Shown here: in pieces, positions 1-64,000 of the stretch | Numbering within the stretch: position 1 is the stretch's first letter | How the letters are laid out: every line of letters starts with the position of its first letter | Origin: an uncultured Gammaproteobacteria bacterium | GTDB taxonomy: Bacteria; Patescibacteriota; Patescibacteriia; UBA1558; S5-K13 | Direction of reading: 5' to 3' | Assembly: GCA_964486685.1 (NCBI GenBank) | Contig: CAZAOE010000001.1 | Coordinates: 12,538-76,537, forward strand | Length of the DNA stretch: 64,000 bases | Made by a program: the position numbers and the translations under genes | The notes under the pieces: model-generated | The model's input: only the letters and a program-made list of their open reading frames with translations | Databases searched by the model: none | Told to the model about the DNA's origin: nothing

Positions 1-1
1 T

Positions 2-274
2 TATGGAATTGTACGGGATTTAGTTGGACATGGTGTGGGCTATAAAGTTCATGAAGAGCCCAAAATATATAATTTTAAGTCCAAAGAAAAAGGAGAAAAA
101 CTAAGACCAGGTATGGTTTTGGCCATTGAACCAATGATTAATTTAGGCGGTCCGGAAATCAAAGCTAAAGATAATGGTTGGGATATTATTACCCAAGATG
201 GCTCTATTTCGGCTCATTTTGAGCACACAGTGGTGATTACAAAAAATGGTTGTCGAGTTTTAACTAAAGTTTAA
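2..274 (+). CDS. map: Methionine aminopeptidase type I, C-terminal part (5' end lies outside the window)
   Basis: In-frame translation from nt 2 reads YGIVRDLVGHGVGYKVHEEP...HFEHTVVITKNGCRVLTK, the conserved MetAP C-terminus. A terminator follows. Confidence 0.8.
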   Translation, partial: YGIVRDLVGHGVGYKVHEEPKIYNFKSKEKGEKLRPGMVLAIEPMINLGGPEIKAKDNGWDIITQDGSISAHFEHTVVITKNGCRVLTKV

Positions 275-290
275 CCTCACCCCCTCTAAT

Positions 291-329
291 CCCCCTCTCC
301 TAAAATTAGGAGAGGGGGAGGGAGTTTTT
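291..329 (+). terminator. GC-rich hairpin plus T-run (rho-independent terminator) after map
   Basis: CCCCCTCTCCT aaaatt AGGAGAGGGGG stem followed by agggagTTTTT. Confidence 0.5.
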
Positions 330-402
330 GAATAATATTAAATATATATGAGATTTTTGGCCCCTCGACAAGCTCGGGACTTAATACTTAATTAAATAAC
401 AA

Positions 403-786
403 ATGTCTAGATTTTTAGGAATAGATCATGGAGATAAAAAGATTGGCTTGGCGCTTGGTGAAAACGAAGCTAATTTTGCTTTACCTTATAAAATTATTAA
501 AACCAAAGTTTTTTTTCAAGAAATAAAAGAGATTATTAAAGAAGAAAATATTGAGGAAATTGTTTTGGGCTTGCCTAAAAATTTAAATAATGAAGAAACC
601 CAACAGACCCAAAAGGTTTACGATTTTTTAAACGAATTAAGAAAAATAATCAATTTACCCATACATTTAGAAGACGAAAGAATGACTTCTCGGCAAGCTA
701 AAAATTTAATGATTGATAAAAAAGACGAGGATGCCTCAGCAGCAGCTATAATTTTAGATTCATTTTTAAAAAGAAACTGTAGTTAA
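403..786 (+). CDS. ruvX: Holliday junction resolvase-like YqgF/RuvX
   Basis: N-terminus LGIDHGDKKIGLALGE matches the YqgF/RuvX catalytic motif, and the length (~127 aa) fits. Confidence 0.8.
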   Translation: MSRFLGIDHGDKKIGLALGENEANFALPYKIIKTKVFFQEIKEIIKEENIEEIVLGLPKNLNNEETQQTQKVYDFLNELRKIINLPIHLEDERMTSRQAKNLMIDKKDEDASAAAIILDSFLKRNCS

Positions 787-963
787 ATTTGCAATTACCA
801 ATTACCAATTATCATTTATCAATTTTCATTAAATTTTTAATTAAACAATTACCAATTATCAAATTCTGTCTTTTTGAAAATTGGTTATTAAATGTAAATT
901 TCAAATTGTTAATTGTTTATTTAATGAAAATTTTAAATTTCAAATTGAAAATTAAAAAAATTT
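787..963. repeat. ~170-bp intergenic element, copy A (second copy at 54076-54238)
   Basis: The two copies share atcaattaccaattatcaatttt ... attggttattaaatg ... aatgaaaatttaaaatttcaaattgaaaattaaa. The element ends 0-3 nt before the ATG of the downstream gene with no SD. ORF 789-971 lies inside it and is judged spurious. Confidence 0.6.
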
Positions 964-2043
964 ATGCTTAGAATTATTATATATTTATTAGCTTTTTTTG
1001 CATCTCTTGGTTTGAGTTATTTTTTGGCTATATTTTTTAAAAAACTTTCTTTTAAATTGAATATTATTGATTTTCCAGACGCAGATAGAAAAATTCATGA
1101 ACGACCAGTCGCTTTATTGGGTGGTTGGGCAATTTATTTTAGTTTTGTTTTTTTAATTTTATGTTTGCTCATATTTTTCCCTCAGATAATTTTAACGCAT
1201 GGCATTAGCATTACTCAAATTGGAGGAATAATTATAGCTGGTCTGATTTTAATGCTGAGCGGAACTTTTGATGATAAAAAAAATATAAAACCAATTTGGC
1301 AAATTTTTTGGGTGGCCATTTCCTGTTTAGTTATTATTTTTTCTGGAATAACCATTAAGTTTATCACCAGACCTGGAGGAGGGATTATAGATTTAACAGG
1401 TCCAGAAATAAGCATTTTAGGGCAAAATATTTATTCTTTAGGAGCCCTTTTAACTTTTATTTGGTTGTTGATAATCACTAATACTACCAAACTTTTAGAT
1501 GGAGTAGACGGTTTGGCTAGTGGCGTAACTGGCATTGGAATGATTATTTTATTTATGGTTTCTCTTTTTTGGGACAAACCGCAGAGCGGAACCTCAATAA
1601 TGATTTTAATATTTGCTGGAAGTATTATGGGATTTTTATTATTGAATTTTTATCCAGCTAAAATATTTTTAGGTAATGGTGGTAGTAATTTATTGGGTTT
1701 AATGTTGGGCGTTTTGGCAATTATTAGTGGAGCTAAAATTGCGGCGGCTTTATTAGTTATGGCTCTGCCACTATTAGATATGCTCTGGGTAATTTTGCAG
1801 AGATTAAAAAAAGGAGAGTCGCCTTTTAAACATGCGGATAAAAAACATTTCCATTTTCGGTTATTAAATTTGGGCTTTTCCAAAAAGCAGGCTGTTTTAA
1901 TAATTTATTTAATATCTTTTATCTTTGGCCTAATAGCTTTATTTCAAGAAACTATTGGAAAATTATTTAGTTTAGGGGTTTTAATAATTTTTATATTAAT
2001 TATATTTTATTTTGTATATAAGAAAGATGAAAAAAATATTTAG
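964..2043 (+). CDS. Glycosyltransferase family 4 polyprenyl-phosphate sugar-1-phosphate transferase (MraY/WecA family)
   Basis: Polytopic membrane protein with LLDGVDGLASG (the DGxDGLA motif of the MraY/WecA family); ~359 aa. Confidence 0.65.
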   Translation: MLRIIIYLLAFFASLGLSYFLAIFFKKLSFKLNIIDFPDADRKIHERPVALLGGWAIYFSFVFLILCLLIFFPQIILTHGISITQIGGIIIAGLILMLSGTFDDKKNIKPIWQIFWVAISCLVIIFSGITIKFITRPGGGIIDLTGPEISILGQNIYSLGALLTFIWLLIITNTTKLLDGVDGLASGVTGIGMIILFMVSLFWDKPQSGTSIMILIFAGSIMGFLLLNFYPAKIFLGNGGSNLLGLMLGVLAIISGAKIAAALLVMALPLLDMLWVILQRLKKGESPFKHADKKHFHFRLLNLGFSKKQAVLIIYLISFIFGLIALFQETIGKLFSLGVLIIFILIIFYFVYKKDEKNI

Positions 2044-2458
2044 TTTGATTTTAATTTGTTTATTTTTGACTGCCTGTTTTAATGGTAGCCAATTTGTTAA
2101 TTTAAAAATAAAAGATACTAATATTCAAGCTGAATTAGTAGTTAATTTAAAACAAAAAGCCCAAGGTCTTTCCGGTCGGGAAAGTTTAGCAGATAATCAG
2201 GGAATGTTATTTTTATATCAAGAACCTGGTCGATATTCTTTTTGGATGAAGGGAATGAATTTCCCTTTAGATATAATTTATATTTATAATAATGAAATAA
2301 TAGAGATATTTAAAAATGTCCCTTTGAAAACAGAGGGTGAAATAACGGAAATTTTTCCAGCTCAAATAGCTGATAAAATTTTAGAAGTAAACGCTGGATT
2401 TTGTGATTTACATAATATCCAAATTAGTGATAAGATAGAGTTTAAAGATTTAGATTAG
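2012..2458 (+). CDS. DUF192-family secreted protein
   Basis: Signal peptide plus SFWMKGMNFPLDIIYI, resembling the DUF192 core motif (FWMKnT.iPLDiiF). Confidence 0.45.
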   Translation: MYIRKMKKIFSLILICLFLTACFNGSQFVNLKIKDTNIQAELVVNLKQKAQGLSGRESLADNQGMLFLYQEPGRYSFWMKGMNFPLDIIYIYNNEIIEIFKNVPLKTEGEITEIFPAQIADKILEVNAGFCDLHNIQISDKIEFKDLD

Positions 2459-2487
2459 CTTTATTTTAAAAATAATATATAAAAAAT

Positions 2488-3684
2488 ATGCACCTATCTC
2501 AAAGAGCAGAACGAATTCAGGAATCACCAATTCGGAAATTAAAACCTTATGCCGACCAAGCCCAAATTAAAGGATTAAAAATTTATTATTTAAATATTGG
2601 CCAGCCAGACATTCCCACTCCGCCAGAAATAATGGAGGCCTATAAAAATTATCCGGAAGAAATTTTAGCTTATGGTCCGGCCCAGGGTTTAGATTTTTAC
2701 AGGAAAAATTTAGTTAATTATTATAAGAATAATGGAATAAGAATAGAAGCCGATGATATTATAGTAACTAATTCTGGCTCTGAGGCAATTATTTTTGCCA
2801 TTTTGGCAATAGCCAATCCCGGAGAAGAAATAATTATTCCCGAGCCATTTTATACTAATTATAATGGTTTCGCTGATATGGCTGATATTAAAATTAAAGC
2901 GCTAACTACGCGTATTGAAAATAGTTACCAATTACCTAGCGACAAGGAGATCAAGAGTTTAATTAATCCAAAAACTAAGGCGATTTTAATTTGCAATCCC
3001 AATAATCCTACGGGTGCGGTTTATCCGCAAGCAGATTTACAAAGAATTATTAAAATTGCCCAAGAACATGATTTATTTATCATTTCCGACGAGGTTTATC
3101 GGGAATTTGTTTATGACAATTTAAAACATTATAGTTTTTTAAATTTTCTAGAAGCCCAAGACAGAGTAATTATGGTTGATAGTATTTCTAAAAGATATAG
3201 CGCTTGTGGAGCGCGAATAGGTTGCTTAATTTCTAAAAATAAAGAAGTTATGAAGTCAGTTTTAAAATTTGCTCAAGCTCGTTTATGTCCCCCAACTATT
3301 GATCAGTGGGCAGCTAATCAAGCAATTAGTTTGGGCGAGGAGTATTTCCAAAAGATTTTAGCTGAATATGATGCCCGACGCAATTTGGTTTTTGATGAAT
3401 TGAATAAAATAGAGGGTGTTGTTTGTCAAAAACCAGAAGGGGCTTTTTATGTTATGGCTAAATTGCCGATAGAAAATGCTGAAGATTTTGTAATTTGGTT
3501 ATTGCAAGATTTTAATATAAATAATGAAACCCTGATGTTGGCCCCAGCAGAGAATTTTTATGCCACTCCTGGATTAGGAAAAAACGAAGTTAGAATTGCT
3601 TATATTTTAAATCAAAAGGATTTGCAAAAAGCTTTAAATATTTTAAAGCAGGGCTTAGAAGAATATAAGAATATAAAAAAATAA
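2488..3684 (+). CDS. Class I/II PLP-dependent aminotransferase (aspartate aminotransferase-like)
   Basis: Fold-type I pattern with PLP-lysine motif SKRYSACGARIG and NPNNPTG. Confidence 0.8.
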   Translation: MHLSQRAERIQESPIRKLKPYADQAQIKGLKIYYLNIGQPDIPTPPEIMEAYKNYPEEILAYGPAQGLDFYRKNLVNYYKNNGIRIEADDIIVTNSGSEAIIFAILAIANPGEEIIIPEPFYTNYNGFADMADIKIKALTTRIENSYQLPSDKEIKSLINPKTKAILICNPNNPTGAVYPQADLQRIIKIAQEHDLFIISDEVYREFVYDNLKHYSFLNFLEAQDRVIMVDSISKRYSACGARIGCLISKNKEVMKSVLKFAQARLCPPTIDQWAANQAISLGEEYFQKILAEYDARRNLVFDELNKIEGVVCQKPEGAFYVMAKLPIENAEDFVIWLLQDFNINNETLMLAPAENFYATPGLGKNEVRIAYILNQKDLQKALNILKQGLEEYKNIKK

Positions 3685-3702
3685 AAAAGACAGGAGGCTA
3701 AG

Positions 3703-3873
3703 GTGATTACAATAGAAAAAGAGGAAAATGGTAAGGGATTGGGTGTTTTGGCTATTATTATAGTAATTTTGATAATTATCGCGATAATTACTTATCAAAT
3801 AATTCCTAGTTTTCATTTTTTTGTAGAAAAAATTGCTACCGATCTATATTGTTGGACAACCATTCCTCGCTAG
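3703..3873 (+). CDS. Small (56 aa) membrane protein with a GTG start
   Basis: AGGAGG SD (3692-3697) lies 5 nt before the GTG. A hydrophobic helix (LGVLAIIIVILIIIAIITY) is present. A perfect 10-bp hairpin terminator follows. The ORF is below the track's length cutoff. Confidence 0.4.
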   Translation: MITIEKEENGKGLGVLAIIIVILIIIAIITYQIIPSFHFFVEKIATDLYCWTTIPR

Positions 3874-3884
3874 AGCTACTTTTT

Positions 3885-3918
3885 AATTCCCAGATTATGG
3901 TCTGGGAATTTTCTTTTT
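3885..3918 (+). terminator. Rho-independent terminator
   Basis: AATTCCCAGA ttatgg TCTGGGAATT followed by ttcttttt. Confidence 0.55.
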
Positions 3919-4054
3919 AATCGGTCTTGACTTAATCTTCTACTTATAGTAAAATTTTATTACTTATTAATTAGTAACAAGTTAAAAGTTGCAAGTTGCA
4001 AGTATTATATTTAGATTGCTTTGGAATTTGTAACTGTAAGACAATAATTATATT

Positions 4055-4357
4055 ATGAAAATCGCTGTAGTAAAAACCGGTGGAAAACAATATAAAGTGC
4101 AAGTCGGTGATAAAATTAAAGTAGAAAAGTTAATTGGCAAAGAGGGCAAAGCCGTTAATTTAGAGGTGCTTTTGGTTGCTGAAGGCGATAAAGTTGATTT
4201 AGGCACTCCAAAATTAGAAGATAAAGTTGAGGCCAAAATTATCAAGCAATTTAGAGATAAAAAAATTAGAGTTGTTAAATATAAGAACAAAATTAGATAC
4301 CATAAAGTTTACGGCCATCGACAACATCTGACGGAGTTGGAAGTTACAAGTATTTAA
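4055..4357 (+). CDS. rplU: 50S ribosomal protein L21
   Basis: MKIAVVKTGGKQYKVQVGDKIKVEKL is the canonical L21 N-terminus; length 100 aa. Confidence 0.9.
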   Translation: MKIAVVKTGGKQYKVQVGDKIKVEKLIGKEGKAVNLEVLLVAEGDKVDLGTPKLEDKVEAKIIKQFRDKKIRVVKYKNKIRYHKVYGHRQHLTELEVTSI

Positions 4358-4375
4358 GTTACAAGTATTTTAAAA

Positions 4376-4406
4376 TAAAAATCCCGGTGTGAATCGGGGT
4401 TTTTTG
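4376..4406 (+). terminator. Rho-independent terminator after rplU
   Basis: aaatcccggtgtgaatcgggg hairpin followed by TTTTTT. Confidence 0.6.
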
Positions 4407-4416
4407 ATTTTAAATT

Positions 4417-4887
4417 TTAAAGTCTTAATAATATTTTGTCTATTGTTTCGGTTATAGATAGTTTAGTATTATCTATTTCAATTCCTTCTTTAATTTTGTT
4501 AGTAATTGAATAAACATATCTAACAGAACCCTCGCCATATACTTTTTTTCTTTGAGCATCTCTTTCAATACATTTTTCAACATTACTTATTAAGGAAAAG
4601 AATATTATATCATTTGGAAATTTGTTTTTTAAATCATTTATTTGTTTTTGATAATAAAAGCATCCATCAATGATGAATGTATTCGTACTGCCTTTAATTA
4701 TTTTTAGAATAATATTATTTGCTTGGAGAAAATTTTCAATTGGAATACCATCTTTTTTTTCTAAATTATTGTCTTTTAAAATCTGATCTAGTGATAAATA
4801 ATGAGCATTAATTTTTTTAGCTAGGAGTTTAGCAATAGTTGTTTTCCCAACCCCCAAGGGTCCGCGAATGACTATTATTTTTTTCAT
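4417..4887 (-). CDS. Small P-loop NTPase / nucleoside(-tide) kinase-like protein
   Basis: Walker A IRGPLGVGKTT at the N-terminus; ~156 aa kinase-sized protein. Confidence 0.55.
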   Translation of the reverse strand: MKKIIVIRGPLGVGKTTIAKLLAKKINAHYLSLDQILKDNNLEKKDGIPIENFLQANNIILKIIKGSTNTFIIDGCFYYQKQINDLKNKFPNDIIFFSLISNVEKCIERDAQRKKVYGEGSVRYVYSITNKIKEGIEIDNTKLSITETIDKILLRL

Positions 4888-4896
4888 GATTTATTT

Positions 4897-5454
4897 TTAT
4901 TTAAATAACTTACTAATAGTTTTAAATTCATCAGTACCAGCTTTTTTTAATAGTTGGAAAGTAAGCATTTCAGTAGATGAAATAAAAGCTTCGGTTTGTT
5001 CGATTCTTTTGATAGCAATATTTTTATTTTTTAATGTTCGAGATGATATAGCATCAGTGATTAAATGAATTTGGATATTGTTTTCTAAAGCATCTAGAAC
5101 GGTTTGTAATACACAAATATGAGCTTCTATGCCAGCAATAAAGAGGGTATCAATTTTCATATTCTTTATCAAAGTAGTAAATTCATCAGATCCAAAACAA
5201 CTAAAACTAATTTTTTCAATAATTTTTGTGTTTTTAGGTAAAGTGATTTTTTCAGTAGTATGACCTAAGCCCTGGGGATATTGTTCCGTAACAATTAAAG
5301 GGATATTAAGAGTTTCAGAGACTTTGCTGAGAATATTAATATTAGAAATGACTTGTTCAATATTGTCAATTACCGGAATAAAATTTTCCTGAACATCAAT
5401 AATTAAAAAAGCATTTTTATTTTTTTCCAATGAAGGAATTCCTAAATTATTCAT
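4897..5454 (-). CDS. Isochorismatase-family cysteine hydrolase (possible nicotinamidase-like)
   Basis: Isochorismatase/YcaC-like motif IAGIEAHICVLQT and N-terminal IIDVQENF; 185 aa. Confidence 0.75.
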   Translation of the reverse strand: MNNLGIPSLEKNKNAFLIIDVQENFIPVIDNIEQVISNINILSKVSETLNIPLIVTEQYPQGLGHTTEKITLPKNTKIIEKISFSCFGSDEFTTLIKNMKIDTLFIAGIEAHICVLQTVLDALENNIQIHLITDAISSRTLKNKNIAIKRIEQTEAFISSTEMLTFQLLKKAGTDEFKTISKLFK

Positions 5455-5497
5455 ATTATTTTATTTTAATTTTTTTATAATTTTGAAATTATTTTAT

Positions 5498-6052
5498 TTA
5501 ATATTTCAATGTTGATTTAATAATTTTGAATATTGAAACATAATCAATTTTACTAAAATTAGTAGTATCGATTTTGTAGACCTTACTACCAATATTTAAA
5601 GCAGGATATTCTTCTTTTAAGAGTGTCTTTTTAAATTCATTATAATTTAAATGATCAACGTGTCCAGGATGTCTCTCGCTAGATTCGGATCTTTTTTTAA
5701 AACGTTCAAAAAGAATCTCACCTTTAGTTTCACAAATTATTTGGAGTATTTCGAAATTATATTTGTTTTTTAGAGTATTGAATTTTTGATCAGCAAATTT
5801 TGGTTCAAAGTTATTTTCGACAATAAAGGTTTTGTTTGTTTGAAGAAGTAACTCGAGTGTTTGATATAATATTTTATAACTTGCAATACCAAGTTTTTTA
5901 GACCATTCTCGGTCTTTAATTCCTAAAGAATCAAAAAGAGATTCTTTAATATCGTCTTTACTAATCAATGGTAATTTAAATTTAGTAGATATTTTTTGGG
6001 CAAGAGTTGTTTTTCCAGTACAAGGAGCACCAGATATGATAATTAATTGCAT
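5498..6052 (-). CDS. Small P-loop NTPase / kinase-like protein
   Basis: Walker A ISGAPCTGKTT at the N-terminus. Confidence 0.55.
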   Translation of the reverse strand: MQLIIISGAPCTGKTTLAQKISTKFKLPLISKDDIKESLFDSLGIKDREWSKKLGIASYKILYQTLELLLQTNKTFIVENNFEPKFADQKFNTLKNKYNFEILQIICETKGEILFERFKKRSESSERHPGHVDHLNYNEFKKTLLKEEYPALNIGSKVYKIDTTNFSKIDYVSIFKIIKSTLKY

Positions 6053-6150
6053 GTTATTTTAATTATGATTTATTTATATTGTTTAATAAAATTTTCAATT
6101 CCTAGTTTTTTAAGTTTTTTATTATTTTTATGTCAAAGTCCATAAATTTA

Positions 6151-6173
6151 AATAATTTTATTTAGCTCGTGAA
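6151..6173. repeat. 23-bp direct repeat (left copy) flanking a 357-bp cassette
   Basis: aataattttatttagctcgtgaa; the partner aataatttaatttagctcgtgaa lies at 6531-6553. Confidence 0.5.
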
Positions 6174-6199
6174 TTTGAATATATGTTGTTATGTATTTA

Positions 6200-6526
6200 T
6201 TATTTTTTCTTTGGTCTGAATGGAGACATAAGAATATTGCCCATTGTTTCAAGTACGGGTAAGACTTTTAAGATATATTTTATTATAAAGAGTAATACTG
6301 CATATTGCCAATTTATAAATAGTAAGGCAATAAAGATTCCCCAACCTAAATATATAAATATGGCGACCCATGAAGGTAACATAGGGTCATCAGGTGTAAG
6401 TCTACCTGCTCGCTTTGCCTGTATAAGCCTGATGTCAAAAGCTACAATTGATTCAGCAATAAAATATATAATTGTAAGAATAATTATAGTGGGTGACTGT
6501 ATTACTGTTTTAAATAGTTCAACCAT
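6200..6526 (-). CDS. Small polytopic membrane protein (108 aa) of unknown function
   Basis: Three predicted TM helices. It fills the space between the two 23-bp direct repeats. The overlapping + strand ORF 6183-6545 looks less protein-like. Confidence 0.35.
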   Translation of the reverse strand: MVELFKTVIQSPTIIILTIIYFIAESIVAFDIRLIQAKRAGRLTPDDPMLPSWVAIFIYLGWGIFIALLFINWQYAVLLFIIKYILKVLPVLETMGNILMSPFRPKKK

Positions 6527-6530
6527 AAAA

Positions 6531-6553
6531 AATAATTTAATTTAGCTCGTGAA
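6531..6553. repeat. 23-bp direct repeat (right copy)
   Basis: aataatttaatttagctcgtgaa. Confidence 0.5.
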
Positions 6554-6567
6554 CTAGAGATACGCTG

Positions 6568-7038
6568 TTATATGAAGTGTTGTTTTTTTATTTGGTTAAA
6601 AATTTTATCAGTTGATATTATATCTGTATTAAAAATTAATTCATTTTTTAGTTTGTCTACTCGTTTACTAAACTGGTGTTTAATAGTTTTGGAACTCAGA
6701 TTATTTTTTCTAGATATAGCTGTTTTTTCACTACATTCTAATAATATATGTTGTATTTTATACTTCTTTATATTTTCAATCATTTGTAAGAATGTATTAA
6801 GATGTTTTTTGTCTAAGAAAGCTTCTTCGACAACAATGTTTTTACCCTGTTTTAATAATTCATTTGCCCTTTTACCGGCTTCTTTGAATATAGTTTCAGT
6901 GCGATTCGGCATCTTTGGTATTTCTTTTTTAATCTCATCAATAATTACCTTTTCAAATTTTAACTCTTGGGAAATTTTATTAACAAAACATGTTTTACCA
7001 GAGCCCATCCTACCCCTAATTATTATTATTTTTATCAT
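6568..7038 (-). CDS. Small P-loop NTPase / kinase-like protein
   Basis: Walker A IRGRMGSGKT at the N-terminus. Confidence 0.55.
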   Translation of the reverse strand: MIKIIIIRGRMGSGKTCFVNKISQELKFEKVIIDEIKKEIPKMPNRTETIFKEAGKRANELLKQGKNIVVEEAFLDKKHLNTFLQMIENIKKYKIQHILLECSEKTAISRKNNLSSKTIKHQFSKRVDKLKNELIFNTDIISTDKIFNQIKKQHFI

Positions 7039-7044
7039 GGGTTA

Positions 7045-7578
7045 TTATTTTAATTTTGTAGCCTCGGGCAGATATTCTAAAAATTGACGTCTATTATTAA
7101 AATCAAGTTTTAAATTAATGGTTGATTTTAGTATAGCTTTTCTATAATCGTCATTAAATATATCTGGATTTTTGGTACAAAACCACATTCTATAAATTAA
7201 TATTAATGGTGTGTGTTCATTAGTTATGTTTTGATACATAAAACAAGAGTCCCAAAGCAAGAATTCGGTTTGTTCTGTAATAAATTCTAATAATTTATTT
7301 GGATCTTTGTCGGCGTGTTTTAAAAAGTTTTCAGCTTCATTCCATTTATTTATACAACGTTTACGGTGCTCTGGTTTTACAAATTTTAGCATATAATCTT
7401 TCATATAGGATTCTTTTCCTTGTTTTTTTGACAAATCCCTGAGTATAGAATGTCCTGCTACGGTAAGAGTATGAATAGCTACTATATCAGAGTTATTCAT
7501 AAATAGTCTAATGGCAATTTCTAATTGTCTTTTGGCCGCATCTAGTTTGGATATATAAATATAATTAATCTTTTTCAT
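7045..7578 (-). CDS. Hypothetical protein
   Basis: 177-aa ORF with no recognisable motif. It is packed 6 nt from the upstream kinase gene. Confidence 0.4.
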   Translation of the reverse strand: MKKINYIYISKLDAAKRQLEIAIRLFMNNSDIVAIHTLTVAGHSILRDLSKKQGKESYMKDYMLKFVKPEHRKRCINKWNEAENFLKHADKDPNKLLEFITEQTEFLLWDSCFMYQNITNEHTPLILIYRMWFCTKNPDIFNDDYRKAILKSTINLKLDFNNRRQFLEYLPEATKLK

Positions 7579-7729
7579 ATTTTTAATTTAATTCAAACTT
7601 TTTAAAAATTTGATATGTGGATAAGTTATTTGACTTTTTTAGAGAATTGACGTATATTGAAAATACAGTATTTGGAATGAGGCGCCGACCGTTAGGACGG
7701 TGGCTTTTTTCCTTTTTAGGCGACTATTT

Positions 7730-8521
7730 TTAGTCGTTTTTGTATTTAAAGGATAATCTTTGTTTTAAATCTTGGTCAACAAAAATATTAAATTTTTTAT
7801 TACGAAATCCCTCAGTAAAGTTTTTCGTTCCTATATTTTCTTTAATAAATTTTACTAACTCTTTCTTATATTTATCTCCTTTACCAATAATGCCAGTGGC
7901 AATTTTTAGATCGTAGTTTATTGCTCCAATAAAAAGATCAACGACTTGTAATAAATCATTACCCCTGGAATCGAATCGACAAACTCCAGCCATTGCTAAT
8001 CTATTAGCTTTTTTATTTATTTTTTCTTTTACAGAAACTTCATAATGAATATTTTTAGGTGTTGTTACGTGGTCTGCTAAAAGTATTAAAATTTCATTTG
8101 GTGAAAGAGATGATTCTGCTAGTCGAATAGAAATTTGTTCGTAAGCAATCCATGGATTATTGTTAAATTTTTTTTGAAAATAATTTCCTTGTTTATCAAT
8201 TGTATAAGAATAAAACCAAATGCTCCTGGTGTCTAAAAAAGAATCAATAGCAAATTTAGCGAAATCAATATTAAGTCTAGATAATTTATTAAATTTCATT
8301 TCATCATGAAAGTTTCTTTTATTTCTTTCATAAGTTAATTTACTATATAAATAATAAGGTTGGCTACATTTTATTAGACCAATTGTAAAAAATGGAGCAG
8401 TTTTAGGATCGAGGCTTCCACTTTCATCAAGAAAACAAAATTTTGTCCAAATTTTGTCATAGTCTTTAAGTTTGATTTCCCCCGTTTCTTTTATTTTAAT
8501 TTTGTTCTTTCTAAAAAGCAT
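7730..8521 (-). CDS. DUF3800-family protein
   Basis: N-terminal FCFLDESGSL resembles the DUF3800 signature (y.DESG). Confidence 0.45.
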   Translation of the reverse strand: MLFRKNKIKIKETGEIKLKDYDKIWTKFCFLDESGSLDPKTAPFFTIGLIKCSQPYYLYSKLTYERNKRNFHDEMKFNKLSRLNIDFAKFAIDSFLDTRSIWFYSYTIDKQGNYFQKKFNNNPWIAYEQISIRLAESSLSPNEILILLADHVTTPKNIHYEVSVKEKINKKANRLAMAGVCRFDSRGNDLLQVVDLFIGAINYDLKIATGIIGKGDKYKKELVKFIKENIGTKNFTEGFRNKKFNIFVDQDLKQRLSFKYKND

Positions 8522-8530
8522 ATTTTTATT

Positions 8531-9124
8531 TTAATCCAACCTTTTCCTATTTTCCAAAGCAGAGGAAAGAGTGATTTCATCAGTATATTCAATATCTGAA
8601 CCCATGGGAATTCCACGAGCAAGACGGGAAATGGTTATATTAGAGTTTTTAAATATATTTTTGAGATAAGTGGTCGTGGCTTCGCCCTGGATATTAGAAT
8701 TAAAGGCCAGAATTAATTCTTTGGTCTGTTCATTTTTAACTCGATTGACCAATTCTTTAATAAAAAGTTTATCAGGAGTAATTCCAGAAAGAGGATCAAT
8801 TAAACCACCAAGAATATGATAAACACCATTAAATTTTCCAGTAGATTCCATAACTTCTAAATCACTGCTATTAGCAACAATACAAATAGTATCTTTTTGA
8901 CGACTAGCATCACTACAAATAGCACATGGGTTAGTATCTGAAAAATTATTGCATAATTGGCAGACCTTTAATTCCTTAGTATCGTCGATGCTTTTTATAA
9001 AATCATTAATTTTAGATTCTGGTTTAGAAGCCAAAAAAAGAGCAAGACGCTCAGCTGTTTTGGGTCCAATGCCCGGCAGAGTCATTAATTGCTCTATTAA
9101 GTTTTTTATTATGTTTGGATACAC
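8531..9124 (-). CDS. recR: Recombination protein RecR
   Basis: LPGIGPKTAERLALFL helix-hairpin-helix, C4 zinc finger CQLCNN...CAICSD and Toprim region; classic ybaB-recR synteny. Confidence 0.9.
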   Translation of the reverse strand: MYPNIIKNLIEQLMTLPGIGPKTAERLALFLASKPESKINDFIKSIDDTKELKVCQLCNNFSDTNPCAICSDASRQKDTICIVANSSDLEVMESTGKFNGVYHILGGLIDPLSGITPDKLFIKELVNRVKNEQTKELILAFNSNIQGEATTTYLKNIFKNSNITISRLARGIPMGSDIEYTDEITLSSALENRKRLD

Positions 9125-9189
9125 TTTGTGTAAATTTTAAATTTTAAGTTATAAATTTTAAATGAAAGGAAGGATTTGTGTAAATTTTA

Positions 9190-9266
9190 AATGAAAGGAA
9201 ATATTATATTAACCCCCACCATCTCCCCCTTACTAAGGGGGAGGGAGAGGGGGTGAATTTTAAATT
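9190..9266. repeat. 77-bp exact repeat (copy 1), containing a GC-rich palindromic hairpin
   Basis: aatgaaaggaaatattatattaacccccaccatctcccccttactaagggggagggagagggggtgaattttaaatt is identical to 29869-29945; core hairpin CTCCCCCTT act AAGGGGGAG. Confidence 0.7.
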
Positions 9267-9552
9267 AAAAATTGAAATTTGGCATGGATATTTCTCCATT
9301 CTTCATTTTTTCAGCCATTATTTTTTGAATTTTTTTAGTAGCATCATTAAATAATTCCGGAAGTGTATTTTCAATTGTTGAGTTTTCCATATCTTCAGGA
9401 ATTTTTATAGAGAGAACCGTTTGATTGCCATCCATTTTTAAAACAATTCCTTTTTTTTCTACTGCTACATTTTCTTGAGATAAGGCGTTTTGCATGTTTT
9501 TGGCCTGGGTCCTTAAATCTTTAATTTGATTTAGTTTTGAGAACATATTCAT
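9265..9552 (-). CDS. ybaB: Nucleoid-associated protein YbaB/EbfC
   Basis: 95-aa protein, MNMFSKLNQIKDLRTQAKNMQNALSQE..., with YbaB-like composition, located next to recR. Confidence 0.8.
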   Translation of the reverse strand: MNMFSKLNQIKDLRTQAKNMQNALSQENVAVEKKGIVLKMDGNQTVLSIKIPEDMENSTIENTLPELFNDATKKIQKIMAEKMKNGEISMPNFNF

Positions 9553-9811
9553 CCCGTTAGATATTATTTATTAAATGTTGATAAATTTAATCCCCTTCAG
9601 TTATATTAATTAGTCCCGTTTGTAAGATATAATTTTTATCTAACGGGATTCATATACAAATGTGTTAATACTAATATACTAATAATGCTAATAATACAAA
9701 TAGATTATACTAATAATACAAATGAATTCATATGATTGGTATATTACCCGCCATAATTTTATAAAAATTAAGGCGGGATTAGCATCACTTAATTCTCGTA
9801 TCATTAGTATT

Positions 9812-11209
9812 TTATTCTTCGGGTGGTGCAATGTCAGCGTGTTTTTCTAAGCTTTTAAAGCTAACCGTTTCTTCGTCAAAAAATAATTTAATCATGCCCG
9901 TAGGACCATTACGATGTTTGGCTATGTGAATTTCAGCAATGCCCTTTTCTTCTGCGCTTAAATCTTCAAATCTGTAACTTCTATCTGCTGCTTTGCGGTA
10001 AATAAACATAACGACATCTGCGTCTTGTTCTATTGTACCAGATTCTCGTAAATGAGACAGTTTAGGAATAGCGGGTTTGCTCATTTCTACAGCTCGAGAT
10101 AATTGAGATAAAGCAATAATTGGAATATTTAATTCCCGAGCAATATTTTTGAGACCTCTAGTGATTTCAGCTACTTCTTGAACCCGAGATTCTTTATTAC
10201 TATTACTTTCCATTAATTGTAAATAATCAACTATCAATAAAGAAAGGTTATGTTCTAATTTTAAACGGCGGGCCTTGGTTCTAATTTGCATAATATTTAA
10301 ACTGGCTGAGTCATCAATAAATATTTTAGCATCAGCTAAGGTACCCATGGCATTACCAATGCGTGGGAAATCATCATGTTCAGCACTGTCAGAAAGTTTG
10401 CCAGTGCGCATTTTCCATAAAGATACTCCAGCCTCAGAGCAAAGTATTCTATCTACTAATTCTTCTTTGCTCATTTCTAAAGAAAAGAGTCCTACCACTT
10501 CTTTATTTTTAATAGCGGCATGACGGGCTATATCTAAGGCCAAAGTAGTTTTACCTACACTGGGTCGGGAGGCAATAATGATTAAATTAGAATTTTGTAG
10601 GCCAGCTAATTTATTGTCTAAATCTGTATAGCCAGTAGGAATACCTCTTAATTTGCCTTTATTTTTATGAAGTTCGTCAATTCTTTCAAAAGTTTCATTT
10701 AAAATATTGGAAATGGGAATAAAATTTTCTCTGAGGAATTTTTGCGAAATTTGAAAAAGACTTCTTTCAGATTTATCTAAAATATCATCTACGGCCTCTT
10801 TTTCATTATAAGCCATGCCAGTTATTTCGGCAGAGGCCTTGATTAATTTTCTGAGAGTAGATTTTTTTTGTACTATTTCCGCATAATGTTTAACATTGCT
10901 GGCCGTAACTACGGCATTAGTTAAACTGGCTAAATATGATTTTCCACCCACCATTTTTGATTCTTTTCTTTCTTCTAAAAGATTACTAATGGATAAAATA
11001 TCTAAGGGTTCTCTTTTATCATATAAACTTAAACAACATTCAAATATTTTTTGATGGGATTGTTTATAAAAATCCTCAGGATTAATAATATCCGCTATTT
11101 TGTTCATAGCTTCATTGTCAATCAAAATAGAGCCCAAAACATTGGCCTCGGCCTCTAAATTATGAGGGGGTATTTTATCAATAGATTGTGAGTTTTGATT
11201 ATTAACCAT
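9812..11209 (-). CDS. dnaB: Replicative DNA helicase DnaB
   Basis: N-terminal PHNLEAEANVLGSILID, Walker A GKTT, Walker B DYLQLM and the RecA-like fold signature; 465 aa. Confidence 0.95.
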   Translation of the reverse strand: MVNNQNSQSIDKIPPHNLEAEANVLGSILIDNEAMNKIADIINPEDFYKQSHQKIFECCLSLYDKREPLDILSISNLLEERKESKMVGGKSYLASLTNAVVTASNVKHYAEIVQKKSTLRKLIKASAEITGMAYNEKEAVDDILDKSERSLFQISQKFLRENFIPISNILNETFERIDELHKNKGKLRGIPTGYTDLDNKLAGLQNSNLIIIASRPSVGKTTLALDIARHAAIKNKEVVGLFSLEMSKEELVDRILCSEAGVSLWKMRTGKLSDSAEHDDFPRIGNAMGTLADAKIFIDDSASLNIMQIRTKARRLKLEHNLSLLIVDYLQLMESNSNKESRVQEVAEITRGLKNIARELNIPIIALSQLSRAVEMSKPAIPKLSHLRESGTIEQDADVVMFIYRKAADRSYRFEDLSAEEKGIAEIHIAKHRNGPTGMIKLFFDEETVSFKSLEKHADIAPPEE

Positions 11210-11400
11210 AGTATTCCCATTTTAACAGAAAAAATTTATCTTTCAAGTATTTTTATGGACAGTTTATCCACTAAGTATAAACACTTGATTTTTTATAATA
11301 TCTATGTTATATTTTTATGTATAAAAATACAACTATTTGTGTTTTTTTGTTATAATTTAGTAGTCAGCGGTTGGTAGTATTTATGTATTCAAAATGTATT

Positions 11401-11665
11401 AAAAATTAAATATAGTTAATTAAGCGCCGTTAGCTCCCCCCTTCGCCAAAGCTACGGAGGGCAGGCAGTTGGTACCCAACTTCGCTAACAAAGTATATTG
11501 TAATAATTTTATATAGATATTAAAAATTAAATATAGTTAATTAAGCGCCGTTAGCTCCCCCCTTCGCCAAAGCTACGGAGGGCAGGCAGTTGGTACCCAA
11601 CTTCGCTAACAAAGTATATTGTAATAATTTTATATAGATATTAAAAATTAAATATAGTTAATTAA
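11401..11665 (+). repeat. Tandem array of 121-bp units (2.2 copies), each carrying the tRNA-Lys promoter and first 13 nt of the tRNA
   Basis: Units start at 11401, 11522 and 11643. Each has aaaaattaaatatagttaattaaGCGCCGTTAGCTC followed by a 53-nt GC-rich insert (ccccccttcgccaaagctacggagggcaggcagttggtacccaacttcgctaac). The third unit continues into the intact tRNA. Confidence 0.8.
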
Positions 11666-11741
11666 GCGCCGTTAGCTCAGTTGGTAGAGCAGCAGCCTTT
11701 TAAGCTGATGGTCGCAGGTTCGAATCCTGCACGGCGTACCA
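11666..11741 (+). tRNA. tRNA-Lys (anticodon UUU), with encoded CCA
   Basis: GCGCCGT-TA-GCTC-AGTTGGT-AGAGC-A-GCAGC-CTTTTAA-GCTGA-TGGTC-GCAGG-TTCGAAT-CCTGC-ACGGCGT-A-CCA. Cloverleaf with perfect D and T stems; 7-nt anticodon loop C-U-UUU-A-A. Confidence 0.9.
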
Positions 11742-11743
11742 TA

Positions 11744-11815
11744 AACCACTCACTGCGTTCGGGTTTATGGTAAACCATAAATTACTCACTGCGTTCGGGT
11801 TTATGGTAAACCATA
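11744..11815 (+). repeat. Tandem 35-bp repeat (x2) with internal hairpin, directly 3' of the tRNA
   Basis: ccactcactgcgttcgggtttatggtaaaccataa appears twice; tttatggtaaaccataaa is palindromic. Confidence 0.6.
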
Positions 11816-11957
11816 ACACATTTATTTTTGTAATATATTTCTCGATTTTATTTTCTCCACTCCGGTCGAAATTTTTGGCGGGATTTTTTTTATTCCCTTT
11901 TTTAAAATTAAGAGTATAATTAATTTTATTAAAAGTTAATAATTAAAATTTAATTAG

Positions 11958-13241
11958 ATGAATAAAAATTTTTTGTTTATATCCATTACTGGTTTAATAT
12001 CAGATATTGCTTGGATAGTTTCTAAAGAAGGAAATAATGTTAAATTCTATATTGCCGATAAAGAGGACCGAGATATTGGCATGGGCTTTGTGGAAAAAAT
12101 TGATGATTGGAGAGCAGAAGTTGGCTGGGCAGATGTGATTGTTTTTGATGATGTTCTTGGGCATGGTAAATTAGCTCAAGAATTAAGAGGACAGGGTAAA
12201 ATAGTAGTCGGTGGCACAGAATACACGGATTTATTAGAGGATGACCGGACCTTTGGACAAGAAGAATTAAAAAAATATGGCGTTAGTATTATTCCTTATC
12301 AAAATTTTATTTCTTTTGATGAGGCGATTAATTTTGTTAAACAAAATCCTTCTCGTTATGTAATTAAACCCTGTGGCGATGCTCCGAAAAAATTATTATT
12401 TGTCGGAGATGAAGATAACGGCCAGGACATTATTCAGGTTTTAGAGGGCTATAAAACTACTTGGTCAAATAAAATTAAAGTTTTTCAATTACAAAAAAGA
12501 GTGACTGGAGTAGAGGTAGCTGTTGGTGCCTTTTTTAACGGTAATGAATTTTTATATCCAATTAATGTTAATTTTGAAAATAAAAGAATGTTTGCCGGTA
12601 ATATCGGGCCCTCCACTGGAGAGATGGGCACCAGTATGTTTTGGAGTATGCCAAATAAAATTTTTAATGCTACCTTAAAAAAATTAGAAACAAAATTAGC
12701 TGAAGAAAATTTTGTTGGCTATATTGATGTTAATTGTATTGTGAATGGTAATGGTATTTATCCCTTGGAATTTACTTCCCGGTTTGGCTATCCAACTATA
12801 TTTATTCAGCAAGAAGGAATTAATATGCCGATGGGAGAATTTTTTTATCGTATGGCTAATGGAGAAAATTTTACTATTAAAACTAAAAGTGGTTTTCAGG
12901 TTGGAGTAAGAATTTTAATGCCTCCTTATCCTTTTGACGATGAAGAAACTTTTAATACTTATTCTAAAGACGCAGCTATAATTTTTAAAAAGCCAAATTA
13001 TGAGGGGGCGCATATTGAAGATGCAAAAATGATAGATGGTCAGTGGACAGTGGCTGGTAGTGCGGGTGTGGTTTTAACAATAGTAGGCACGGGTCAGACC
13101 ATGAGGCAGGCTCAATCCCAGGTTTATAATCGGATTACTAATATTTTAATTCCCAATATGTATTATCGGACTGATATTGGTGACCGCTGGTATGAAGATA
13201 GCGACCGTTTGCATAATTGGGGTTATTTGCGGGACTTTTAA
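11958..13241 (+). CDS. PurD-like ATP-grasp enzyme (phosphoribosylamine--glycine ligase family)
   Basis: Collinear with PurD: N-domain, then YVIKPCGDAPKK, NKRMFAGNIGPSTGEMG and EFTSRFGYP ATP-grasp motifs. Confidence 0.5.
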   Translation: MNKNFLFISITGLISDIAWIVSKEGNNVKFYIADKEDRDIGMGFVEKIDDWRAEVGWADVIVFDDVLGHGKLAQELRGQGKIVVGGTEYTDLLEDDRTFGQEELKKYGVSIIPYQNFISFDEAINFVKQNPSRYVIKPCGDAPKKLLFVGDEDNGQDIIQVLEGYKTTWSNKIKVFQLQKRVTGVEVAVGAFFNGNEFLYPINVNFENKRMFAGNIGPSTGEMGTSMFWSMPNKIFNATLKKLETKLAEENFVGYIDVNCIVNGNGIYPLEFTSRFGYPTIFIQQEGINMPMGEFFYRMANGENFTIKTKSGFQVGVRILMPPYPFDDEETFNTYSKDAAIIFKKPNYEGAHIEDAKMIDGQWTVAGSAGVVLTIVGTGQTMRQAQSQVYNRITNILIPNMYYRTDIGDRWYEDSDRLHNWGYLRDF

Positions 13242-13259
13242 ACTTTTGACTTTTGACTT

Positions 13260-14216
13260 TTAATCATTTTCATCTTCAATTTCACCAACGATTTCTTCTA
13301 ATATGTCTTCTAAAGTCACAATTCCTAATAATTGGTCTTCTCTATACACTAAAGCAATATGGTTTTTTTCTTTTTGCATTTTTCTAAATATAGTATCAAT
13401 TTTTTGCTCGGCTCGAACTTTTAAAATGGGCTGAACATATTTTTCAATAGTATTTTCTCGATGGTCACTATTTAATATTTTCATAATATCAATTAAATGT
13501 ACATAGCCGATAATATTATCTTCTTGATTGTGAAAAACCGGATAACGGCTTAGGCCCTCATGAGCCATAAAATAAGCAATTTGGTCTATTTCCGTATCGG
13601 CATTGACTATGGACATTTTATAGCGCGGAGTCATTATTTCTTTAGCGGTTTTATCATTGAATTTTAAAATATTCATAATCATTTCATGTTCTTGAAATTC
13701 AATTTCGCCCTCTTCTACAGCTAAACGGCTAAAGGCCTTTAATTCTTTTTCAGAAACGATTTTTTCGGGTTTGTTTTTGGTTATTAGTAATAATAATTTT
13801 TCCAAAATAATTATAATTGGAAAAGTTACAATTTCTAATATATATACAAGAGGACTAAAGAAAAGAGCCATTTTTTCAGCATTAATTTGAAAATATACCT
13901 TAGGATACATTTCTCCAAAGATTAATATTAAAAGAGTCATGACACCAATAGCCACACCTAAGGTAGCAGAACCTAATTTTTCTTGAATCCATAAAGTAGC
14001 CGCACTAGCTGCGGCAATATTGACTAAATTGTTTCCCAATAAAATAGTTACTAATAATCTTTTTTTATTTTTTAGCAGTTTTTGTAATAAATGGGAATTT
14101 TTTTTCTGAGCTAAAACCAAAGATTTAACTTTTGAAGCCGATAAAGAAAAAAGAGCTATTTCCATGCCCGAGAACCAGGCAGACAAACAAATTAAAATTA
14201 TAATTGCTAAAATCAT
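13260..14216 (-). CDS. DUF21 (CNNM) transmembrane domain plus tandem CBS domain protein (HlyC/CorC-type)
   Basis: N-terminal 4-TM DUF21 (LAIIILICLSAWFSGMEIALFSLS) followed by two CBS modules. Confidence 0.7.
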   Translation of the reverse strand: MILAIIILICLSAWFSGMEIALFSLSASKVKSLVLAQKKNSHLLQKLLKNKKRLLVTILLGNNLVNIAAASAATLWIQEKLGSATLGVAIGVMTLLILIFGEMYPKVYFQINAEKMALFFSPLVYILEIVTFPIIIILEKLLLLITKNKPEKIVSEKELKAFSRLAVEEGEIEFQEHEMIMNILKFNDKTAKEIMTPRYKMSIVNADTEIDQIAYFMAHEGLSRYPVFHNQEDNIIGYVHLIDIMKILNSDHRENTIEKYVQPILKVRAEQKIDTIFRKMQKEKNHIALVYREDQLLGIVTLEDILEEIVGEIEDEND

Positions 14217-14430
14217 TGTTTTGTTTTAAGGTTTTAATAGTTTAATCATAGCGGATAAATAGATTTAGGTAAAATAGATTTTTTTGTTATAATGAGGTTA
14301 GTTTAGGGTTATCTGCCTACGCCAATACTTCTCCCTGCGCTAAAGCTTCTCCCTGCGCTAAAGCTTCGGGAGACAGGTTGGGAGACAGGTCGGGAGACAG
14401 GAAAGTTAAAAATAAAAAGTTTTTAAGAGT

Positions 14431-17130
14431 ATGAAAAAAAATTATCACAGTTTAGAAACCAAAAAAGTTTTAGATATTTTAAAATCAAACGAACAAGGAC
14501 TTAGCGAAGACGAAGCCCAGAAGAGATTAAAAAAATACGGACCTAATAAAATTATAGAGCAAAAAAAGATTTCTAAATTGTTAATATTTTTTAGCCAGTT
14601 TAATAATATTTTAATTTATATTTTATTATTGGCTTCTTTAATTTCTTTTATTTTTGGTGAACATATTGATGCCGCAGTTATTTTAGTTGCGGTATTTTTA
14701 AATACTATTATTGGTTATTTTCAAGAAAGCAGGGCGCAGAGTGATCTTTCTAAATTAAGGCATTATATTAAACAGCAGGTTTTTGTCCGGCGTAATAATC
14801 GACAATATTTAATCAATGTTGAAGAATTAGTTCCTGGAGATATTATTTTAGTTCAATCTGGGTCGCGCGTGGCGGCTGATGCCCGAGTTTTAGAGGCCAA
14901 TGAATTAAAAGCACATGAAGCGGCCTTGACCGGCGAATCAATTGCAGTTGATAAAAGTTTAGAAAAAGTAGCTGTGGGAGCAGTAACTAGTGACCGAACC
15001 AATATGTTATATATGGGTACAAGTATTGTGCGCGGTAATGCTGTTGCCGTAGTTACGGCCACTGCTATGGAGACAGAAATAGGAAAAATTGCTGGTTATA
15101 TTAGCGAAACTGAAGATGAACAAACTCCTTTACAAATTAGATTAAAAAAATTAGGAACGATTATTGGAATTTTTTCTTTAATTGCCTGTAGTTTAATTTT
15201 TATTTTAGGAATTGTTTCAGGTCGAAGTGCTTTAGAAATGTTTTTAATTAGCGTCGCCATTGCGGTTTCTTCTATTCCCGAGGGTTTGCCAGTAGCAATT
15301 ACGGTTATTTTAGCAATTGGCATGCAAAGGATTTTGAAAAAAAAGTCCTTGGTGCGTAGATTAGTAGCTGCGGAAACTTTGGGCTCAACTACGGTTATTT
15401 GTACAGATAAAACCGGTACTTTAACGGTTGGGCAAATGGCGGTTAGCAATATTATTTTAGACAATGAAATCGTTGATATTCTTTCTAAAAAAGACCAGAC
15501 CCTTTCTAACAGAGTTAAAGAAATTTTAAGGATTGGTTTTTTGTGCAATGATGCTTTTTTAGAAGAGCAAGATTTATCCCAAGAATTATTAAAAGAATTA
15601 AAAATGTCTGGTTCACCAACTGACCAGGCCTTGTTATCAGCTGGTTTGGATTTTGGCTTTTCTTTAGATGAAGAAAAAAAGAATTATCCGCAATTAGCTG
15701 AAGTTACCTTTGATAGTGCTAAAAAATACATGTTAAGTTTACATGAAAATAAAGCCGAACAAGTTAATGACCGGGTGATTTTTTGTAAGGGAGCTCCCGA
15801 AGTAATTTTAGAACATTGTAGTTTCATTAATACTAAAGACGGAGTTAAAAAATTAACCGACAAACAAAAACAAAAAATTATTGCTACGCAGAATAGTTTT
15901 ACCGCCAAGGGCTTGCGTTTATTAGCAGTTGCGGAAAGAAGGATGAGCAGTAAAATCTTAAAAGAAAATTTAGATGATAATTTTGAGCATTTAGTTTTAC
16001 TGGGTCTGATTACTTTAAAAGATCCTTTGCGTCAATCATCCAAAGAAACTATTCAAGTTTGTCTGCGGGCAGGCATTAGGCCAATCATTATTACTGGCGA
16101 CCATAAATTAACTGCCAAGGCCATTGCTTTAGAATTGGGTTTAAAGGCCAAGGAAGAGCATATTTTAAGTGGTGAAGATTTAGATAAATTAAATGATGAT
16201 GATTTAAGAGAAAAGGTGAAAACTGTTAATTTATATGTTCGAGTTAATCCGCATCATAAATTAAGAATTGTTCAGGCCTTGCAGGAAAATAATGAAGTAG
16301 TGGCTATGGCTGGAGATGGAATTAACGATGCTCCGGCAATCCAAATGGCCGATATTGGCATTGCTTTAGGTTCAGGAACAGACATTGCCAAAGAGACCGC
16401 GGAGATTGTGCTTTTAGAAAATAATTTTTCGGTGATTGTAGAGGCGGTTAAGCAGGGTCGAATAATTTTTGATAATTTGAAAAAAATTGTGGTCTATTTA
16501 TTGTCAGATTCTTTTTCGGGTATGCTTTTAATTTCCACGGCCATTATTATGGGTCTGCCCTTGCCTTTATTACCAGCGCAGATTTTATGGATTAATATTG
16601 TCAACGATGCTTTACCCAACTTTGCTTTGGCTTTTGAAAAAGGAGACAAAGATACTATGCAGAGAAAGCCCTTGCCTAAGCATGCTCCGATTTTAGATAA
16701 GGAAATGAAGTTTTTAATTTTTGTAATTGGGGTTTTTACAGATATTGGAATTATTGTTTTATTTTTATATTTATTAAAATCTGGTCATGATATTGAACAT
16801 GTCCGAACTTTTATGTTTGCCGCCCTAGGAATTGATTCTTTGATTTATGTTTATTCTTGTAAAAATTTACGCAGGTCAATTTGGAATTATAAATTGTTTG
16901 ATAATAAATTTTTAATATTAGGCACCTTAATTAGTTTTATGCTTTTAATGATAGGTCTTTATGTTCCTTTTTTCCAAACTGTTTTGCGTACAGTTCCTTT
17001 GGGGGCAGAGGGTTGGACCATTATGCTCGTTGTAGCTGTTTTTGAAGTAATTTCCATTGAGTTTGGGAAGTGGCTGTTTATACGTCGCAGTGGAGAGGTT
17101 AATGGTCAAAGGTCAAAGGTCAACGCTTAA
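14431..17130 (+). CDS. P-type cation-transporting ATPase (P2-type, Ca2+/cation)
   Basis: DKTGTLT phosphorylation motif, TGES, MAGDGINDAPA hinge and 10 TM segments; 899 aa. Confidence 0.9.
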   Translation: MKKNYHSLETKKVLDILKSNEQGLSEDEAQKRLKKYGPNKIIEQKKISKLLIFFSQFNNILIYILLLASLISFIFGEHIDAAVILVAVFLNTIIGYFQESRAQSDLSKLRHYIKQQVFVRRNNRQYLINVEELVPGDIILVQSGSRVAADARVLEANELKAHEAALTGESIAVDKSLEKVAVGAVTSDRTNMLYMGTSIVRGNAVAVVTATAMETEIGKIAGYISETEDEQTPLQIRLKKLGTIIGIFSLIACSLIFILGIVSGRSALEMFLISVAIAVSSIPEGLPVAITVILAIGMQRILKKKSLVRRLVAAETLGSTTVICTDKTGTLTVGQMAVSNIILDNEIVDILSKKDQTLSNRVKEILRIGFLCNDAFLEEQDLSQELLKELKMSGSPTDQALLSAGLDFGFSLDEEKKNYPQLAEVTFDSAKKYMLSLHENKAEQVNDRVIFCKGAPEVILEHCSFINTKDGVKKLTDKQKQKIIATQNSFTAKGLRLLAVAERRMSSKILKENLDDNFEHLVLLGLITLKDPLRQSSKETIQVCLRAGIRPIIITGDHKLTAKAIALELGLKAKEEHILSGEDLDKLNDDDLREKVKTVNLYVRVNPHHKLRIVQALQENNEVVAMAGDGINDAPAIQMADIGIALGSGTDIAKETAEIVLLENNFSVIVEAVKQGRIIFDNLKKIVVYLLSDSFSGMLLISTAIIMGLPLPLLPAQILWINIVNDALPNFALAFEKGDKDTMQRKPLPKHAPILDKEMKFLIFVIGVFTDIGIIVLFLYLLKSGHDIEHVRTFMFAALGIDSLIYVYSCKNLRRSIWNYKLFDNKFLILGTLISFMLLMIGLYVPFFQTVLRTVPLGAEGWTIMLVVAVFEVISIEFGKWLFIRRSGEVNGQRSKVNA

Positions 17131-17157
17131 GGATTAAGGTGTTTTATAGTTATTATT

Positions 17158-17186
17158 AATCTCGTTTGTTAGCGGGATTTTTTTGT
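17158..17186 (+). terminator. Rho-independent terminator after the P-type ATPase
   Basis: AATCTCG tttgttag CGGGATT followed by TTTTTTT. Confidence 0.5.
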
Positions 17187-17389
17187 TTATCCCTCACCAT
17201 TTTTACTAAAATAGTGAAGGATTTACAAAACAAGCTAAAAGTTATATTCTTTAAATATAATAATGTTAATTAAATAAGATTAAATAAAAAAATATGGATT
17301 TGCGGGAGTTTAAGAAATAATTTATATGCGAAGAATTAGAAATTACAGAAGATTATGGAAGAATTTTTTCTTTTATAGATTTTTCTAAT

Positions 17390-17959
17390 GTGAATAATTG
17401 GTTTGAAAAAGATAATCAAGATTGGAACAATAAATTACTTACTGAAGATGAAAAAATAAAAATAGACCTTGAAAAATTAAAATCATTTACAGATATCTTT
17501 AGCGATAGAATTAAAATATACTATGGTGAAGATCCAAAAAATACTGGTTCGCTTAATTTTACTTATGCAATTAGAAAAATATTTGGTAAACGCAATACTA
17601 TAACGAAAGATTTACAAAGAATAAAACATTATCTTGATTTAAATGAATCACAAAATAATAGTCCATATATATCTGTAGATAAAAATGGTAAAAAATATAT
17701 AGAAATTAGAAAATGTAATTTTGATGTGGAAATTTCCGTTGATGCTATTAAAATGTTGAAAAATTATAATACTTTTTGTATTTTTTCAAGTGATGCGGAT
17801 TTTGTTTATTTAAATAGATTTTTGAAGATAAATAATAAAAAAATTATTATTGTTAAGGGTGGATATATCACCACTAAATTAAAAGAAACAGCTGATTTAG
17901 TTATTAATGCCCAAAAAATTAAAAAGCACATAGCTAAGATAGAAAAAACAAAAACCTGA
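17390..17959 (+). CDS. NYN/PIN-like domain protein
   Basis: C-terminal FCIFSSDADFVYLNRFLKINNKKIIIVKGG resembles the NYN (LabA-like) core; GTG start. Confidence 0.35.
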   Translation: MNNWFEKDNQDWNNKLLTEDEKIKIDLEKLKSFTDIFSDRIKIYYGEDPKNTGSLNFTYAIRKIFGKRNTITKDLQRIKHYLDLNESQNNSPYISVDKNGKKYIEIRKCNFDVEISVDAIKMLKNYNTFCIFSSDADFVYLNRFLKINNKKIIIVKGGYITTKLKETADLVINAQKIKKHIAKIEKTKT

Positions 17960-18184
17960 CATAGTCAGGCCCTTGTGGAAAGTTTTCCCGAATTAACCTC
18001 GGGCAGGTATAAATTAAATATAGTCAATTAAGTCAATTAAGTCAATTAAGTTATCCACAATTAAAATAAAAAATAAATTTAAATATATGGCTGATAAAAA
18101 ATTAGAACAAATTTTAATTAATTTAAGGAAAAAGGGGTTGACTAATCGTATATAATCGTATATAATCAGATATATATAAAATGT

Positions 18185-19264
18185 ATGATTAAAAACAGAC
18201 TAAATCAAAGAATAAAGATTTCTCATGAAATAATTTTAAAAGTTTCTCAAATTGATGAATTAAAGGGACAGTGGAATGGCTCTTTGGTTTTGAATCCTAA
18301 AATTTTATATCAATTACAAAAATCAGTGGTGATTACTAGCTCGGCTTCTTCCACTCGAATTGAAGGAGCACAGATGACCGATCAAGAAGTGGAGCGTTTT
18401 CTGCGTGGCATTAAGCAAAAAACTCCTCAAAACAGAGATGAGGCAGAAGTGGCTGGTTATGCTGACTTATTGGGTAGGGTTTTTGATAATTATTCCAGCT
18501 TAGAGATTACTGAAGGCCAAATTTTGGGGTTTCATAAAATCATGTTATCTTTTTCAGAAAAGGATAAAGAACATTGCGGAAAGTATAAAAACAAAAATAA
18601 TACCGTCGCTATTATTGAACAGGGTAAAATTAAAAAAATTCTTTTTCAACCTACTCTGCCTTACTTAGTTAAAAAAGAAATGGATGATTTATTAGTATGG
18701 TGGCAAGAAAGACAGGGGAATAATGATTTGCATCCTTTGGTGATGATTGCTAATTTTATTTTTGAATTTTTAGCTATCCATCCTTTTGTTGACGGCAACG
18801 GCCGTCTCTCGCGAATTTTGATTAATTTATTAATGTTGCAAAAAGGTTATGGTTTTGTTCCTTATGTTTCTTTAGAAGAAATTTTTGAGGAAAGGCAGTC
18901 AGAATATTATTTAGCTCTAAGAAAAACCCAAAAAAGTCATAAAACTAAAAATGAAGATATTACACCTTGGTTAAATTTTTTTCTTGATGTTATTTTAGTA
19001 CAAACCAAAAAAGCTTTGAATTTATTGGCAGGGAATGAAAACAGAAAATTGCTTTCTGAAGCACAAGAAAAAGTTTATAATTTATTTGTTGATGGTATTG
19101 AATTGAAGGTTTCTGAAATTCAAAAGGAAATAAAAATTCCATTACCAACAGTGAAGCAATCTATGTCTAAATTAGTAGAATATAAATTAGTTGAAAAAAA
19201 TGGACAAGGTCCAGCAACCAGATATAAAAAGATAAAAAAGATTCTAGAGAAAGATAAAAAATGA
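18185..19264 (+). CDS. Fic family protein (Fic/DOC AMPylation fold) with C-terminal winged-helix
   Basis: Canonical Fic motif HPFVDGNGRLSR. Confidence 0.85.
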   Translation: MIKNRLNQRIKISHEIILKVSQIDELKGQWNGSLVLNPKILYQLQKSVVITSSASSTRIEGAQMTDQEVERFLRGIKQKTPQNRDEAEVAGYADLLGRVFDNYSSLEITEGQILGFHKIMLSFSEKDKEHCGKYKNKNNTVAIIEQGKIKKILFQPTLPYLVKKEMDDLLVWWQERQGNNDLHPLVMIANFIFEFLAIHPFVDGNGRLSRILINLLMLQKGYGFVPYVSLEEIFEERQSEYYLALRKTQKSHKTKNEDITPWLNFFLDVILVQTKKALNLLAGNENRKLLSEAQEKVYNLFVDGIELKVSEIQKEIKIPLPTVKQSMSKLVEYKLVEKNGQGPATRYKKIKKILEKDKK

Positions 19265-19341
19265 TTGTTTAGAAAGTTTTATGAAGGTTGAAAATAGTAA
19301 ATTGATTAATTAAATAATTTAAATAATTAAAAATATTAAAT

Positions 19342-22300
19342 ATGTTTAAAGAATATTTTAAGAATATTTTAAAAACTTTAAAGCCTGGAGATGCCCGAGA
19401 AGAAAGTTTTTATCCAGCATTAAAGATATTTATAGAAAATCTCAGTGAGTTTGAAAATAAAAAAATTAGCGTTACATTATTACCCAAAAAACACGAGGGG
19501 CAGAGTCCAGATTTTAGGATTAGAGAAGGCAACAAGATCATTGGTTATATTGAAGCAAAGGATTTTCAAAAACACTCAGATGATCTTGATGAAATAGAGG
19601 ACAGTAATCAGTTGAAAAGATATAAAAAGGCATTTCCTAATTTAATATTGACTAATTTTTTTGAATTTAGATTGTATAGAAAGGGTATATTAGCAGATAA
19701 GGTACGGATTGGGCGACCTTTTATATCATATGAATTAAAAGTAGTGCCCCCAGTTGAAAATGAAAAAAAATTTATATCACTAATATCGGAGTTTTTTGCT
19801 TTTTCCATTCCAGAAATAAAAAAACCAAAAGAATTGGCCATTGAACTTGGCAATAGAACGCATTTTTTAAAAGAAAAAATATTAGAAGAAATAAAAAACG
19901 ACAATTCAGAAATTATTGGTTTTTATCAAGCATTTAAAAAGCATTTGATTATTAATTTAACAGAAGATCAATTCGCTGATCTTTATGCTCAAACCATTAC
20001 TTATGGTTTATTCACAGCCAGAACGCGGACTGCATGTAAAGAATTTAGGAGGGAAACAGCGGTAAAATTTATTCCTCAAAGCATTCCATTGCTTAAAAAA
20101 ATATTTGCTTTTATCTCGTCTGAAGAATTGCCAAAATCAATGGAATGGATTGTAGATGAAATTTCGCAAGTATTAGCCGTCGCTAATATATCTAAAATAA
20201 TAAAGGATTTTTATAAGAAAGGAAAAGGCACCGACCCTATTATCCATTTCTATGAAACATTTTTAGGTGAGTATGATCCCAAAGAAAGAGAGAAGAGGGG
20301 AGTTTATTATACACCAGAGCCAGTTGTTTCTTATATTGTTCGCTCAGTTAATCAAATTTTAAAAGAAAAATTTAATAAAAAGGATGGGTTTGCTACTTCA
20401 TCTGTAACGGTTTTAGACCCAGCTGCTGGTACGCTCACTTTTCCGGCTGAAGCAATAAAATTAGCTAAAAAGGAGATTCAAAAAAAGTATGGACCTGGTA
20501 TTTGGCAAAGCACTGTAAAGGGTCATATTTTAAAAAATTTTTATGCCTTTGAACTTTTAATGGCACCGTATGTCATAGGACACTTAAAAATTTCTTTACT
20601 TCTCGAAGAATTAGGTTATAAGATGAGAAATGATGATAAATTTAATTTTTATCTTACAAACACTTTGGAAAATGAAGCACCTGACCCAAATCAATTTCCG
20701 GGTATTTTTGAAAGAGTTTTGGCTAAAGAATCAGAGCAAGCATTAGAGGTTAAAGAAAAAATTCCCATTATGGTAGTTATGGGCAATCCACCATATTCTG
20801 GAGTTTCTGAAAATAAAGGGGACTGGATTTTGGAACAGATTAAAGAATATAGACAAATTAGGGGTAAACCACTTGGCGAAAGAAAAGATTGGCTACAGGA
20901 TGATTATGTAAAATTTTTTCGCTTTGCCCAGTGGAAAATTGAAAAATTAGGAACTGGTATTTTGGGCTTTATTACTAATCATGCCTGGATTGATAATCCA
21001 ACTTTTAGGGGAATGCGTTATTCTTTAATGAAAACATTTGATGAAATTTATATTCTTAATTTGCATGGTAGTGTTTTAAAAAAAGAAAAAACGCCAGAAG
21101 GCCAAAAAGACGAAAATGTTTTTGATATTCAACCAGGTGTAGCAATTACAATTTGTATAAAACATCAAGAAAAAATTGATGAAAAAAAAGTTTTATATGC
21201 TGAACTTTGGGGATTACGGGGAGACATTAATAAACCAAAGACGAAATATTATTATTTAAATAAGAATGATGTTAAATCGACGAAGTGGCAACCAATTATT
21301 CCTAAAAAGCCTTACTATTTTTTTGTTCCAAAATCAGAAAAAGGACATAAAGAGTATGATAAGTTTTGGAAAATTACAAACATCTTTCCTATAAATAGTA
21401 CTGGTATTGTTACTGCCCATGATCATTTTGCTATTGATTTTAAATATGAAGAATTGAAAAATAAAATTAGCGCTTTTAAATTTTCACCGCACGATGATAA
21501 TTACGTAAAAAAAGATTATCAACTTAAAGAAAATTATGCATGGCGTGTCTCTAAAGCAAGATATGAGTTAAAACAAGTTGATAACTGGCAGAATTATTTT
21601 ACTAAAATTTTGTATCGTCCTTTTGATGAACGATGGATTTATTATCATTCTTCTGTGGTCTGGCGAGTTAGAAAAAATGTTATGAAACATATGTTAAAAC
21701 AGAATTTAGCCCTTACTACTTGCCGCCAACAATCAATTGCTGGATTTCAGCACGTATTAGTAACTAATTTAATTACAGAATCTTGTTATGTCTCAAACAG
21801 AACAAAAGAGATAGGATATGTTTTTCCCCTATACCTTTACTCTTCTGAAAATAAGCAACAAACTATCCTTGATGGACAAGAAAAATTAGATTTAAAGGGA
21901 GCTCAACATAAATTAAAAATTAAGAAAGAAAAAGAACCAAATATCAATCCAGAATTATTTGACGCGCTTAAAAGTTGTTTTGACAAAGAGCCAACGCCGG
22001 AAGAAATTTTTTATTACATTTATGGTACCCTGTATTCAAATACATATAGGAAAAAATATGAGGAATTTCTTAAAATTGATTTTCCGAAAGTTCCTTTTAC
22101 AAAGGATTACAAATTATTCAAAAAAATTTCTAAACTTGGTGAGGAGTTAGTGAATTTACATCTACTAAAATCACCAAAATTGAATAAACCGTTAGCTAAA
22201 TTTTATGGAAAGAATGATAATAGTGTAAAAATCCGTAAATATGATAAAAATAAAAGACGAATCTATATAAATGAAAAGCAATATTTTGAACCAATAAATA

Positions 22301-22497
22301 AAGAAATTTGGGAATATATGATTGGAGGATATCAAGTTTTGGATAAATGGCTTAAATATAAAAAAGGCGAAACTCTGTCTACTGATGACATAAAACATTA
22401 TTGCCGGATTGCCACAACCCTAGTGGAAACAATTAAAATACAGAAAGAAATAGATAATATCTATCCTGAGATTGAAAAAAAATTAATTAATTCATGA
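19342..22497 (+). CDS. Type IIG/IIL single-chain restriction-modification enzyme (MmeI-like)
   Basis: N-terminal PD-(D/E)xK (PDFRI ... GYIEAKD), then gamma-class N6-adenine methyltransferase motifs (VLDPAAGTLTF as motif I, VVMGNPPYSG as motif IV) and a long C-terminal target-recognition region; 1051 aa. Confidence 0.6.
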   Translation: MFKEYFKNILKTLKPGDAREESFYPALKIFIENLSEFENKKISVTLLPKKHEGQSPDFRIREGNKIIGYIEAKDFQKHSDDLDEIEDSNQLKRYKKAFPNLILTNFFEFRLYRKGILADKVRIGRPFISYELKVVPPVENEKKFISLISEFFAFSIPEIKKPKELAIELGNRTHFLKEKILEEIKNDNSEIIGFYQAFKKHLIINLTEDQFADLYAQTITYGLFTARTRTACKEFRRETAVKFIPQSIPLLKKIFAFISSEELPKSMEWIVDEISQVLAVANISKIIKDFYKKGKGTDPIIHFYETFLGEYDPKEREKRGVYYTPEPVVSYIVRSVNQILKEKFNKKDGFATSSVTVLDPAAGTLTFPAEAIKLAKKEIQKKYGPGIWQSTVKGHILKNFYAFELLMAPYVIGHLKISLLLEELGYKMRNDDKFNFYLTNTLENEAPDPNQFPGIFERVLAKESEQALEVKEKIPIMVVMGNPPYSGVSENKGDWILEQIKEYRQIRGKPLGERKDWLQDDYVKFFRFAQWKIEKLGTGILGFITNHAWIDNPTFRGMRYSLMKTFDEIYILNLHGSVLKKEKTPEGQKDENVFDIQPGVAITICIKHQEKIDEKKVLYAELWGLRGDINKPKTKYYYLNKNDVKSTKWQPIIPKKPYYFFVPKSEKGHKEYDKFWKITNIFPINSTGIVTAHDHFAIDFKYEELKNKISAFKFSPHDDNYVKKDYQLKENYAWRVSKARYELKQVDNWQNYFTKILYRPFDERWIYYHSSVVWRVRKNVMKHMLKQNLALTTCRQQSIAGFQHVLVTNLITESCYVSNRTKEIGYVFPLYLYSSENKQQTILDGQEKLDLKGAQHKLKIKKEKEPNINPELFDALKSCFDKEPTPEEIFYYIYGTLYSNTYRKKYEEFLKIDFPKVPFTKDYKLFKKISKLGEELVNLHLLKSPKLNKPLAKFYGKNDNSVKIRKYDKNKRRIYINEKQYFEPINKEIWEYMIGGYQVLDKWLKYKKGETLSTDDIKHYCRIATTLVETIKIQKEIDNIYPEIEKKLINS

Positions 22498-22547
22498 ATT
22501 TTTAGGAATTAATGGAGGTGGGAGGGAATTTAAAGTAAACAATAATC

Positions 22548-23135
22548 ATGGAAATAAAAAAAGCAAAATATCAAATAGAAATTACTACTATAGCTACCGA
22601 CCACAGGCTTATTAGGGATAAGTGGTTGAATATAAAAAGAATTCTTGATGCAATTTATAAAGAACTTTCTCCATTAATAGATGATCAACAAACGATATCT
22701 ATAAATAAATTTTTTTTGCCAATAGAACAGAAAAAATTATTTCAATCTGTGCTAGAAAAAATGTGGGAAGATAATATAATAGATTATTATAATTACGAAA
22801 CACCTGGTATAACAACTTCTGAATCGATTCGTAAATTTTTAAGAGGCGAAAATTTTGTAGTAAAAAATAGAAATATTTTTGAAAATTACAGAAAAAAAAT
22901 TTCAGAGTTTTATGATTTTATTGAAAAAGATGGGAGAAAAAGATTTCCAGAAGTATATAGTATAACACAATCAAACAGTAAAAAAATAATAAATAATAAA
23001 TTAGCAGACACTAATCAACAAAACAGAAAAATTGAACCAAAATGGTGGGAAAAAACTTGGATACAAATTATAGTATTACTGGGTTCATGCGCTGGAATTA
23101 TTGGATTGTTTTTTTTGTTTACAAGTAAAAAGTGA
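22548..23135 (+). CDS. Hypothetical tail-anchored membrane protein
   Basis: Single C-terminal TM helix (IQIIVLLGSCAGIIGLFFLF); sits immediately upstream of the ftsK-like ORFs. Confidence 0.4.
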   Translation: MEIKKAKYQIEITTIATDHRLIRDKWLNIKRILDAIYKELSPLIDDQQTISINKFFLPIEQKKLFQSVLEKMWEDNIIDYYNYETPGITTSESIRKFLRGENFVVKNRNIFENYRKKISEFYDFIEKDGRKRFPEVYSITQSNSKKIINNKLADTNQQNRKIEPKWWEKTWIQIIVLLGSCAGIIGLFFLFTSKK

Positions 23136-23150
23136 TTTAGAAAAAATAAC

Positions 23151-24236
23151 ATGATAGTTGAACTACAAAAAGCTTTTGAATCAAAACAATTTCAAAATCG
23201 TCAAACAGAAACTTTAATTCCTATTGGGGTAAGTTTTAATTTTGAATATGTTTTTGAGGATTTAAAAGATTTAAGATCTATAATAATAGCTGGAGCCACT
23301 GGTTCTGGAAAATCAACCTTTAATCATTGTTTAATAACTAGTTTATTAAAACAAAATAATAATATTTCTCTGATTTTATATGATGCTAAAAGAGTAGAGC
23401 TTTTCCCTTATAATGGAATAGAATGTTTGTTGGGAGAGGTTACTACTAAGACAGATGATATAAAAGAGCAATTTGAATATTTAGAAAAAGAATTTTCTAT
23501 TAGATCTGCTAGTAAAAAAGAAGGTGTTGATATATATAAAAATTATGATCCTATAATTATAGTTATTGAAGAATGTTCGAGTATTATGTGTCAGCAAGGA
23601 GAGTATTTTAATCAAATAATTCCTAAAATCGCCAAGGAGGGTCCAGATTTGAATATGTATATAATTATATCTACTGCCCGACCAGCGATCAATGTTTTTA
23701 CTGAAGAAATAAAAGAATCCTTTTTCGCTAAAATAGCTTTTGCCACCGCTAGTTTAGATAATTCAGACACTATAATAGGAGAAACTGGAGCAGAAAAACT
23801 TTTAGGTGAGGGAGATATGTTATTTAAAAAAGGAGACGAGCCCATAAGAAGATTACAGGGTTTTTATGTTAGTGATGAAGAGGTGAAAAATGTTGTTAAT
23901 GAGGATATGGCTGGGCAGAAAGGATTAAATAATGAGCAAGATGAAATAAAAAATGAATTGGAACCAATTGATTCTAAAATTGATATTAGTAAAGAAAGAA
24001 TTAAAAGAACATTTGATCATTTTGATATTAAAGTGAAAATGGGGAAAGTTAATATTGGTCCAATGGTAACTCAATTTATAATAAAGCCTAAAAATGGAGT
24101 TAAATTATCTAAAATAATGGCCCTAGAAAATGTTTTAGCTATGAATCTAACAGCAAGGAGTGTTAGAATAGATGTTTCTTTTTTTGAAAAAGGTTTAATT
24201 AGTATTGAAGTGTCTAATTATAATTTAACTAAATAA
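23151..24236 (+). CDS. FtsK/SpoIIIE-family DNA translocase fragment: intact motor (beta) domain followed by an alpha domain
   Basis: Walker A IIIAGATGSGKST, Walker B IIIVIEE and the beta-domain end motif GEGDMLFKKGDEPIRRLQGFYVSDEEV. The C-terminal KVNIGPMVTQFIIKPKNGVKLSKIMALENVLAMNLTARSVRID matches the FtsK alpha-domain signature. Confidence 0.7.
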   Translation: MIVELQKAFESKQFQNRQTETLIPIGVSFNFEYVFEDLKDLRSIIIAGATGSGKSTFNHCLITSLLKQNNNISLILYDAKRVELFPYNGIECLLGEVTTKTDDIKEQFEYLEKEFSIRSASKKEGVDIYKNYDPIIIVIEECSSIMCQQGEYFNQIIPKIAKEGPDLNMYIIISTARPAINVFTEEIKESFFAKIAFATASLDNSDTIIGETGAEKLLGEGDMLFKKGDEPIRRLQGFYVSDEEVKNVVNEDMAGQKGLNNEQDEIKNELEPIDSKIDISKERIKRTFDHFDIKVKMGKVNIGPMVTQFIIKPKNGVKLSKIMALENVLAMNLTARSVRIDVSFFEKGLISIEVSNYNLTK

Positions 24237-24237
24237 T

Positions 24238-25266
24238 ATGCCTCATATAGATATAAATAAAAAGAGAAATGACCCCAATGCTAGAGTACCTCTGAGTTTG
24301 GCTTGGAAAGAGGAAATAATGCATTTAAATAAAGATGAACTTATAATCCCCCTAGGAAGAGACAAAAGTCAAAAACTGCATTTTATAAATTTAAAAGAAT
24401 GGCTTCATATTTTAAGTGCGGGAATGGCTCTTTCTGGTGTGGGTATGTTTAGTAGGGTTACTCTTTTTTCTCTAATTAAACAAAGATCTCATCAAGATTT
24501 AAGAATTATTTTAATTGATCCTATTCGTAGATTTAGTAATTTTAATAATATTTCTCATTTATTATTTCCAATTATTCATAAAGCTAAAAAAGCTTTATCG
24601 GCTTTAGAATGGTGCGTTTTTGAAATAGAAAGAAGATATCAGATATTATTTAAAACAAGGAAAAAAGATATATATTCTTATAATGAAAAGGGAAATCAAG
24701 TTGTATTTCCTAATATTGTAATATTTATTAGTGAGTTAGGAGAACTTATGCCCGATAGAGATATAGAAACAGCTTTGGTTAGAATAGCACAAATGGCTAA
24801 GGCCGTAGGAATACATCTTATCATAGGAACCCAGATGTTAAATAAAGAAATTATTACCGATTTAATATTTTCTAATATATCAGTTAGGGTAGGATTTCAA
24901 GTCCCTTCAGAAGAAGAAGCAGAGGTTTTAGAAATATCTGGAATGGAAACACTTATTGGTCAAGGAGATATGATTTATCAAGATTATAATGGTAAGAGAT
25001 TAGAATTACAAGGATTCCATATTAGTGATGAAGAAATAGAAGAATTTATTAAAAATGAAATTACAGATGATAGAGTGAATGAAGAATGGTTATATAAAAA
25101 AGCTAAGAAAATTATTTTAGACCAAAAGCAAGCTTCGGCTACTCTTTTACAGAGAAGATTGAGTATTGGTTATGCTAAAGCCTCTAGAATAATTGACAAA
25201 ATGGAAGAAGAAGGTTTAGTGAGTCCTCAGAATGGTCCTAAACCACGAAAGATTTTAAAACAATGA
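24238..25266 (+). CDS. FtsK-family fragment: beta domain with degenerate Walker A plus a gamma (winged-helix KOPS-binding) domain
   Basis: LHILSAGMALSGVGMFS stands where AGTTGSGKS is expected (no Lys). IILIDPI, GQGDMIYQ...LQGFHISDEE and a C-terminal ATLLQRRLSIGYAKASRIIDKMEEEGLVSP gamma motif are present. It starts 1 nt after the stop of the previous ORF. Confidence 0.7.
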   Translation: MPHIDINKKRNDPNARVPLSLAWKEEIMHLNKDELIIPLGRDKSQKLHFINLKEWLHILSAGMALSGVGMFSRVTLFSLIKQRSHQDLRIILIDPIRRFSNFNNISHLLFPIIHKAKKALSALEWCVFEIERRYQILFKTRKKDIYSYNEKGNQVVFPNIVIFISELGELMPDRDIETALVRIAQMAKAVGIHLIIGTQMLNKEIITDLIFSNISVRVGFQVPSEEEAEVLEISGMETLIGQGDMIYQDYNGKRLELQGFHISDEEIEEFIKNEITDDRVNEEWLYKKAKKIILDQKQASATLLQRRLSIGYAKASRIIDKMEEEGLVSPQNGPKPRKILKQ

Positions 25267-25628
25267 ATATCTATCTTGACATTGATGGTGTCTTATTAAA
25301 AAAGCATGGCGAACCCGCTGACAATGTTTTAGATTTTTTAAAAGAAATGACAGATAATCACGATTGCTATTGGCTAACTACTCATTGTCGTAATGGTGAA
25401 AGTAATGCCGTAGAATATTTAGAAGATAAATTACCCAATGAAGCTTTAGAATATCTAAATAAAATAAAACCAGCTTATTGGGATACTTTAAAAACTGAGG
25501 CCATAGATTTTTCAAAGAAGTTTAAATGGTATGATGATTATATAATGGAAGCAGAGGAGAGCGTTTTAAAAGAAAATAATTGTTTGGATAGTTTTGTGAG
25601 GGTTGAGAATAGTAAATTAATATATTAA
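25263..25628 (+). CDS. Small HAD-like protein
   Basis: N-terminal IYLDIDGVLL resembles HAD motif I (DxDGVL); 121 aa; overlaps the upstream stop by 4 nt. Confidence 0.3.
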   Translation: MNIYLDIDGVLLKKHGEPADNVLDFLKEMTDNHDCYWLTTHCRNGESNAVEYLEDKLPNEALEYLNKIKPAYWDTLKTEAIDFSKKFKWYDDYIMEAEESVLKENNCLDSFVRVENSKLIY

Positions 25629-25632
25629 ATAT

Positions 25633-26046
25633 ATGTCTAAAAAATTAAAATTGTTTTTTATAGTGGCTTTGTTTTTTATTATATTAACTCCCCAAATTTC
25701 TCAAGCTACAATGGCAGTTAATGAAATGATTATTAATCCCGAAACTAAAGAGTGTACTTGGTTTAATAGTGGAGATGAATGTCAGGAATGTGAAAAGCCT
25801 AGAGGGTGGGTAACTTATTCAGGGGGTGATGAAAGTTATGTAGAAGGAGAAGAATGTCCGCTGGGATATAAAAGGATCAAAGATTTAAAAATAAATTGTC
25901 ATGTTCGAGATTGGAGAGCTTTTTCTAATGCGATGTGTTCTGGTTTTATTGCTAGTAGATATGCCTTCTGGTATAAAATTTTCCCTATCATTTTAATAGG
26001 ATTAATAATAATTTTAATTATATTTTTGAAGAAAAGAAAAAAATAA
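25633..26046 (+). CDS. Cys-rich secreted protein with C-terminal membrane anchor
   Basis: Signal peptide, eight Cys in the ectodomain and a C-terminal TM IFPIILIGLIIILIIFL followed by KKRKK. Confidence 0.4.
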   Translation: MSKKLKLFFIVALFFIILTPQISQATMAVNEMIINPETKECTWFNSGDECQECEKPRGWVTYSGGDESYVEGEECPLGYKRIKDLKINCHVRDWRAFSNAMCSGFIASRYAFWYKIFPIILIGLIIILIIFLKKRKK

Positions 26047-26061
26047 AATAATTTTTCAAAA

Positions 26062-26097
26062 ATCACTTCAAGTAATATGTCTGAGGTGATTTTTTTG
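26062..26097 (+). terminator. Hairpin plus T-run terminator
   Basis: AATCACTTCAAG ... CTGAGGTGATT followed by TTTTTTT. Confidence 0.4.
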
Positions 26098-26112
26098 TTT
26101 ACTATTGAATTC

Positions 26113-26160
26113 TGTCAAGTTTAAGTTTTATTGACAAGTTGTTAATAATTAAGATACAAT
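26113..26160 (+). promoter_or_regulatory. Sigma70-like promoter (TTGACA-18-TACAAT) overlapped by inverted repeat TGTCAA-N12-TTGACA; candidate autoregulatory operator
   Basis: The -35 TTGACA at 26131-26136 is the right half of the inverted repeat; the -10 TACAAT lies at 26155-26160. Confidence 0.35.
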
Positions 26161-26169
26161 TAAATTAGG

Positions 26170-26946
26170 GTGTGGATAAGTAATAATTTTAAAAATATGC
26201 ATAAAATACAACAAAAAATTCTAAATCTTGCTGGAGACAAAAACTTGGCAAATTTAACTTTGCGTAAAATAGGAGAATTTATCGGAGAAAAAGGAAGTCC
26301 GCAAAAGATAAAACATCATTTAGAAAAATTAAAAGAAAAAGGGCTTTTGATTCAAAGTATTGATGGCAAAGAGATTAAAAGAATAAGTTCAAATAATATT
26401 GATAAAAACACGAAGTTAATATCATTACCAATTTATGGCTCGGCTAATTGTGGGCAGGCCTTGGAATTGGCTAATAATACTATAGAAGAATATTTGAAAG
26501 TTTCTAAAAGCATTTTGGGAGAGAGTTTGCTTAAAAAAATTAAAGATTTATTTGTTTTAAAAGCAGTAGGGAATTCTATGAATCAAGCCAATATTGATGG
26601 TGATTCAATTGAAGATGGAGATTATGTTATTATTGATAGAAAACAAAAAAGTCCAGATAATAGCGATTATGTTGTTTCGATAATTGATGGGGCTGCAAAT
26701 ATAAAAAAGTTTTTTGTTGATAAAAATAATAAACAAGTTGTCTTGGTTTCGGAGTCATTTTCTGATACTGCTCCAATACATATACATAAAAATGATTTAA
26801 ATGATTATTCTATTTGTGGTCGAGTGGTAAAAGTAATGAAAAGACCAGAAAATTTAGAGGCCTGGCATAATGCCGGAGCTAAGGATACTTTAAAAAATTT
26901 AGGCCCCATATCCAAAGAAGAACATAAGTATTATATGAATTTATAA
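26170..26946 (+). CDS. LexA-like repressor (N-terminal winged-helix plus S24 peptidase domain)
   Basis: LexA-type N-terminal DNA-binding domain (KIQQKILNLA...TLRKIGEFIG...HHLEKLKEKGLL). C-terminal S24 Ser/Lys dyad context (AVGNSMNQANIDGDSIEDGDYVIIDR ... ANIKKF). Confidence 0.7.
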   Translation: MWISNNFKNMHKIQQKILNLAGDKNLANLTLRKIGEFIGEKGSPQKIKHHLEKLKEKGLLIQSIDGKEIKRISSNNIDKNTKLISLPIYGSANCGQALELANNTIEEYLKVSKSILGESLLKKIKDLFVLKAVGNSMNQANIDGDSIEDGDYVIIDRKQKSPDNSDYVVSIIDGAANIKKFFVDKNNKQVVLVSESFSDTAPIHIHKNDLNDYSICGRVVKVMKRPENLEAWHNAGAKDTLKNLGPISKEEHKYYMNL

Positions 26947-27281
26947 AACAGAAGGAAATTTGGTTAGTTCAATATCCCCAAGATTCAGTCGGTCATGAAT
27001 ATCGAAAAGAACGGCCGGCTTTGGTTATTGAATCTGATTCACAAATAAAAAGAACGAAGGTTTTTAGTGTTATTCCCTTGACTTCAAATTTAAATAATAA
27101 AACCAGGGATGATATTTTAGTTAAAACAAATAAGAATAATAATTTATTCCGTGATTCAATTTTAAAAGTTCACCATTTAGAATCCTTTGATCAATTTAGA
27201 TTTATTAAAAAAATAGGCGAGATTAATGATAAGATTTTAGATAAAGTAAAAAATTATTTAAAAATTCATTTTGATTTTTGA
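26928..27281 (+). pseudogene. MazF/PemK-family toxin homolog with no canonical start codon
   Basis: The in-frame reading EIWLVQYPQDSVGHEYRKERPALVIESD...VIPLTS matches MazF (IWlVdf.P..G.E..K.RPalVis...ViPiTs). The frame opens after a TAA at 26925-26927 and has no ATG/GTG/TTG until the TTG at 27021, which is already inside the conserved core. The 5' end overlaps the lexA-like stop. Confidence 0.5.
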
Positions 27282-27443
27282 TATATTTATACATAAAAAG
27301 CGGTAATCTTTAAGCTATAAGCCATAAGAAAGATGGTCAATCCTGTTTAACGATGGGATTTTTTGATTTGATTTCTTCCAATATTTATGTTAGAATATGA
27401 GCACTTTTAGTAAAAAAAAGATTATTTTTTAGTATAAAATAGC

Positions 27444-28070
27444 ATGAAAAACAAAGCAGAAAAAGATTTAACAGCAATAGAAACAACTGAGAAAAAAAGC
27501 CATTTTTGGAAATCATCGCTCAGTTTTGTTTTAGAAATTGTTAAAACCGTGATTATATCTTTAGCTATTATTTTACCAATTAGATATTTTATTATTCAGC
27601 CCTTTATGGTAGATGGGGCCTCTATGGAGCCCAATTTTTTTGATAATGAATATTTAATTATTAATGAAATTTCCTATCGTTTCACTGAACCACAAAGAGG
27701 AGATGTAATAGTATTTAAAAATCCAGAAAACGAGACCCAATTTTTTATAAAAAGAGTAATTGCTTTGCCTAAAGAAACTATTAAAATAGAAGAAGGAGAT
27801 ATTTATATTAGAACTCAAGGGGAAGAGAACTTTATTAAAATAAATGAAAGTGATTATTTGCCAGAGATTACAAAAACATTTGGTAATATAAAAGAAATTA
27901 AATTAACAAATGATGAATATTTTGTTTTAGGTGATAATCGTAAGAATAGTAAGGATTCTCGAATCATCGGGCCGATTAAGGAAAATTTAATTATGGGTAA
28001 GGCCTGGATTAGGGGTTTTCCGATAGATAGAATTTCTGTTTTTAAAACAAATTATAATTATGGTTTTTAA
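27444..28070 (+). CDS. lepB: Signal peptidase I
   Basis: S26 motifs GASMEPNF (catalytic Ser) and GDNRKNSKDSR (catalytic Lys box), with an N-terminal TM. Confidence 0.85.
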   Translation: MKNKAEKDLTAIETTEKKSHFWKSSLSFVLEIVKTVIISLAIILPIRYFIIQPFMVDGASMEPNFFDNEYLIINEISYRFTEPQRGDVIVFKNPENETQFFIKRVIALPKETIKIEEGDIYIRTQGEENFIKINESDYLPEITKTFGNIKEIKLTNDEYFVLGDNRKNSKDSRIIGPIKENLIMGKAWIRGFPIDRISVFKTNYNYGF

Positions 28071-28072
28071 AT

Positions 28073-29458
28073 ATGTCTAAAACTAAATCAAAAGTAAAAA
28101 AAATGAGTTTGCCTAAAGCCAAAGCCAGGACTAAATCAAATAAATCTAAAGCCAAAGCGAATAAAAATAGAAAATATTTTTTAGTAAAGGGTTTTAGGGA
28201 CATTCTTCCTGAAGAGCAAAAATATTGGGATTTTATTCGCGATAAAGTAATTAGTATTGCTCGGGCCTATGGTTTTAAAAGAATAGATTTACCTGTTTTA
28301 GAAGATGCGGGACTTTTTGTAAAAGGAGTGGGTCCAGATACAGATATTGTAAGTAATGAAATGTTTTCTTTTAGTACTTTGGGTAGGGAGAGGGTAAGTT
28401 TAAGACCAGAGGGAACAGCAGGCATTGTTCGGGCTTATATCCAACATGGAATGTTAAACAAACCCAAGCCAGTAAAATTATTTTATATTGGTCCAATGTT
28501 TAGATATGATAAGCCCCAAGCCGGAAGATATAGACAATTCTATCAATTTGGAGCAGAAGTTTTTGGAACAGATGATCCGATTATAGATGCTCAATTGATA
28601 TATATGATTTATCAAATTTATCAGGCCCTTAAGATACCTATTAATATTCAGATTAATAGCATTGGATGTAAAATTTGTCGTAATAGATATGCCAAGGCCT
28701 TAAAAAATTATTTAAAAAAGAATCGTTCTAAATTATGCGCAAATTGTAAGGCCAGATACATTAAAAATACTTTAAGAGTTTTAGATTGTAAGCAAAAAAA
28801 ATGTCAAGAGCTTATTTTAGAGGCCCCGCAAATTGTAGATTATTTATGTGAAGATTGTAATAAACATTTTGTTAAGGTTTTGGAATATTTAGAAGATATT
28901 GAAGTTCCTTATATTTTAAATCCATTTATTGTTCGGGGCTTAGATTATTATAATAGAACTACTTTTGAAATTTTTCCCCAAAACGAAGAAGCTGGTAGTC
29001 AAAGTGCTTTAGCCGGTGGTGGTCGTTATGATAAATTAGTTAAGAATTTAAAGGGGCAAGATACTCCAGCCATAGGATTTTCAATGGGCTTAGAAAGAAC
29101 AATAAATAGTTTGAAAAAAGTTGAGAATTTAAAAATAAAATCTAAGGATAAATGTGATATATTTATTGCTCAATTAGGCGAAAGAGCTAAAAAAAAGGTT
29201 TTGGTTTTATTTGAGAAATTAAGACAAGCTGGTTTTAAAATAGCAGAAAATATTTCTAAAGCAGATTTAAAATCGCAGTTAGAAAGCGCTAATAAATTAA
29301 ATGTTAAATTAGCATTAATTATTGGTCAAAAAGAAATTTTAGACAATACAATTTTAATTAGAGATATGGAAAGCGGAAACCAAGAAGTAGTGCCAGAGGA
29401 TAAGATAAATAAAGTTTTAAAAAGGCGTTTAAAAAGTTTAAATATTAAAAAGAAGTAA
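28073..29458 (+). CDS. hisS: Histidyl-tRNA synthetase (class II) with Lys-rich N-terminal extension and a Cys-rich insertion
   Basis: Motif 1/2 region FRYDKPQAGRYRQFYQFGAEVFG, HisA-like GGGRYD and a C-terminal anticodon-binding domain. The insertion has eight Cys (CKICRN...CANCK...CKQKKCQE...CEDCNKH). Confidence 0.9.
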   Translation: MSKTKSKVKKMSLPKAKARTKSNKSKAKANKNRKYFLVKGFRDILPEEQKYWDFIRDKVISIARAYGFKRIDLPVLEDAGLFVKGVGPDTDIVSNEMFSFSTLGRERVSLRPEGTAGIVRAYIQHGMLNKPKPVKLFYIGPMFRYDKPQAGRYRQFYQFGAEVFGTDDPIIDAQLIYMIYQIYQALKIPINIQINSIGCKICRNRYAKALKNYLKKNRSKLCANCKARYIKNTLRVLDCKQKKCQELILEAPQIVDYLCEDCNKHFVKVLEYLEDIEVPYILNPFIVRGLDYYNRTTFEIFPQNEEAGSQSALAGGGRYDKLVKNLKGQDTPAIGFSMGLERTINSLKKVENLKIKSKDKCDIFIAQLGERAKKKVLVLFEKLRQAGFKIAENISKADLKSQLESANKLNVKLALIIGQKEILDNTILIRDMESGNQEVVPEDKINKVLKRRLKSLNIKKK

Positions 29459-29620
29459 GCGATACCAATATAGCGATACCAATATACGAATTTACCCTTG
29501 AACCAGAAATCGGTTCAGGGTGAATACGAATTATACTAATATACCAATCATTAGTATTTAATTAGTATATTAGTATCACAATATTAGTATTATTAGTATA
29601 GAAAGGAAGGTAAAAATAAA

Positions 29621-29839
29621 GTGGTAGAAGTTAAACAAAAAATTAATGAATCTTTTGAAAAATTAATTAGAAGATTTACTAAAAAAATAATCCAGAGCGG
29701 TAAATTATTGCAGGCCCGAAAGGTTAGATTTCAAAACGAAAGAAAAAATAAAAGAAAATTTAAGTCCGCGGCCATTTATCGTTTAAAAGCCCAAGACCAA
29801 AGAGATTACTTGAAAAAAATTGGCAAAATAGAAGAATAA
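29621..29839 (+). CDS. rpsU: 30S ribosomal protein S21
   Basis: 72 aa, basic, S21-like FEKLIRRFTKK...KRKFKSAAIYRLKA. Confidence 0.7.
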   Translation: MVEVKQKINESFEKLIRRFTKKIIQSGKLLQARKVRFQNERKNKRKFKSAAIYRLKAQDQRDYLKKIGKIEE

Positions 29840-29868
29840 GAAATAATTTTGAATTACGAATGAAAGGA

Positions 29869-29945
29869 AATATTATATTAACCCCCACCATCTCCCCCTT
29901 ACTAAGGGGGAGGGAGAGGGGGTGAATTTTAAATTTAAAATTAAT
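29869..29945. repeat. 77-bp exact repeat (copy 2) with GC-rich hairpin
   Basis: Identical to 9190-9266; lies 30 nt after rpsU. Confidence 0.7.
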
Positions 29946-29956
29946 AATTCAAAGAA

Positions 29957-30406
29957 ATGTCTTTAAAAGAGAAAATTGAAAAAGATTGTATTCAGGCCTT
30001 AAAATTAAGAAACCAGGACGAGCTGGGAGTTTTAAGATTGTTAAAAAGTGCTATTCAGAATAAAGAAATAGAAAAAAAAGCAAAATTAAAAGATGAGGAT
30101 ATTATTAAAATTTTAATGTCTGAGATAAAAAAGAGAAAGGATAGCATTGAGCAGTTTAAAAAAGGCGAACGCAATGATTTAGTATCTAAAGAAGAAAAAG
30201 AGATTAAAATCATTGACCAATATTTGCCGGAAATGAAATCTAAGGAAGAGATAAAAAAAATTATTTGTGATATAATAAAAAGAGAGAATATAGAGAGGTC
30301 TGTAAGCAATTTTGGACAACTAATGAAATTGGCTATGCAAGAATTATCTGGTCAGGCCGAAGGAAATTTTGTTTCGCAGATTGTTAAGGAAGAATTGAAT
30401 AAATGA
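29957..30406 (+). CDS. GatB/YqeY domain protein
   Basis: ~149 aa K/E-rich helical protein with a YqeY-like N-terminus (LKEKIEKDCIQALKLRNQDELGVLRLLKSAIQN). Confidence 0.65.
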   Translation: MSLKEKIEKDCIQALKLRNQDELGVLRLLKSAIQNKEIEKKAKLKDEDIIKILMSEIKKRKDSIEQFKKGERNDLVSKEEKEIKIIDQYLPEMKSKEEIKKIICDIIKRENIERSVSNFGQLMKLAMQELSGQAEGNFVSQIVKEELNK

Positions 30407-30502
30407 GTTGCGAGCTGTAAGTTTCAAGTTTTAGGTCAAAGATTTGGGGGTCAAAAGTCAAAGATTAATTAGTTATTTAAAATTAGACATTATATTATAA
30501 TA

Positions 30503-32188
30503 ATGTTATTAAAAGCAAAAATAAAAAATAGTTTTAACTTTTCTAAAATAACTGTTGTCAGTTTAGTTTTAATGTCAGCGGTTATTTTTTTATTACCCAG
30601 CATTTCTCAAGCCCAAATTTTAGTTCCCCAAGTAGATAATTTAAGTACGGGCAGTATTGAAGAGATAGCTGGGACTGTTATTCAATTGGTTTTGGGCTTA
30701 TTGGGCTTAATTGCTTTAGTTATTGTTTTATATGCCGGTTTTATGTGGATGACTTCTGGAGGAAATGAAGAAAAAATATCTAAGGCCAAAAAAATCTTAA
30801 GTGCTGGAGTAATTGGACTTTTAATTATTTTGGCCTCTTATGCTATCACCAGCTTTATTTTACAAGTAGCTCAAGGAGGAGGTGGCGGTGGTGGTGGACA
30901 CGGAGATTATACGGAAGGATTGGGTGGATTTGGCGGAGGAGCATTAGGCGGAGGGGTAATTGAATATCATTATCCGGCTCGAGATGCTACTAATATTCCG
31001 CGTAATACTTTAATTATGATTAGTTTTAAAGTTAGGGTTGCTACTAGTAGTGTAATAGCAGAATCTTTTACTGATAATCCGGGGCTTGGGCTTTGTAATA
31101 ATTATACAGAAAACAACACTAATGGTAATGAATGTGGAATTTTAAGTAGCGATATAGAGATAATTGATTATGGTTCTGAAAATATTCCCTTGGATCCAGA
31201 AGATGTAGTTGCTGTTTTAACTGCAGATGGAAAAAATATTTTACTTAGGCCCATAGAGTATTTAGGAAACGGAGAAAATTCTACTGATACAATTGTGTAT
31301 TTGGGAGCAGGAATGGTAACTGCTGATGGTAAGGACTTATTTGGCGGTTTAGAAAATGGATATGCTTGGCAATTTGAAGTCAGTACTTTTTTAGATCTTA
31401 CGCCTCCAACTGTTAGTTTTGTCTGGCCAGGGCAAGACCAGATAGTGGCACGTAATGCTATTATTCAAGTTAATTTTTCGGAACCCATAAATATTTTAAG
31501 CGTAGATGGAAATATTATTGTTACAAATTTACCAGATGAAATTTTAGCAGGAGAATTAAAAATTAGTAATCAGTATAAAACAATAGAATTTTTAGCTGCT
31601 GGAGACTGCGGAGGAGCAAGGGTTAATTCCTGCGGTGAAGAAATATTTTGTTTACCAGCTTTGGCAAATATTGAAACTTTAGTTGAAGCCGGAGAAGCCG
31701 ACGATCCTTTAAGTGGAATTAGTGATGCGGCTGGTAATTTATTGGCAGAAGATTATATTTGGGATTTTAATACTACTAATAATGTTTATACTATTTCTCC
31801 AATAATAGAATCTACTGGTCCAGTTAATAATGAAGAAAATGTTCAGCTGAATCCAAATATTTGGGCTTTATTTGATTTAACAGATGTCAATATTTCGCCT
31901 AGTTCTTTAAATACAGATAGTTTTTATATTTATGATGCTGATAGTTGTGTTGATTTAGGTCAAGACGATCCAGATTTAGAAGCTGGGCACAAAGAAAATA
32001 TTGCTGGAGATAATTGTTTCCCAGCTTATTCCGTTTACATGAGCGATGACAATAAGAAGTGTAATATTCAAATATATAATGCCTTAGAAAATAATATTCT
32101 TTATTATCCGCGAATTACTTCTGAAATTAAGGATTCTTATGGAAATTGTTTTAATCCAGCTGAGGGTCCAGGCGGGAGCGAGCGGTAA
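30503..32188 (+). CDS. Surface protein with VirB2/TrbC-like pilin-type N-terminal anchor domain, poly-Gly linker and Ig-like (Big) extracellular domains
   Basis: Signal peptide, then two hydrophobic helices separated by a short charged loop (VIQLVLGLLGLIALVIVLYAGFMWM - TSGGNEEKISKAKKIL - SAGVIGLLIILASYAITSFIL), which is VirB2/TrbC topology. GGGGGGGG linker follows. TPPTVSFVWPGQDQIV...VNFSEPIN is an SbsA/Big_5-like Ig domain. Confidence 0.55.
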   Translation: MLLKAKIKNSFNFSKITVVSLVLMSAVIFLLPSISQAQILVPQVDNLSTGSIEEIAGTVIQLVLGLLGLIALVIVLYAGFMWMTSGGNEEKISKAKKILSAGVIGLLIILASYAITSFILQVAQGGGGGGGGHGDYTEGLGGFGGGALGGGVIEYHYPARDATNIPRNTLIMISFKVRVATSSVIAESFTDNPGLGLCNNYTENNTNGNECGILSSDIEIIDYGSENIPLDPEDVVAVLTADGKNILLRPIEYLGNGENSTDTIVYLGAGMVTADGKDLFGGLENGYAWQFEVSTFLDLTPPTVSFVWPGQDQIVARNAIIQVNFSEPINILSVDGNIIVTNLPDEILAGELKISNQYKTIEFLAAGDCGGARVNSCGEEIFCLPALANIETLVEAGEADDPLSGISDAAGNLLAEDYIWDFNTTNNVYTISPIIESTGPVNNEENVQLNPNIWALFDLTDVNISPSSLNTDSFYIYDADSCVDLGQDDPDLEAGHKENIAGDNCFPAYSVYMSDDNKKCNIQIYNALENNILYYPRITSEIKDSYGNCFNPAEGPGGSER

Positions 32189-32204
32189 TAGTTTAATTGT
32201 TAAA

Positions 32205-32301
32205 CCCCTCACCTTTTGATTAAGAATATATTATTTTATTTTCTAATATTTTTTAAAAATAATAATGCTTAATATAATTTATTTTAGAAAAGGTGATGGG
32301 G
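32205..32301. mobile_element. MITE-like non-coding element (97 bp) with 13-bp terminal inverted repeats and a 10-bp flanking direct repeat
   Basis: TIRs cccctcacctttt ... aaaaggtgatgggg. Flanks aattgttaaa (32195-32204) and aattgttaaa (32304-32313). A second copy in inverse orientation lies at 60322-60419. Confidence 0.55.
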
Positions 32302-32340
32302 TAAATTGTTAAAATTAAGAGTAACTTGTAACTAATTATC

Positions 32341-35300
32341 ATGCTTAAGAAAAGAAAAAATTTATTTTTAATCTTTATACTATTTATAGTAATAGGTTTT
32401 GTATTACCAAATATTTCATCTGCTCAAATTTTAGTTCCACAAGTAGATAATCTTAGTACAGGTAGCATTGAAGAGATAGCTGGGACTGTTATTCAATTGG
32501 TTTTGGGCTTATTGGGCTTAATTGCTTTAGTTATTGTTTTATATGCCGGTTTTATGTGGATGACTTCTGGAGGAAATGAAGAAAAAATATCTAAGGCCAA
32601 AAAAATCTTAAGTGCCGGAGTAATTGGTCTGATTATTATTTTGGCCTCTTATGCTATAACCAGCTTTATTTTACAAGCAGCCCAAGGAGGAGGTGGCGGT
32701 GGAGGCGGTGGAGGTCAAGGATGTACTCCTAATGAATGTACGGGTTGTTATCGGTGTGATCTTGATGGTAATTCTCATTATGACGAGACTTGTCCTACCT
32801 GTGGTTCTGGTGGGGAAACATATAATTTTAGTGTAATTACTAATAGTCCTCAAGGAGAAAATATTTCTTTGTGCAGTTTAATTCAAGTTAAATTTAATAA
32901 TATTGTTGATGAAACTACAGTTAATTCTCAAAATTTTGGTTTATATGACTGTGGAGCCAATTCTTGTGCTGGCAATTTAATCAACAATTTAACGCCAGAT
33001 GGACAGTTTATAATAGAAGAAGATATAATTCAGTTTATTTTAGGAGAGGATTATGAGCAGAAGCATTATTATGCAGTTAATATCATACATGATGGGATTG
33101 CAGATGAAGACGGAGAGGCCTTGTTAGTAGATTATTATTGGGAGTTTAAAACTGGGAATGAAACAGATACAGAGCCACCTACTGTTATTTCAGTATTTCC
33201 TAAAGATGATCAAGAAGATGTTTGTTTAACTTCATATATTACCGCCGAATTTTCAGAAGATATGGATATGCTTTCTTTAAGAAATGCCTCGTCCTTTTAT
33301 TTATATGAAGACATTGACACTCTATCAGATATAGATTTTTTTCATCAGGTTTATAATGACTCCTTAATTTTATATCCTAACTCTAACTATGAAGCAGTTG
33401 AAGATTACTTCCCTTTATTAAATGGCAGTATTATTAAAGATACTTGTGGTAATTATTTAGATGGTGATGGTGATGGCACTCATCAAGATTCAGATATTGA
33501 TAATTATCCTTCAGAAGGTCCTAGTGAAGAATGGAATTTTATTACCGGAGATAATTTATATTGTACGCCAGAAATTACTGGAGTTGAAAATAATCAAACC
33601 TATTATGACGCCACAGAGAATTTAATTATTTCTGGTCATTATTTAGGGAATAATCCAGTTTTAATTTTTGATAATTCCATAGTCGTAAACCAAACAAGTA
33701 ATTTATGTATGGGAAATGAATATTGGTATGATGGCGCTTGTGTTATTTGGGCCTGGACAGAAGAAGAAATAAAAGTAGCTATACCAGTGACTGGGGGCGA
33801 TAATAACGGAGTTAGGGCCGGAGAAAATTTAGTGGAAGTGCAAACTGATGAAGGCAATGTTAGCGCTAATTTTGATTTATTAAGTCCGCGTATTAATGCT
33901 TTATATCCAGACCAAGGTGGAGTTGGACAATTTATCAGTATTTGGGGAATAAATTTTAAAGAAGATGAAAACATTAATTTAAGTGCTTCCGAGGTTTATT
34001 TTCGTTTTAATCAAGATGAATACATAGAAGCAGATTTACCTTGTGGCCAAGATGCCTGGGAAGATGAACAAATTATTATTTCTGCTCCTAATAATTTGAA
34101 TATAAATAATGTTTATGCTGTGCAAATTAAAAAAGTTTATGATGACGGTACAGAGCGCTGGAGTAATTTAGCGGATTTTTATTTTAATGATGAAGAAGCT
34201 GGACCAGGTCTATGCTCTATTGATAAGGATGAGCTTTTTTTTGAAGACGAATTTAATTTAAATGGAATTAAATTAGGGGACGATATCTTTTATAATAGAG
34301 AAGTAATTTTAGGCGATGATTATAGTTCCATACAAGCTGATGTCTTAGAGTGGACCGGAAACGATGGTGATGGACACAATACAGATGTTGAGGCCATAAC
34401 TCCCTTAATGGGTTCGGCTACAGGAGTAGGCGTTAGAGTAATGGTAGAGGAAACAGCAGGTGAACAAAGATTTAGTAATTATTTAAATGTAGAGATATTG
34501 GCAGATGAATCAACAAATTTTTATATAAATTATACTTCTCCAACCTCAACTCCAATAGGGGGCTATGTGACGATTTATGGTTCTGGGTTTGGAAATAGCC
34601 AAGATGATAAGATGGTTAAGTTTAATATAGGCGGAGATGATTGGACAGATGGAGATTTTGATTTTCCAGATGAATGTTCTACGGCTTTTTGGAGTGATGA
34701 ACAAGTAATTGTTAAAGTACCGGAAACATTTAATGGTTTTGGGTTTCCATTTTCTTCAAAAATAAAAATTATAGATTCAGCTAATTATTTAGAAACTAAT
34801 GCAGTAAATTTTGAAGTTAATAATGAAGGACTTGCTCCTTGTATTTGTAGTGTAAACCCTGAATTTGGAACAAAAGAAAATGAAATTGAAATTGCTGGTG
34901 AGTATTTTGAAGATCCCGATGATGTAGATAACTTTTACTTTAACACAATTTTTGATAACAGCGGAAATTTTATATCTGGAGATTATGCGGATTTTATTAT
35001 AGATTCAGATGAGTTAATGTTTGTAACAGTAACATCAACGCAAACTGGTTTAATTTCAGCTCGCAATATTAATGGCTATGGCAATACTTGGAATTTTGAA
35101 TATATTGAAGCAGGAGCAGACATAACAGGTGTTTGGGATTTTTATGGCTGGAATTTTACTACTTGTGCAGATTGTGAAAATCCAAGAGTGAGTAGAAAAA
35201 TATGTAATTCTAATAACGGTATATCTTTTCCTTCGCCAGAACCAGGAAGTACAGATGTACCACAAGACACTAAACAGGTTTATGCGGCTTTTGAATATCC

Positions 35301-38300
35301 TAGTAGTATGGCCTTACAGATGGACACCAATACCTTGATTACAAATAATATTAATGTTTATAAATGTGCTAGTGGAGAAAATCCAGGAGATTGTAATGCC
35401 CGTGTTTCAATTGATAATATAACAGCAACTCCTATATTTTTATTGTTTAAAACCGTTAATTCTTTAGAAGCAGATTATTGGTATAAGATAGAATTAAACA
35501 CAGACATTACCGATAATGAGGGCTCTAGTTTAATTCCTAATAATAGTGATAATAATGCTTATGAATGGTATTTTCATATAAATAAAGAGGGCGGGCAATG
35601 TGAACCAGAGCAACTAAGTATTGTTCCTGAAAATTATAGTTTGGCTTATCTGACCCCCAAATCAATTTTATATAAAGGATTTTTAATTGATGATGGTTGC
35701 TATATATGTAATGATAGTGGATATAATTATGTATGGGATAAAGATGATCCAAACGGCTTGGTTAATTTTTCAAGTCGTTCGGGTGTTAGTTCTGAAATCA
35801 GTGTTCATCTAAACCAAAATTATAAAATTGGTGATTTACAAATTAGTGCAACATCAACGGATGCTGGTGGCAACGGACAAGAATTATTTGATAAAACTAA
35901 TTTATATATTACAGCAAATTGTGCTTTATTTAATGATGATTGGTCGTCTTGTATTGATAATAATGCTCATCAGGGCTTTGCTTGTTGTTGGGATGATATT
36001 AGTAGTCAATGTGTGAATGATGGTAGCCCAATTTGTATGCGACCATTTGTAAAAGAAATTGCTTGTCAGCCCACTATCACATTAGGTTCGCCTTCCCCAG
36101 TAGCTAGTAGCACAGATGTAGTTAGTAATGCTTTAATTTATATGGAATTTGCTAAAAGCGGAACCAGCACAGTTGATATGGATTTAAACACATATACTGA
36201 TAATTTAGAAATTTATAATTGTACTGATGTTAATGGCAGTTTTGCTGATGATATTTGCGGAAATAATTTATATAATAATTTAAGTTTTAATTATGATGCC
36301 ATTCAAAGCAGTAATTCAGTAGTTTTATATAATCATAATAATTTTATTTTAAACACTTGGTATAAATTAATTGCTACAGAAAATATTCAAGATAAATATG
36401 GTAGTAGTTTACAACCCAAAGAATGGCATTTTAAAGTTGGGGCTGGTTTATGTGACCCAACTAATTTAGAAGTTTCACCAAGTAATTGGACTTTAGAAAT
36501 TGATGAGTCAAAAAAATATACTACCTATTGTTATGACGAACAATGTAATGTTTGTTTGAATAATTATACTTATGAATGGGAGGTGGCAAATCCTAGTATA
36601 GCAGAGCTTAATCCAGATCCAGGTACTAATTCTAGTGCCACTAGCACAGGAAAGGCAATTGGATTTACGCAGATTACTGCTACAACAACCATTAACGGAG
36701 AAGAAATTTCTGACTTTGGAGATTTAACAGTTACTGCTAGTATTGATAATTGTTCTAATTATGGTAGTATAACTCCTTGTAATAACAGTGGTAGTTGTTG
36801 CTGGGATGGTAGTGATTGTTTAACGGGTGTAGGTAATCCAGCTTGCGATGATGAAGAATCATGTAATGATTATGGTGATGAAACAGCGTGTAATGATAGT
36901 CATGGTAGCGATCATCCAAGTCTTAATTGTTGCTGGGCTTTGGACGGTTATTGTACAAGTAATTTATCGGTCTGTGAAATATTTTATAATTGTTCTCAAT
37001 TTAAAGAAGCACTTGATTGTGAACATAGTATAAATAATTGTTGTTGGGGAGAAGACGGTGAATGTTATGGAGACGGCTCGCCAATGTGTAGTAATTTTAA
37101 AGTAATAGAAAATTATCCAGAAGACGCAAGCACAGAGGTTTGTCCAAATACTTTAATTAGAGCCATATTTAATAAAGTTTTAGACGCTGATAGCTTAGCA
37201 GGAAACGTAAATTTATATGTTGAGGAGGGTGTAGGAAATTGGAGTAGTGTAACAACAACTCTTAATTTGTATAATAATTTTGCTGGGCAAGCAGTTTTAA
37301 AAATAATACCAGAATTTTTATTAGATAAAAATGCTGATTATAAAGTTGAATTAACTGATGGAGCAGACGGAATTAAATCAACTTATGGAAATGTTTTAAA
37401 TTGTAGTAATGGAAAATGTTCTTGGATTTTTGCAACAGCAAATACTGTATGCGAATTAAATTATATAGAAATTATAGATCCAATAGATAAGTATTATTTA
37501 TTTACCCAGCCAAATGAGGACAAAAATTTTATAGCGGAAGGAAGAGATATAAATGGAAATACGATAGTATCAATGGCAGGTTATGACTGGTCTTGGTATT
37601 GGGAATCACTTGATGAAGATTTAGTTGATTTGGGAGGCCCATATTCTGATAATGTTACTGCTACAGCTGAAAATGCTAATGGTAATACCATCGTAAGAGT
37701 AAGCGCCCTACCCATACCATCGGAATTAAGGTGTTCGCAAATTGTTAACCAAATTCAATGTGAAGGCGACTCTTGTTGTTGGTTTAATGGGGCTTGTATG
37801 GCTGATTTTACGGAATGTCAAAATACTTGTTCGGTTTTAACAACAGAAGACGATTGTTTAATTAATGATAATTGTATTTGGCAAGACAATATGTGTCATT
37901 TTGAAAACAAGTGGGATTATGATAATAAAGATGGGTATAAAAGTGGGTTAGTTTATCCGGATGAGGCAGAAGTAGAATTATTTATGTGTGAGAATATATG
38001 GCCGAATGTAGGTTCTTTTGAAGATGACGAATATCATTTTAGATTAAAATATTGTCGGGATGGAGGATTGGGTTATTTAGCAACTACCCAGGCAGAAGGT
38101 TTAATAACTACGAATGGGGACGGAAATGAATTATTAAGAGAATATATTTTTAAATATAATAACCCTGTGGCCTTGGAGCTAGAAGATATGAAAGACGAAA
38201 AAACAATTTTAGCTCAAGTAGGATTTTTAGAATTATTTGATAGTCGTTTGAGTTGGAAATTATTGGGTCGAATGTTTGGCCAGTTTATTGATTTATTTAA

Positions 38301-41157
38301 AGGAACCAGTGTTTATGCCCAAGAAAATAACAATGATATTATTGGTTTGAGAATATATCAGAACTTAAAACATTTATCACCTTTAGATTGGTATTATGAG
38401 TCAGCGCCAGTAATTAAGGGAAATCCTCAACCAATAAAAGTTGGTTCTTATAATGGTTTGCAAGATGGCCGGACAGTTTATGTGAATGTGGGTGAATTAG
38501 GTAATGATGGTAATTTATATACTAATATGTTATTAATATCTCATTCTCAGGATGTCAGTCCAGCTACTATTAATATATTTAATCAATTAATTGATAATTG
38601 GGATTTTAATATTAATATAGACGACTTAGACCAAAGAAATGAATTGGTAGATGATGTACAAAGATGGCAAGATATAAGAAGTATTGAGAAAAAATTAAAT
38701 GATTATGCTGATGGAAATAAATTTTGTGCTTATGTAACTGATCCATTAGGGGCTTCCTGTCCATCAGGTTATCATCATTTTGATATAAATGGTGATGGAG
38801 TGATTGATGATGAAGAATGTTATGATGTTTCTTCAAATGTAACTTGTAGATGGGATTCTGATTGTGAAAAGCATGAAATGGGTTTTCAGAAATGTGTGGG
38901 TGTATATCCAGAATTAAATGATGGTAGTTTTTTACAAGGTATTTCAACATCTAAATGGCCTTCTTGGGCATCTACTTTAGGTAATGATTTGGGTTCTGTT
39001 TTGCCCCATGATCCTATAAATGAATTTAATAGTTGTCCGACAGATTATGATGAACAAACTTGCTGGCATTCTGTTAATGAAGAGTTTTATTGTGCTTTTG
39101 GTTCACAAATTTACTATTATAGGGCTGATGGTAAAGAAGATTTAGATAATAGAGCTTTGGGTTTTGATTTATTTTCTGAATTTAATTCTCAAGAAAATTG
39201 GAATGGCCCATCATCATCATTAACAAATCATGCTTTAGATTTATATAATACTATTAAAATTGATAATCAAGATGTTTGTGATGATGGAGAAATTGGTATC
39301 TTATGTGGTAATGGAAGTTTGGATACTGGCGAACAATGCGATTATAGTAGTGCTAATAACACTTTAACATTATGTTCTGGTGGTTATAATGAAAGAACAG
39401 TTGGCTGTGATAGTAATTGTCAATGGCCTGATTATGTAGAATCCTATCAATGTTTAAGCTGTGGTGATGGATTGTTTAGCCCTCTTTATGAAGAATGTGA
39501 AATCGGATGGGGCGATATGATTTGTGCAGATGGCTGGAATCCACAACCCGTAAATTGTGTTGCTTGTGAATGGGACTCAGCAGTGGATCCTTGTGAATAT
39601 TGTGGTGATAATATTTGTCAAAATGGTACTAATAGTACTAATGATTATGGGGAAAATTATTCTACATGCATACAAGATTGTCATTGTCAGATTGGAGCTG
39701 ATATTGGTATTTGTCAACCAGCGTATGGTGAAAATAGTGAAGTCACTAGTCTGGGATATTGCGATGATTGTTCTTGTGGAGATGGAGTAGTTGATTCTAC
39801 AGAGGATTGTGATGATATGATTAGTATTGGTGAAGTTTGTGAAATTGATGATTATGCCGGGCATATAGATTGTATAGGTTGTGCTTGGGATGGTTGTTTA
39901 GCAGACGGAGAATGTGGGGATAATGTTGTTGATGGAAATGAACTTTGTGAAATTGGAGAAATAACTATTTGTAAGGAAGAGACAACTGGATATTTTGGTG
40001 AGAAGGCATGTCTAGCGGGTTGTTTAGCTTGGGGAAATTGTGTGGCTACAGAATGGTGTGGAGATGATATTATAAATGGCCCTGAAGGCCTTGAAGAATG
40101 TGATGATGGAATGCATTGTGAGAATGGAGATTCTTGTTTTGACAATTCTGTATGTAATGGTATTGGTGATGGACTTTGCAAGCCTCGGAATAATGATGGC
40201 TGTGATGCAAATTGCAAGATTGAACCTGTTTGCGGTGATGGTGTTAAAGAAGGAGCAGAACAATGTGATGATGGAAATACTAATGATTGTGATGGATGTA
40301 AAGGAGATTGTTTAAGAGTTGATAATGTTTGTGGTGATACAAATCTAGAATGCGAGGAAGTTTGCGATGATGGAAATACAAAAACTGAACGATGTGGAGA
40401 TGGAGAAAAAAATGATGGTGATTTTTGTAATGCTAATTGTACAGAGGGGTTTACTTTAAATGAACAATGTGATGATGAAGTTATGGGCCCAGATGATGAT
40501 ACTTATCATATTGAAGATTCAGGCGATGATGATGGAGCTTGTGTAATTGATTATATGCATTCATATTATTCATGTAAGAACAACGTATGTGGAGATGGAT
40601 ATTTAGATTTAAGCTCTGAAGAATGTGATTTTGGAGAGTATCCTGCTCCTAATGATGGATGTAATGACAGTAGTTGCGAGATTGAACCTGTTTGTGGAGA
40701 TGGCGTTCCTGGGCTAGGCGAACAATGTGATGATGGAGATGATCAAGATACAGTTTATACACTTGATCCTAATAATAATGATGGAGTTTGTGTAATTGAT
40801 TACACAAATTGGAATATTTCTTGTAAAATCAATATATGTGGTGATGGATATTTAAATCAAGTTTTTGAGAAGTGTGATGATGGAAATAGAATTTTTGGTG
40901 ATGGCTGTGATGCAGATTGTGATATTGAGCCCTGTAATGATTTAAATATAAATAATTGGGGCGCTTTTTTCTATGCGTCCAATAGTAGTGTTTGTGAGAA
41001 TTTACAAAATTGTCATTGTGTGTGGTGGGGTGAATGTTGTTGTGATTGTTTAAATAGTGGTGGGTGTAATCCCGCATTTTCTTGTAGTTGTACTGGTATT
41101 AATTGTGAGCCACCAACTTGGACTCCTAATCAATATTGTGTTTGTACTGAAAATTAA
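32341..41157 (+). CDS. Giant (2938 aa) surface protein: pilin-like N-terminal anchor, poly-Gly linker, multiple Ig-like domains and a C-terminal array of Cys-rich CGDG...CDDGN repeats
   Basis: The N-terminal ~120 aa are near-identical to the 30503 protein. Big-like domains (PPTVISVFPKDDQEDV...). Many C-terminal repeats of the 'Myxococcus cysteine-rich repeat' type (CGDGVKEGAEQCDDGNTNDCDGC, CGDGVPGLGEQCDDGD, CGDGYLNQVFEKCDDGN ...). The 8.8-kb ORF is uninterrupted. Confidence 0.7.
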   Translation: MLKKRKNLFLIFILFIVIGFVLPNISSAQILVPQVDNLSTGSIEEIAGTVIQLVLGLLGLIALVIVLYAGFMWMTSGGNEEKISKAKKILSAGVIGLIIILASYAITSFILQAAQGGGGGGGGGGQGCTPNECTGCYRCDLDGNSHYDETCPTCGSGGETYNFSVITNSPQGENISLCSLIQVKFNNIVDETTVNSQNFGLYDCGANSCAGNLINNLTPDGQFIIEEDIIQFILGEDYEQKHYYAVNIIHDGIADEDGEALLVDYYWEFKTGNETDTEPPTVISVFPKDDQEDVCLTSYITAEFSEDMDMLSLRNASSFYLYEDIDTLSDIDFFHQVYNDSLILYPNSNYEAVEDYFPLLNGSIIKDTCGNYLDGDGDGTHQDSDIDNYPSEGPSEEWNFITGDNLYCTPEITGVENNQTYYDATENLIISGHYLGNNPVLIFDNSIVVNQTSNLCMGNEYWYDGACVIWAWTEEEIKVAIPVTGGDNNGVRAGENLVEVQTDEGNVSANFDLLSPRINALYPDQGGVGQFISIWGINFKEDENINLSASEVYFRFNQDEYIEADLPCGQDAWEDEQIIISAPNNLNINNVYAVQIKKVYDDGTERWSNLADFYFNDEEAGPGLCSIDKDELFFEDEFNLNGIKLGDDIFYNREVILGDDYSSIQADVLEWTGNDGDGHNTDVEAITPLMGSATGVGVRVMVEETAGEQRFSNYLNVEILADESTNFYINYTSPTSTPIGGYVTIYGSGFGNSQDDKMVKFNIGGDDWTDGDFDFPDECSTAFWSDEQVIVKVPETFNGFGFPFSSKIKIIDSANYLETNAVNFEVNNEGLAPCICSVNPEFGTKENEIEIAGEYFEDPDDVDNFYFNTIFDNSGNFISGDYADFIIDSDELMFVTVTSTQTGLISARNINGYGNTWNFEYIEAGADITGVWDFYGWNFTTCADCENPRVSRKICNSNNGISFPSPEPGSTDVPQDTKQVYAAFEYPSSMALQMDTNTLITNNINVYKCASGENPGDCNARVSIDNITATPIFLLFKTVNSLEADYWYKIELNTDITDNEGSSLIPNNSDNNAYEWYFHINKEGGQCEPEQLSIVPENYSLAYLTPKSILYKGFLIDDGCYICNDSGYNYVWDKDDPNGLVNFSSRSGVSSEISVHLNQNYKIGDLQISATSTDAGGNGQELFDKTNLYITANCALFNDDWSSCIDNNAHQGFACCWDDISSQCVNDGSPICMRPFVKEIACQPTITLGSPSPVASSTDVVSNALIYMEFAKSGTSTVDMDLNTYTDNLEIYNCTDVNGSFADDICGNNLYNNLSFNYDAIQSSNSVVLYNHNNFILNTWYKLIATENIQDKYGSSLQPKEWHFKVGAGLCDPTNLEVSPSNWTLEIDESKKYTTYCYDEQCNVCLNNYTYEWEVANPSIAELNPDPGTNSSATSTGKAIGFTQITATTTINGEEISDFGDLTVTASIDNCSNYGSITPCNNSGSCCWDGSDCLTGVGNPACDDEESCNDYGDETACNDSHGSDHPSLNCCWALDGYCTSNLSVCEIFYNCSQFKEALDCEHSINNCCWGEDGECYGDGSPMCSNFKVIENYPEDASTEVCPNTLIRAIFNKVLDADSLAGNVNLYVEEGVGNWSSVTTTLNLYNNFAGQAVLKIIPEFLLDKNADYKVELTDGADGIKSTYGNVLNCSNGKCSWIFATANTVCELNYIEIIDPIDKYYLFTQPNEDKNFIAEGRDINGNTIVSMAGYDWSWYWESLDEDLVDLGGPYSDNVTATAENANGNTIVRVSALPIPSELRCSQIVNQIQCEGDSCCWFNGACMADFTECQNTCSVLTTEDDCLINDNCIWQDNMCHFENKWDYDNKDGYKSGLVYPDEAEVELFMCENIWPNVGSFEDDEYHFRLKYCRDGGLGYLATTQAEGLITTNGDGNELLREYIFKYNNPVALELEDMKDEKTILAQVGFLELFDSRLSWKLLGRMFGQFIDLFKGTSVYAQENNNDIIGLRIYQNLKHLSPLDWYYESAPVIKGNPQPIKVGSYNGLQDGRTVYVNVGELGNDGNLYTNMLLISHSQDVSPATINIFNQLIDNWDFNINIDDLDQRNELVDDVQRWQDIRSIEKKLNDYADGNKFCAYVTDPLGASCPSGYHHFDINGDGVIDDEECYDVSSNVTCRWDSDCEKHEMGFQKCVGVYPELNDGSFLQGISTSKWPSWASTLGNDLGSVLPHDPINEFNSCPTDYDEQTCWHSVNEEFYCAFGSQIYYYRADGKEDLDNRALGFDLFSEFNSQENWNGPSSSLTNHALDLYNTIKIDNQDVCDDGEIGILCGNGSLDTGEQCDYSSANNTLTLCSGGYNERTVGCDSNCQWPDYVESYQCLSCGDGLFSPLYEECEIGWGDMICADGWNPQPVNCVACEWDSAVDPCEYCGDNICQNGTNSTNDYGENYSTCIQDCHCQIGADIGICQPAYGENSEVTSLGYCDDCSCGDGVVDSTEDCDDMISIGEVCEIDDYAGHIDCIGCAWDGCLADGECGDNVVDGNELCEIGEITICKEETTGYFGEKACLAGCLAWGNCVATEWCGDDIINGPEGLEECDDGMHCENGDSCFDNSVCNGIGDGLCKPRNNDGCDANCKIEPVCGDGVKEGAEQCDDGNTNDCDGCKGDCLRVDNVCGDTNLECEEVCDDGNTKTERCGDGEKNDGDFCNANCTEGFTLNEQCDDEVMGPDDDTYHIEDSGDDDGACVIDYMHSYYSCKNNVCGDGYLDLSSEECDFGEYPAPNDGCNDSSCEIEPVCGDGVPGLGEQCDDGDDQDTVYTLDPNNNDGVCVIDYTNWNISCKINICGDGYLNQVFEKCDDGNRIFGDGCDADCDIEPCNDLNINNWGAFFYASNSSVCENLQNCHCVWWGECCCDCLNSGGCNPAFSCSCTGINCEPPTWTPNQYCVCTEN

Positions 41158-41352
41158 TAAGAATGAAATAATTTTGGTTTGAAAATAAAATTATAAAGAA
41201 TAATAGTGTTTATAATGATTAATTAAAATTAATGAAATAAATTGTTTTTTATATTATTAATTTATCCCCACACTTATTTCTAAGTCGTGGGGATTTATCC
41301 CCACTACCTTTTCAAGGTGTGAGGATATATGTTATAATAAAATCACTAATAA

Positions 41353-42579
41353 GTGATTTTTATGTTTGAAGATTTAGAGCCAGAAAAGGATTTTTCACAA
41401 AATAAATTGAACAATAAATTAGTTCAACCGGAAAATGAAAATATCGGCGATTTTTCACATTCTCAAAAAAATAAGTCCTATCAAGAGAAATTAAAAGATA
41501 CTCAATTTTCTGAAAATAAAAAAAATACTGAAGATATTTTTGCAGACACAGAAGGAAGTACTGCTGCTCAAAAAAATGTCAAACTTCCTAATGTTTTACC
41601 TTCTAAAGAAGGTCTTTCCCCAGTCCAGCCCTTAAAAGATTATCAGGAATTAATTACTGCTGGAGACAGTATTCAAGGAGATAAAATAAAGCCCCATTAT
41701 TTTATTTTGGGTTTGATTATTATTTTAATTTTTTTAGGTAGTTTTGGCGTTTGGGCCTATCAAAAATTATTTACGGGTGAAAATAATACTGGAAATATAA
41801 TTTTAAATACTGAGCCAGAAATTATAGATTTAGTAGAGCAAAAGGAGGAAAAAATAGTAGAAGAAGGTATTAGTGTCAATGAGCCAGCAATTCCCAATGA
41901 TATTGATGGTGATGGTCTTAGTAATGAAGAAGAAGAGGCCCTAGGCACCAACCCTAAAGACGCAGATACAGATGGTGATGGATTATCTGACCGAGAAGAA
42001 GTCAAAATTTATCATACAGAAGCGCTAGAGTGGGATACAGATGGAGACTCTTATTCTGACGGAGAAGAAGTAGCAGCGGGCTATGATCCTTTGGGCCCAG
42101 GAAGATTATTTGATTTTAGTTTGATTACCGGTGATAATTCCGCCAAAGAAAAAATTAAATCTCTAATCTATCCAGAAATAGATATATCAGAATGGAATAA
42201 TTTTAATAGTGAAAAGTTTAATTTTTCTTTTAAATATCCAAATACTTGGGAAATTCAGGAAAAAGATAATAAAGTTATTATTAATAAAGATGGTTCTAAT
42301 TTTATTGAGATTGAATTAAGAGAAAATAAATTAGAGTTAGATTTAGTTGATTGGATTGTTACCCAAAATGATTATCCAGATTTTATACAAGACCAAATAT
42401 ATGTTCATGAAAAACTCTCTCTTTTAGTTAATAGTAATGATCCGGATTGGTTGGCCCAGAGCTCTATATTTATCGGGGTTGGGGACAGAGTTTACAATTA
42501 TAATCTTTTTTCTGACGATGGTTCTGAGGAAAATTTTAATATATTTCAGGCCCTAATATTATCAACAAATTTTAAATAA
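41353..42579 (+). CDS. Single-pass membrane protein with thrombospondin-type-3-like Ca-binding repeats
   Basis: N-terminal cytoplasmic part, a TM ([22 protein letters not shown]), then [34 protein letters not shown]...[19 protein letters not shown] (DxDxDG repeats). Confidence 0.5.
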
Positions 42580-42580
42580 T

Positions 42581-44080
42581 ATGGATATTGAACAAAAAAA
42601 TATTGAAAGCGAAGACATTTTTAAAAAAACCGATTTAGAGCCGGAAAATATTCAAGTTAATAATTTAAATTCTCCCCAAAATCAATTCAATATACCCACT
42701 AAGACCCCAAATAATAATGGTTTAGAAAATAATAAAGTTATTTTTAAAGAAGCTGATGAAAAAGTATTTAATCAAGAAGAGGGGGCTTCGGAGGTTGAAG
42801 AGGGGGCTTCGGAGGTTAAAGATTCTAATATTCATAGCATGCCAGATAAATTTTTAAAACCAGAAAAAGAAAATCAAGAAAAAAATTGGTTTTTGATAAT
42901 TGGGATTGCTTTAGTTTTTGTGATTATTTTAGCGGTAGCTGGATTTGCCTTTTTTGTCTTAAGAGATAAGGATAATCCAGACGAGATATTAAATATTGAA
43001 AATAAAACAAACCAAAATGTCAATACAAACACTGATTCAGCTGATGAAAATGAGTTTAATTTAGATACAGCAAGGGGTAGAGACGAGAAACGATTAAATG
43101 ATATTTTGGACATTAAAAACGCCTTAAGTTTTTATTATCATGATCATACAGAATATCCGGCTAATTTATCATCTTTACTAGATAAATATTTGAAAGATTC
43201 TCCTAAAAATCCTCAACCCGGTGGCGAGGCCTATGATTATCAAAGACAAGAAGATGGTCAAAATTATATATTAGTTTTTAGTTTAGAATCTGGTGGCAAT
43301 TTTGGAAATTTAGTTTTAGGAGAGGGTAAATATGAATTAACATCAATAGATGGAATTCAAATTTATTCAGAAGATGAAGAAGAAGATGAAAATGAAAATA
43401 ATAATTTAGAAAATAACGAAAATAACGAAAATACAAATGTTAATAATACCAATACCAACCAGGAGCTTATAATTCCGCCCAAGGGTCCAGATAGCGATAA
43501 TGATGGTTTAACCAATGCCGAAGAAATTTTATTTGGAACAAAATTTGATTTACCAGATAGTGATTTTGATGGCTATATTGATGGTGAAGAGCTTCTTGCG
43601 CTTTATGACCCAAATACAGCTGACCAAAGATTGGCTAATAATATAGATTTAGTGCGAGTTTATAATAATGATATTTATAAATATTCAGTTTTATATCCAG
43701 CCAAATGGTTGGCCACAGAAAAAACTTCAGAATTTGATGAAACGACTTTTTATGATAATGAGAATGGGGATTTTTTTAACATTCAAGTAGAAGAAAATCC
43801 TCAGGGCCTAAGTTTGCAAAAATGGTATTTATATTTTTCCCCAGGAGCCCAAATAGGACATTTAGAATATTTTCAAAATCCTAATGTTTCTGGATTAAAA
43901 ACTAAAGATGGGTTTAATATTTATATTGCTAATGAGGATAAAATATATGTAATTTCTTATATTTTAGTTGACATAGAAGAGTTAAATTATTTTAGAACTT
44001 TTGAAATGTTAGTCCAAAGTTTTAGATTTATAAATCAACAAGCAGGAGACGAAGAAGGTGGAGGAGACGAGGAAATATAA
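42581..44080 (+). CDS. Paralogous single-pass membrane protein with TSP3-like Ca-binding repeats
   Basis: TM (WFLIIGIALVFVIILAVAGFAFFVL), then PDSDNDGLTNAEEILFGTKFDLPDSDFDGYIDGEELLALYDP. Architecture is parallel to 41353-42579. Confidence 0.5.
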   Translation: MDIEQKNIESEDIFKKTDLEPENIQVNNLNSPQNQFNIPTKTPNNNGLENNKVIFKEADEKVFNQEEGASEVEEGASEVKDSNIHSMPDKFLKPEKENQEKNWFLIIGIALVFVIILAVAGFAFFVLRDKDNPDEILNIENKTNQNVNTNTDSADENEFNLDTARGRDEKRLNDILDIKNALSFYYHDHTEYPANLSSLLDKYLKDSPKNPQPGGEAYDYQRQEDGQNYILVFSLESGGNFGNLVLGEGKYELTSIDGIQIYSEDEEEDENENNNLENNENNENTNVNNTNTNQELIIPPKGPDSDNDGLTNAEEILFGTKFDLPDSDFDGYIDGEELLALYDPNTADQRLANNIDLVRVYNNDIYKYSVLYPAKWLATEKTSEFDETTFYDNENGDFFNIQVEENPQGLSLQKWYLYFSPGAQIGHLEYFQNPNVSGLKTKDGFNIYIANEDKIYVISYILVDIEELNYFRTFEMLVQSFRFINQQAGDEEGGGDEEI

Positions 44081-44081
44081 T

Positions 44082-44519
44082 ATGAAAGATAATTTAAATT
44101 TATTGGCCAATAAAAGAATTGAATTGGATTTTAATAAGATTAGAAAATGGTTAGAAAAAAAGATTAAGGCCTTGGAAAAATTAGAAAAAATTAAAGCAGA
44201 ACAGATATCTATAGTTATTACTGATGATAAAAATATAAAATTTTTAAATCAGAAATATCGTCAACAAAATAAAATTACAGATGTTTTAAGTTTTGTTCAA
44301 TCTGATATTAAAGAAGATTTAAAAACAACCTTGGATAATTTTTTAGGAGAAATATTTATAAATTTTGAACAAGCCCAAAGACAGTCCGACAATCTTCAAG
44401 AAGAATTAATAAAATTATTAGTACATGGTTATTTGCACGCTCGAGGTTATTTGCACAAGACAGAGAAACAAAGAAAAGATATGGATGGACGAGCTAAGGA
44501 AATTATTTTAAAGTTATGA
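44082..44519 (+). CDS. ybeY: rRNA maturation endoribonuclease YbeY
   Basis: Metal-binding motif HGYLHARGYLH (H..H.....H). The ATG at 44082 with a GAGGA SD 8 nt upstream is preferred over the track's GTG at 44058, which overlaps the upstream gene. Confidence 0.7.
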   Translation: MKDNLNLLANKRIELDFNKIRKWLEKKIKALEKLEKIKAEQISIVITDDKNIKFLNQKYRQQNKITDVLSFVQSDIKEDLKTTLDNFLGEIFINFEQAQRQSDNLQEELIKLLVHGYLHARGYLHKTEKQRKDMDGRAKEIILKL

Positions 44520-44890
44520 GTTTTTTTAATATTAAAAAATTTGTGGGAAGCATAAAATTTGCTTTTCGAGGATTGAAATCTGTTTGTAAAACAGAACAGA
44601 ATTTTAGATTTCAGGTAGCAATTTCTATTCTAGTAATAATTTTAATGTTTGCTTTTCAGGTTAGTAAAAAAGAGTCCGTGGTTTTAATTTTAATGATTGC
44701 CTTTGTTTTAGTAATGGAGTTGATTAATTCTGTTTTTGAAAAAATGGCTGATATGATGCAACCTCGAGTTCATATTTATGCAGAATTAATAAAGAATATT
44801 ATGTCGGGAGTCGTTCTTATTTCCGCCCTAGCTTCTTTGATTATTGGTTTAATGATTTTTATTCCTTATTTTGAAAAATTATTCGTTTAA
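44516..44890 (+). CDS. dgkA: Diacylglycerol kinase family (DgkA/undecaprenol kinase-like)
   Basis: ~124 aa, three TM helices, conserved ELINSVFE (E..N.aiE) pattern. ybeY-dgkA synteny with a 4-nt overlap. Confidence 0.6.
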   Translation: MSFFNIKKFVGSIKFAFRGLKSVCKTEQNFRFQVAISILVIILMFAFQVSKKESVVLILMIAFVLVMELINSVFEKMADMMQPRVHIYAELIKNIMSGVVLISALASLIIGLMIFIPYFEKLFV

Positions 44891-45027
44891 GAAAGTAAAA
44901 AATCAAGGAATTAAGAAAGTAATTTGATTTTTTGTTCAATTGATTTATTGATTATTTGAGCCAATGGTTTAACAATTAATTTTATTTAATATATAATTAA
45001 TATAACAAATAAATATTATTTAAAAAT

Positions 45028-46269
45028 ATGAGCAGAACTAATATTATAACAGGTTTAGATGTAGGTTCTAATAAGATTAGAGTTGTTGTCGGCCAATATG
45101 GCGGAGAGCAAAATGCTTTGCAGATAATTGGTGCTACGGAAAGTGAGTCCCACGGTATTATTAATGGTAATATTGTGAGCATAGAAGATGTGGTAAGTTC
45201 TATATCTATTGCTTTAGAAAAAATAGAAAAAATTATAGGTCTGCCTATTAATAAAGCCGGTGTAGGAATATCAGGTTCAAAAATAAAATCCATTATTAGC
45301 CAGGGCGTGGTGGCTGTGGCTAAGGCCGACGGAGAAATTAAGGATGAAGACATAACGAGAGTAATTGAAGCCGCAGAGGCAGTGTCTACTCCGCCAAATT
45401 ATGAAATTTTACACACCGCCCCTAGAAATTATAAAGTAGATAATCAAGAGGACATTAAAGATCCCATAGGAATGAATGGGGTAAGATTAGAAGTTAATGT
45501 TCAAATTATAATGGTTTTGAGTTCGCAAATAAAAACAATTACTAAATGTATTTATAGAACGGGTGTGGAAGTAAAGGATCTTGTTTTTTCAATTTTAGCA
45601 GATGCTGAGTCGGTTTTAAACAAAGAACAAAAAGAATTAGGATGTGTGCTTGTCAATATTGGTGCCTCTACTACCGATGTAGCCATTTATGAAGAGGGAG
45701 ATTTAATGCACGCAGCTGTTTTGCCAATTGGCAGCTCACATATTACTAATGATTTAGCTATTGGTTTAAGAACATCTATAAAAGTGGCTGAACAAGTTAA
45801 GATAGAATATGCAACTTGTCTGCCGGAAATGATTAGAAAAAGAGAAGAGATTAATTTAAATACCATAGACCCCACGGAAGATAGAAAGGTTCTTGTTTCT
45901 AAATTAGAAATTGCCAAAATAACCCAAGCTAGAGTAGAAGAGATATTTGAATTAGTAGCCGAGGAATTAAAGGCCGTTGATAGATTTGGAATGTTACCGG
46001 CGGGAGTTATTTTAACTGGTGGGGGCTCTAAATTAAATGGTTTAGTTGAGCATGTTAAAAATCAATTAGAGTTGCCTGTTTTTTTAGCCAAACCAATTAA
46101 AATAAATTCTATTGTAGATAAAGTTTATGATTTGTCTTATAGTAATGCTTTGGGTTTGGTTTTATGGCAATATCATAAACAGGGCAAGTGGCCAGGTCGA
46201 AAATCAGATCAGGGCATATTTTCTACAATTATTGATTGGATAAAATCATTAATTCCTAGCAGACATTAA
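45028..46269 (+). CDS. ftsA: Cell division protein FtsA
   Basis: Actin-fold ATPase GLDVGSNKIRVVVG at the N-terminus; lies upstream of ftsZ. Confidence 0.85.
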   Translation: MSRTNIITGLDVGSNKIRVVVGQYGGEQNALQIIGATESESHGIINGNIVSIEDVVSSISIALEKIEKIIGLPINKAGVGISGSKIKSIISQGVVAVAKADGEIKDEDITRVIEAAEAVSTPPNYEILHTAPRNYKVDNQEDIKDPIGMNGVRLEVNVQIIMVLSSQIKTITKCIYRTGVEVKDLVFSILADAESVLNKEQKELGCVLVNIGASTTDVAIYEEGDLMHAAVLPIGSSHITNDLAIGLRTSIKVAEQVKIEYATCLPEMIRKREEINLNTIDPTEDRKVLVSKLEIAKITQARVEEIFELVAEELKAVDRFGMLPAGVILTGGGSKLNGLVEHVKNQLELPVFLAKPIKINSIVDKVYDLSYSNALGLVLWQYHKQGKWPGRKSDQGIFSTIIDWIKSLIPSRH

Positions 46270-46322
46270 TTTTAAAAATTATAAGATAATTTGATTTTTA
46301 ATAAATTAAATAATTAAATAAG

Positions 46323-47510
46323 ATGGTTAAGAAAAATAGAGAAATAAAACCAGATATTGAGACCTTTGCCAAAATTAAAGTAGTGGGGGTTGGTGGTTCG
46401 GGCGGTTCAGCTATCAACAGGATGGTTTCAAATAGAATAAGGGGAGTTGATTTTATTGCAATTAATACTGACGCCCAGGCTTTAAATACCTCTAAGGCTA
46501 AAGAAAATGTTCAGATTGGATTAGAAACTACTAAGGGTTTGGGGGCTGGTATGGATCCAGATATTGGCGCTAGATCGGCTGAAGAAAATATAGAAAATAT
46601 TGAAAAGGTTTTAGATGGTTCAGATATGGTTTTTATTACTTGTGGTTTAGGTGGTGGTACTGGAACAGGAGCAGCTCCTATTATTGCAGATATTGCTAAA
46701 AATCAAGATGCCTTAACAGTGGCAGTAGTAACAAGACCATTTAGTTTTGAAGGAGCCCAAAGAAAAAGCATTGCCGAAAGAGGATTAGCAGAATTAGAAA
46801 GTAGAGTAGATACTATAATTACCATTCCTAATGATAGAATTTTAAATATTATAGATAGAAAAACTTCACTATTAGATTCATTCAAAACAGTAGACGAGGT
46901 TTTGTATCAAGGTATTCAAGGAATATCAGAAATAATAACTGTTCCAGGTTTAGTTAATGTTGATTTTGCAGATGTTAAAGCCATTATGGTGGACGCTGGC
47001 TCAGCCTTAATGGGCATTGGCAAGGCCACTGGTGAGGATAGAGCCAAAAGGGCAGCTAAAGAAGCGATTGATAGCCCTTTGTTAGATGTTTCTATTGCTG
47101 GAGCTAAGGGAATATTATTTACGGTTACTGGTGGTAATGATTTAACTATGTATGAGGTCAATGAAATAGCAGAAATAATCACTGCTTCTGCTGATGGCAA
47201 TGCTAAAATTATTTTTGGAACAGTTATTGACGAAAGTTTAAAAGGAGAAATTAAGGTCATGGTTATTGCTACTGGATTTGAGAGTTTTAATCTTTCTGCT
47301 AAAGAGGTTAGAAAATCAAGCGCTATGCCCTACAGTCCTAATTCTTATATGAATAAAACTCGAGTAGAACAAGTAGAAGATAAGGATGATGAAGACATAG
47401 TAAACGATGGTATAGAAGACGGAGAGGAAGATGAATATATAGAAGACGATTCTGATAAAGTTCAAAATGATTTAGACATCCCGGCCTTTATTCGTCGTAA
47501 GATGAAGTAG
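46323..47510 (+). CDS. ftsZ: Cell division GTPase FtsZ
   Basis: Tubulin signature [10 protein letters not shown], plus [15 protein letters not shown] and the acidic C-terminal tail with DIPAFIRR. Confidence 0.95.
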
Positions 47511-47584
47511 TAACTGAGTAGAAAGGTAAAAGGTGAAGGGTGAAAGTACTTTAAACTTTTACCTTTATACTTTATACTAACTAT

Positions 47585-48046
47585 ATGAAGTGTCCTATTT
47601 GTGGCAATGAAAATACCAAAGTTTTAGATTCTCGGGTCGCTAGCGATGGAATTACTGTTCGGCGACGCAGAGAATGTACAAAAAAACGTTGCGGTTTTCG
47701 TTTTTCCACGATTGAAGAAATAGAAATTTTGGACTTTATTATTATTAAAAGAGATGGCAGAAGAGAGGTTTATAATAAAGAAAAATTAAAAGAAGGCATT
47801 AAAAAGGCCTTAGAAAAAAGACCCTATTCAGAAGAAGATTTTGCTCAATTAATTAGAGATATAGAAATGGATATTCAAAAAATTAGAAAGAATGAAGTAG
47901 AATCTTCTGTAGTAGGAGATATAGTAATGAAACATTTGAAAAAATTTGATAAAATCGCTTATATTCGCTATGCTTCAGTTTATCGTTCTTTTGAAGACGT
48001 TCAAACCTTTGAAAAAGAATTAAAAATTTTAAAAAATGGTAAATAA
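47585..48046 (+). CDS. nrdR: Transcriptional repressor NrdR
   Basis: MKCPICGNENTKVLDSR...RRRECTKKRCGFRFSTIE zinc ribbon plus ATP-cone. Confidence 0.9.
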   Translation: MKCPICGNENTKVLDSRVASDGITVRRRRECTKKRCGFRFSTIEEIEILDFIIIKRDGRREVYNKEKLKEGIKKALEKRPYSEEDFAQLIRDIEMDIQKIRKNEVESSVVGDIVMKHLKKFDKIAYIRYASVYRSFEDVQTFEKELKILKNGK

Positions 48047-48203
48047 ATCCCCACACCTATAATTGAAAAATTATAGTATAAGGGAAAATATATTTAAAAT
48101 TTAAATATCAAACCCAATTTATTAAACCTAATTTACCCCCCACCTTTTAAGAAAGCAAAAAGGTGAGGGATGAAAAAATAATTAGGTGTGGAGATAAGTT
48201 ATC

Positions 48204-48527
48204 ATGGAAAATAAAATCAAAAATAATTTAAAACCAGTTCTTAAGAAAGATAATTTTTCAGAATTTAAGAAACTTTTAGAAGAAAATTTAGTTTTAAATA
48301 GGGCTATTTATGAAAGTTCTAAAAAGACCGAAAAATATATCCATTTTGTAAAGATACTTAATATTATTAAATTTATTTTAATATTTTTACCCATTATTTT
48401 AGGAATACTATATTTAATACCCTTTTTAGGTGAATTTATAGATATGTATAAAGGATTTTTTAATGATGTTTCTGGTCAAGCGGGAATTTTAGAAAATATT
48501 AAAGAAGTACAAAATTTAACTAATTAA
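48204..48527 (+). CDS. Hypothetical small membrane protein
   Basis: 107 aa with a central hydrophobic hairpin (ILIFLPIILGILYLIPFLG). Confidence 0.35.
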   Translation: MENKIKNNLKPVLKKDNFSEFKKLLEENLVLNRAIYESSKKTEKYIHFVKILNIIKFILIFLPIILGILYLIPFLGEFIDMYKGFFNDVSGQAGILENIKEVQNLTN

Positions 48528-48548
48528 AATTTTTGAAGATGTTTTTTT

Positions 48549-48572
48549 CTACCTTTTTCTAGAAAAAGGTAG
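48549..48572. other. Perfect 24-bp palindrome
   Basis: ctacctttttctagaaaaaggtag is its own reverse complement; T-run on the 5' side. Confidence 0.4.
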
Positions 48573-48942
48573 AACTAAAAAGTCGCGAACTGTACAAAAA
48601 TTTAGATAATTTAATCATTCGTCATCCTAAAACTTTGAAACTCGTCGTTTCATTATCATTCCACTCCTCAAACAAGTCAAAGTTTTTTAACGGATGCCTC
48701 ATTCAAATTATAGTTAAATTTTTGTAATGTTCGCAGAAACTATAATTAAATATAATAGCAATAATTAGTCGGTATAATAGAAACAACCAGCCTTTGGCTG
48801 GTTGTAATTCATAATAACTTTTTATATGAGTTCATTGGGATTGGAGTAGTGGATATGAAGTTTTAAAATTTATAGTCATAAACAGTAAAAGTATAGGTAC
48901 CTATAGTATTGGCTTGAATAAAATATTCACCACTGCTGACTG

Positions 48943-49650
48943 TTATAGACCAACCGCATTAGCTCCATACTCTGCTTGTGCTTGTGTAAATTTCTCATAC
49001 AGTAACTGTTCAATCAACCCGCCACGCGAAAATGCTGAATATTCCATATATGATTGGGCTTTCTTAACTGCTTGTTCATTCCAGTTAGCACCACAATTAT
49101 CTGCACCATAAACGGCATCAGCGTGTGAAAATTGTTCGTACTCTAATTGATCAACTAGTCCACCATAGGAAAATGCTGAGTATCCTAAATAAGTTTTTGC
49201 TTTAGCAACTGCATTTTTTTGACTAACCGTTTCACTTGATGTCGGTTCTGGTTCCGGTGTTGGGGTCGGAGCTGGAGTTAATTCTGGCTCCGGCTCTGGT
49301 ATTGGAGTTGGTTCTGGTTCAGGTTGAACTTCTGTAATTACTGGTTCATTCGGCTGTTCTTCGACTAACTGCTCATTATTTTGATTATCTTCTATTGTTT
49401 TCTCGCTGTTATTTATAATTGGTTCTTGTTGGTTTTCTATATTACCTATATCTTGATTTGATAATTGTGGAGTATCTGCGACACCACCGCATATTATAAG
49501 AAACAATACTGTAAAACTACCAAAAGTTAATAGAATCTTTTTTCTATTCGGTTCTTTCTTAAAAAACTTTGATAATGATTTTGGTTTTACTAAACCAACT
49601 ATCAATAACAGAAAACATGCTAAGGATAGTAAAAAAAATAAAACATCCAT
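48943..49650 (-). CDS. Ltp-family (host cell surface-exposed lipoprotein / superinfection-exclusion type) protein with two Ltp repeats
   Basis: N-terminal TM/signal, a Pro/Thr/Glu-rich linker, then two copies of the ...SY.EYSAFS.GGL..QL.YE.F......YG... motif joined by NWNEQAVKKA. This is the Lipoprotein_Ltp repeat pattern. Confidence 0.7.
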   Translation of the reverse strand: MDVLFFLLSLACFLLLIVGLVKPKSLSKFFKKEPNRKKILLTFGSFTVLFLIICGGVADTPQLSNQDIGNIENQQEPIINNSEKTIEDNQNNEQLVEEQPNEPVITEVQPEPEPTPIPEPEPELTPAPTPTPEPEPTSSETVSQKNAVAKAKTYLGYSAFSYGGLVDQLEYEQFSHADAVYGADNCGANWNEQAVKKAQSYMEYSAFSRGGLIEQLLYEKFTQAQAEYGANAVGL

Positions 49651-49680
49651 TTTTTTATTAATTAATTATTATATCTAAGC

Positions 49681-50433
49681 TTATATTATTTGATTATTAT
49701 CTTCAATAAATATCTTTTTTTCGGTCGTTTTTTTCTTTATGATGTTCAATGGCATTTTTGGTTTTATAGAATCAATTTTAGTTGTAATGATTTTATTTAT
49801 TGAATCCAGAATATCATCATCGCCAAATAATAATCCCGTATTCTTTTTCAATATCCTCTTAAGAAACCTTACTATCTCTATTGAATAGAAGTTTTTGCTT
49901 AGATCAGTTGGCTCCAGAGCACTAAACCTTTTCCAAAATTTATCAAGTTCATTTTTGATAACCGCTTTTTTTGTAAGATAAACCAGAAATTCAACAGACT
50001 TCTTTAACTCTTTTAAATCCATTAAATTAAAATTAAAGATCCTTTTATTGTCTATTGGTTTAGCAAAAATAACCTTATGTAATTGAATTTGTCTTCCATT
50101 TGTGAGTAAAACCCAATCTATACCTTCGTTAGCTGCATAATTAAGAGCCTGCCTTAAATGATTTTCCGTTAAATCTATTTGTATTGCTTTTACTTCTACA
50201 ACAAAATGTTTCTTTTTTGCTAGTTGAATAACATAATCTGCATACTCTCCCTTTATTCTATATTCAGTTCTTATTTCTTCTAACTCTACATACCCCAAAA
50301 CATCAATCAGAAAATTATTTACCATTAAACGTGTTGCAGATTCATCTAATTCTGCATACTGTTCCCTTAAATATCTTTTTTTGTAATCGTTTAATTTTTT
50401 ATATAATTTACTTTTTTCTTTTTCTAAATACAT
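49681..50433 (-). CDS. PD-(D/E)xK nuclease-fold protein (HsdR-N/Mrr-like)
   Basis: EYRIKGEYADYVIQ...HFVVEVKAIQ gives a D...E-V-K arrangement on alternating strands, typical of restriction-endonuclease-like folds. Confidence 0.5.
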   Translation of the reverse strand: MYLEKEKSKLYKKLNDYKKRYLREQYAELDESATRLMVNNFLIDVLGYVELEEIRTEYRIKGEYADYVIQLAKKKHFVVEVKAIQIDLTENHLRQALNYAANEGIDWVLLTNGRQIQLHKVIFAKPIDNKRIFNFNLMDLKELKKSVEFLVYLTKKAVIKNELDKFWKRFSALEPTDLSKNFYSIEIVRFLKRILKKNTGLLFGDDDILDSINKIITTKIDSIKPKMPLNIIKKKTTEKKIFIEDNNQII

Positions 50434-50965
50434 AATTTTTTGATTATTAATTAAATAAAAAACTATTAGTTATTGGGAAATTAAAAAAGGTTTCCCAAAC
50501 CAGCTGACAAGTCCTTGCGAAAATGCCACTACACCCTTTCGAGCATAGACCTATCCTACAAGTACTGGTTGGAAAACCATTTTTATGTAGGATAGGATTT
50601 TTAACCATACCTTATGAAAACATAGGGGTTAGGTCAATCTAATCGTTATTTTAATATTAACTCAAAAAATTTTAAAAGTAAAATAAATATATGCCCCTTT
50701 TTCCTAACTAGGAGGAGAAGGGGGTTGGTTTACTAAAAGCGAAATTTATGCGAAAATATATATATAATAAGTTTTTAATTTTCAATTTTTTAATTATCAA
50801 TCCTAAAGACGTTAGGCACCTTTCAGATATTAAACGTTTTTCCAAATTTTATTATTTACTTAGGTTGTATAATTTAAAAAAAGATTAGAGTTATAATTAA
50901 GGACTGGGGGACAGAGAGGTTAATTGGTAATTTGAAATTGTAAATTTTTATTTTTAAATTTAGAT

Positions 50966-51349
50966 ATGAAAGTTAAAGATTTTTGGATGAATGTATTTAA
51001 AATTATCTTTATAGATATAATTTGGGAAGTTTTTTATTTACCTTTTTGGTGGTATTCCCTTGGATTCTATAGGGTTATTGTTTTTTTTATTAAAACAATA
51101 AAAAGGGAATGGTATAATTTGGGAATGGGCATACATTTTAAATTTTTATTTAAACCCATGTATGCTCAGAGAGATTTTGCCGGAAGATTAATCAGCTTTT
51201 TTGCTCGAATAATACAATTAATTTTTAAATTGATTGTATTTTTAATAATATTTTTTATATTTTTAATTTTTTTAATATTGTGGATTCTTTTGCCGGCCAT
51301 TATTGTTTGGCAAATATATATAAATTTCAATTTTATCATAAATGTTTAA
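50966..51349 (+). CDS. Small polytopic membrane protein, translationally coupled to the downstream Clp-family ATPase
   Basis: Three or four TM helices; its stop overlaps the start of 51342. Confidence 0.4.
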   Translation: MKVKDFWMNVFKIIFIDIIWEVFYLPFWWYSLGFYRVIVFFIKTIKREWYNLGMGIHFKFLFKPMYAQRDFAGRLISFFARIIQLIFKLIVFLIIFFIFLIFLILWILLPAIIVWQIYINFNFIINV

Positions 51350-54032
51350 CGAACAAAGAGTAAAAATTATTAGGTGTGATGAATGCGATGGTCAAAATAA
51401 TTGTCCATATTGTTTGAGTCATCAAAATTATATTCTTTTAGGAAAATATCTCATTTATTGGAATAAGTATTATAATGATTTAAGCATTTCCATAGATAAA
51501 ACTAATAAATTTATTAAAATATTTGTTAATACAATTTTATTTTTAATTGCTATTATTGGTTTTGCGGCTCTAGGGTATCATATTTATTTGTTAATAATTA
51601 ATTCGGCAGATTTATTATTTTTAGGTAATTGGCAGGGAAAATATTTGTTTGTTTTTTGGTTGAGTTTAATTTTTGATATGTTTTTATTTTATAGAATCCA
51701 AAGAAATTTTGGCTATTTAGAAAAAGTAGTAGGTCCTCATAATTTAATCTCAGCTGAACATATTATTGTTTCTAAAAAGTTTAAAGAAAAAAATATATAT
51801 GACGCCCTATCTAAAACTTCTCGAAAAATTATCATTGATTCTTGGTTTATTGCTAAAAAGAATAGGCATATTTTAATTAGTCCTTTAGATTTGCTTTTAT
51901 CTGTTTTAAATAACTCAGAAATAATTTTAATTCTAAATCGCTTGGGCATAGATAAAAGAATTTTTAAAGAAAAAATAAAAAGATTAATGGAAACCACCCA
52001 ATTAAGTTATGACAACTTAGATAATTTAGAAATAATTATGTTTAATAGCTATTGGTTTGCTAATCAATCTAGGTCAGAATATATCAGAGTTAGTGATATT
52101 TTAAAAGCCTTAATTTGTGTTAATGAATATGTAATAGATTTATTTTTAGATTCTGGTGTTGGTTATGAACAAGTAATGAATGTTTTGATGTGGATTAAAC
52201 TAGGGGATGAATTAAGAGATAGATATAAAAGATACAAGTCCCGTTCTTTGTTTAGGCCTAAAGGAAGTATGAATAGAGCCATGACAGCTATTGCCACTCC
52301 CTTTCTAGATCATTTTAGTAGAGATTTAACTTCTTTAGCTCAGCGTGGATATTTAGAATTAAGCGTGGCCAGAGAGGAAAAAATTGAAGAAATATATAGA
52401 ATTGTACAAACTAGTAGTAGCTTTGTTTTGGTTGGTTTACCGGGTATAGGTAAGGACAATATAGTTGATGGTTTGGCCAATAGAATGGCGGCCGAAGAGG
52501 TTCCAGATAATTTAAGAGATAAACGTTTAGTTTCCTTATCACTCTCTAGATTAGTTTCCGAATCTTCGGCCTCAGGCAAAATTGAAAAAAATTTAATTAG
52601 AATTGTTAATGAAATTGTTCGGGCCGGCAACATTATATTAGTTATAGAAGATATTCACAATATAGTTGGCGTGACATCTATTGGCACAGAAAATATTGAT
52701 TTATCAGAGGTTTTATCAGATTTAATTACTAAATATAATATCACAGTAATCGGCACTACTAATCCTAGAGATTATACTAAATATTTAGAAAATAATCCTT
52801 TGGCCAGTAATTTATTAAAAATAGAGATACTTGAGCCAGATTTTAATCAGACCGTTCAAATATTAGAGGCCAAAACTTTTGCAGTGGAATATAAATATAA
52901 AGTTTATTTTTCATATCAGGCCCTGGAAAAAATTGTGAAATTAACTAGTAATTATATCCATGACCAATACCAGCCTATTAAGTCCATTAAAATTTTAGAG
53001 GAAGTAGCAGTAATGGTTAAGGAAAAGAAGGGGGCAAATCATTTAGTTACCAAAGAAGATATAGCTAAACTTATTTCGGATAAGATTCATATGCCCTTGA
53101 CCGAAATTAAGGCCTCAGAATCAGAAAAATTAATGCATTTAGAAGAGCTTATTCACCAGAGAATCATTGGACAGGATGAGGCAGTAATTATGGTTGCTTC
53201 AGCATTAAGAAGAGCCAGAACCGAATTAAGAGATCAAGACAAACCTATAACTAATTTATTGTTTTTGGGACCCACTGGTGTAGGTAAGACAGAATTAGCT
53301 AAAACCGTAGCAGAAATATTTTTTAATAGTGAAGATAATATGATTAGATTAGATATGTCTGAATATCAAGAAAAATCTAGTTTATCTCGATTAATAGGAG
53401 CAGAAGGAAGCAATGAGGGAGGAGTTTTAACAGAGGCAATTAGAAAAAGACCATTTTCTTTATTGCTTTTAGATGAAATAGAAAAGGCCCACCCAGATAT
53501 ATTAAATGTATTTTTACAAGTTATGGATGATGGAAGATTAACGGATTCCAGCGGTAGGACGGTTGATTTTTCTAATTGTATAATTATAGCCACTTCTAAT
53601 GCTGCTGCTTTTTATTTGCAAGACAAAATAAGAGAGGGAGTTGCTTTAGAAAAAATTAAAGAAGATTTATTGCAAACAGAATTAAGACCTTATTTTAAAC
53701 CAGAATTTTTAAATCGTTTTAATGGTATTGTTTTATTTAGGCCATTAATGCCTAAAGAAATAGAAAAGATTACTTCTTTAATGCTTAGAAAAGTAGCGAA
53801 AAGATTAGAAGATAAAGGTATTGATTTTAGGGCTTCAGATTTAGCTATTAAAGAGTTGGCCAGCATTGGTTTTTCCAAAGATTTTGGAGCCCGACCATTA
53901 TCCAGAACCATTCAACAAAGAGTTGATGATGCCTTGGCAGATTTTTTATTAACTGGTAAGATTGGTCGCAGAGATAAGGTTATTTTAGAAAAAGGAGGCG
54001 AAATACGCATAGAAAAGGCTCGGAAGCTTTGA
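51342..54032 (+). CDS. Clp/Hsp100-family AAA+ ATPase with N-terminal zinc ribbon and 2 TM helices, degenerate D1 and intact D2
   Basis: CDECDGQNNCPYC, TM LFLIAIIGFAALGYHIYLLII and Clp_N-like repeats. D1 has GLPGIGKD (Walker A Thr replaced by Asp) and IEDIH (Walker B DE swapped). D2 has GPTGVGKTELAK, LLLDEIEKAH and sensor/Arg-finger. Confidence 0.7.
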   Translation: MFNEQRVKIIRCDECDGQNNCPYCLSHQNYILLGKYLIYWNKYYNDLSISIDKTNKFIKIFVNTILFLIAIIGFAALGYHIYLLIINSADLLFLGNWQGKYLFVFWLSLIFDMFLFYRIQRNFGYLEKVVGPHNLISAEHIIVSKKFKEKNIYDALSKTSRKIIIDSWFIAKKNRHILISPLDLLLSVLNNSEIILILNRLGIDKRIFKEKIKRLMETTQLSYDNLDNLEIIMFNSYWFANQSRSEYIRVSDILKALICVNEYVIDLFLDSGVGYEQVMNVLMWIKLGDELRDRYKRYKSRSLFRPKGSMNRAMTAIATPFLDHFSRDLTSLAQRGYLELSVAREEKIEEIYRIVQTSSSFVLVGLPGIGKDNIVDGLANRMAAEEVPDNLRDKRLVSLSLSRLVSESSASGKIEKNLIRIVNEIVRAGNIILVIEDIHNIVGVTSIGTENIDLSEVLSDLITKYNITVIGTTNPRDYTKYLENNPLASNLLKIEILEPDFNQTVQILEAKTFAVEYKYKVYFSYQALEKIVKLTSNYIHDQYQPIKSIKILEEVAVMVKEKKGANHLVTKEDIAKLISDKIHMPLTEIKASESEKLMHLEELIHQRIIGQDEAVIMVASALRRARTELRDQDKPITNLLFLGPTGVGKTELAKTVAEIFFNSEDNMIRLDMSEYQEKSSLSRLIGAEGSNEGGVLTEAIRKRPFSLLLLDEIEKAHPDILNVFLQVMDDGRLTDSSGRTVDFSNCIIIATSNAAAFYLQDKIREGVALEKIKEDLLQTELRPYFKPEFLNRFNGIVLFRPLMPKEIEKITSLMLRKVAKRLEDKGIDFRASDLAIKELASIGFSKDFGARPLSRTIQQRVDDALADFLLTGKIGRRDKVILEKGGEIRIEKARKL

Positions 54033-54075
54033 TATTTTGGTAGAAATAAAATTATTAAGTTATTTTAATAATATG

Positions 54076-54238
54076 GGATTATCAATTACCAATTATCAAT
54101 TTTCAATTCTCATTTAATTTTCAATAATTAAATTTACAATAGTTTTTATGAAATAAATAGCTTAGCAAAAATTGATTATTGTAATATTGGTTATTAAATG
54201 AAAATTTAAAATTTCAAATTGAAAATTAAATAATATAT
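54076..54238. repeat. ~170-bp intergenic element, copy B
   Basis: Homologous to 787-963; ends at the glyS ATG. Confidence 0.6.
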
Positions 54239-55630
54239 ATGTCTAAAAAAGAAGATAATAAAATGGACAAAATTATATCTTTAGCGAAAAGAAGGGGTTT
54301 TGTTTTTCCATCTTCAGAAATCTACGGCGGTTTTGCAGCTGTTTACGATTATGGTCCCTATGGAGTAGAATTGGCTAATAATATTAAAGAGACCTGGTGG
54401 AAAGATATGGTCCAGAATAGAGAAGATATTATTGGTTTAGATTCAGCAATTTTTATGAGTCCTAAGGTTTGGGAAGCCAGTGGCCATGTTAGCGGATTTT
54501 CCGATCCCTTAGCAGAATGTAAAAAATGTCATGCTCGAATTAGAGTGGATGCTCTTTTAGAAGATATTGGTGTGTCAGCTGATGAAAAAATGAGCGAGGA
54601 AGAGATTAATAAATTATTTAAAGAAAATAAAAATAAATTTAAATGTCCAAAATGTGGTCAGAATGATTTCACAGAAGCTAGAAGTTTTAATTTATTAGTT
54701 AAATCTAATCTTGGCAATTTTACTGGCAGGTGGGACAAGAATCCAGTTTATTTAAGAGGAGAGACCTGTCAGGGAATTTATATTAATTTTAAAAATATTT
54801 TGGACTCTACTCGAATGAAAATTCCTTTTGGAATAGCTCAAATCGGCAAGGCCTTTAGAAATGAAATCACTGCTCGACAATTTATTTTTAGAACCCGAGA
54901 GTTTGAACAAATGGAAATGCAATATTTTATTAAGCCAGAAGATGAAATGTCGGAGTATAAAAAATTAAAAGAATATCGCTGGGATTTTTATTTAAATTTA
55001 GGAATAGACAAGAAGAATTTAAAATGGCACAAGCATGAAAATTTAGCTTTTTATGCTCAAGAGGCCTATGATATTGAATATAATTTTCCGTTCGGATTTA
55101 AGGAATTAGAGGGAGTTCATGCTCGCGGTAATTATGATTTAACACAGCATTCCAAATACTCACAAGAAAAATTAGAATATTTAGACCCAGATACTAATGA
55201 AAAATATATTCCACATATAATAGAGGCCTCTGGTGGTGTGGGCCGTACCTTTTTAGCTTTACTATCTGAAGCCTATACAGAAGAAAAGGTTAAAGATGGA
55301 CAAAGAGTAGTATTAAAATTAAAACCAAGTTTAGCCCCAATTAAAATAGCCATATTTCCATTATTAAGGAATAAACCTAAATTAGTTCAAAAAGCTAAAG
55401 AGATTTTTAATAATTTGAAAACCAAGTATATGTGTGAATTTGATGATAATGGCAATGTGGGTAAGAGATATAGAAGGCAAGATGAAATTGGTACGCCATA
55501 TTGTATTACCGTGGATTTTGATAGTTTAGAAAATAATGATGTTACGGTTAGAGATAGAGATAGCATGGAACAGGAGAGGATTAAAGTTGATAAATTAGAA
55601 GAATATTTTAGAAATAAATTTAATGGCTAA
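54239..55630 (+). CDS. glyS: Glycyl-tRNA synthetase, alpha2 (eukaryote/archaeal-like) type
   Basis: RRGFVFPSSEIYGGFAAVYDYGPYG N-terminus and class II motifs; 463 aa. Confidence 0.85.
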   Translation: MSKKEDNKMDKIISLAKRRGFVFPSSEIYGGFAAVYDYGPYGVELANNIKETWWKDMVQNREDIIGLDSAIFMSPKVWEASGHVSGFSDPLAECKKCHARIRVDALLEDIGVSADEKMSEEEINKLFKENKNKFKCPKCGQNDFTEARSFNLLVKSNLGNFTGRWDKNPVYLRGETCQGIYINFKNILDSTRMKIPFGIAQIGKAFRNEITARQFIFRTREFEQMEMQYFIKPEDEMSEYKKLKEYRWDFYLNLGIDKKNLKWHKHENLAFYAQEAYDIEYNFPFGFKELEGVHARGNYDLTQHSKYSQEKLEYLDPDTNEKYIPHIIEASGGVGRTFLALLSEAYTEEKVKDGQRVVLKLKPSLAPIKIAIFPLLRNKPKLVQKAKEIFNNLKTKYMCEFDDNGNVGKRYRRQDEIGTPYCITVDFDSLENNDVTVRDRDSMEQERIKVDKLEEYFRNKFNG

Positions 55631-55640
55631 TATAAAAAAT

Positions 55641-55676
55641 AAAACTAAGTTTCTAGTACTAGAAACTTAGTTTTTT
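55641..55676. terminator. Bidirectional terminator: 34-nt perfect palindrome centred on GTAC, flanked by an A-run and a T-run
   Basis: aaaactaagtttctagtactagaaacttagttttTT sits between the convergent glyS and 55692-56033. Confidence 0.6.
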
Positions 55677-55691
55677 GGTATAAAAATTTAA

Positions 55692-56033
55692 TTATTCTTC
55701 GTACATTAATTCGTTATTTTTCCAAATTTGACAAAGATAAATATCTTCAATATCTTCTTCGCCAGTATAATCATTTGGAATTTGAACAGTTACTTCTACT
55801 TTATCCTCTCCCTCTAAAAATATAAAATATTGATTGTCTTTATCTTTAGTCACACGATTAAATTCAAAGTTTTCGTAATTAGGTAATTTGTGGTAGTCGG
55901 GATCGTCTTTTAAAGCATCCCAGTCAGGTATTTCATCAAGAGAATCCCATACATGTTCTAATAATCCTTTATATTTTTGATTAGTTTCCTTCCTTTCGGT
56001 ATTATTGTTTAGATCTCCCAATTTTTCTTTCAT
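55692..56033 (-). CDS. Hypothetical acidic protein
   Basis: 113-aa ORF with no recognisable motif. Confidence 0.4.
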   Translation of the reverse strand: MKEKLGDLNNNTERKETNQKYKGLLEHVWDSLDEIPDWDALKDDPDYHKLPNYENFEFNRVTKDKDNQYFIFLEGEDKVEVTVQIPNDYTGEEDIEDIYLCQIWKNNELMYEE

Positions 56034-56166
56034 AATTTTTAAATTAATTGTTTAACTCCTTCTTAATTTAAGATTAGCAAAATCTAAAAAAAAAAACAAG
56101 TTTAAAGGGGGTGTTTTAAAAAGATATTATTTGATATACTGAGAATAGTTAAATTAATTGAGTATC

Positions 56167-56202
56167 CAAAGCTTAGCTTCGGGTACCCGAAGCTAAGCTT
56201 TG
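56167..56202. promoter_or_regulatory. Perfect 36-nt palindrome centred on GGGTACCC in the divergent promoter region, 14 nt upstream of the radA ATG
   Basis: caaagcttagcttcgggtacccgaagctaagctttg equals its own reverse complement; no SD before radA. Confidence 0.4.
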
Positions 56203-56215
56203 TTTTATAAATATC

Positions 56216-57559
56216 ATGTCTAAGATAAAAACAATTTATGCTTGTTCTAAATGTGGTGCTCAGACCGCAAAATGGGAAGGGCGTTGTCCAGAATGTGGAG
56301 CTTGGGGTAGTTTAGAAAAAGAAAGCATTGCAGATTCAGACAAAAAAGACAAAGAAAGTCAACTTAAAGATTTAAAAGTTGATTTTATTGATTTAGATAA
56401 GCTTAAGAAAACCGATACCCAAAGATTAAAAACTGGCTTTGATTCTTTTAATGTTGCGATTAATGGTGGAATTGTCCGGGCTTCTTTAGTTTTAATTGGT
56501 GGTAATCCCGGAATTGGTAAATCAACTTTAATTTCACAAATAGTTTCTAATAATTTTAAAACTTTATATGTTTCTGGAGAAGAAACTGCTTCTTCAGTTA
56601 AATCTCGAATAGATAGATTAGGAGCTAAGGTTGGAGATTTAAAGTTTTTAGCAGAAAATAATTTAGAGAAAATATTAGCCGGAGCCATGAAAGCTAAACC
56701 TGATTTATTAATTATTGATTCTATTCAAACCATGTATACTTCCGAAATTGATTCAGATCCCGGAGGTGTTTCTCAAGTGCGGGCTTGTACAGTGAAATTA
56801 ATGGAGATTGCTCGGAAATTAGACATGGCAGTTTTAATAGCCAGTCACGTTAATAAAGCTGGAGATTTAGCTGGCCCAAAGGCCTTAGAGCATTTAGTTG
56901 ATTGTGTTATTTCTCTAGAGGGCGATAGGCTCAATAGATATAGAATGTTAAGGGTTATTAAAAATCGTTATGGAGCAACAGATAATTCCGAGGTTTTGGA
57001 AATGACCAGCAAGGGTTTTAAAAAAGTTTTAAATCCATCGAACATTTATCTTTCTAATACTAGTGTGGATAAAGGAACCGTTATTACTTCAATTGTTGAT
57101 GGAAATCAAGTTTTAATGTTAGAATTACAGGCCTTGGTTAATAAAACAAATTTTGGTTATCCAAAAAGAACTACTTCTGGTTTTGACCAAAAGCGCTTAG
57201 AATTATTATTAGCGGTTTTATCTAAACAAGCCAGTTTAAAATTAGGAGCTTATGATGTGTATATTAATTTAACTGGTGGTTTTAAAGTCAAAGACCGTTC
57301 TTTAGATTTAGCAGTTTGTTTAGCGATTATGTCGGCTTATCATGATAAAGTAGTTAAGGAGAGTACTATTGCTTTTGGAGAGGTTGGTTTAAGTGGCGAG
57401 GTTCGTTCTATACCAAAAACCAAAGAAAGAATTAAAGAAGCAATTGCCTTAGGATTTAAAAATATTATTATTCCTAAATTCGACAAGAAGGTTGATATTA
57501 AAGGAGTTAATTTAATTGAAGTTGAAAAAATTAAGGATTTGGAAAAATATTTGGGATAG
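56216..57559 (+). CDS. radA: DNA repair protein RadA/Sms
   Basis: C4 zinc finger CSKCGAQTAKWEGRCPECGAWGS, RecA-like Walker A GGNPGIGKSTL, KNRYG motif and a Lon-protease-like C-terminal domain. Confidence 0.9.
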   Translation: MSKIKTIYACSKCGAQTAKWEGRCPECGAWGSLEKESIADSDKKDKESQLKDLKVDFIDLDKLKKTDTQRLKTGFDSFNVAINGGIVRASLVLIGGNPGIGKSTLISQIVSNNFKTLYVSGEETASSVKSRIDRLGAKVGDLKFLAENNLEKILAGAMKAKPDLLIIDSIQTMYTSEIDSDPGGVSQVRACTVKLMEIARKLDMAVLIASHVNKAGDLAGPKALEHLVDCVISLEGDRLNRYRMLRVIKNRYGATDNSEVLEMTSKGFKKVLNPSNIYLSNTSVDKGTVITSIVDGNQVLMLELQALVNKTNFGYPKRTTSGFDQKRLELLLAVLSKQASLKLGAYDVYINLTGGFKVKDRSLDLAVCLAIMSAYHDKVVKESTIAFGEVGLSGEVRSIPKTKERIKEAIALGFKNIIIPKFDKKVDIKGVNLIEVEKIKDLEKYLG

Positions 57560-57624
57560 GAATAACGAATTAAGAATTAAGAACTAAGAATTAAAAATTA
57601 AGGATAAAATTAAAATTACTAAAA

Positions 57625-59157
57625 ATGAGAAAACAATTTAACATAGTCCAAATCGTTTCAGAATTTTATCCATTTACAAAAACTGGTGGATTAGCTGATG
57701 TTGTAAAATCATTGTCTGAGGCACAAAAAAGACTTGGATATAATGTTTGCATATTCACTCCATTTTATGAAAAAGTAATTGACCAAAAAAAATACAAATT
57801 CGAGAAAATAATATCAAATTTTAAAATAGATACTTATAAGGGAAAATTAGTAAGAATTAATGTTTTAAAAAATTATTTAATTCCTAATTTGCCAGTTTAT
57901 TTTATTCAAAATACAGAATTTTTTTCTAGAAATAAAAATTTGTACGGCTCTAGTTATGAAAATACAAAATTTTATTTTTTTAATACTGCTTGTATAAAAA
58001 TTATAAAAAAATTAAATATTGAGCCAGATATTATACATTGTCATGATTGGCATCCTGGACTAATTCCTTACTTATTAAAAACTAAATATAAAAAAAGTGA
58101 ATTAAATAAAAAAAGTTCAATTGTATTTACAATACATAATCTTATATTTCAGATGGGGCGTAATTGGTGGAAGATAAGTTTAAAGAAAAGAGATTTTGGA
58201 AAAACCTCACTTCCAAAGCTTGATGATTCGAAAATAGAAAATATAAATTTTACAAAAAGAGCCATACTAAACGCTGATGTAATTAATACTGTTTCAGAGT
58301 CTTATGCTCAAGAAATTATGACTAAAGAGCATGGACAGAATTTAAATAGGATATTATTCAATAGGAGAGAAAGAGTATTTGGAATAGTAAATGGTATTGA
58401 TTATGATGCTTATAATCCGTTAACAGATCCGGGCTTGTATAAAAATTTTAGTTATAAAGAAATATTTTTTAAAAAAAATAACAAATCATATCTCCAAAAA
58501 AAACTTAAATTCAAATTAAGTGAGACAATTCCAGTTATAAGCATGACTTCTAGAATTACTGAACAAAAAGGATTTGAACTTGTTATGGAAAAAATTAATC
58601 ACCTGTTAAAACTTAATCTTCAATTTATAATTATGGGTGACGGTGATAAGAAATATATAAATGAATTTAAAAAATTAAACAAGAAGTACCCAAAAAAATT
58701 TAAATATTTACCTTTTGATAATAATTTTGAAACTTCAATCTATGCTGGTAGCGATCTAATTTTACTGCCATCTCGTTATGAACCATGCGGTATAAATATA
58801 TTAATTGCAATGAGATACGGTTGTATACCCATTGTTTATCCAATAGGCGGTTTAGCTGATATAGTAACTAATTATAGCCCAATAAAAAATATAGGTACTG
58901 GATTCACACTAAAAGATTATTCTGGTAGAGAGCTTTATATTACTGTAGTTAAGGCATTAGAGCATTTTAAGCATAAAAAAGATTGGGAAATTTTTGTAAA
59001 AAAAGTAATGCAAATCTCTACTTCCTGGAAAATACCGGCTAAAAAATATATTAAGCTTTATAGAAAGGCAATAAAATTTCATAAAGCCTCATTGAACAAT
59101 AAAACATTCAATCAGGGTAAAAATAATAATCACTTTAAAAATGGGAAATTGGATTAA
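57625..59157 (+). CDS. Glycogen/starch synthase-like glycosyltransferase (GT5)
   Basis: N-terminal KTGGLADV (K-x-GGL) motif and the GT-B fold C-terminal half. Confidence 0.7.
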   Translation: MRKQFNIVQIVSEFYPFTKTGGLADVVKSLSEAQKRLGYNVCIFTPFYEKVIDQKKYKFEKIISNFKIDTYKGKLVRINVLKNYLIPNLPVYFIQNTEFFSRNKNLYGSSYENTKFYFFNTACIKIIKKLNIEPDIIHCHDWHPGLIPYLLKTKYKKSELNKKSSIVFTIHNLIFQMGRNWWKISLKKRDFGKTSLPKLDDSKIENINFTKRAILNADVINTVSESYAQEIMTKEHGQNLNRILFNRRERVFGIVNGIDYDAYNPLTDPGLYKNFSYKEIFFKKNNKSYLQKKLKFKLSETIPVISMTSRITEQKGFELVMEKINHLLKLNLQFIIMGDGDKKYINEFKKLNKKYPKKFKYLPFDNNFETSIYAGSDLILLPSRYEPCGINILIAMRYGCIPIVYPIGGLADIVTNYSPIKNIGTGFTLKDYSGRELYITVVKALEHFKHKKDWEIFVKKVMQISTSWKIPAKKYIKLYRKAIKFHKASLNNKTFNQGKNNNHFKNGKLD

Positions 59158-60280
59158 TATTCTGCATTTTTATCAACCATTTTGGCAGGATAAAAATACT
59201 TTAGATAAAGTAATAAGAGAAAGCTATTCCTTTCTTTTAAATTTATTAGAAGAATTTCCAACATTTAAAATTACAATAAATTTTTCTGGATCTCTTTTAG
59301 AATTATTAAATGATAGAAAATATTGTAATATTATCAAAAAATTTAATCATTTTGTAAAAAATGGACAAGTAGAGCTAATGGGTAGTGCTATGTATCATCC
59401 CATATTAGCAAAACTTCCAGAAGATGAAATTATTAGACAAATAAAATTGAATGAAAAGATTATAAATAAATATTTTGGTAAAAATAATAAAATTAATGGA
59501 TTTTTTATCCCGGAACTCGCTTATCATCCCAAAGTGGGTAAAATTATAAAAAACCTTGGTTATAAATGGGTAATTCTTGATAGTATATGCGCTAAAGAAA
59601 GAATTTCATATAATACTAAATATATTGATAAAAATTCTAAACTTGATATTATTTTTAGGAATAGAATAATCTCTAAAACTTTTGCTCCAGAATTTTTTTC
59701 TTCTCAAGTGAAATTAAATAAAATCTATATAACTGCAAGTGATGCTGAATTATACGGTCATTGGCATCATGATTGGCAGCAACATTCTCGAAAAGTATTA
59801 AATAATAATTTAATAAAAACAATACATGCTAGTGAATGGCTTGAGATTATAAAAAAGAGTAAACAGATAATTTTAAGGTCGGGCAATTGGGAATCAACAT
59901 TAAAACAAATAAAAAATAAAAATTATTATTTTGTCTGGGATAATTCTGAAAATAAAATTCAAAAAAATTTATGGATTCTATGTAATTTAGCATATAAATC
60001 ATTAAAACAAAATAAAAAAGATTCTAACTTTGATTGGTGTAGAAAGTCAATGGATAAAGCATGGTCAAGCTGTTTTTGGTGGTGGGCTAGTGGGGAAAAA
60101 TTAAGCACTTTTTCTCCTATAGCCTGGCATCCGGATGTTATTATTAGAGGATTAGACATAATGATAAATGTTGTCAGATCTCTTCAGAAGCTAGATAAGA
60201 ACACAAGATTAAAAGCAGAAAGAATTTATGCTAATACCGTTTATTTAATTTGGAAAAAACATTGGACTCAATATCAATAG
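59141..60280 (+). CDS. Glycoside hydrolase family 57-like protein
   Basis: N-terminal ILHFYQPFWQ (GH57 region 1, HxHQP-like) and SDAELYGHWHHDW (GH57 region 4). Confidence 0.6.
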   Translation: MGNWINILHFYQPFWQDKNTLDKVIRESYSFLLNLLEEFPTFKITINFSGSLLELLNDRKYCNIIKKFNHFVKNGQVELMGSAMYHPILAKLPEDEIIRQIKLNEKIINKYFGKNNKINGFFIPELAYHPKVGKIIKNLGYKWVILDSICAKERISYNTKYIDKNSKLDIIFRNRIISKTFAPEFFSSQVKLNKIYITASDAELYGHWHHDWQQHSRKVLNNNLIKTIHASEWLEIIKKSKQIILRSGNWESTLKQIKNKNYYFVWDNSENKIQKNLWILCNLAYKSLKQNKKDSNFDWCRKSMDKAWSSCFWWWASGEKLSTFSPIAWHPDVIIRGLDIMINVVRSLQKLDKNTRLKAERIYANTVYLIWKKHWTQYQ

Positions 60281-60321
60281 AACACAAGAAGATAAAAACA
60301 CTCAAACATTAAAGCAATAAA

Positions 60322-60419
60322 CCCCTCACCTTTTTAAAATAAATTATGCTATGAATTATTATTCTTACTTAATATATTTAAAAATGAAACATTTTATTCT
60401 TAATCAAAAGGTGATGGGG
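60322..60419. mobile_element. MITE-like element (98 bp), inverse-orientation copy of 32205-32301
   Basis: TIRs cccctcacctttt ... aaaaggtgatgggg. The interior is ~70% identical to the reverse complement of the other copy. Flanked by aaagcaa direct repeats and by longer ~35-bp direct repeats (60282-60320 / 60437-60470). Confidence 0.55.
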
Positions 60420-60541
60420 TAAAGCAAGAAATCAATAAAACACAAGAATATTAAAACATTAAAGCATAAAAACAATATAACAATTTACCCCATCAACCCA
60501 GCTTAGCTGGGTGAGGGATTTAATAATTAAACAATTATCCA

Positions 60542-61105
60542 ATGTCTATTCATCTAATTTTCGAAGGAGCAGAATTAACTGGCAAAAGTTTTATAATGAG
60601 TCAGGTTTATGATTTTATTGAAAAAAAGTATAATACAAACAAAAATATTTTAGACGGTTGTTATTGGTTTAATTTAGATATCGGAGTTTTTGGAGGGAAA
60701 TATGCTAATCAATATATAAAACAATATCTACCAATTCTATCTTCACTCAGAGAAAAGAATTTGATTTTAGAAAAATTTTATATAACAGATCAGGTTTATC
60801 AAAAATTTTATAATAATAAAAATGTAAAATATACCACCATTGAACAAAAATTAAAAAGATTAAATTTTAGAATTATATTATGTACTATTGAAAAAAATGA
60901 GGACTTGATTAAGCAAAGGCTAAAAGATAGAATTAATTTATATCCTCATTACAGAAGAATTGCTACAAAACCGAAGGACTACATAAGACAGCAAGAGTTA
61001 TATGTGGAATTCACAAAAAAAAGTAAATTACCTTATTTGGAAGTTAATTTAACAAAATTACCAAACAAAAAAGTAGTAGATAAAATATTAAAGTATGTGC
61101 TGTGA
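60542..61105 (+). CDS. P-loop nucleoside/nucleotide kinase (dTMP kinase/deoxynucleoside kinase-like)
   Basis: LIFEGAELTGKS Walker A in the dTMP-kinase-like context. Confidence 0.45.
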   Translation: MSIHLIFEGAELTGKSFIMSQVYDFIEKKYNTNKNILDGCYWFNLDIGVFGGKYANQYIKQYLPILSSLREKNLILEKFYITDQVYQKFYNNKNVKYTTIEQKLKRLNFRIILCTIEKNEDLIKQRLKDRINLYPHYRRIATKPKDYIRQQELYVEFTKKSKLPYLEVNLTKLPNKKVVDKILKYVL

Positions 61106-61311
61106 AAATGTACTGTATATATTTCAATAAAGTAATAAAACCCGTTAGATAGATATGTTTTGATTGTTCAGGCGGGTTAATGAATTGGATTGCTAATAAA
61201 TAAATCTCCACACTTAATTTAAAAAGTTATATTGATGGGAATAAAATATATGGAAAATAAAAAAGATCTATTTAGGGGGTTGAATCCCGTAAGATACTTA
61301 ATATCAACGGA

Positions 61312-62775
61312 ATGAATAAAATTAGAGTATTAATGACAGCATCTGAATGTTATCCTATCGCTAAGGCTGGCGGTTTAGGTGATGTTTTGAATTCTTTGCC
61401 AAAGGGTTTAATAAAACAAGGAGTAGAAATTAAAATAGCTATACCAAAATATAAATTCATAGACAAAAAATATTCAGGAAAGCTGTTTATGAAAAATATC
61501 AAAACAACTATTGAAAATAAAACAATTTATTTTAATGTCTATAAAACAAAATTGTGTAGAACAGATATTGAGGTATTACTTATAGATAATAAATTACTCA
61601 AAACAAATAAAATATATGTTGGTGTAAGAAAATATATGAAAGGTAAATATTCCAGAGCAGCAAAAGACATTGAAAGATTTACTTTGTTCTCAAAATTAAT
61701 AATGGACTTTTTAATAAAATCAAAATGGCAGCCAGATATTATACATTGTCATGACTGGCATACAGCTTTATTACCTAATTTAATAGATGAATATTATCTT
61801 AAAAATAAAACAGATAAGTATTATAAAACATTATTAACAATACACAACCTAGCGTCTCAAGGAATAGCTAATTTGAATATTTTAGAATATGCTGAGTTGG
61901 AAAATAGTAATTTGCCTGCAATTCTCGAAGATAAATTGGATGATAATCAGATTAATATGCTAAAACTTGGGATATTGTCCGCTGATTTAATCAATACAGT
62001 AAGTCCAACATATTCAAAAGAAATTTTAACCAAAGAATATGGTGCTGGACTTGAAAATTATTTAAAACGCAGAAAAAATGATTTATTTGGAATATTAAAC
62101 GGAATTGATGAAAATTTATTTAATCCAAACCAAGATAATGCATTGAAACAAAAATACAATGCCAAAAATATTATTTCAGGTAAAAAAATTAATAAAAAAT
62201 ATTTACAAAAAAAATTAAATTTAAAACAAGATAAAAATATACCATTATTTGGACTAGTATCAAGATTAGTGCAACAAAAAGGTATTGATGTATTAGTAAA
62301 AGCAATTGAAAAAATAAGAAACAAAAAAGATTTTCAAATTGTAGTATTGGGTTCAGGACAGAAAAAAATAGAAAATGAGCTGGTTAATTTAGCAAAAAAA
62401 TATCCCGACAGAATTTCTGTAAATATAAAATATGATGCAAAACTTGCACAGCAAATATATGCTGGATGTGATTTTTTTCTGATGCCATCAAATTTTGAGC
62501 CCTGTGGATTGGGACAAATGATTGCTTTAAAATACGGAACACTCCCGATTGTAAGATTAACAGGCGGATTAAAAGACACAATTTTAAATTTAAAAAACGG
62601 TTTTACATATAAAAACCAAAAGCCAGAAAATTTAGCAGAAGCAATACAAACCGCAATAAGCACTTTTAAGAATAAGAAAAAAATGCAAAATATGATAAAA
62701 TATGGGATGAAACAGGATTTTTCATGGAACCAAAGCGCGAAAAAATACATAAAACTTTATAAAAAGTTAATATAA
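61312..62775 (+). CDS. glgA: Glycogen synthase (GT5)
   Basis: KAGGLGDV motif and a glycogen synthase-like C-terminus (EPCGLGQMIALKYGTLPIV). Confidence 0.8.
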   Translation: MNKIRVLMTASECYPIAKAGGLGDVLNSLPKGLIKQGVEIKIAIPKYKFIDKKYSGKLFMKNIKTTIENKTIYFNVYKTKLCRTDIEVLLIDNKLLKTNKIYVGVRKYMKGKYSRAAKDIERFTLFSKLIMDFLIKSKWQPDIIHCHDWHTALLPNLIDEYYLKNKTDKYYKTLLTIHNLASQGIANLNILEYAELENSNLPAILEDKLDDNQINMLKLGILSADLINTVSPTYSKEILTKEYGAGLENYLKRRKNDLFGILNGIDENLFNPNQDNALKQKYNAKNIISGKKINKKYLQKKLNLKQDKNIPLFGLVSRLVQQKGIDVLVKAIEKIRNKKDFQIVVLGSGQKKIENELVNLAKKYPDRISVNIKYDAKLAQQIYAGCDFFLMPSNFEPCGLGQMIALKYGTLPIVRLTGGLKDTILNLKNGFTYKNQKPENLAEAIQTAISTFKNKKKMQNMIKYGMKQDFSWNQSAKKYIKLYKKLI

Positions 62776-62804
62776 AATTTACCTTATCGACCCAGCTTAG
62801 CTGG

Positions 62805-63779
62805 GTGAGGGGTTTAATAACACTTAATATCAAATATAATAAAATTATGCTACAAAAATCAGAACTTAGAAAAGATTATATTCAAAACAAATATGTTATT
62901 ATCGCTCCCAAAAGGTCTCAACGTCCTAATATTCATAAAATTAAAAAATTAGGAACAAGAAAAAATAAAGAAGACCAAAAATGTCCCTTTTGTCCTATAA
63001 ATGTTAATAAAGTAAAAGATTTGTTTACAATTGGTTCTAAAAACGATTGGCAGGTTAAAGTAATAAAAAATATATTTCCAGCAGTAAGTTTGGATAATGA
63101 CAAGGCCTACGGACAACAAGAAATAATTATTGACACTCCAGATCATTCATTAGAAATTGAAAATTTACCTATTAAGCAGATTGTAAAAATTTTTGATGCC
63201 TATTCTGAGAGAACAAGAATTATTAGTAAAAATAAAAAAATCAGCTACATTATAATATTTAAAAACAATGGCGGAATAGCCGGGGCTTCTTTAGAACACT
63301 CTCATTCTCAAATTTTTGCAACAAACTTTATCCCCCCGCACTTAGCTGATAAATCACAAAAACAGCAAGAGTATAAATTAAAATATGGAACCTGTATTTA
63401 TTGTGACGTTATTAAGAAAGAATCAAATGGGCCAAGAAAAATATACCAAGATAAAAATATTATTGCATTTTGCCCATATGCTTCTATGTATAATTATGAG
63501 GCCTGGATTATTCCAAAAAGACACTTAGACAACATTACATTATTAAATAAACCCGAAAAAGAATCTTTTGCAAAGGCATTAAAATTAATTTTATCAAAAA
63601 TAAATTTACTAAATTTACCATATAATTTCTATTTTCATCAGGTAATACACGATGAAGACCAACATCTATATATGAAAATAGTTCCTAGAGGAAGCGTATG
63701 GGCTGGATTGGAAGTAGGTTCAGGTGTTGTTATTAACCCAATAGACCCTGATCAGGCTGCTAAATTTTATAGGTCATAA
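62805..63779 (+). CDS. GalT-like HIT-superfamily nucleotidyltransferase (galactose-1-P uridylyltransferase / ADP-glucose phosphorylase family)
   Basis: CPFCP zinc site and H-S-H-S-Q active-site motif (LEHSHSQIFA); 324 aa. Confidence 0.65.
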   Translation: MRGLITLNIKYNKIMLQKSELRKDYIQNKYVIIAPKRSQRPNIHKIKKLGTRKNKEDQKCPFCPINVNKVKDLFTIGSKNDWQVKVIKNIFPAVSLDNDKAYGQQEIIIDTPDHSLEIENLPIKQIVKIFDAYSERTRIISKNKKISYIIIFKNNGGIAGASLEHSHSQIFATNFIPPHLADKSQKQQEYKLKYGTCIYCDVIKKESNGPRKIYQDKNIIAFCPYASMYNYEAWIIPKRHLDNITLLNKPEKESFAKALKLILSKINLLNLPYNFYFHQVIHDEDQHLYMKIVPRGSVWAGLEVGSGVVINPIDPDQAAKFYRS

Positions 63780-63785
63780 AAATGA

Positions 63786-63947
63786 AGAGACGAAGCAGTA
63801 GCTCTAGGTTTTAAAAATATTATCATTCCTAAGTTTGATTTACCCCCACAACTTAGAGGTAAGTGTGGGGGTAAAAAAGTAAATGTTAAAGGAGTTAATT
63901 TAATTGAAGTGGAGAAGATTAAGGATTTGAAGAAATATTTGGGGTAA
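63786..63947 (+). pseudogene. Duplicated 3'-terminal fragment of radA (53 codons), carrying an in-frame 36-nt palindromic insertion
   Basis: Translates RDEAVALGFKNIIIPKFD-LPPQLRGKCGGK-KVNVKGVNLIEVEKIKDLKKYLG*, against the radA C-terminus AIALGFKNIIIPKFDKKVDIKGVNLIEVEKIKDLEKYLG*. It is preceded directly by an in-frame TGA. The insert ttacccccacaacttagaggtaagtgtgggggtaaa (63840-63875) is a hairpin. Confidence 0.6.
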
Positions 63948-64000
63948 GTATTAAGTATTATGTATTAAGAACGTAAAGTAGCAAAGCTACTAACGTTCTT

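Follow-up and report, generated by a model that had tools for sequence, protein, structure and literature searches.

No DNA pump is known to be faster than FtsK, and the coordination of its six identical subunits is still debated. In a 64,000-nt stretch of a Patescibacteria genome (hereafter the window), the domains of an FtsK motor are distributed over two adjacent genes, ORF A and ORF B, the second of which has a dead P-loop, and the question arises whether such a pair represents a broken ftsK, the cell's own translocase in an altered form, or a motor of another kind. The sequences lead us, with confidence only somewhat above even, to a conserved two-subunit motor of the FtsK family, encoded by an accessory module, in which A and B would assemble into a mixed ring.

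Domain architecture and the junction of the two ORFs

The ORF calls, Pfam matches and PDB alignments bear out the layout described in the first-pass annotation, i.e., beta and alpha domains in ORF A and, after a gap of one nucleotide, beta and gamma domains in ORF B, at the coordinates given in Table 1. The domain order of ORF A is permuted, with beta ahead of alpha, in both the Pfam matches (FtsK_SpoIIIE, E=4e-16; FtsK_alpha at residues 271-356, E=1e-19) and the PDB alignments, where residues 4-250 align with the beta domain and residues 285-357 with the alpha domain of Pseudomonas aeruginosa FtsK (PaFtsK). The same order is found in the full-length ORF A relatives P0002, P0003 and P0004. ORF B matches FtsK_SpoIIIE (E=4e-23) and FtsK_gamma (PF09397; residues 283-340, E=7e-24), and in the PDB alignment it covers FtsK beta and gamma, the latter aligning with 2J5O and 2VE8. 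AF2 predicts a high-confidence FtsK fold for ORF B (pLDDT 88.4), which Foldseek superimposes on FtsK motor structures with an rmsd of 1.5-1.8 A over ~285 columns and a TM-score of ~0.73; the pLDDT of ORF A is 82.7, falling below 50 in the linker. Neither ORF contains a TM segment or matches PF13491 (FtsK_4TM).

Table 1. Positions of the FtsK-like genes, their motifs and the surrounding genes, counted from the first letter of the window
Feature	Position	Strand	Remarks
NYN nuclease, SoFic-like Fic, Type ISP/IIG restriction-modification enzyme	17390..22497	+	directly upstream of the module
195-aa ORF	22548..23135	+	one C-terminal TM; 15 nt upstream of ORF A, operon-like packing
ORF A, 361 aa	23151..24236	+	beta (1-253), acidic disordered linker (254-273), alpha (~274-357)
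ORF A Walker A GATGSGKS	23292..23315	+	residues 48-55, intact
ORF A Walker B IIIVIEE	23553..23573	+	residues 135-141; catalytic Glu retained, Asp replaced by Glu
ORF A KEGPDLN	23634..23654	+	Pro165 at the trans arginine-finger position (PaFtsK R620)
ORF A/ORF B junction TAA-T-ATG	24234..24240	+	translational-coupling type
ORF B, 342 aa	24238..25266	+	degenerate FtsK beta (1-275), gamma winged helix (283-340)
ORF B remodelled P-loop AGMALSGVGMFS	24418..24453	+	L65, V68, G69 for G469, K472, S473
ORF B KKDIYSYN	24661..24684	+	counterpart of PaFtsK R548/N549 (second trans-acting residue), retained as K-D (K142/D143)
ORF B QMAKAVGIH	24790..24816	+	Lys188 at the arginine-finger position
ORF B gamma-domain recognition helix region LLQRRLSIGYAKASRIIDKMEEEGLV	25144..25221	+	from Pfam and PDB alignment
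Small HAD-motif protein, 121 aa	25263..25628	+	NIYLDIDGVLL, YWLTTHC, FKWYDD; start overlaps the ORF B stop (ATGA)
137-aa membrane protein	25633..26046	+	4 nt past the HAD-like gene; related loci show no conservation of it
S24 (LexA/CI-like) repressor	26170..26946	+	homologue adjoins the L001 module
PemK toxin	27021-27281		downstream of the module

ORF B begins one base past the stop codon of ORF A (...ACT AAA TAA T ATG...), and such an arrangement had raised the suspicion of a frameshift at 24230-24240 or of a pseudogenised ftsK. A sequencing or assembly frameshift is ruled out by the DNA of three independent JGI and Logan assemblies (L008, L009 and L010), which is identical across the region, and by the relative L001 from GCA_028708725.1, 58-62% identical, in which both ORFs are intact and the stop-1nt-ATG junction is kept; the conservation of the two-ORF arrangement, proposed as a check, is thus borne out. 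P0001, from the source contig, is present on NCBI and in JGI 3300028276, SRR8437243 and SRR8437246. AAATAAnATG follows the ORF A homologues both in L001, where the next gene encodes a dead-P-loop subunit, and in L004, where it encodes a HAD-HD protein. The family of ORF B-type proteins has at least 30 members, which a threshold of 50% identity divides into at least 11 clusters; the proteins are ~275 aa long and share the start motif MPK(V/I)D(V/I)N, and the stand-alone members begin at the same Met even in the absence of an upstream alpha domain. Since the junction of L004 precedes a HAD-HD gene and the stand-alone proteins share the start Met, a programmed +1 frameshift fusing A and B is unlikely.

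A stop and restart in another frame at the alpha/beta junction superficially resembles the frameshift of an ftsK in decay or an error of sequencing or assembly, but either origin is hardly credible given the identical assemblies, the relative that has the junction with both ORFs intact, the more than 30 divergent ORF B-type proteins with a common start and invariant remodelled P-loop residues, and the presence of the same junction before a non-FtsK gene in L004. The duplicated motor domain seen in the locus by the first reading does not stem from a recent tandem duplication either, because the beta domains of A and B share 23% identity, less than either of them shares with canonical Patescibacteria FtsK (32-40%).

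Complementary loss of catalytic residues

A residue table in PaFtsK numbering was compiled for 7 ORF A-type, 31 ORF B-type and 17 canonical FtsK sequences. In all seven ORF A-type proteins, K472/S473 and D/E595-E596 are present, whereas position 620 is P or A and the 548/549 segment is missing. In contrast, none of the 31 ORF B-type proteins has K472/S473 or D595, while K or R occupies position 620 in 30 of them and (R/K)(N/D) is found at 548/549 in most. In all 17 canonical controls, K472 and D595/E596 are present and position 620 is R or K. As judged from these alignments, the cis elements are retained in one subunit and the trans elements in the other.

The source pair follows this pattern. 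The beta domain of ORF A had been taken as complete, with intact Walker A and B motifs; Walker A is indeed intact, but the Asp of Walker B is Glu, the finger position is occupied by a proline and the segment equivalent to PaFtsK R548/N549 is deleted. The Arg of the TQRP motif was considered as an arginine finger and rejected, as it corresponds to the DNA-gripping Arg632, whereas the finger R620 is located 12 residues upstream; an equivalent of Arg632 is present in ORF A. As for ORF B, the reported loss of the P-loop Lys and Ser holds (K472 to V, S473 to G), and its Walker B reads FISE (D595 to S), with Glu596 and the T-Q sensor retained. The remodelled P-loop is itself conserved: the ORF B-type motif is G-x-ALSGVGMF(R/K)R, and G62, S66, G67, G69, M70, F71 and R73 are invariant among 25 sequences. 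R632 is lost in ORF B of the source-locus clade, where it is replaced by Met.

Because the loss of the finger is common to all ORF A-type proteins, which is otherwise hard to explain, a dedicated finger donor can be proposed, and composite active sites would then lie at A/B interfaces. In such a motor, subunit A, with its Walker A, catalytic Glu and Arg632 equivalent, would supply the cis half of the site, and subunit B would supply the trans half (Lys188 at 620 and K-D at 548/549), together with Glu596 and the T-Q sensor, so that ATP would be hydrolysed only where the finger of B enters the pocket of A. The simplest arrangement would be an (AB)3 ring of alternating subunits, similar to F1-ATPase alpha3beta3, in which three sites are live, the other three are dead and the three gamma domains on B may guide DNA loading. 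The gene boundary is located exactly at the canonical alpha-to-beta junction, and therefore the tethered alpha domain of A may dock on an adjacent B. Translational coupling links A to B via TAA-T-ATG and B to the small HAD-motif gene via ATGA. Of the active-plus-pseudo-ATPase heteromer suggested by the first-pass annotation, the heteromer gains support from the complementary residues, but its presumed active partner is not a fully intact motor since the finger is missing.

Several observations count against a mixed motor. In L109/L110, no ORF B-type gene lies within the 7 kb to either side of the ORF A-type protein, which may therefore not strictly need B. With Met in place of R632 in B, half of the ring would grip DNA poorly. 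Furthermore, some ORF B-type proteins lack a P-loop partner, and the partners of the others are heterogeneous and in some cases finger-competent.

Genomic contexts and alternative readings

A Walker-A-intact FtsK-like gene is found directly upstream of a dead-P-loop gene, on the same strand, at the source locus and in L001, L096, L100/101, L102, L103, L104 and L111; the partners in L111 and L104 retain their own finger. ORF B-type genes with no P-loop partner within 7 kb are found in L011, L012, L013, L097 and L106, where they stand alone or are accompanied only by a gamma-domain protein, in serine-recombinase elements. The module recurs in shuffled forms and in unrelated neighbourhoods, and the source locus and L001 show no synteny beyond it. 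It is rare among billions of proteins. A genome-contig scan with the ORF B-type alignment returned 80 loci, all of them canonical ftsK and none with a dead P-loop, by a search that used one pattern, GAExLLGQGD, common to all FtsKs; a viral-contig scan with an ORF B-type-specific N-terminal alignment returned no relatives. A literature search returned no paper on FtsK paralogues with a dead Walker A or no finger, and none on FtsK modules from elements in Patescibacteria.

The 195-aa ORF upstream of ORF A had been described as a tail-anchored membrane protein, and a single C-terminal hydrophobic segment is indeed present (residues 174-192, Kyte-Doolittle 2.49); however, the protein matches no family and has no homologue beside any of the related modules compared, and its membership of the module is doubtful. 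The HAD-motif gene is the commonest neighbour of these FtsK-like modules (8 of the compared loci). Its product has no significant match in Pfam, NCBIfam, PDB or PHROG, and its family is huge, stand-alone and also occurs without FtsK, i.e., it is not exclusive to the module. The HAD-like gene could have been a marker of canonical ftsK loci, which would favour the module being the sole FtsK, but it is absent from the 80 canonical loci and this was ruled out. Promoter and terminator sites in the region are no more frequent than expected by chance, with the exception of the best promoter-like match (11/12), located just upstream of the S24 gene. Restriction-modification systems are found near the module at the source locus and in L111, L096, L005 and L001, large serine recombinases in L012, L013 and L097, and toxins, S24 repressors and replication-like genes are also among the neighbours.

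Because these contexts are variable and island-like, with restriction-modification systems, toxins, S24 repressors and serine recombinases, the module is probably accessory or borne by a mobile element. Most likely, it would encode an island-borne or mobile-element dsDNA translocase for transfer, segregation or resolution of the element, and it is probably not the septal FtsK of the cell. The suggestion that this copy is a decayed mobile-element gene is therefore acceptable as to its probable accessory or mobile nature but not as to decay, since the genes are conserved. The mobile-element part is itself opposed by the lack of a recombinase or integrase in the 64-kb window, of convincing att-like direct repeats bounding the 17-27 kb island and of relatives in the viral contigs.

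It is nevertheless conceivable, if unlikely, that the split pair is the only FtsK of the organism, a lineage-specific re-engineering of an essential translocase with the upstream tail-anchored protein as its membrane anchor. The window is part of the chromosome and has housekeeping genes, with ftsA/ftsZ ~20 kb downstream; its 64 kb contain no integrase and no FtsK-like ORF besides ORF A and ORF B, and the FtsK-type gamma domain is a textbook one. However, the window amounts to just 6-9% of a typical genome of the phylum, the membrane ORF is not conserved alongside the module, and members of the family are very few, in contrast to the abundance of canonical 4TM-alpha-beta-gamma FtsKs among Patescibacteria. 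A split of an essential ftsK, as considered at first, is also at odds with modules that recur shuffled in island and mobile-element contexts, in unrelated neighbourhoods. The defence-like surroundings, in turn, could mean that the module belongs to a defence island and contributes there to a system against phages or plasmids which, like SspFGH or MADS, uses an FtsK-like ATPase. The Type ISP/IIG enzyme, SoFic-like Fic, NYN nuclease and PemK toxin that adjoin it, the restriction-modification systems next to the module in L111, L096 and L005 and the partial PADLOC matches to the SspH C-terminus and mad8 (E 1e-9 to 1e-26) are all consistent with such a role, which we still regard as quite improbable: the PADLOC matches span only the generic FtsK-like ATPase domain, with no full-length match to SspFGH or MADS, and are far weaker than the FtsK matches, other Ssp or MADS components are absent, and the possession of alpha and gamma domains is characteristic of true FtsK translocases. 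Moreover, defence islands overlap mobile elements, and the adjacency is weak evidence.

The remaining alternative concerns the partnership itself. ORF B-type proteins may be pseudo-subunits that donate their finger mainly to other FtsK motors, that of the host among them, and so regulate, inhibit or recruit these motors; the adjacency of A and B would then not be obligate, and the two could even form separate stacked rings. The five loci in which an ORF B-type gene stands alone or has a gamma-domain protein as its sole companion point in this direction, as do the heterogeneous and at times fully competent partners (L111, L104), but the specific loss of the finger in all ORF A-type proteins would be hard to explain without a dedicated donor, and two divergent genomes show a tight translational coupling of A and B; we consider this alternative improbable. 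A related proposal, which we put forward as possible rather than probable, is that ORF B-type proteins are mobile-element FtsK pseudo-subunits that carry only the trans half and co-assemble with dedicated finger-less partners, such as ORF A, or, at the partner-less loci, with host FtsK, whereby an element would capture the DNA pump of its host or re-target it to the element's DNA. The source pair would then be an end-point at which the partner can no longer do without the pseudo-subunit. If this proposal is true, the FtsK family would have in this pair its first natural F1-like heterohexamer.

The two-subunit motor that we favour, if confirmed, would be a ready-made asymmetric motor with three defined active interfaces, on which sequential and stochastic firing models could be tested, and a clear example of the evolution of pseudo-enzyme subunits in ring ATPases. 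Mobile elements of Patescibacteria are poorly known, and the loci point to an undescribed gene module of their islands or integrative elements, consisting of an FtsK-like motor, a dead-P-loop partner, a gamma domain and a HAD-motif protein. For annotation, such "FtsK" calls should be taken neither as frameshifted pseudogenes nor as the division gene.

Comparison with known DNA pumps and ring ATPases

SftA is a soluble protein, and ORF A and ORF B are likewise of the soluble type. The FtsK/SpoIIIE/SftA proteins (PDB 2IUU, 2IUS, 6T8B) are the nearest in sequence and fold (E 1e-34 to 1e-42; rmsd 1.5-1.8 A), with alpha, beta and gamma all present in the pair, and the PF01580 (FtsK_SpoIIIE) scores of the two ORFs, 59.4 and 82.4 bits, are above the gathering cut-off of 24. 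With the model of the canonical FtsK equivalog (NCBIfam NF007615), the scores are 110 and 136 bits, below the cut-off of 1566. The gamma winged helix is shared with canonical FtsK through ORF B. Unlike in canonical FtsK, the domains are arranged over two polypeptides, beta-alpha and then beta-gamma, instead of a single alpha-beta-gamma chain, the 4TM domain is lacking, the genomic context is that of an island, and no single subunit has the full catalytic set, A being without R620 and B without K472, S473 and D595.

EccC/EssC proteins contain tandem FtsK-like ATPase domains, some of them degenerate, stacked in one chain that is sometimes split into EccCa and EccCb; they are membrane-anchored, work with T7SS partners and have no alpha or gamma domains. 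The combination of active and degenerate FtsK-family domains, sometimes over two genes, is common to these systems and the pair, but the EccC/EssC matches are weak, in fold as well as in sequence (E 1e-10 to 1e-13, far under the family cut-offs), and no T7SS genes (WXG100, EccB/D and others) are found among the ORFs of the window. In F1/V1-ATPases, catalytic and non-catalytic subunits alternate and the non-catalytic one donates the arginine finger. Given the residue pattern of A and B, the likeness is that cis and trans catalytic elements are partitioned between two paralogous RecA-like subunits; homology is, however, limited to the ASCE/RecA fold, the substrate here would be DNA, and the hetero-ring is predicted rather than observed.

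On mobile elements, Streptomyces TraB and TcpA-type proteins combine an FtsK-like motor with winged-helix DNA recognition and are accompanied by recombinase and replication genes (PMC12857230). Those motors are single and fully competent, whereas the pair described here is split, and related modules reside in serine-recombinase elements while the window has no recombinase; the NCBIfam TraB model matches with E ~0.04-0.055, and the TcpA match (E 1e-9 to 1e-13) and its Foldseek match are weaker than those to FtsK. Mixed rings of live and dead subunits have been engineered: heterohexamers of E. coli FtsK with two interspersed Walker A/B-dead subunits out of six translocate at wild-type velocity, which lends plausibility to a mixed ring, and those with four dead subunits are nearly inactive, which counts against one, three dead subunits not being among the combinations tested (Crozat et al. 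2010, PMC2868570). These rings resemble the proposed motor in containing dead subunits, but they were artificial covalent trimers in which dead and live subunits all had fingers, as opposed to the natural partition of cis and trans elements between A and B.

Catalytic residues of ORF A and ORF B

The window comes from the chromosome of a Patescibacteria (CPR) bacterium, has a low GC content (about 30%) and carries purD and genes for a P-type ATPase, HisRS, LepB, YbeY, FtsA, FtsZ, NrdR, RadA, DnaB, RecR and glycogen synthases. ORF A and ORF B belong to a run of five tightly packed, co-directional ORFs, and no other FtsK-like ORF is present within the 64 kb. The domains that the first-pass annotation assigned to both proteins were found again by Pfam and PDB searches. 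Both AlphaFold models are confident: that of ORF B (pLDDT 88.4) superposes on FtsK motor structures at 1.5-1.8 Å, and that of ORF A (pLDDT 82.7) has a disordered linker at residues 254-273.

In Pseudomonas aeruginosa FtsK, Walker A comprises K472/S473 and Walker B D595/E596, R620 is the canonical trans arginine finger, R548 (with N549) is a second trans residue, T630-Q631 is the sensor and R632 grips DNA (molecular dynamics study of the cryo-EM structure, bioRxiv 10.1101/2022.01.03.474797). The β domains of 7 ORF A-type proteins (finger-less β-α relatives), 31 ORF B-type proteins (dead-P-loop relatives), 6 partners (FtsK-like β proteins encoded near dead-P-loop genes) and 17 canonical FtsKs were aligned with MAFFT. 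All seven ORF A-type proteins keep K472/S473, D/E595-E596 and R632, and all seven have Pro or Ala at position 620, within K-x-G-P-D-L-N instead of the usual Q-K/M-A-R-A-x-G; about 25 residues are also deleted from each, and the R548/N549 segment is lost with them. The ORF A β domain, earlier described as complete, thus retains its Walker residues but lacks both trans elements. Among ORF B-type proteins, position 620 is Lys or Arg in 30 of 31 and most keep (R/K)(N/D) at 548/549, E596 and T-Q, whereas K472, S473 and D595 occur in none of the 31. ORF B itself has the P-loop AGMALSGVGMFS, in which the loss of Lys and Ser noticed earlier is confirmed by alignment, and the Walker B sequence FISE; in its clade, R632 is replaced by Met. 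In the canonical FtsKs, K472 and D595/E596 are always present and position 620 is always R or K (17/17). Since ORF A keeps the pocket residues without the finger and ORF B the reverse, the halves of the active site that the two proteins have lost are, judged from their sequences, complementary. This reciprocal partition of FtsK catalytic elements between two adjacent genes is supported by the alignment and is new here: no literature was found on finger-less or Walker-A-dead FtsK paralogues, or on the module.

Persistence of the two-gene arrangement

A sequencing frameshift at the A/B junction (TAA-T-ATG) or a pseudogenised ftsK had been considered as explanations of the split. An identical ORF A protein is encoded on at least 23 contigs, which come from independent assemblies, and the DNA from 22548 to 25628 is base-identical in three fetched contigs (one JGI, two Logan). 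The related locus L001 (NCBI GCA_028708725.1), only 58-62% identical to the window genes, has the same β-α gene, followed after a stop codon and one base by the dead-P-loop gene, a separate γ gene and a HAD-like gene. An assembly or sequencing artefact is therefore rejected. Decay is rejected as well, in view of the ORF B family, stand-alone proteins of about 275 aa (more than 30 sequences examined, forming at least 11 clusters when grouped at 50% identity, from 1.84 billion representatives). Its members have a Walker B of the form I(T/S)ELGE, and all those examined begin at MP(K)(V/I)D(V/I)N, the position of the canonical α/β junction, and share the remodelled loop G-x-ALSGVGMF(R/K)R, in which G, S, G, G, M, F and R are invariant. 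A loop that was changed and then kept invariant across 40-60% divergence must be under selection, and the A/B gene boundary is therefore ancient.

It was also considered whether the junction is a programmed frameshift site. In L004, AAATAAnATG again lies 3' of the ORF A homologue, ahead of a gene for a HAD-HD fusion; this is therefore an ordinary coupling junction, and a programmed frameshift is unlikely. Identity between ORF A and ORF B is only 23%, lower than that of either to canonical Patescibacteria FtsK (32-40%), which rules out a recent duplication.

Module forms and genomic setting

Features of the window and of related loci
Sequence	Feature	Start	End	Remarks
Window	repeat region around the tRNA	11397	11809	two perfect 121-nt tandem units and a partial third, upstream of the tRNA
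Window	tRNA-Lys(UUU)	11666	11741	2x36-nt repeat on its 3' side
Window	defence-island-like run	17390	27281	around the FtsK module
Window	25-nt word	18008	18032	92% copy from the 121-nt repeat region; upstream of Fic gene
Window	195-aa protein	22548		one C-terminal TM segment; first of five packed ORFs
Window	ORF A	23151	24236	β (residues 4-250), α (271-357)
Window	ORF B	24238	25266	β, then γ
Window	121-aa HAD-motif protein	25263	25628	start codon overlaps ORF B stop
Window	137-aa membrane protein		26046	last of five packed ORFs
Window	T4SS_pilin/Big_5 protein	30503	32188
Window	T4SS_pilin/Big_5 protein	32341	41157
Window	LOOT RNA (Rfam RF03000)	50506	50635	minus strand; 72 bits, full length, above gathering score
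L096	HD_4/HD-domain protein	5782	6558
L111	HD_4/HD-domain protein	1047	1826
L004	HD_4/HD-domain protein	1564	2760

Forms of the module and selected neighbours
Locus	Gene order	Neighbours
Window		Type ISP/IIG R-M, S24 repressor, SoFic-like Fic, NYN
L001	β-α, dead-P-loop subunit, γ, HAD	ParB-methylase, S24 repressor
L004	β-α, HAD-HD
L005	γ, 138 aa, β	Type III R-M
L096	β-γ, HAD, dead-P-loop subunit	Type II R-M
L100/101, L104	β, dead-P-loop subunit
L102, L103, L105	divergent β, small protein, dead-P-loop subunit, HAD
L111	α-β-γ, Macro, dead-P-loop subunit	Type ISP/IIG R-M
L013	γ protein, dead-P-loop subunit	large serine recombinase
L011, L012, L097, L106	dead-P-loop subunit alone	large serine recombinase (L012, L097)

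The module recurs in shuffled forms, and its neighbours, among which are also primase or DnaA-like genes and zeta, PemK, RhuM and Gp49 toxins, are of the kind typical for islands and mobile elements. Beyond the module, no synteny is shared between the window and L001, and the ORF A-type clade comprises no more than about eight clusters at 90% identity, out of 5.8 billion, whereas canonical 4TM FtsKs are plentiful in Patescibacteria. Therefore, what had been framed as a split FtsK is better described as a conserved accessory module, probably an element-borne dsDNA translocase. Against mobility of this particular copy, neither a recombinase nor flanking repeats are present in the window, and no relatives were found on viral contigs. 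By analogy, the role of the module may be nearer to that of TraB or TcpA-type motors (background in PMC12857230) than to that of septal FtsK.

In the run from 17390 to 27281, the FtsK module is preceded by an NYN nuclease, a SoFic-like Fic protein (PADLOC, E=1e-46) and a Type ISP/IIG restriction-modification enzyme (E=3e-269), and followed by an S24 repressor and a PemK/MazF toxin, for which no obvious antitoxin ORF is seen. L012, L013, L097 and L116 are small integrative elements of Patescibacteria, inserted beside housekeeping genes (e.g., sigma-70, murB). Besides a large serine recombinase, they carry DUF5659, either a primase-like Zn-ribbon protein or HTH_36, and a number of small conserved ORFs that have no assigned function. 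Elsewhere in the window, each 121-nt unit joins an AT-rich promoter-like word and the first 13 nt of tRNA-Lys(UUU) to a GC-rich non-tRNA stretch. The two proteins with T4SS_pilin/VirB2-like N-termini and Big_5 domains, one of 2938 aa, call to mind the pilin clusters in type IV secretion loci of Patescibacteria.

The HAD-like protein has the classic HAD motifs (DxDG, conserved T, DD) and its gene adjoins FtsK-like genes in 8 compared loci. Its orphan family counts at least 4432 homologues of about 125-145 aa; all are "hypothetical" and lack a Pfam match, and none occurs at 80 canonical ftsK loci. Members also occur solo, beside nrdAB (ribonucleotide reductase) and in an FtsK-less serine-recombinase element (loci L113-L117). 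HD_4/HD-domain proteins are repeatedly encoded a few genes upstream of FtsK-like modules; in L004 the HD domain is fused to the HAD-like protein. In L103 and L112, trypsin-like proteases likewise recur on the upstream side.

A possible A/B hetero-ring

In FtsK rings, the finger of a neighbour completes each nucleotide pocket. A homo-ring of A would have pockets and no fingers, and one of B fingers and no pockets, while in an alternating (AB)3 ring three sites would be complete (A pocket plus B Lys188) and three dead. The earlier suggestion of an active-plus-pseudo-ATPase heteromer is supported, and sharpened from active versus dead to a reciprocal partition. We infer the A/B hetero-oligomer from residue patterns and gene linkage. 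Against it, the window clade of ORF B has also lost the DNA-gripping R632, L109/L110 hold ORF A-type genes without an ORF B-type gene, and several loci hold ORF B-type genes without any P-loop partner. In E. coli, FtsK hexamers engineered to contain two dead subunits retain wild-type velocity and those with four are nearly inactive in vivo (PMC2868570), so that a 3+3 ring would be plausible.

An (AB)3 ring would carry three γ domains and three α domains, each of the latter on a tether of 20-30 residues. PDB 2VE9, a further entry of the 2VE8 γ-domain match of ORF B, is the KOPS-γ structure, in which one recognition site is bound by three γ domains. Since ORF A ends with its α domain and ORF B starts exactly at the canonical α-to-β junction, the α domain may dock in trans on the adjacent B, strapping the subunits together.

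Giant FtsK proteins of other lineages (P0242-P0264) contain two or three complete α-β(-γ) motors in tandem, and several have a dead Walker A in one motor (e.g., P0245, GSGVS with IAELADL; P0247; P0249); they may be fused counterparts of the active-plus-inactive arrangement. The alternating (AB)3 ring itself would follow the same logic as the α3β3 ring of F1-ATPase.

Follow-up and report, generated by a model that had tools for sequence, protein, structure and literature searches.

Two adjacent genes in the genome of an ultra-small patescibacterial (CPR) bacterium, A and B, begin with a module resembling a conjugative pilin and continue into large ectodomains, which raises the question of whether that module merely anchors the two proteins in the membrane or still behaves as an assembling pilin. 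An earlier note had described these genes, along with two genes for Ca-binding membrane proteins (C and D), and our four ORFs lie at exactly its coordinates, all on the plus strand.

Organization and conservation of the locus

The window, meaning the whole 64-kb stretch of DNA that was analysed, contains the following genes and sites in and around the locus.

27444..28070, + strand: lepB (signal peptidase I; Peptidase_S26, 147 bits), a conserved upstream neighbour
28073-29458, + strand: hisS (Pfam match), in the upstream housekeeping flank (28073..30406)
29621-29839, + strand: rpsU-like 72-aa basic ORF, whose homolog in L006 is annotated Ribosomal_S21
29957-30406, + strand: yqeY (Pfam match), in the upstream housekeeping flank, synteny conserved
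30503-32188, + strand: gene A, 561 aa, an ORF with PF18895 and Big_5; predicted pilin-anchored protein with three Ig domains
32341-41157, + strand: gene B, 2938 aa with 164 Cys, an ORF with Pfam and NCBIfam matches; predicted pilin-anchored giant surface protein
41287..41304, + strand: terminator-like hairpin between B and C, weak, from a consensus scan only
41353-42579, + strand: gene C, 408 aa, GTG start; predicted single-pass (N-in) membrane protein, TSP3_bac 69.4 bits
42581-44080, + strand: gene D, 499 aa; predicted single-pass membrane protein, TSP3_bac 19.2 bits
44058..47510, + strand: ybeY, dgkA, ftsA and ftsZ, the conserved downstream housekeeping flank

The ybeY-dgkA-ftsA-ftsZ block, previously placed after C and D and now confirmed by Pfam matches, is tightly packed against D, which overlaps ybeY by 23 nt; only 2 nt separate the stop of C from the start of D. 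Terminator-like sites found by consensus scan are no more numerous in the region than in shuffled sequence. No gene of the VirB4, VirB6 or VirD4 type occurs anywhere in the 64-kb window, so that the pilin-like domain is, as had been claimed, unaccompanied there by a canonical T4SS ATPase.

The order lepB-hisS-rpsU-yqeY, A-B-(C-D), ybeY-dgkA-ftsA-ftsZ recurs in approximately 80 species-level genomes of the Komeili-, Falkow-, Uhr-, Buchanan- and Magasanikbacteria, and a relative of A is encoded in 370 species-representative genomes. Most related loci have lepB upstream of A, and at least two of lepB, hisS and yqeY are found there in 55 of the 63 testable loci; downstream the order ybeY, dgkA, ftsA, ftsZ is identical in L005, L027, L034, L073 and L083. 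A second pilin-fused giant gene adjoins A downstream in 71 of 75 loci (median gap 4 nt); of 21 loci with a complete B, 16 have homologs of C and D after it and 5 lack them. The synteny implied by the earlier reading is thus borne out, and the locus is best explained as a cell-surface module conserved on the chromosomes of ABY1-type Patescibacteria.

A pilin-type module at the N-termini of A and B

Both proteins had been described as opening with the same combination of signal peptide, hairpin and glycine run, and they do: each starts with a signal peptide followed by two long helices, with the loop TSGGNEEKISKAKK between them, and a Gly run.

30503..30613, + strand: signal peptide of A (aa 1-37), from sequence; predicted cleavage after A37, between SQA and Q; helix 11-34 in the AF2 model
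30614..30874, + strand: VirB2/TrbC-type hairpin of A (aa 38-124); PF18895 over aa 49-119; AF2 helices 52-84 and 89-127
30875..30952, + strand: Gly8 run and Gly-rich flexible linker of A (aa 125-150); pLDDT <50 at aa 125-145
32341..32424, + strand: signal peptide of B (aa 1-28), from sequence; predicted cleavage after A28, between SSA and Q; helix 5-27
32425..32685, + strand: VirB2/TrbC-type hairpin of B (aa 29-115); PF18895 40.1 bits in isolation; AF2 helices 43-75 and 80-116
32686..32715, + strand: Gly10 linker of B (aa 116-125), from sequence; GGN tandem repeat found at 32686-32715

The hairpin of A runs from an acidic N-terminal segment through helix 1 and the loop into helix 2. In keeping with the positive-inside rule, the loop carries a net positive charge and the mature protein starts with an acidic segment; the 164 Cys residues and the Ca-binding motifs of B come after helix 2.

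At the level of profile HMMs the module is a member of the pilin family, in agreement with the VirB2/TrbC-type N-terminus proposed earlier. PF18895 (T4SS_pilin) scores 35.3 and 34.6 bits against whole A and B and 37.6 and 40.1 bits against the isolated modules, all above the Pfam gathering score of 26.6; PF04956 (TrbC/VirB2) reaches 25.8 bits (E 1e-5), slightly short of the 27.9 required, and the NCBIfam Mbov_0395 pilin-like model approximately 30 bits, below its cut-off of 40. The nearest stand-alone relatives of the module are pilins of 110-160 aa located in arrays, and residues invariant in these free pilins (G70, W73, T75, G78, A86, K87 and G96; alignment A2) are kept in A and B. The fold of the hairpin cannot itself confirm pilin identity, since it matches >1,000 unrelated PDB chains.

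A fold this generic, in a locus that sits among housekeeping genes with no T4SS gene nearby, might point to a pilin-derived two-helix membrane anchor that retains no pilin-type interactions, the likeness of A and B being a by-product of gene conversion between adjoining repeats. We consider this distinctly improbable. Transmembrane anchors normally drift fast, yet the hairpin is the most conserved region across 43 A orthologs (51% mean identity, versus 30-43% for the Ig domains), and the cytoplasmic-loop signature of free pilins, WMTxGGNEEK..AKK, is retained in it across hundreds of species.

Homogenization of the A and B hairpins

The mature modules of A and B are 97% identical in protein and contain a perfectly identical DNA tract of approximately 190 nt; outside the module, the signal peptides and downstream sequences have diverged. 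Chance does not account for this. Compared within one genome, the A and B hairpins are 67% identical in the median case and 97% at most; across genomes the figure is 49% for A-A and 47.5% for A-B comparisons. The homogenization is episodic, because in 25 of 38 genomes the A hairpin is closer to the orthologous A of another genome than to its own B. In many genomes the two hairpins have drifted apart and are only 42-60% identical, which counts in favour of a passive anchor, and gene conversion alone, with no functional need, can explain the homogenization of two adjacent direct repeats. What such an anchor leaves unexplained is that A and B match a single free pilin in a genome-specific way. 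An A-B locus and an eight-gene array of free PF18895 pilins occur together in two assemblies; in each of these (n=2 genomes only), the A/B hairpin most resembles a particular 131-aa array pilin (48-59% identity, versus 28-45% for the others), and the two have a genome-specific mature N-terminus in common. The standing of the hairpin as the most conserved part of A, together with the concerted evolution of A and B, argues for a sequence-specific, co-assembling unit and not a generic anchor. The earlier interpretation, a membrane anchor or oligomerization stalk, is thereby supported and also sharpened.

A stronger version of pilin function would have the patescibacterial T4SS extract A and B from the membrane and build them into an extruded pilus of the VirB2 type, composed mostly of the cognate free pilin, with A and B as tip, base or sparse decorating subunits bearing the adhesin. 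The C-terminus of F-type pilins is exposed on the pilus exterior and tolerates peptide fusions, in keeping with such a role, as are the preserved free-pilin residues, the better conservation of the hairpin than of the ectodomains, and the likeness of A and B, N-terminal segment included, to one pilin of the eight-gene arrays in the same genomes. Also in its favour, the pilin arrays of Southlakia epibionticum are essential and T4SS-linked, and no PrgB-type adhesin has been found with patescibacterial T4SSs (PMC10633639, PMC12102498); for type IV pili, the grafting of adhesin modules onto pilins is established (PMC8179133). A C-terminal load of 2,800 residues, however, is not bearable by every subunit of a helical pilus, and T4SS genes are lacking both in the window and within 10 kb on either side of the arrays examined. 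A patescibacterial VirB2-type pilus has not yet been visualised, a review stating only a 'potential to elaborate conjugative pili', and thin filaments of one CPR bacterium proved, when solved, to be the unrelated Pam pili. Incorporation into an extruded pilus is possible, although we think it unlikely.

Ectodomains and proposed membrane partners

Beyond the hairpin, four regions of the predicted ectodomains can be delimited.

30953..32170, + strand: three tandem Ig-like beta-sandwich domains of A (approximately aa 151-296, 297-428 and 429-556); Big_5, AF2, Foldseek
33883..35040, + strand: IPT/TIG-like region of B (aa ~515-900); TIG matches, tblastn coverage
37948..39210, + strand: second universally conserved segment of B (aa ~1870-2290); tblastn coverage, alignment A4 consensus
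39238..40950, + strand: Cys-rich acidic repeat array of B (CGDG...E.CDDGN; aa ~2300-2870); TIGR02232, DUF4215, motif map

The Ig-like character first suggested for the ectodomains is upheld by Pfam, with Big_5 in A (71.6 bits) and in B, and TIG in B. The AF2 model of A has a pLDDT of 84.5 (approximately 83-97 for the aa 151-550 block), and its ectodomain matches only Ig folds in Foldseek, with no enzyme fold among them; the matches include the LdtMt2 Ig domains (E 6e-10), titin, and two S-layer proteins, SbsC and Sap. More than 150 full-length A homologs have the PF18895+PF13205 (Big_5) architecture in common.

Complete B orthologs span 1668-3452 aa (median 2773). Two segments are kept in distant orthologs, namely the IPT/TIG-like region, with tblastn coverage in 57-68 of 71 loci over aa ~530-880, and aa ~1870-2290, covered in approximately 34-50 of 71. 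The latter shows the motif RD..R..D...I...LE.Y ... YP.L..G.Y...S.S.WPSW and carries an inserted EF-hand-like Ca loop (alignment A4); it belongs to no Pfam family and returned no significant Pfam or PDB match, and a short hhalign match links it to the GspG-like helix of D (probability 68%). Repeat annotation bears out the Cys-rich C-terminus noted previously: the motif map places CGDG...CDDG units within aa 2313-2870, and the repeats score 35.1 bits against TIGR02232 (cut-off 20.8) and 27.4-33.4 bits against DUF4215 (cut-off 27). The distal end differs among orthologs, being VWA in the close ortholog P0213 (aa 2690-2852), CarboxypepD_reg in P0238 and LVIVD in L006.

Big_5 is an SbsA-type Ig domain, and such domains, with the fold matches to SbsC and Sap, suit an envelope or S-layer role equally. 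A and B could then be structural parts of the envelope, for example an S-layer, its anchor or a spacer, perhaps positioned with respect to the division machinery, and not host adhesins; the size and architecture of A are nearly constant across 83 loci, and the locus is core-genomic, adjoins ftsA-ftsZ and is co-packed with ybeY-dgkA. Yet LdtMt2 and titin are matched just as strongly, the Pfam/NCBIfam profile matches include neither SLH nor any other known S-layer anchoring domain, and a B whose distal end may be vWA, Cys-rich repeats or LVIVD resembles diversifying ligand recognition, not a lattice. A scaffold role of this kind seems to us rather doubtful.

C and D had been called paralogs with thrombospondin-type-3 repeats, which is correct in part. 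C has a predicted transmembrane segment (~aa 116-136), three Ca-binding repeats of the TSP3 type (aa 181-247; TSP3_bac x3), a weak match to PsbP_2 (E 0.004) and a C-terminal domain in common with D. In D, the predicted transmembrane segment (~aa 103-127) is followed by a GspG-like pseudopilin head segment (aa ~167-230; the sole PDB sequence matches of D are T2SS GspG/EpsG, E 0.005-0.43), an acidic/Asn-rich linker, a TSP3-like repeat (aa ~300-344) that stays below the TSP3_bac cut-off of 25, and the common domain. The C/D alignment (E 2e-11) is confined to the TSP3 region and the domain that follows, so the two are paralogous in their C-terminal halves only.

Proposed mechanism and comparison with known systems

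The reading we favour, with about even confidence, is that an Ig stalk and a giant adhesin are displayed on a pilin anchor that co-assembles in a sequence-specific manner. A and B would be exported by Sec and then cleaved by signal peptidase I, presumably the lepB product, leaving the VirB2/TrbC-family hairpin to hold them in the cytoplasmic membrane with acidic N-terminus out, Lys-rich loop in and C-terminus out. Everything beyond the poly-Gly hinge would be extracellular: in A a short stalk of three Ig domains, and in B a very long, disulfide-rich Ig/IPT stalk with a core domain that is conserved and a distal end that varies by lineage, a layout typical of adhesins. The hairpin would be a working pilin unit, not a passive anchor, matched in sequence across A and B and, probably, a single cognate free pilin; if the hairpins must match, A and B would co-assemble through them into one surface fibre or complex. 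C and D would be their partners in the membrane, bearing Ca-binding repeats and sharing a transcript with ybeY-dgkA.

From domain content alone, A and B may serve in host attachment, and the locus may encode the attachment device that reports on host-dependent Patescibacteria/CPR have so far described as undetected. The earlier claim that a pilin-to-adhesin fusion is not classically described stands insofar as no description was found in the literature searched; the architecture is, however, already visible in automatic database names such as 'type IV secretion system pilin/Big-like domain-containing protein'. Were A and B indeed subunits of a VirB2-type pilus, their parallel among type IV pilins would be the modular PilB and PilC of Streptococcus sanguinis.

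Genomic context of the locus

Four consecutive open reading frames, designated A to D, were found exactly where the earlier note had placed them:

30503-32188, forward strand: A, 561 aa
32341-41157, forward strand: B, 2938 aa
41353-42579, forward strand: C, 408 aa, with a GTG start
42581-44080, forward strand: D, 499 aa

Packing is tight in the downstream part, with D starting 2 nt past C, a 23-nt overlap between D and ybeY and a 4-nt overlap between ybeY and dgkA. Housekeeping genes flank the set on both sides, namely lepB, hisS, an rpsU-like ORF and yqeY 5' of A, and ybeY, dgkA, ftsA, ftsZ and nrdR 3' of D. A scan for promoters and terminators returned site counts equal to those of shuffled sequence, its sole result worth mention being a weak terminator-like hairpin 3' of B. 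The window as a whole has a G+C content of about 30%, a strongly positive GC skew and the gene content typical of a reduced Patescibacteria (CPR) genome. No VirB4-, VirB6- or VirD4-type gene occurs within its 64 kb, in agreement with the earlier statement that no canonical type IV secretion system (T4SS) ATPases accompany the pilin-like domain.

Several other features of the window were noted. The FtsK-like ORFs at 23151-25266 were considered as a T4SS coupling protein and rejected; they possess FtsK alpha and gamma domains and are therefore read as FtsK. This FtsK is split over two adjoining ORFs, 23151-24236, with a partial FtsK_SpoIIIE ATPase segment followed by FtsK_alpha, and 24238-25266, with the motor and gamma domains, an arrangement that splitting or frameshifting of the gene, or its partial duplication, could explain. 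Between a P-type ATPase and FtsK, the stretch 17390-22497 encodes an NYN-domain protein, a Fic/DOC protein with an HTH and a 1051-aa type ISP restriction-modification enzyme. Two relatives' loci, L001 and L003, have other genes at the matching place upstream of lepB, and the stretch is likely a variable, defence-type one. A 235-aa protein with two Lipoprotein_Ltp repeats (48943-49650, reverse strand) adjoins an HSDR_N/MmeI_N-like ORF; Lipoprotein_Ltp is a host cell surface-exposed lipoprotein domain known from phage superinfection-exclusion proteins. A radA/sms gene lies at 56216-57559, and no T4SS gene stands beside it in the window; ABY1 T4SS loci commonly sit with radA, recG and comF, according to a T4SS survey (PMC12102498).

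The N-terminal pilin module

A and B begin with the same order of elements: a signal peptide with the cleavage site SQA↓Q or SSA↓Q, an acidic stretch of about 14 residues, a long hydrophobic helix, the loop TSGGNEEKISKAKK and a second hydrophobic helix, which is followed by Gly8 in A and Gly10 in B. Both therefore have the TrbC/VirB2 layout of a signal peptide and a two-helix hydrophobic hairpin with a short basic loop. AlphaFold2 predicts helices at residues 5-27, 43-75 and 80-116 for the N-terminus of B (pLDDT 79) and at 11-34, 52-84 and 89-127 for A (pLDDT 84.5), beyond which the model of A has a Gly-rich, disordered linker and three Ig-like sandwiches modelled with confidence.

Both proteins score above the gathering cut-off of PF18895 (T4SS_pilin; 26.6 bits), whether searched whole (35.3 bits for A, 34.6 bits for B) or as isolated modules (37.6 and 40.1 bits), which bears out the earlier assignment of a pilin-type N-terminal domain. 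The attribution to TrbC/VirB2 held as regards the two-helix topology and the near-full coverage of the PF04956 profile (positions 5-97 of 98), but the isolated modules, at 25.8 bits (E-value 1.2e-5), fall narrowly under the Pfam cut-off of 27.9 bits. Scores against NCBIfam NF045849 (Mbov_0395 pilin-like conjugal transfer protein) were 30.7 and 29.7 bits, under its curated cut-off of 40, and a pilin alignment profile searched against PDB sequences found no pilin and only spurious Pizza-protein matches. An exhaustive search with the module returned 35,378 cluster representatives at E <= 0.001. Among the closest database relatives of the isolated module, all of them from Patescibacteria, most are stand-alone proteins of 100-230 aa annotated as PF18895, 'pilin' or 'VirB2 component'. 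It is on profiles and topology that homology of the module to the T4SS pilin family is based. As whole proteins, A (561 aa) and B (2938 aa) do not answer to the description of small pilins, which are about 70-130 aa when mature and encoded with virB4 and other T4SS genes.

Many relatives of the module (homologs P0194-P0337) have more than one module per polypeptide. Those with two, of about 190-330 aa, are common, four pilin modules were confirmed from the sequence of P0194 (427 aa), and 17 matched stretches were reported for P0197 (1775 aa). Such proteins may be pilin polyproteins or gene-calling fusions of arrays, that is, of tandem runs of stand-alone PF18895 genes.

Distribution and synteny

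A word-indexed search revealed more than 150 full-length A homologs with the same PF18895 plus Big_5 architecture. At least 370 genomes encode a relative in a scan of one genome per species, a figure that is a lower bound because the scan used a single peptide pattern. The taxa named in informative record titles include Komeili-, Falkow-, Uhr-, Buchanan- and Magasanikbacteria and the 'Parcubacteria group', including isolate BM507, which together we take to be GTDB class ABY1.

Gene order was counted over 83 non-duplicate loci. At least two of lepB, hisS and yqeY lie 5' of A in 55 of the 63 testable loci, and a second pilin module begins less than 400 nt past the A stop in 71 of 75 (median gap 4 nt). 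Homologs of C and D follow a complete B in 16 of 21 loci, and ybeY, dgkA, ftsA and ftsZ come next wherever the locus sequence extends far enough. Because of these flank, A-B and C/D counts, the synteny in relatives on which the earlier note had staked its reading is decisively established.

Complete B orthologs range from 1668 to 3452 aa, with a median of 2773. Contigs often stop inside this giant gene, as at the ends of loci L003 and L004; to illustrate, one contig of 524 kb and one of 62 kb end about 3.6-3.9 kb into B, a sign that assemblies may be broken by repeats or by strain variation in this gene. Dozens of the MAGs with a Patescibacteria-type locus (among L008-L087) are titled 'uncultured Gammaproteobacteria bacterium' (binchicken, SRP co-assembly isolates), and these titles look like mislabels.

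Conservation and homogenisation of the hairpins

The hairpin is the most conserved region of A, with a mean pairwise identity of 51% among 43 orthologs, compared with 30-43% for the Ig domains and 26% for the signal peptide. Near-invariant positions G70, W73, T75, G78, A86, K87 and G96 (numbered as in the pilin alignment) are common to A, B and the free pilins, i.e. stand-alone PF18895 proteins. The mature modules of A and B in the window are 97% identical as protein, and their DNA includes a perfectly identical tract of about 190 nt, whereas the signal peptides and everything downstream of the module have diverged. Across 38 genomes, the A-B hairpin identity within a genome has a median of 67% (range 42-97%), as against between-genome medians of 49% for A-A and 47.5% for A-B. 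Since A and B are closer within a genome than orthologs are between genomes, there are no separate A and B hairpin lineages; judged from these identities, the two hairpins must have been repeatedly homogenised. A hairpin that served as a generic membrane anchor would fit these conservation data poorly, and we consider that reading improbable.

Two assemblies contain both an A-B locus and a free-pilin locus: GCA_964424195.1 (L009 and L089, respectively) and GCA_035356975.1 (L017 and L090). In both, a solute-binding-protein gene is directly followed by an array of eight stand-alone PF18895 genes. These arrays (L088/L089, 8897-12720; L090, 5458-10396) share a conserved context of gmk, an rluD-like gene, NTP_transferase, SBP_bac_1, the eight pilins, a glycosyltransferase and PGI, with no VirB4-type gene within 10 kb on either side. 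In both genomes the A/B hairpin is closest to one 131-aa array member, at 48-59% identity versus 28-45% for the others. The hairpin and the 131-aa pilin also have a genome-specific mature N-terminus in common, which is HxIGYIP... in one genome, while the other has ILVPQV.NL against ITVPTVPNL. Such matching to one free pilin, seen in these two genomes, is the pattern expected if A, B and the free pilin must fit together.

Ectodomains of A and B

In A, the ectodomain comprises three Big_5-type Ig domains in tandem. By fold it is closest to Ig domains of mycobacterial LdtMt2 (E-value 6e-10), to SbsC and Sap, both S-layer proteins, and to titin, with no catalytic fold among the matches. The Big_5 domains, the SbsC- and Sap-like folds and the core-genome position beside ftsA-ftsZ make an envelope or S-layer role for A and B a minor possibility. 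Pfam and NCBIfam scans returned no SLH match. Anchoring by sortase, RTX/T1SS or SLH was rejected, as the same scans gave no Gram_pos_anchor or RTX match either; B has no C-terminal LPXTG, its Cys-rich end reading ...YCVCTEN.

Past its Gly10 hinge, B contains a small Cys knot, Big_5, TIG and Big_2-like domains, five 'CCW' Cys modules, an un-annotated region and, at aa ~2300-2870, an array of CGDG...E.CDDGN repeats; the whole protein has 164 Cys. The Cys-rich repeat array that had been proposed for the C-terminus is confirmed by TIGR02232 (myxo_disulf_rpt; 35.1 bits over three stretches, cut-off 20.8), which matches the acidic repeats, and by DUF4215 (27.4 bits, cut-off 27), and nine CGD[GN] motifs fall at aa 2374-2833. 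Two segments of B are universally conserved in tblastn searches of 71 related loci, aa ~515-900 (IPT/TIG) and aa ~1870-2290. The latter has no significant Pfam or PDB match, with MotY and mitrocomin marginal; a word-indexed homolog search with aa 1865-2300 gave one match, and its conservation is taken from tblastn on the fetched loci. The distal end differs among orthologs. For instance, P0213, a 3023-aa B ortholog with a 72% identical hairpin, has a VWA domain (43.6 bits) near its C-terminus, and others have CarboxypepD_reg or LVIVD. Adhesins usually have this design, with a constant proximal stalk and a varying tip, from which we infer that B may be one.

The putative partner proteins C and D

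C and D each have a long N-terminal tail, one TM helix and an extracellular part. They had been described as two paralogous TSP3 proteins. C does carry the repeats (PF18884, bacterial TSP3, 69.4 bits over three stretches, cut-off 25 bits), and the two proteins align over the TSP3 region and the domain after it (E-value 2e-11), but D itself, at 19.2 bits, stays under the cut-off. When the segment of D past the TM helix was searched against PDB, only weak matches to the T2SS pseudopilins GspG/EpsG were obtained (E-values 0.005-0.43). The matching segment (aa ~167-230; window 42971-43480) lies in a protein without a prepilin-type N-terminus, and a similar motif, RD..R..D...I...LE.Y...YP, occurs in the conserved core of B (aa ~2100-2300; window 38608-39240), where it aligns to the D segment with an hhalign probability of 68% over 30 columns. 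Given the D match and the B motif, pseudopilin-like head domains, set apart from any pilin context, may be a further component of the locus. Short in-frame tandem repeats occur in D at 42776-42822 and 43370-43433; a 21-nt unit present 2.2 times encodes EEGASEV, runs of GAAGAT and GAAAATAAC encode an acidic/Asn-rich linker, and the repeats could be length-variable.

Proposed mechanism

The earlier note had read the hairpin as a membrane anchor or oligomerisation stalk for a giant adhesin. That reading is supported, and hairpin conservation and A/B homogenisation sharpen it into a pilin anchor that co-assembles in a sequence-specific manner and displays an adhesin, a proposal to which we give an even chance. 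In the function that we infer for the A-B locus, both proteins would be exported by Sec and cleaved by LepB. The hairpin would lie with its N-terminus out, its loop in and its C-terminus out; this topology fits the positive-inside rule, and the Cys-rich and Ca-binding domains are all past helix 2. Matching of their hairpins would let A and B co-assemble, probably together with one free pilin; adhesion would be mediated by the variable distal end of B, and C and D would act as partners.

Alternatively, A and B may be modular minor pilins that are extracted into an extruded T4SS pilus, for which the modular type IV pilins of Streptococcus sanguinis offer a parallel (PMC8179133). Geometrically this is plausible, but the locus has no linked T4SS gene, no such pilus has been seen, and a load of 2,800 residues would be tolerable only sparsely, at the tip or base, so that we hold this arrangement to be doubtful while conceivable. 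The corresponding claim, which would make A and B the first 'modular VirB2 pilins', with grafted adhesin modules and used by the Patescibacterial T4SS to build, cap or root a VirB2-type pilus, is likewise tentative. If it is true, A and B would supply the host recognition reported missing in Patescibacterial T4SS surveys, and A-B-C-D beside ftsA-ftsZ would represent an attachment organelle encoded in the core genome throughout the ABY1 class of Patescibacteria.

Much of bacterial diversity belongs to the Patescibacteria, for most of which a host-attached life is assumed. In the one species amenable to genetics, the T4SS and its VirB2-like pilins are essential. We know of no account of how lineages beyond the Saccharibacteria attach. 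The gene pair, which joins the pilin unit to Ig stalks and a variable giant ectodomain and keeps its order and position in hundreds of species, is a concrete candidate for an attachment device, one that would carry the 'modular pilin' principle over from type IV pili to the pilins of T4SSs, and the variable distal end of B could be a marker for host range.

Comparison with known systems

VirB2-like pilins and their arrays have been described in Patescibacteria (Wang et al. 2023, PMC10633639; Quinonero-Coronel et al. 2025, PMC12102498). They are essential in Southlakia epibionticum (PMC10633639), their arrays are widespread, with 441 counted in a survey that detected no adhesins such as PrgB (PMC12102498), and they have been highlighted as the sole pilins in monoderm T4SSs (PMC12857230). 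The described pilins are about 100-200 aa, have 25% mean identity within an array and are often near virB4 (PMC10633639, PMC12102498). A and B share with them the Pfam family, the phylum, the signal peptide and hairpin, and the WMTxGGNEEK loop, and A-B genomes also hold eight-gene arrays in which one member resembles the A/B module. Unlike these pilins, A and B bear ectodomains of 430 and 2,800 residues, are kept similar to each other and occupy a fixed housekeeping setting without T4SS genes. Canonical TrbC/VirB2/TraA proteins (PF04956) likewise have a cleavable signal peptide, two hydrophobic helices and a short basic loop, whereas A and B have a huge C-terminal extension, score below the Pfam cut-off, adjoin no T4SS genes and show no evident context for cyclisation or acetylation.

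The modular type IV pilins of S. sanguinis also join an N-terminal pilin moiety to a C-terminal adhesive module, vWA in PilB and a lectin in PilC (PMC8179133, PMC9934059), and vWA recurs in one B ortholog. Their superfamily is an unrelated one, marked by a class III signal peptide, only one N-terminal helix and type IV pilus machinery; their modules are far smaller, and their incorporation into pili has been demonstrated by experiment, whereas A and B are known from sequence. Bap/RTX/SiiE-type adhesins and sortase-anchored MSCRAMMs resemble the locus in their long Ig-like arrays, Ca-binding motifs and variable distal ligand-binding ends, but A and B are anchored by an N-terminal pilin hairpin. 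Pam pili are CPR-specific, Ig-like surface filaments implicated in host contact, found mainly in Saccharimonadia and Microgenomatia; in contrast to A and B, their pilins lack a TM hairpin behind the plain signal peptide and rely for assembly on donor-strand exchange with PapD-like chaperones (bioRxiv 10.64898/2026.03.03.709456). The A-D locus has no chaperone-like gene, and the Ig domains of A are predicted to be complete. Pam pili, which have no relation to PF18895, were rejected as an explanation because assembly principle and taxa differ.

The view that the fusion is not a classically described system holds. No mention of pilin-ectodomain fusions or of the A-B locus was found in PMC10633639 or PMC12102498, and a full-text literature search found no prior description of pilin-fused giant proteins in CPR. 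The architecture does appear in automatic names ('type IV secretion system pilin/Big-like domain-containing protein'; 'TrbC/VirB2 family protein', 958 aa) and in uncommented rows of a metatranscriptome supplement table, as PF18895 genes of 1230 and 1458 nt. Set beside these systems, A and B are a known pilin family and known adhesin domains brought together in an undescribed, class-wide conserved fusion locus, the pilin modules of which are in concerted evolution.

What the first reader, a model, noticed from the sequence alone, without database searches (positions are those of the whole stretch)
32195..32313. MITE-like ~97-bp element with 13-bp terminal inverted repeats and flanking direct repeats, present twice in opposite orientations
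Copy 1 (32205-32301) and copy 2 (60322-60419) share TIRs cccctcacctttt/aaaaggtgatgggg and a ~70%-identical AT-rich interior. Copy 1 is flanked by a perfect 10-bp direct repeat aattgttaaa. Copy 2 is flanked by aaagcaa and by an additional ~35-bp direct repeat (60282-60320 / 60437-60470). Both sit just 3' of + strand genes. No transposase is encoded. This fits a non-autonomous transposable element, although a long terminator or REP-like hairpin family is also possible. Related half-site motifs (cccc[t]cacctttt / aaaaggtgaggg) recur at 48141-48170 and 17185-17215.
Basis: seen in the sequence. Interest (0 to 1): 0.55.

Follow-up and report, generated by a model that had tools for sequence, protein, structure and literature searches.

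The report
Dispersed hairpin repeat of CPR bacteria
The two ~97-bp copies are real members of an apparently undescribed family of small hairpin-forming repeats scattered through many ultra-small (CPR/Patescibacteria) bacterial genomes and bracketed by a repeated four-base TTTA-type word. The family behaves like a miniature mobile element, but no enzyme that moves it was found.

Summary
Copy 1 (32205-32301) and copy 2 (60322-60419) share the arms CCCCTCACCTTTT / AAAAGGTGA(T)GGGG. Their interiors are 79% identical, but only in opposite orientation.

They are not an isolated pair. The same arms occur in exact form in 73 metagenome stretches and 73 genome stretches, almost all from Patescibacteria MAGs (33 exact short hairpins in one MAG). 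The sequence between the arms ranges from 3 to about 80 nt and is unrelated between lineages.

The flanking repeat that generalises is 4 nt, not 10 bp. An exact TTTA/TAAA, TTAA or TTGA/TCAA direct repeat abuts the arms in 58 of 121 unique copies. The 10-bp repeat occurs only at copy 1 and comes from local 8-nt tandem words.

Orientation relative to genes is random. Congeneric relatives lack copy 2, with a 20-bp spacer in one. A paralogous "empty site" carries a single TTTA. The window encodes no transposase, recombinase or HUH protein, and no Rfam family or canonical terminator matches.

Verdict: this is a new REP/MITE-like dispersed palindromic repeat family. It is probably inserted as a folded hairpin at a TNNA tetranucleotide. 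The enzyme is unknown. Interest is moderate.

The parts
32205..32301 (.). Copy 1, core element. Left arm 32205-32217, AT-rich 70-nt interior 32218-32287, right arm 32288-32301 with an extrahelical T at 32297.
   Evidence: Sequence. Fold -25.6 kcal/mol, z -3.7. 90% identical to L029 and to L074 2389-2512, and 82-83% identical to L037, L038 and L048.
32201..32204 (.). Left flanking tetranucleotide TAAA of copy 1 (TTTA on the - strand).
32302..32305 (.). Right flanking tetranucleotide TAAA of copy 1, a direct repeat of 32201-32204.
32187..32313 (.). Full stretch of copy 1 that is homologous to copies in related lake genomes. It is the core plus the 8-nt-word flanks that produce the apparent 10-bp repeat AATTGTTAAA (32195-32204 / 32304-32313).
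   Evidence: blastn boundaries are consistently 32187-32313. Alignment A3. Octamer arrays also occur without the hairpin.
60322..60419 (.). Copy 2, core element. Left arm 60322-60334, 71-nt interior 60335-60405 inverted relative to copy 1, right arm 60406-60419 with an extrahelical T at 60415.
   Evidence: Identical in four other assemblies of the same organism. Absent from the syntenic site in L152 and L156.
60318..60321 (.). Left flanking TAAA of copy 2.
60420..60423 (.). Right flanking TAAA of copy 2.
60275..60321 (+). Unit X, the end of the upstream gene plus its 3' region. It is repeated at 60433-60479.
   Evidence: the repeat finder family D12, 81% over 47 nt.
60433..60479 (+). Unit X', the second copy of X. 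The layout is therefore X-copy 2-X'-hairpin 60488-60517.
60484..60522 (+). Short relative in the opposite polarity to copy 2: TTTA-CCCCATCAACCCAGC-tta-GCTGGGTGAGGG-A-TTTA. It is embedded in the same kind of 8-nt words.
   Evidence: (-18.1 kcal/mol, z -3.9).
62778..62816 (+). Paralogue of the 60484-60522 hairpin: TTTA-CCTTATCGACCCAGC-tta-GCTGGGTGAGGGG-TTTA. It starts 3 nt after a stop codon.
48132..48173 (+). Short-loop family member: TTTA-CCCCCCACCTTTT-aagaaagc-AAAAAGGTGAGGG-ATGA. It is nested inside a longer inverted pair, CCCCACACCTA (48049-48059) / TAGGTGTGGAG.
   Evidence: -15.1 kcal/mol, z -4.3.
17186..17225 (+). Diverged short member: TTTA-T-CCCTCACCATTTTT...AAAATAGTGAAGG-A-TTTA.
   Evidence: -9.9 kcal/mol, z -3.2.
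29491..29524 (+). Hairpin with a different stem but the same frame: TTTA-CCCTTGAACC-agaaatc-GGTTCAGGG-TGAA.
   Evidence: The region 29476-29599 recurs in L051 and L068.

Best explanation
Copies 1 and 2 are two old, diverged insertions of a non-autonomous, hairpin-forming dispersed repeat family that is widespread but patchy in CPR/Patescibacteria.

The unit has three parts:
- a 13-14-nt arm, (A)CCCCTCACCTTTT;
- a loop or interior of any length and sequence (3 to more than 80 nt; 70-71 nt here);
- the complementary arm.

The unit sits at a TNNA tetranucleotide (mostly TTTA, also TTAA and TTGA) that is then present on both sides.

Shown here:
- The family exists and is multi-copy within genomes at unrelated sites.
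- The arms are invariant while interiors drift.
- The 4-nt flanking repeat is direct, and its two sides co-vary.
- One paralogous empty site carries a single TTTA.
- Polarity is random relative to genes.
- The element is absent from close relatives.
- Loops flip relative to the flanks.

Inferred:
- Units as short as 32 nt have spread to unrelated sites, and two 13-bp ends 6 nt apart cannot be synapsed on duplex DNA. The element is therefore most likely moved in trans as a folded single-strand hairpin. Candidate enzymes are a REP/RAYT- or IS200/IS605-type HUH enzyme, or a recombinase that uses folded hairpins. My estimate is about 0.4 for hairpin-based mobilisation against about 0.2 for a classical DDE transposase.
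- The interior of copy 2 was later flipped by a hairpin-mediated 'minute inversion'. This left the outer stem, the bulge and the flanks unchanged.
- In place, the copies add a -24 to -26 kcal/mol stem to the mRNA 17 and 42 nt after the stop codons. That stem may protect the 3' ends, as REP elements do. This last point is inference only.
For: Family and distribution:
- Exact arm pairs were found in 73 metagenome stretches with a 50-80 nt gap.
- Exact arm pairs were found in 73 genome stretches with a 2-32 nt gap, almost all from Patescibacteria MAGs. Counts are 33 hairpins on 29 stretches of MAG JAHJSK01, 9 in a Kuenenbacteria MAG, 5 in a Wolfebacteria MAG, and others in Falkow-, Saccharibacteria, Roizman-, Yanofsky-, Nealson- and Buchananbacteria.
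- None were found in 2.9 M viral contigs.
- In 1.12 Mb of loci, 198 left arms and 187 right arms are nearly all paired within 120 nt.

Homologous copies at other loci:
- W 32187-32313 matches L029 (90%), L074 2389-2512 (90%), L037, L038, L048, L051 and others with different neighbouring genes.
- L038 and L048 are identical copies on one 130-kb contig.

Arms against interior:
- In 18 lake-lineage copies the 12 stem pairs are essentially invariant, and no inner structure is conserved.

Flanks:
- An exact 4-nt direct repeat occurs in 58 of 121 unique copies. Longer repeats are essentially absent.
- After removing copies with related flanks, 19 of 46 have an exact direct repeat and 0 have an inverted-only repeat. 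TTGA pairs with TTGA, TTAA with TTAA and TTTA with TTTA.
- Paralogous filled and empty sites: GATTAATTTA-[hairpin]-TTTACTCAAATA against GATTAATTTA-CTCAAATA in L145 4765.

Short mobile units:
- The loop 'tcagaa' occurs between identical arms at 4 sites with unrelated flanks in one Kuenenbacteria MAG.

Polarity and position:
- Polarity relative to genes is 20 against 16.
- Copies lie nearer the upstream stop codon in 46 of 69 cases.

Absence in relatives:
- The intergenic spacer is 20 bp in L156 and has unrelated content in L152.
- There are no arms in 35 kb of these congeners, against 6-7 in the window.

Loop flips:
- Copy 2 against 17 other lake copies.
- L107 against L110.
Against: - No mobilising enzyme was found. 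No ORF lies between distant arms. No multi-copy transposase-like ORF occurs in 1.1 Mb of loci. Pfam finds no transposase, integrase or HUH domain in the window.
- No strain-level presence/absence polymorphism was seen at either window site. Four other assemblies are identical at copy 2.
- In the lake lineage the flank polarity is fixed relative to the bulge (9 of 9 informative copies). The flanking words are shared between copies, so those copies may have spread as a larger unit or into a very specific target.
- Some family members have non-identical flanks that recur, such as TTTA...TGAA.
- Polarity that is random relative to genes argues weakly against lagging-strand-specific IS200/IS605-type insertion.
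- Perfect arm conservation across CPR classes could instead reflect a host factor.
- Both collection scans returned exactly 73 stretches, so the lists may be truncated and the claim of patchiness is provisional.
Confidence: 0.7

Rival explanations
1. It is a classical MITE. A DDE transposase encoded elsewhere binds the 13-bp terminal inverted repeats on duplex DNA, cuts the target with a 4-bp stagger at TNNA, and leaves a 4-bp target-site duplication. The short hairpins are internally deleted relics.
For: - The 4-nt direct repeats co-vary left and right among copies with unrelated flanks, and nothing longer repeats.
- A paralogous empty site carries one TTTA.
- Orientation relative to genes is random.
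- There is a weak purine...pyrimidine symmetry outside the tetranucleotide.
Against: - Units of 32-40 nt with the same loop occur at unrelated sites. Two 13-bp ends separated by 3-12 bp cannot be synapsed on duplex DNA; this is an inference from established transposase mechanics.
- No longer element with the same ends enclosing an ORF was seen in 1.1 Mb.
- Flank polarity is fixed relative to the bulge in 9 of 9 lake copies.
- Flanks such as TTTA...TGAA recur without being identical.
Confidence: 0.2
2. It is not mobile. It is a host-functional hairpin, such as an mRNA 3'-end stabiliser, an unconventional terminator or a protein-binding palindrome, and selection keeps its sequence constant.
For: - The arms are invariant while interiors drift.
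- Copies are intergenic and lie nearer the upstream stop codon in 46 of 69 cases.
- The stems are stable.
Against: - Copies share identical loops and interiors at unrelated sites.
- The distribution is patchy, and congeners at 84% protein identity lack the element.
- 13 copies lie between divergent genes.
- No U-tract and no terminator call on either strand.
- The polarity given by the flanks and bulge is random relative to transcription.
Confidence: 0.1
3. It is an invertible DNA switch. The 13-bp inverted repeats are crossover sites for a site-specific recombinase that flips the 70-bp interior.
For: - The interior of copy 2 is inverted relative to the arms, bulge and flanks when compared with copy 1 and 16 other copies.
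- Loop flips also occur in short members.
Against: - Only 1 of 18 lake copies is flipped, and five assemblies of the same locus all show one orientation.
- No recombinase is encoded in the window.
- Promoter-like matches do not exceed chance.
- Flips also occur in 6-7-nt loops, where recombinase synapsis is impossible.
Confidence: 0.03
4. It is a small structured RNA gene or a cis-regulatory RNA.
For: Folding is significant relative to shuffles.
Against: - No Rfam match at gathering threshold or at E up to 1.
- The consensus structure is only the invariant terminal stem, with no covariation and no conserved inner helix.
- Interiors are unrelated between lineages.
- Orientation relative to genes is random.
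Confidence: 0.03

Closest known systems
REP elements and REPINs mobilised by RAYT (HUH/Y1) transposases (Bertels & Rainey, PMC3116915, PMC3337134)
   Same: - Short extragenic palindromes present in tens of copies per genome.
- Hairpin-forming units of about 90 bp.
- Conserved ends with spacers that vary in length and sequence, and no two spacers alike (PMC3337134).
- Two orientation types occur.
- Copies occur in inverted doublets (60322-60419 with 60484-60522; hpA with hpB).
   Different: - Each REP is itself an imperfect palindrome, and a REPIN is a doublet of these. Here the arms are not self-complementary and pair only with each other.
- The flanking word is TTTA-like, not the GTAG recalled for REPs (from my own knowledge).
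- No RAYT was found.
- The same arms are shared across CPR classes, whereas REPIN/RAYT systems are described as lineage-specific and vertically inherited.
Bacterial MITEs such as Correia/NEMIS elements of Neisseria (from my own knowledge)
   Same: - About 100-bp non-coding elements with terminal inverted repeats.
- A short target duplication.
- Intergenic location.
- Terminal repeats that pair in transcripts.
   Different: - Correia elements have 26-bp repeats and a TA duplication, and vary in length only modestly.
- Here functional-looking units go down to about 32 nt.
- The interior is freely replaceable and in some relatives is a tRNA gene.
- No parent IS is known.
IS200/IS605-family elements and their non-autonomous derivatives (PATEs) (from my own knowledge)
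   Same: - Hairpin recognition.
- A bulged base in the stem.
- Insertion next to a specific tetra- or pentanucleotide, with a related short word at the other end.
- Strand polarity without long inverted ends.
   Different: - Those elements carry a separate subterminal hairpin at each end, and insertion is biased to one replication strand.
- Here a single stem is formed by the two ends.
- Polarity looks random relative to genes.
- No Y1 gene was detected (a weak test).
Folded single-strand recombination sites: integron attC sites and the CTX-phage attP hairpin used by XerCD (from my own knowledge)
   Same: - An imperfect hairpin with conserved outer boxes.
- A centre that varies in length.
- Extrahelical bases that give polarity.
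- A short core duplicated on both sides after integration.
   Different: - There are no cassette arrays and no integrase.
- The core and box sequences are unrelated.
- Copies are scattered singly among housekeeping genes.
Hairpin-associated 'minute inversions' of chloroplast non-coding DNA (from my own knowledge)
   Same: The loop between short inverted repeats flips while the stem and flanks stay. This is seen in copy 2 against copy 1, and in L107 against L110.
   Different: This explains only the orientation difference. It does not explain the origin or spread of the family.

Membership tests
MITE (non-autonomous DDE-type element) | Terminal inverted repeats | tested here: met
   13-14-nt arms, invariant in 18 lake copies and exact in 146 collection stretches.
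MITE (non-autonomous DDE-type element) | Target-site duplication of fixed length | tested here: inconclusive
A 4-nt direct repeat is exact in 58 of 121 copies, and in 19 of 46 after removing related flanks. One paralogous empty site carries a single TTTA. Against this, the flanks are fixed within subfamilies and some recur as TTTA...TGAA.
MITE (non-autonomous DDE-type element) | Multiple dispersed copies at non-orthologous sites, no coding capacity | tested here: met
   The elements are 31-105 nt long.
MITE (non-autonomous DDE-type element) | Autonomous IS with the same ends and a transposase | tested here: not met
   None was found in 1.1 Mb of fetched loci or in the window.
REP/REPIN-RAYT system | Short extragenic imperfect palindromes in many copies per genome | tested here: met
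   33 exact short hairpins in one MAG. 92 of 116 copies lie outside ORFs under crude ORF calls.
REP/REPIN-RAYT system | REPIN = two inverted REPs, each itself a palindrome, separated by a spacer | tested here: not met
   The arm CCCCTCACCTTTT is not self-complementary; it pairs only with the opposite arm. Inverted doublets of whole hairpins do occur.
REP/REPIN-RAYT system | A single-copy RAYT (Y1/HUH) gene flanked by the repeats | tested here: inconclusive
There is no Y1_Tnp domain in the window. Whole host genomes were not available.
IS200/IS605-derived element (PATE) | Insertion 3' of a fixed tetra- or pentanucleotide without duplication; separate subterminal hairpins at each end | tested here: inconclusive
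   TTTA on both sides is compatible with this model. However, there is only one hairpin, formed by the two ends, and no strand bias relative to genes.
Intrinsic (Rho-independent) terminator | G+C-rich stem followed directly by a U-tract, oriented with the upstream gene | tested here: not met
   No terminator-like site on either strand at either copy. On the + strand the stem is followed by UAAA. Family polarity is random relative to genes.
Invertible promoter switch | Inverted repeats around a promoter-bearing segment, a nearby recombinase, and both orientations in a population | tested here: not met
   No recombinase. Promoter-like hits are at chance level. Five assemblies show one orientation.
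Known structured RNA family (Rfam 15) | Match to a covariance model | tested here: not met

The most novel reading that the evidence does not exclude
The arms define a CPR-wide 'hairpin cassette' system of a kind not yet described. A trans-acting enzyme, neither a RAYT nor a known IS transposase, would recognise the folded CCCCTCACCTTTT stem with its bulge. It would insert or exchange hairpin units at TNNA sites. These sites include positions inside other repeats, where different hairpins occupy the same slot, and positions around or inside tRNA genes (L015, L036, L040; window 11397-11738). Horizontal spread between CPR classes would keep the arms identical.
Probability: 0.2. Interest if true: 0.7.

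Novelty: new member of a known kind. Interest (0 to 1): 0.5.

Why it matters
CPR/Patescibacteria genomes are small and are usually regarded as poor in repeats. This family has a 13-nt stem that is identical across several CPR classes, and it reaches about 30 or more copies per ~1-Mb genome in some MAGs.

Possible uses and consequences:
- It gives a handle on horizontal exchange and on genome dynamics in organisms that cannot be cultured alone.
- It offers a marker for strain typing.
- It explains assembly breaks, since several copies sit at contig ends.
- It is a candidate substrate for finding a new hairpin-specific DNA enzyme.

For annotation of this window, it explains two otherwise puzzling intergenic regions. 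It also shows that the neighbouring short hairpins belong to the same system.

Tried and rejected
1. 10-bp target duplication. Rejected as a family feature.
2. Half-sites. These are complete short hairpins.
3. Terminator or promoter function with polarity. There are no terminator calls and promoter-like hits are at chance. Polarity relative to genes is 20:16. The idea that the right-flank TTGAC/TTTAC is a -35 box was dropped for the same reason.
4. Anti-Shine-Dalgarno mimicry of the arm (shared UCACCU). The downstream start codons are 40-120 nt away and have no Shine-Dalgarno sequence. I treated this as coincidence.
5. DNA-uptake sequence. The arms are almost never single, the density is far too low, and the distribution is patchy.
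6. Known RNA families. None match.
7. Structured RNA in the interior. There is no conserved helix and no covariation.
8. Phage carriage. No hits in IMG/VR.
9. Autonomous element. The distant arm pairs in L078 and L133 enclose ordinary genes. The multi-copy ORFs are AAA/DUF4143-like ATPases, pilus genes, DnaA/DnaN and toxin-antitoxin genes, not transposases.
10. Selection on the arms at orthologous sites (L010/L035/L046/L030/L028/L063). These proved to be paralogous copies of a larger composite repeat with different neighbouring genes, so I withdrew the argument.
11. Copy 1 empty site through HisRS relatives. The close relatives sit on contigs of 2.5 kb, too short to reach the site.
12. Literature. 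No paper on such repeats in CPR was found.
13. Organism name. Exact look-up returned no names.

Full report
**Context**

The window is about 30% G+C. It matches JGI lake-metagenome contigs exactly, for example Ga0268282_1000046 of 78 kb, with other assemblies up to 137 kb.

Its genes are ordinary housekeeping genes of a Patescibacteria/CPR bacterium. They include HisRS, GlyRS, FtsA/FtsZ, NrdR, ClpB, RadA, DnaB, RecR, GH57 and glycosyltransferases, and large pilin-like surface proteins. Rfam finds a LOOT RNA and one tRNA. No ORF in the window has a transposase, integrase or HUH domain.

**The observation**

Copy 1 is CCCCTCACCTTTT (32205-32217), 70 nt of AT-rich interior, then AAAAGGTGATGGGG (32288-32301). 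Copy 2 is the same arms at 60322-60334 and 60406-60419 around 71 nt.

- The right arm carries one extra T (32297, 60415), so the stem has a one-base bulge.
- The arm with up to 2 mismatches occurs 8 times against 1.4 expected.
- The terminal stems give -24 to -26 kcal/mol with z about -3.7.
- The interiors are homologous only when one is reverse-complemented: 56 matches over 71 aligned positions, z = 7.0, against z = 0.4 in the same orientation.
- The bulge and the flanking TAAA...TAAA are in the same orientation in both copies. What differs between the copies is therefore an inversion of the loop only.
- The motifs at 48136-48169 and 17190-17221 are complete short hairpins with both arms, not half-sites.

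**A large family**

An exact-match scan of metagenome contigs used CCCC-N0-1-TCACCTTTT, a 50-80 nt gap, then AAAAGGTGA. It returned 73 stretches, mostly from contigs of 26-46% G+C and from lakes, groundwater and sediments.

- The arms are identical across these stretches, but the interiors are unrelated between lineages.
- Some interiors contain tandem short hairpins with the same arms (L006, L013, L031, L065, L069, L072, L077).
- Three interiors contain a whole tRNA gene (L015, L036, L040).

A scan of one genome per species for the short form (2-32 nt gap) also returned 73 stretches. Nearly all are Patescibacteria MAGs:

| MAG or group | Count |
|---|---|
| JAHJSK01 | 33 hairpins on 29 stretches |
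| Kuenenbacteria MAG | 9 |
| Wolfebacteria MAG | 5 |
| Falkowbacteria MAG | 4 |
| Patescibacteria MAG STA_35 (JAQTMG01) | 4 |
| Saccharibacteria MAGs | five MAGs |
| Roizman-, Yanofsky-, Nealson-, Buchananbacteria | also present |

A few non-CPR hits have inverted, A-tract/T-tract flanks and look like ordinary terminators. Neither form occurs in IMG/VR viral contigs. Both lists ended at exactly 73, so they may be truncated.

**The flanks**

I examined 121 unique family members.

- The four bases abutting the arms are an exact direct repeat in 58 copies: TTTA/TTTA, its reverse TAAA/TAAA, TTAA/TTAA, and TTGA/TTGA or TCAA/TCAA.
- A 5-nt repeat occurs twice.
- After removing copies with related outer flanks, 19 of 46 still have an exact direct repeat. 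None has an inverted repeat that is not also direct. The two sides co-vary.

In the lake lineage the copies lie inside arrays of 8-nt words, (AAATTGTT)n, often followed by the inverted (AACAATTT)n. These arrays also exist without a hairpin. Removing the element together with one TAAA from copy 1 leaves AATTGTTA-AATTGTTA. Doing the same for copy 2 leaves AAAGCAAT-AAAGCAAG-AAATCAAT. This accounts for the longer apparent duplications.

**Evidence for dispersal**

- blastn shows that W 32187-32313 recurs next to different genes: at 90% in L029 and in L074 2389-2512, and at 76-83% in L037, L038, L048, L051 and L074 6305-6427 (alignment A3).
- L038 and L048 are identical copies on one 130-kb contig.
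- In one Kuenenbacteria MAG, the 32-nt unit with loop 'tcagaa' sits at four sites with unrelated flanks.
- In the JAHJSK01-type genome, a ~200-nt composite repeat carries the hairpin in a fixed slot, GGGATGATTAATTTA-[hairpin]-TTTACTCAAACA. Other copies of the composite carry a different hairpin there (CCCTGTTAAAT...ATTTAACAGGG). One copy carries none and has a single TTTA (L145 4765). That copy is a paralogous empty site.
- At the syntenic site of copy 2, two congeners with 84% identical GH57 proteins have a 20-bp spacer (L156) or 206 bp of unrelated sequence (L152). Their 35 kb contain no arms, against 6-7 in the window.
- Four other assemblies of the window's own organism are identical at copy 2. 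I therefore saw no strain-level polymorphism.

**What it is not**

- Rfam has no match at gathering threshold or at E up to 1.
- Eighteen lake-lineage copies share only the terminal stem. It has 12 pairs, essentially invariant, with no compensatory change and no conserved inner helix. Invariant pairs show that the sequence is conserved; they do not show a structured RNA.
- No terminator-like site is called on either strand, and promoter-like matches are at chance.
- The polarity defined by the flanks is random relative to neighbouring genes, 20 against 16. This argues against any orientation-dependent RNA or promoter role.
- Copies do lie nearer the upstream stop codon than the next start codon: 46 of 69, medians 59 and 101 nt. 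Thirteen lie between divergent genes. The ORF calls used here are crude.

**Mechanism**

The family behaves as a non-autonomous dispersed palindromic repeat. Insertion leaves a TNNA tetranucleotide on both sides. Three enzymologies would give that result:

1. A DDE transposase with a 4-bp staggered cut.
2. An HUH/Y1 enzyme that inserts 3' of TTTA an element that ends in TTTA.
3. A recombinase that exchanges strands within a 4-nt core carried by a folded hairpin.

I favour a hairpin-based route, at about 0.4. The reasons are that units of 32 nt have spread, the stem carries a bulge at a fixed position, and flank polarity is fixed relative to that bulge in 9 of 9 informative lake copies. A classical DDE MITE remains possible at about 0.2, because the left-right co-variation of the tetranucleotide among unrelated sites is the textbook signature of a target duplication.

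I found no enzyme. The enzyme is the main gap.

The flip of copy 2's interior, and of 6-7-nt loops elsewhere, is best explained by hairpin-mediated minute inversion. It does not look like a programmed switch.

Any host effect is inferred, not shown. An example would be protection of the 3' ends of the 561-aa gene and GH57 mRNAs by the stem 17 and 42 nt after their stop codons.

**Comparison with known systems**

REP/REPIN-RAYT systems are the closest analogy in behaviour. They have conserved ends, spacers that vary in length and sequence, hairpin formation, two orientation types and inverted doublets (PMC3337134). Two defining features fail or are untested: the arms are not themselves palindromes, and no RAYT was found.

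For MITE membership, the terminal repeats and the dispersed copy number are met. The target duplication is suggestive but not conclusive. No parent IS was found.

Four literature searches found no description of such repeats in CPR bacteria.

I file it as a new member of the broad class of small palindromic dispersed repeats, of moderate interest. There is a minority possibility, about 0.2, that it marks a hairpin-cassette mechanism not yet described.

Noticed in passing
window 11397-11738: There are two perfect 121-bp tandem units and the start of a third. Each unit starts with 27 nt of upstream sequence plus the first 13 nt of the tRNA gene (GCGCCGTTAGCTC). This is followed by a C-rich/G-rich insert (CCCCCTTCGCC...GGAGGG) and AGTTGGTA. 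Only the last unit continues into the intact tRNA (11666-11738). The arrangement looks like repeated disrupted 5' tRNA fragments upstream of the working gene.
   Followed up: partly
L040 4300-4460; L036 395-530; L015 7243-7347: In two different organisms an intact tRNA-Glu bracketed by the CCCCTCACCTTTT / AAAAGGTGAGGGG arms sits inside a second tRNA-Glu. The outer tRNA is split at the same point and lacks 12 nt of its D and anticodon stems. In L015 a tRNA-Pro is bracketed by the arms. I have no explanation.
   Followed up: partly
window 17101-17140, 29545-29610, 57553-57584, 63941-63972, 786-960, 54070-54231, 60282-60321: Many intergenic regions just after stop codons consist of short 7-8-nt tandem words that differ from site to site, such as GGTCAAA x3, GAATTAA, GTATTAA, TTAGTAT, AATTACC and AAAGCAAT. 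In relatives, (AAATTGTT)n / (AACAATTT)n arrays flank the hairpin copies and also occur alone (L029, L034).
   Followed up: partly
window 814-955 and 54081-54232; 9183-9280 and 29852-29949; 29476-29599; 9545-9655; 14344-14392: At least five further intergenic repeat families are present, several shared with related lake contigs (L009, L019, L051, L062, L068). One is a 98-nt repeat at 93% identity built around the hairpin CCCCCACCATCTCCCCC...GGGGGAGGGAGAGGGGGTG. Another is the CCCGTTAGA...TCTAACGGG pair, which is also in L152 5423-5516.
   Followed up: partly
L156 61-99; L068, L074, L034; JAHJSK01-type loci such as L070 786, L106 70, L107 1890: A second hairpin family with a cross-lineage distribution is CCCTGTTAAAT...ATTTAACAGGG. 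It is framed by TTTA...TGAA and occupies the same slot as the CCCCTCACC hairpin in a ~200-nt composite repeat.
   Followed up: partly
L006 8777-10200, L088 2100-3396, L120 47-1402, L107 4257-5561: The ~200-nt composite repeat (...GGGATGATTAATTTA-hairpin-...-CCCTCACCTTTTTCCC..GGGAAAAAGGTGAGGG-ATAAATACTTTCCGATA) lies about 100-125 nt from four mutually divergent ~375-410-aa P-loop ATPase genes. From their sequences these look like AAA_14/DUF4143 proteins; I did not run Pfam on them. The association may be chance.
   Followed up: partly
window 30586-30885 and 32397-32696: The 561-aa and 2938-aa pilin-like/Big_5 surface-protein genes that flank copy 1 share their first ~300 nt at 92% identity. L029 carries four further short paralogues next to its copy of the element.
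   Followed up: no
window 50506-50635 (-): A LOOT RNA (Rfam RF03000, 72 bits) lies in the divergent region upstream of the 127-aa/ClpB operon.
   Followed up: no
L152 11141-11346: The syntenic GH57 / 188-aa-gene spacer of a congener holds an unrelated, G+C-richer ~170-bp insert with internal repeats (ttcgacgggttcgacgg, cgagaccttcgatcgaggtc). This shows that the spacer is a hot spot for different insertions.
   Followed up: no
window 48049-48196: A longer inverted pair, CCCCACACCTA / TAGGTGTGGAG, about 125 nt apart, encloses the short hairpin at 48136-48169. It is a nested arrangement downstream of nrdR.
   Followed up: no
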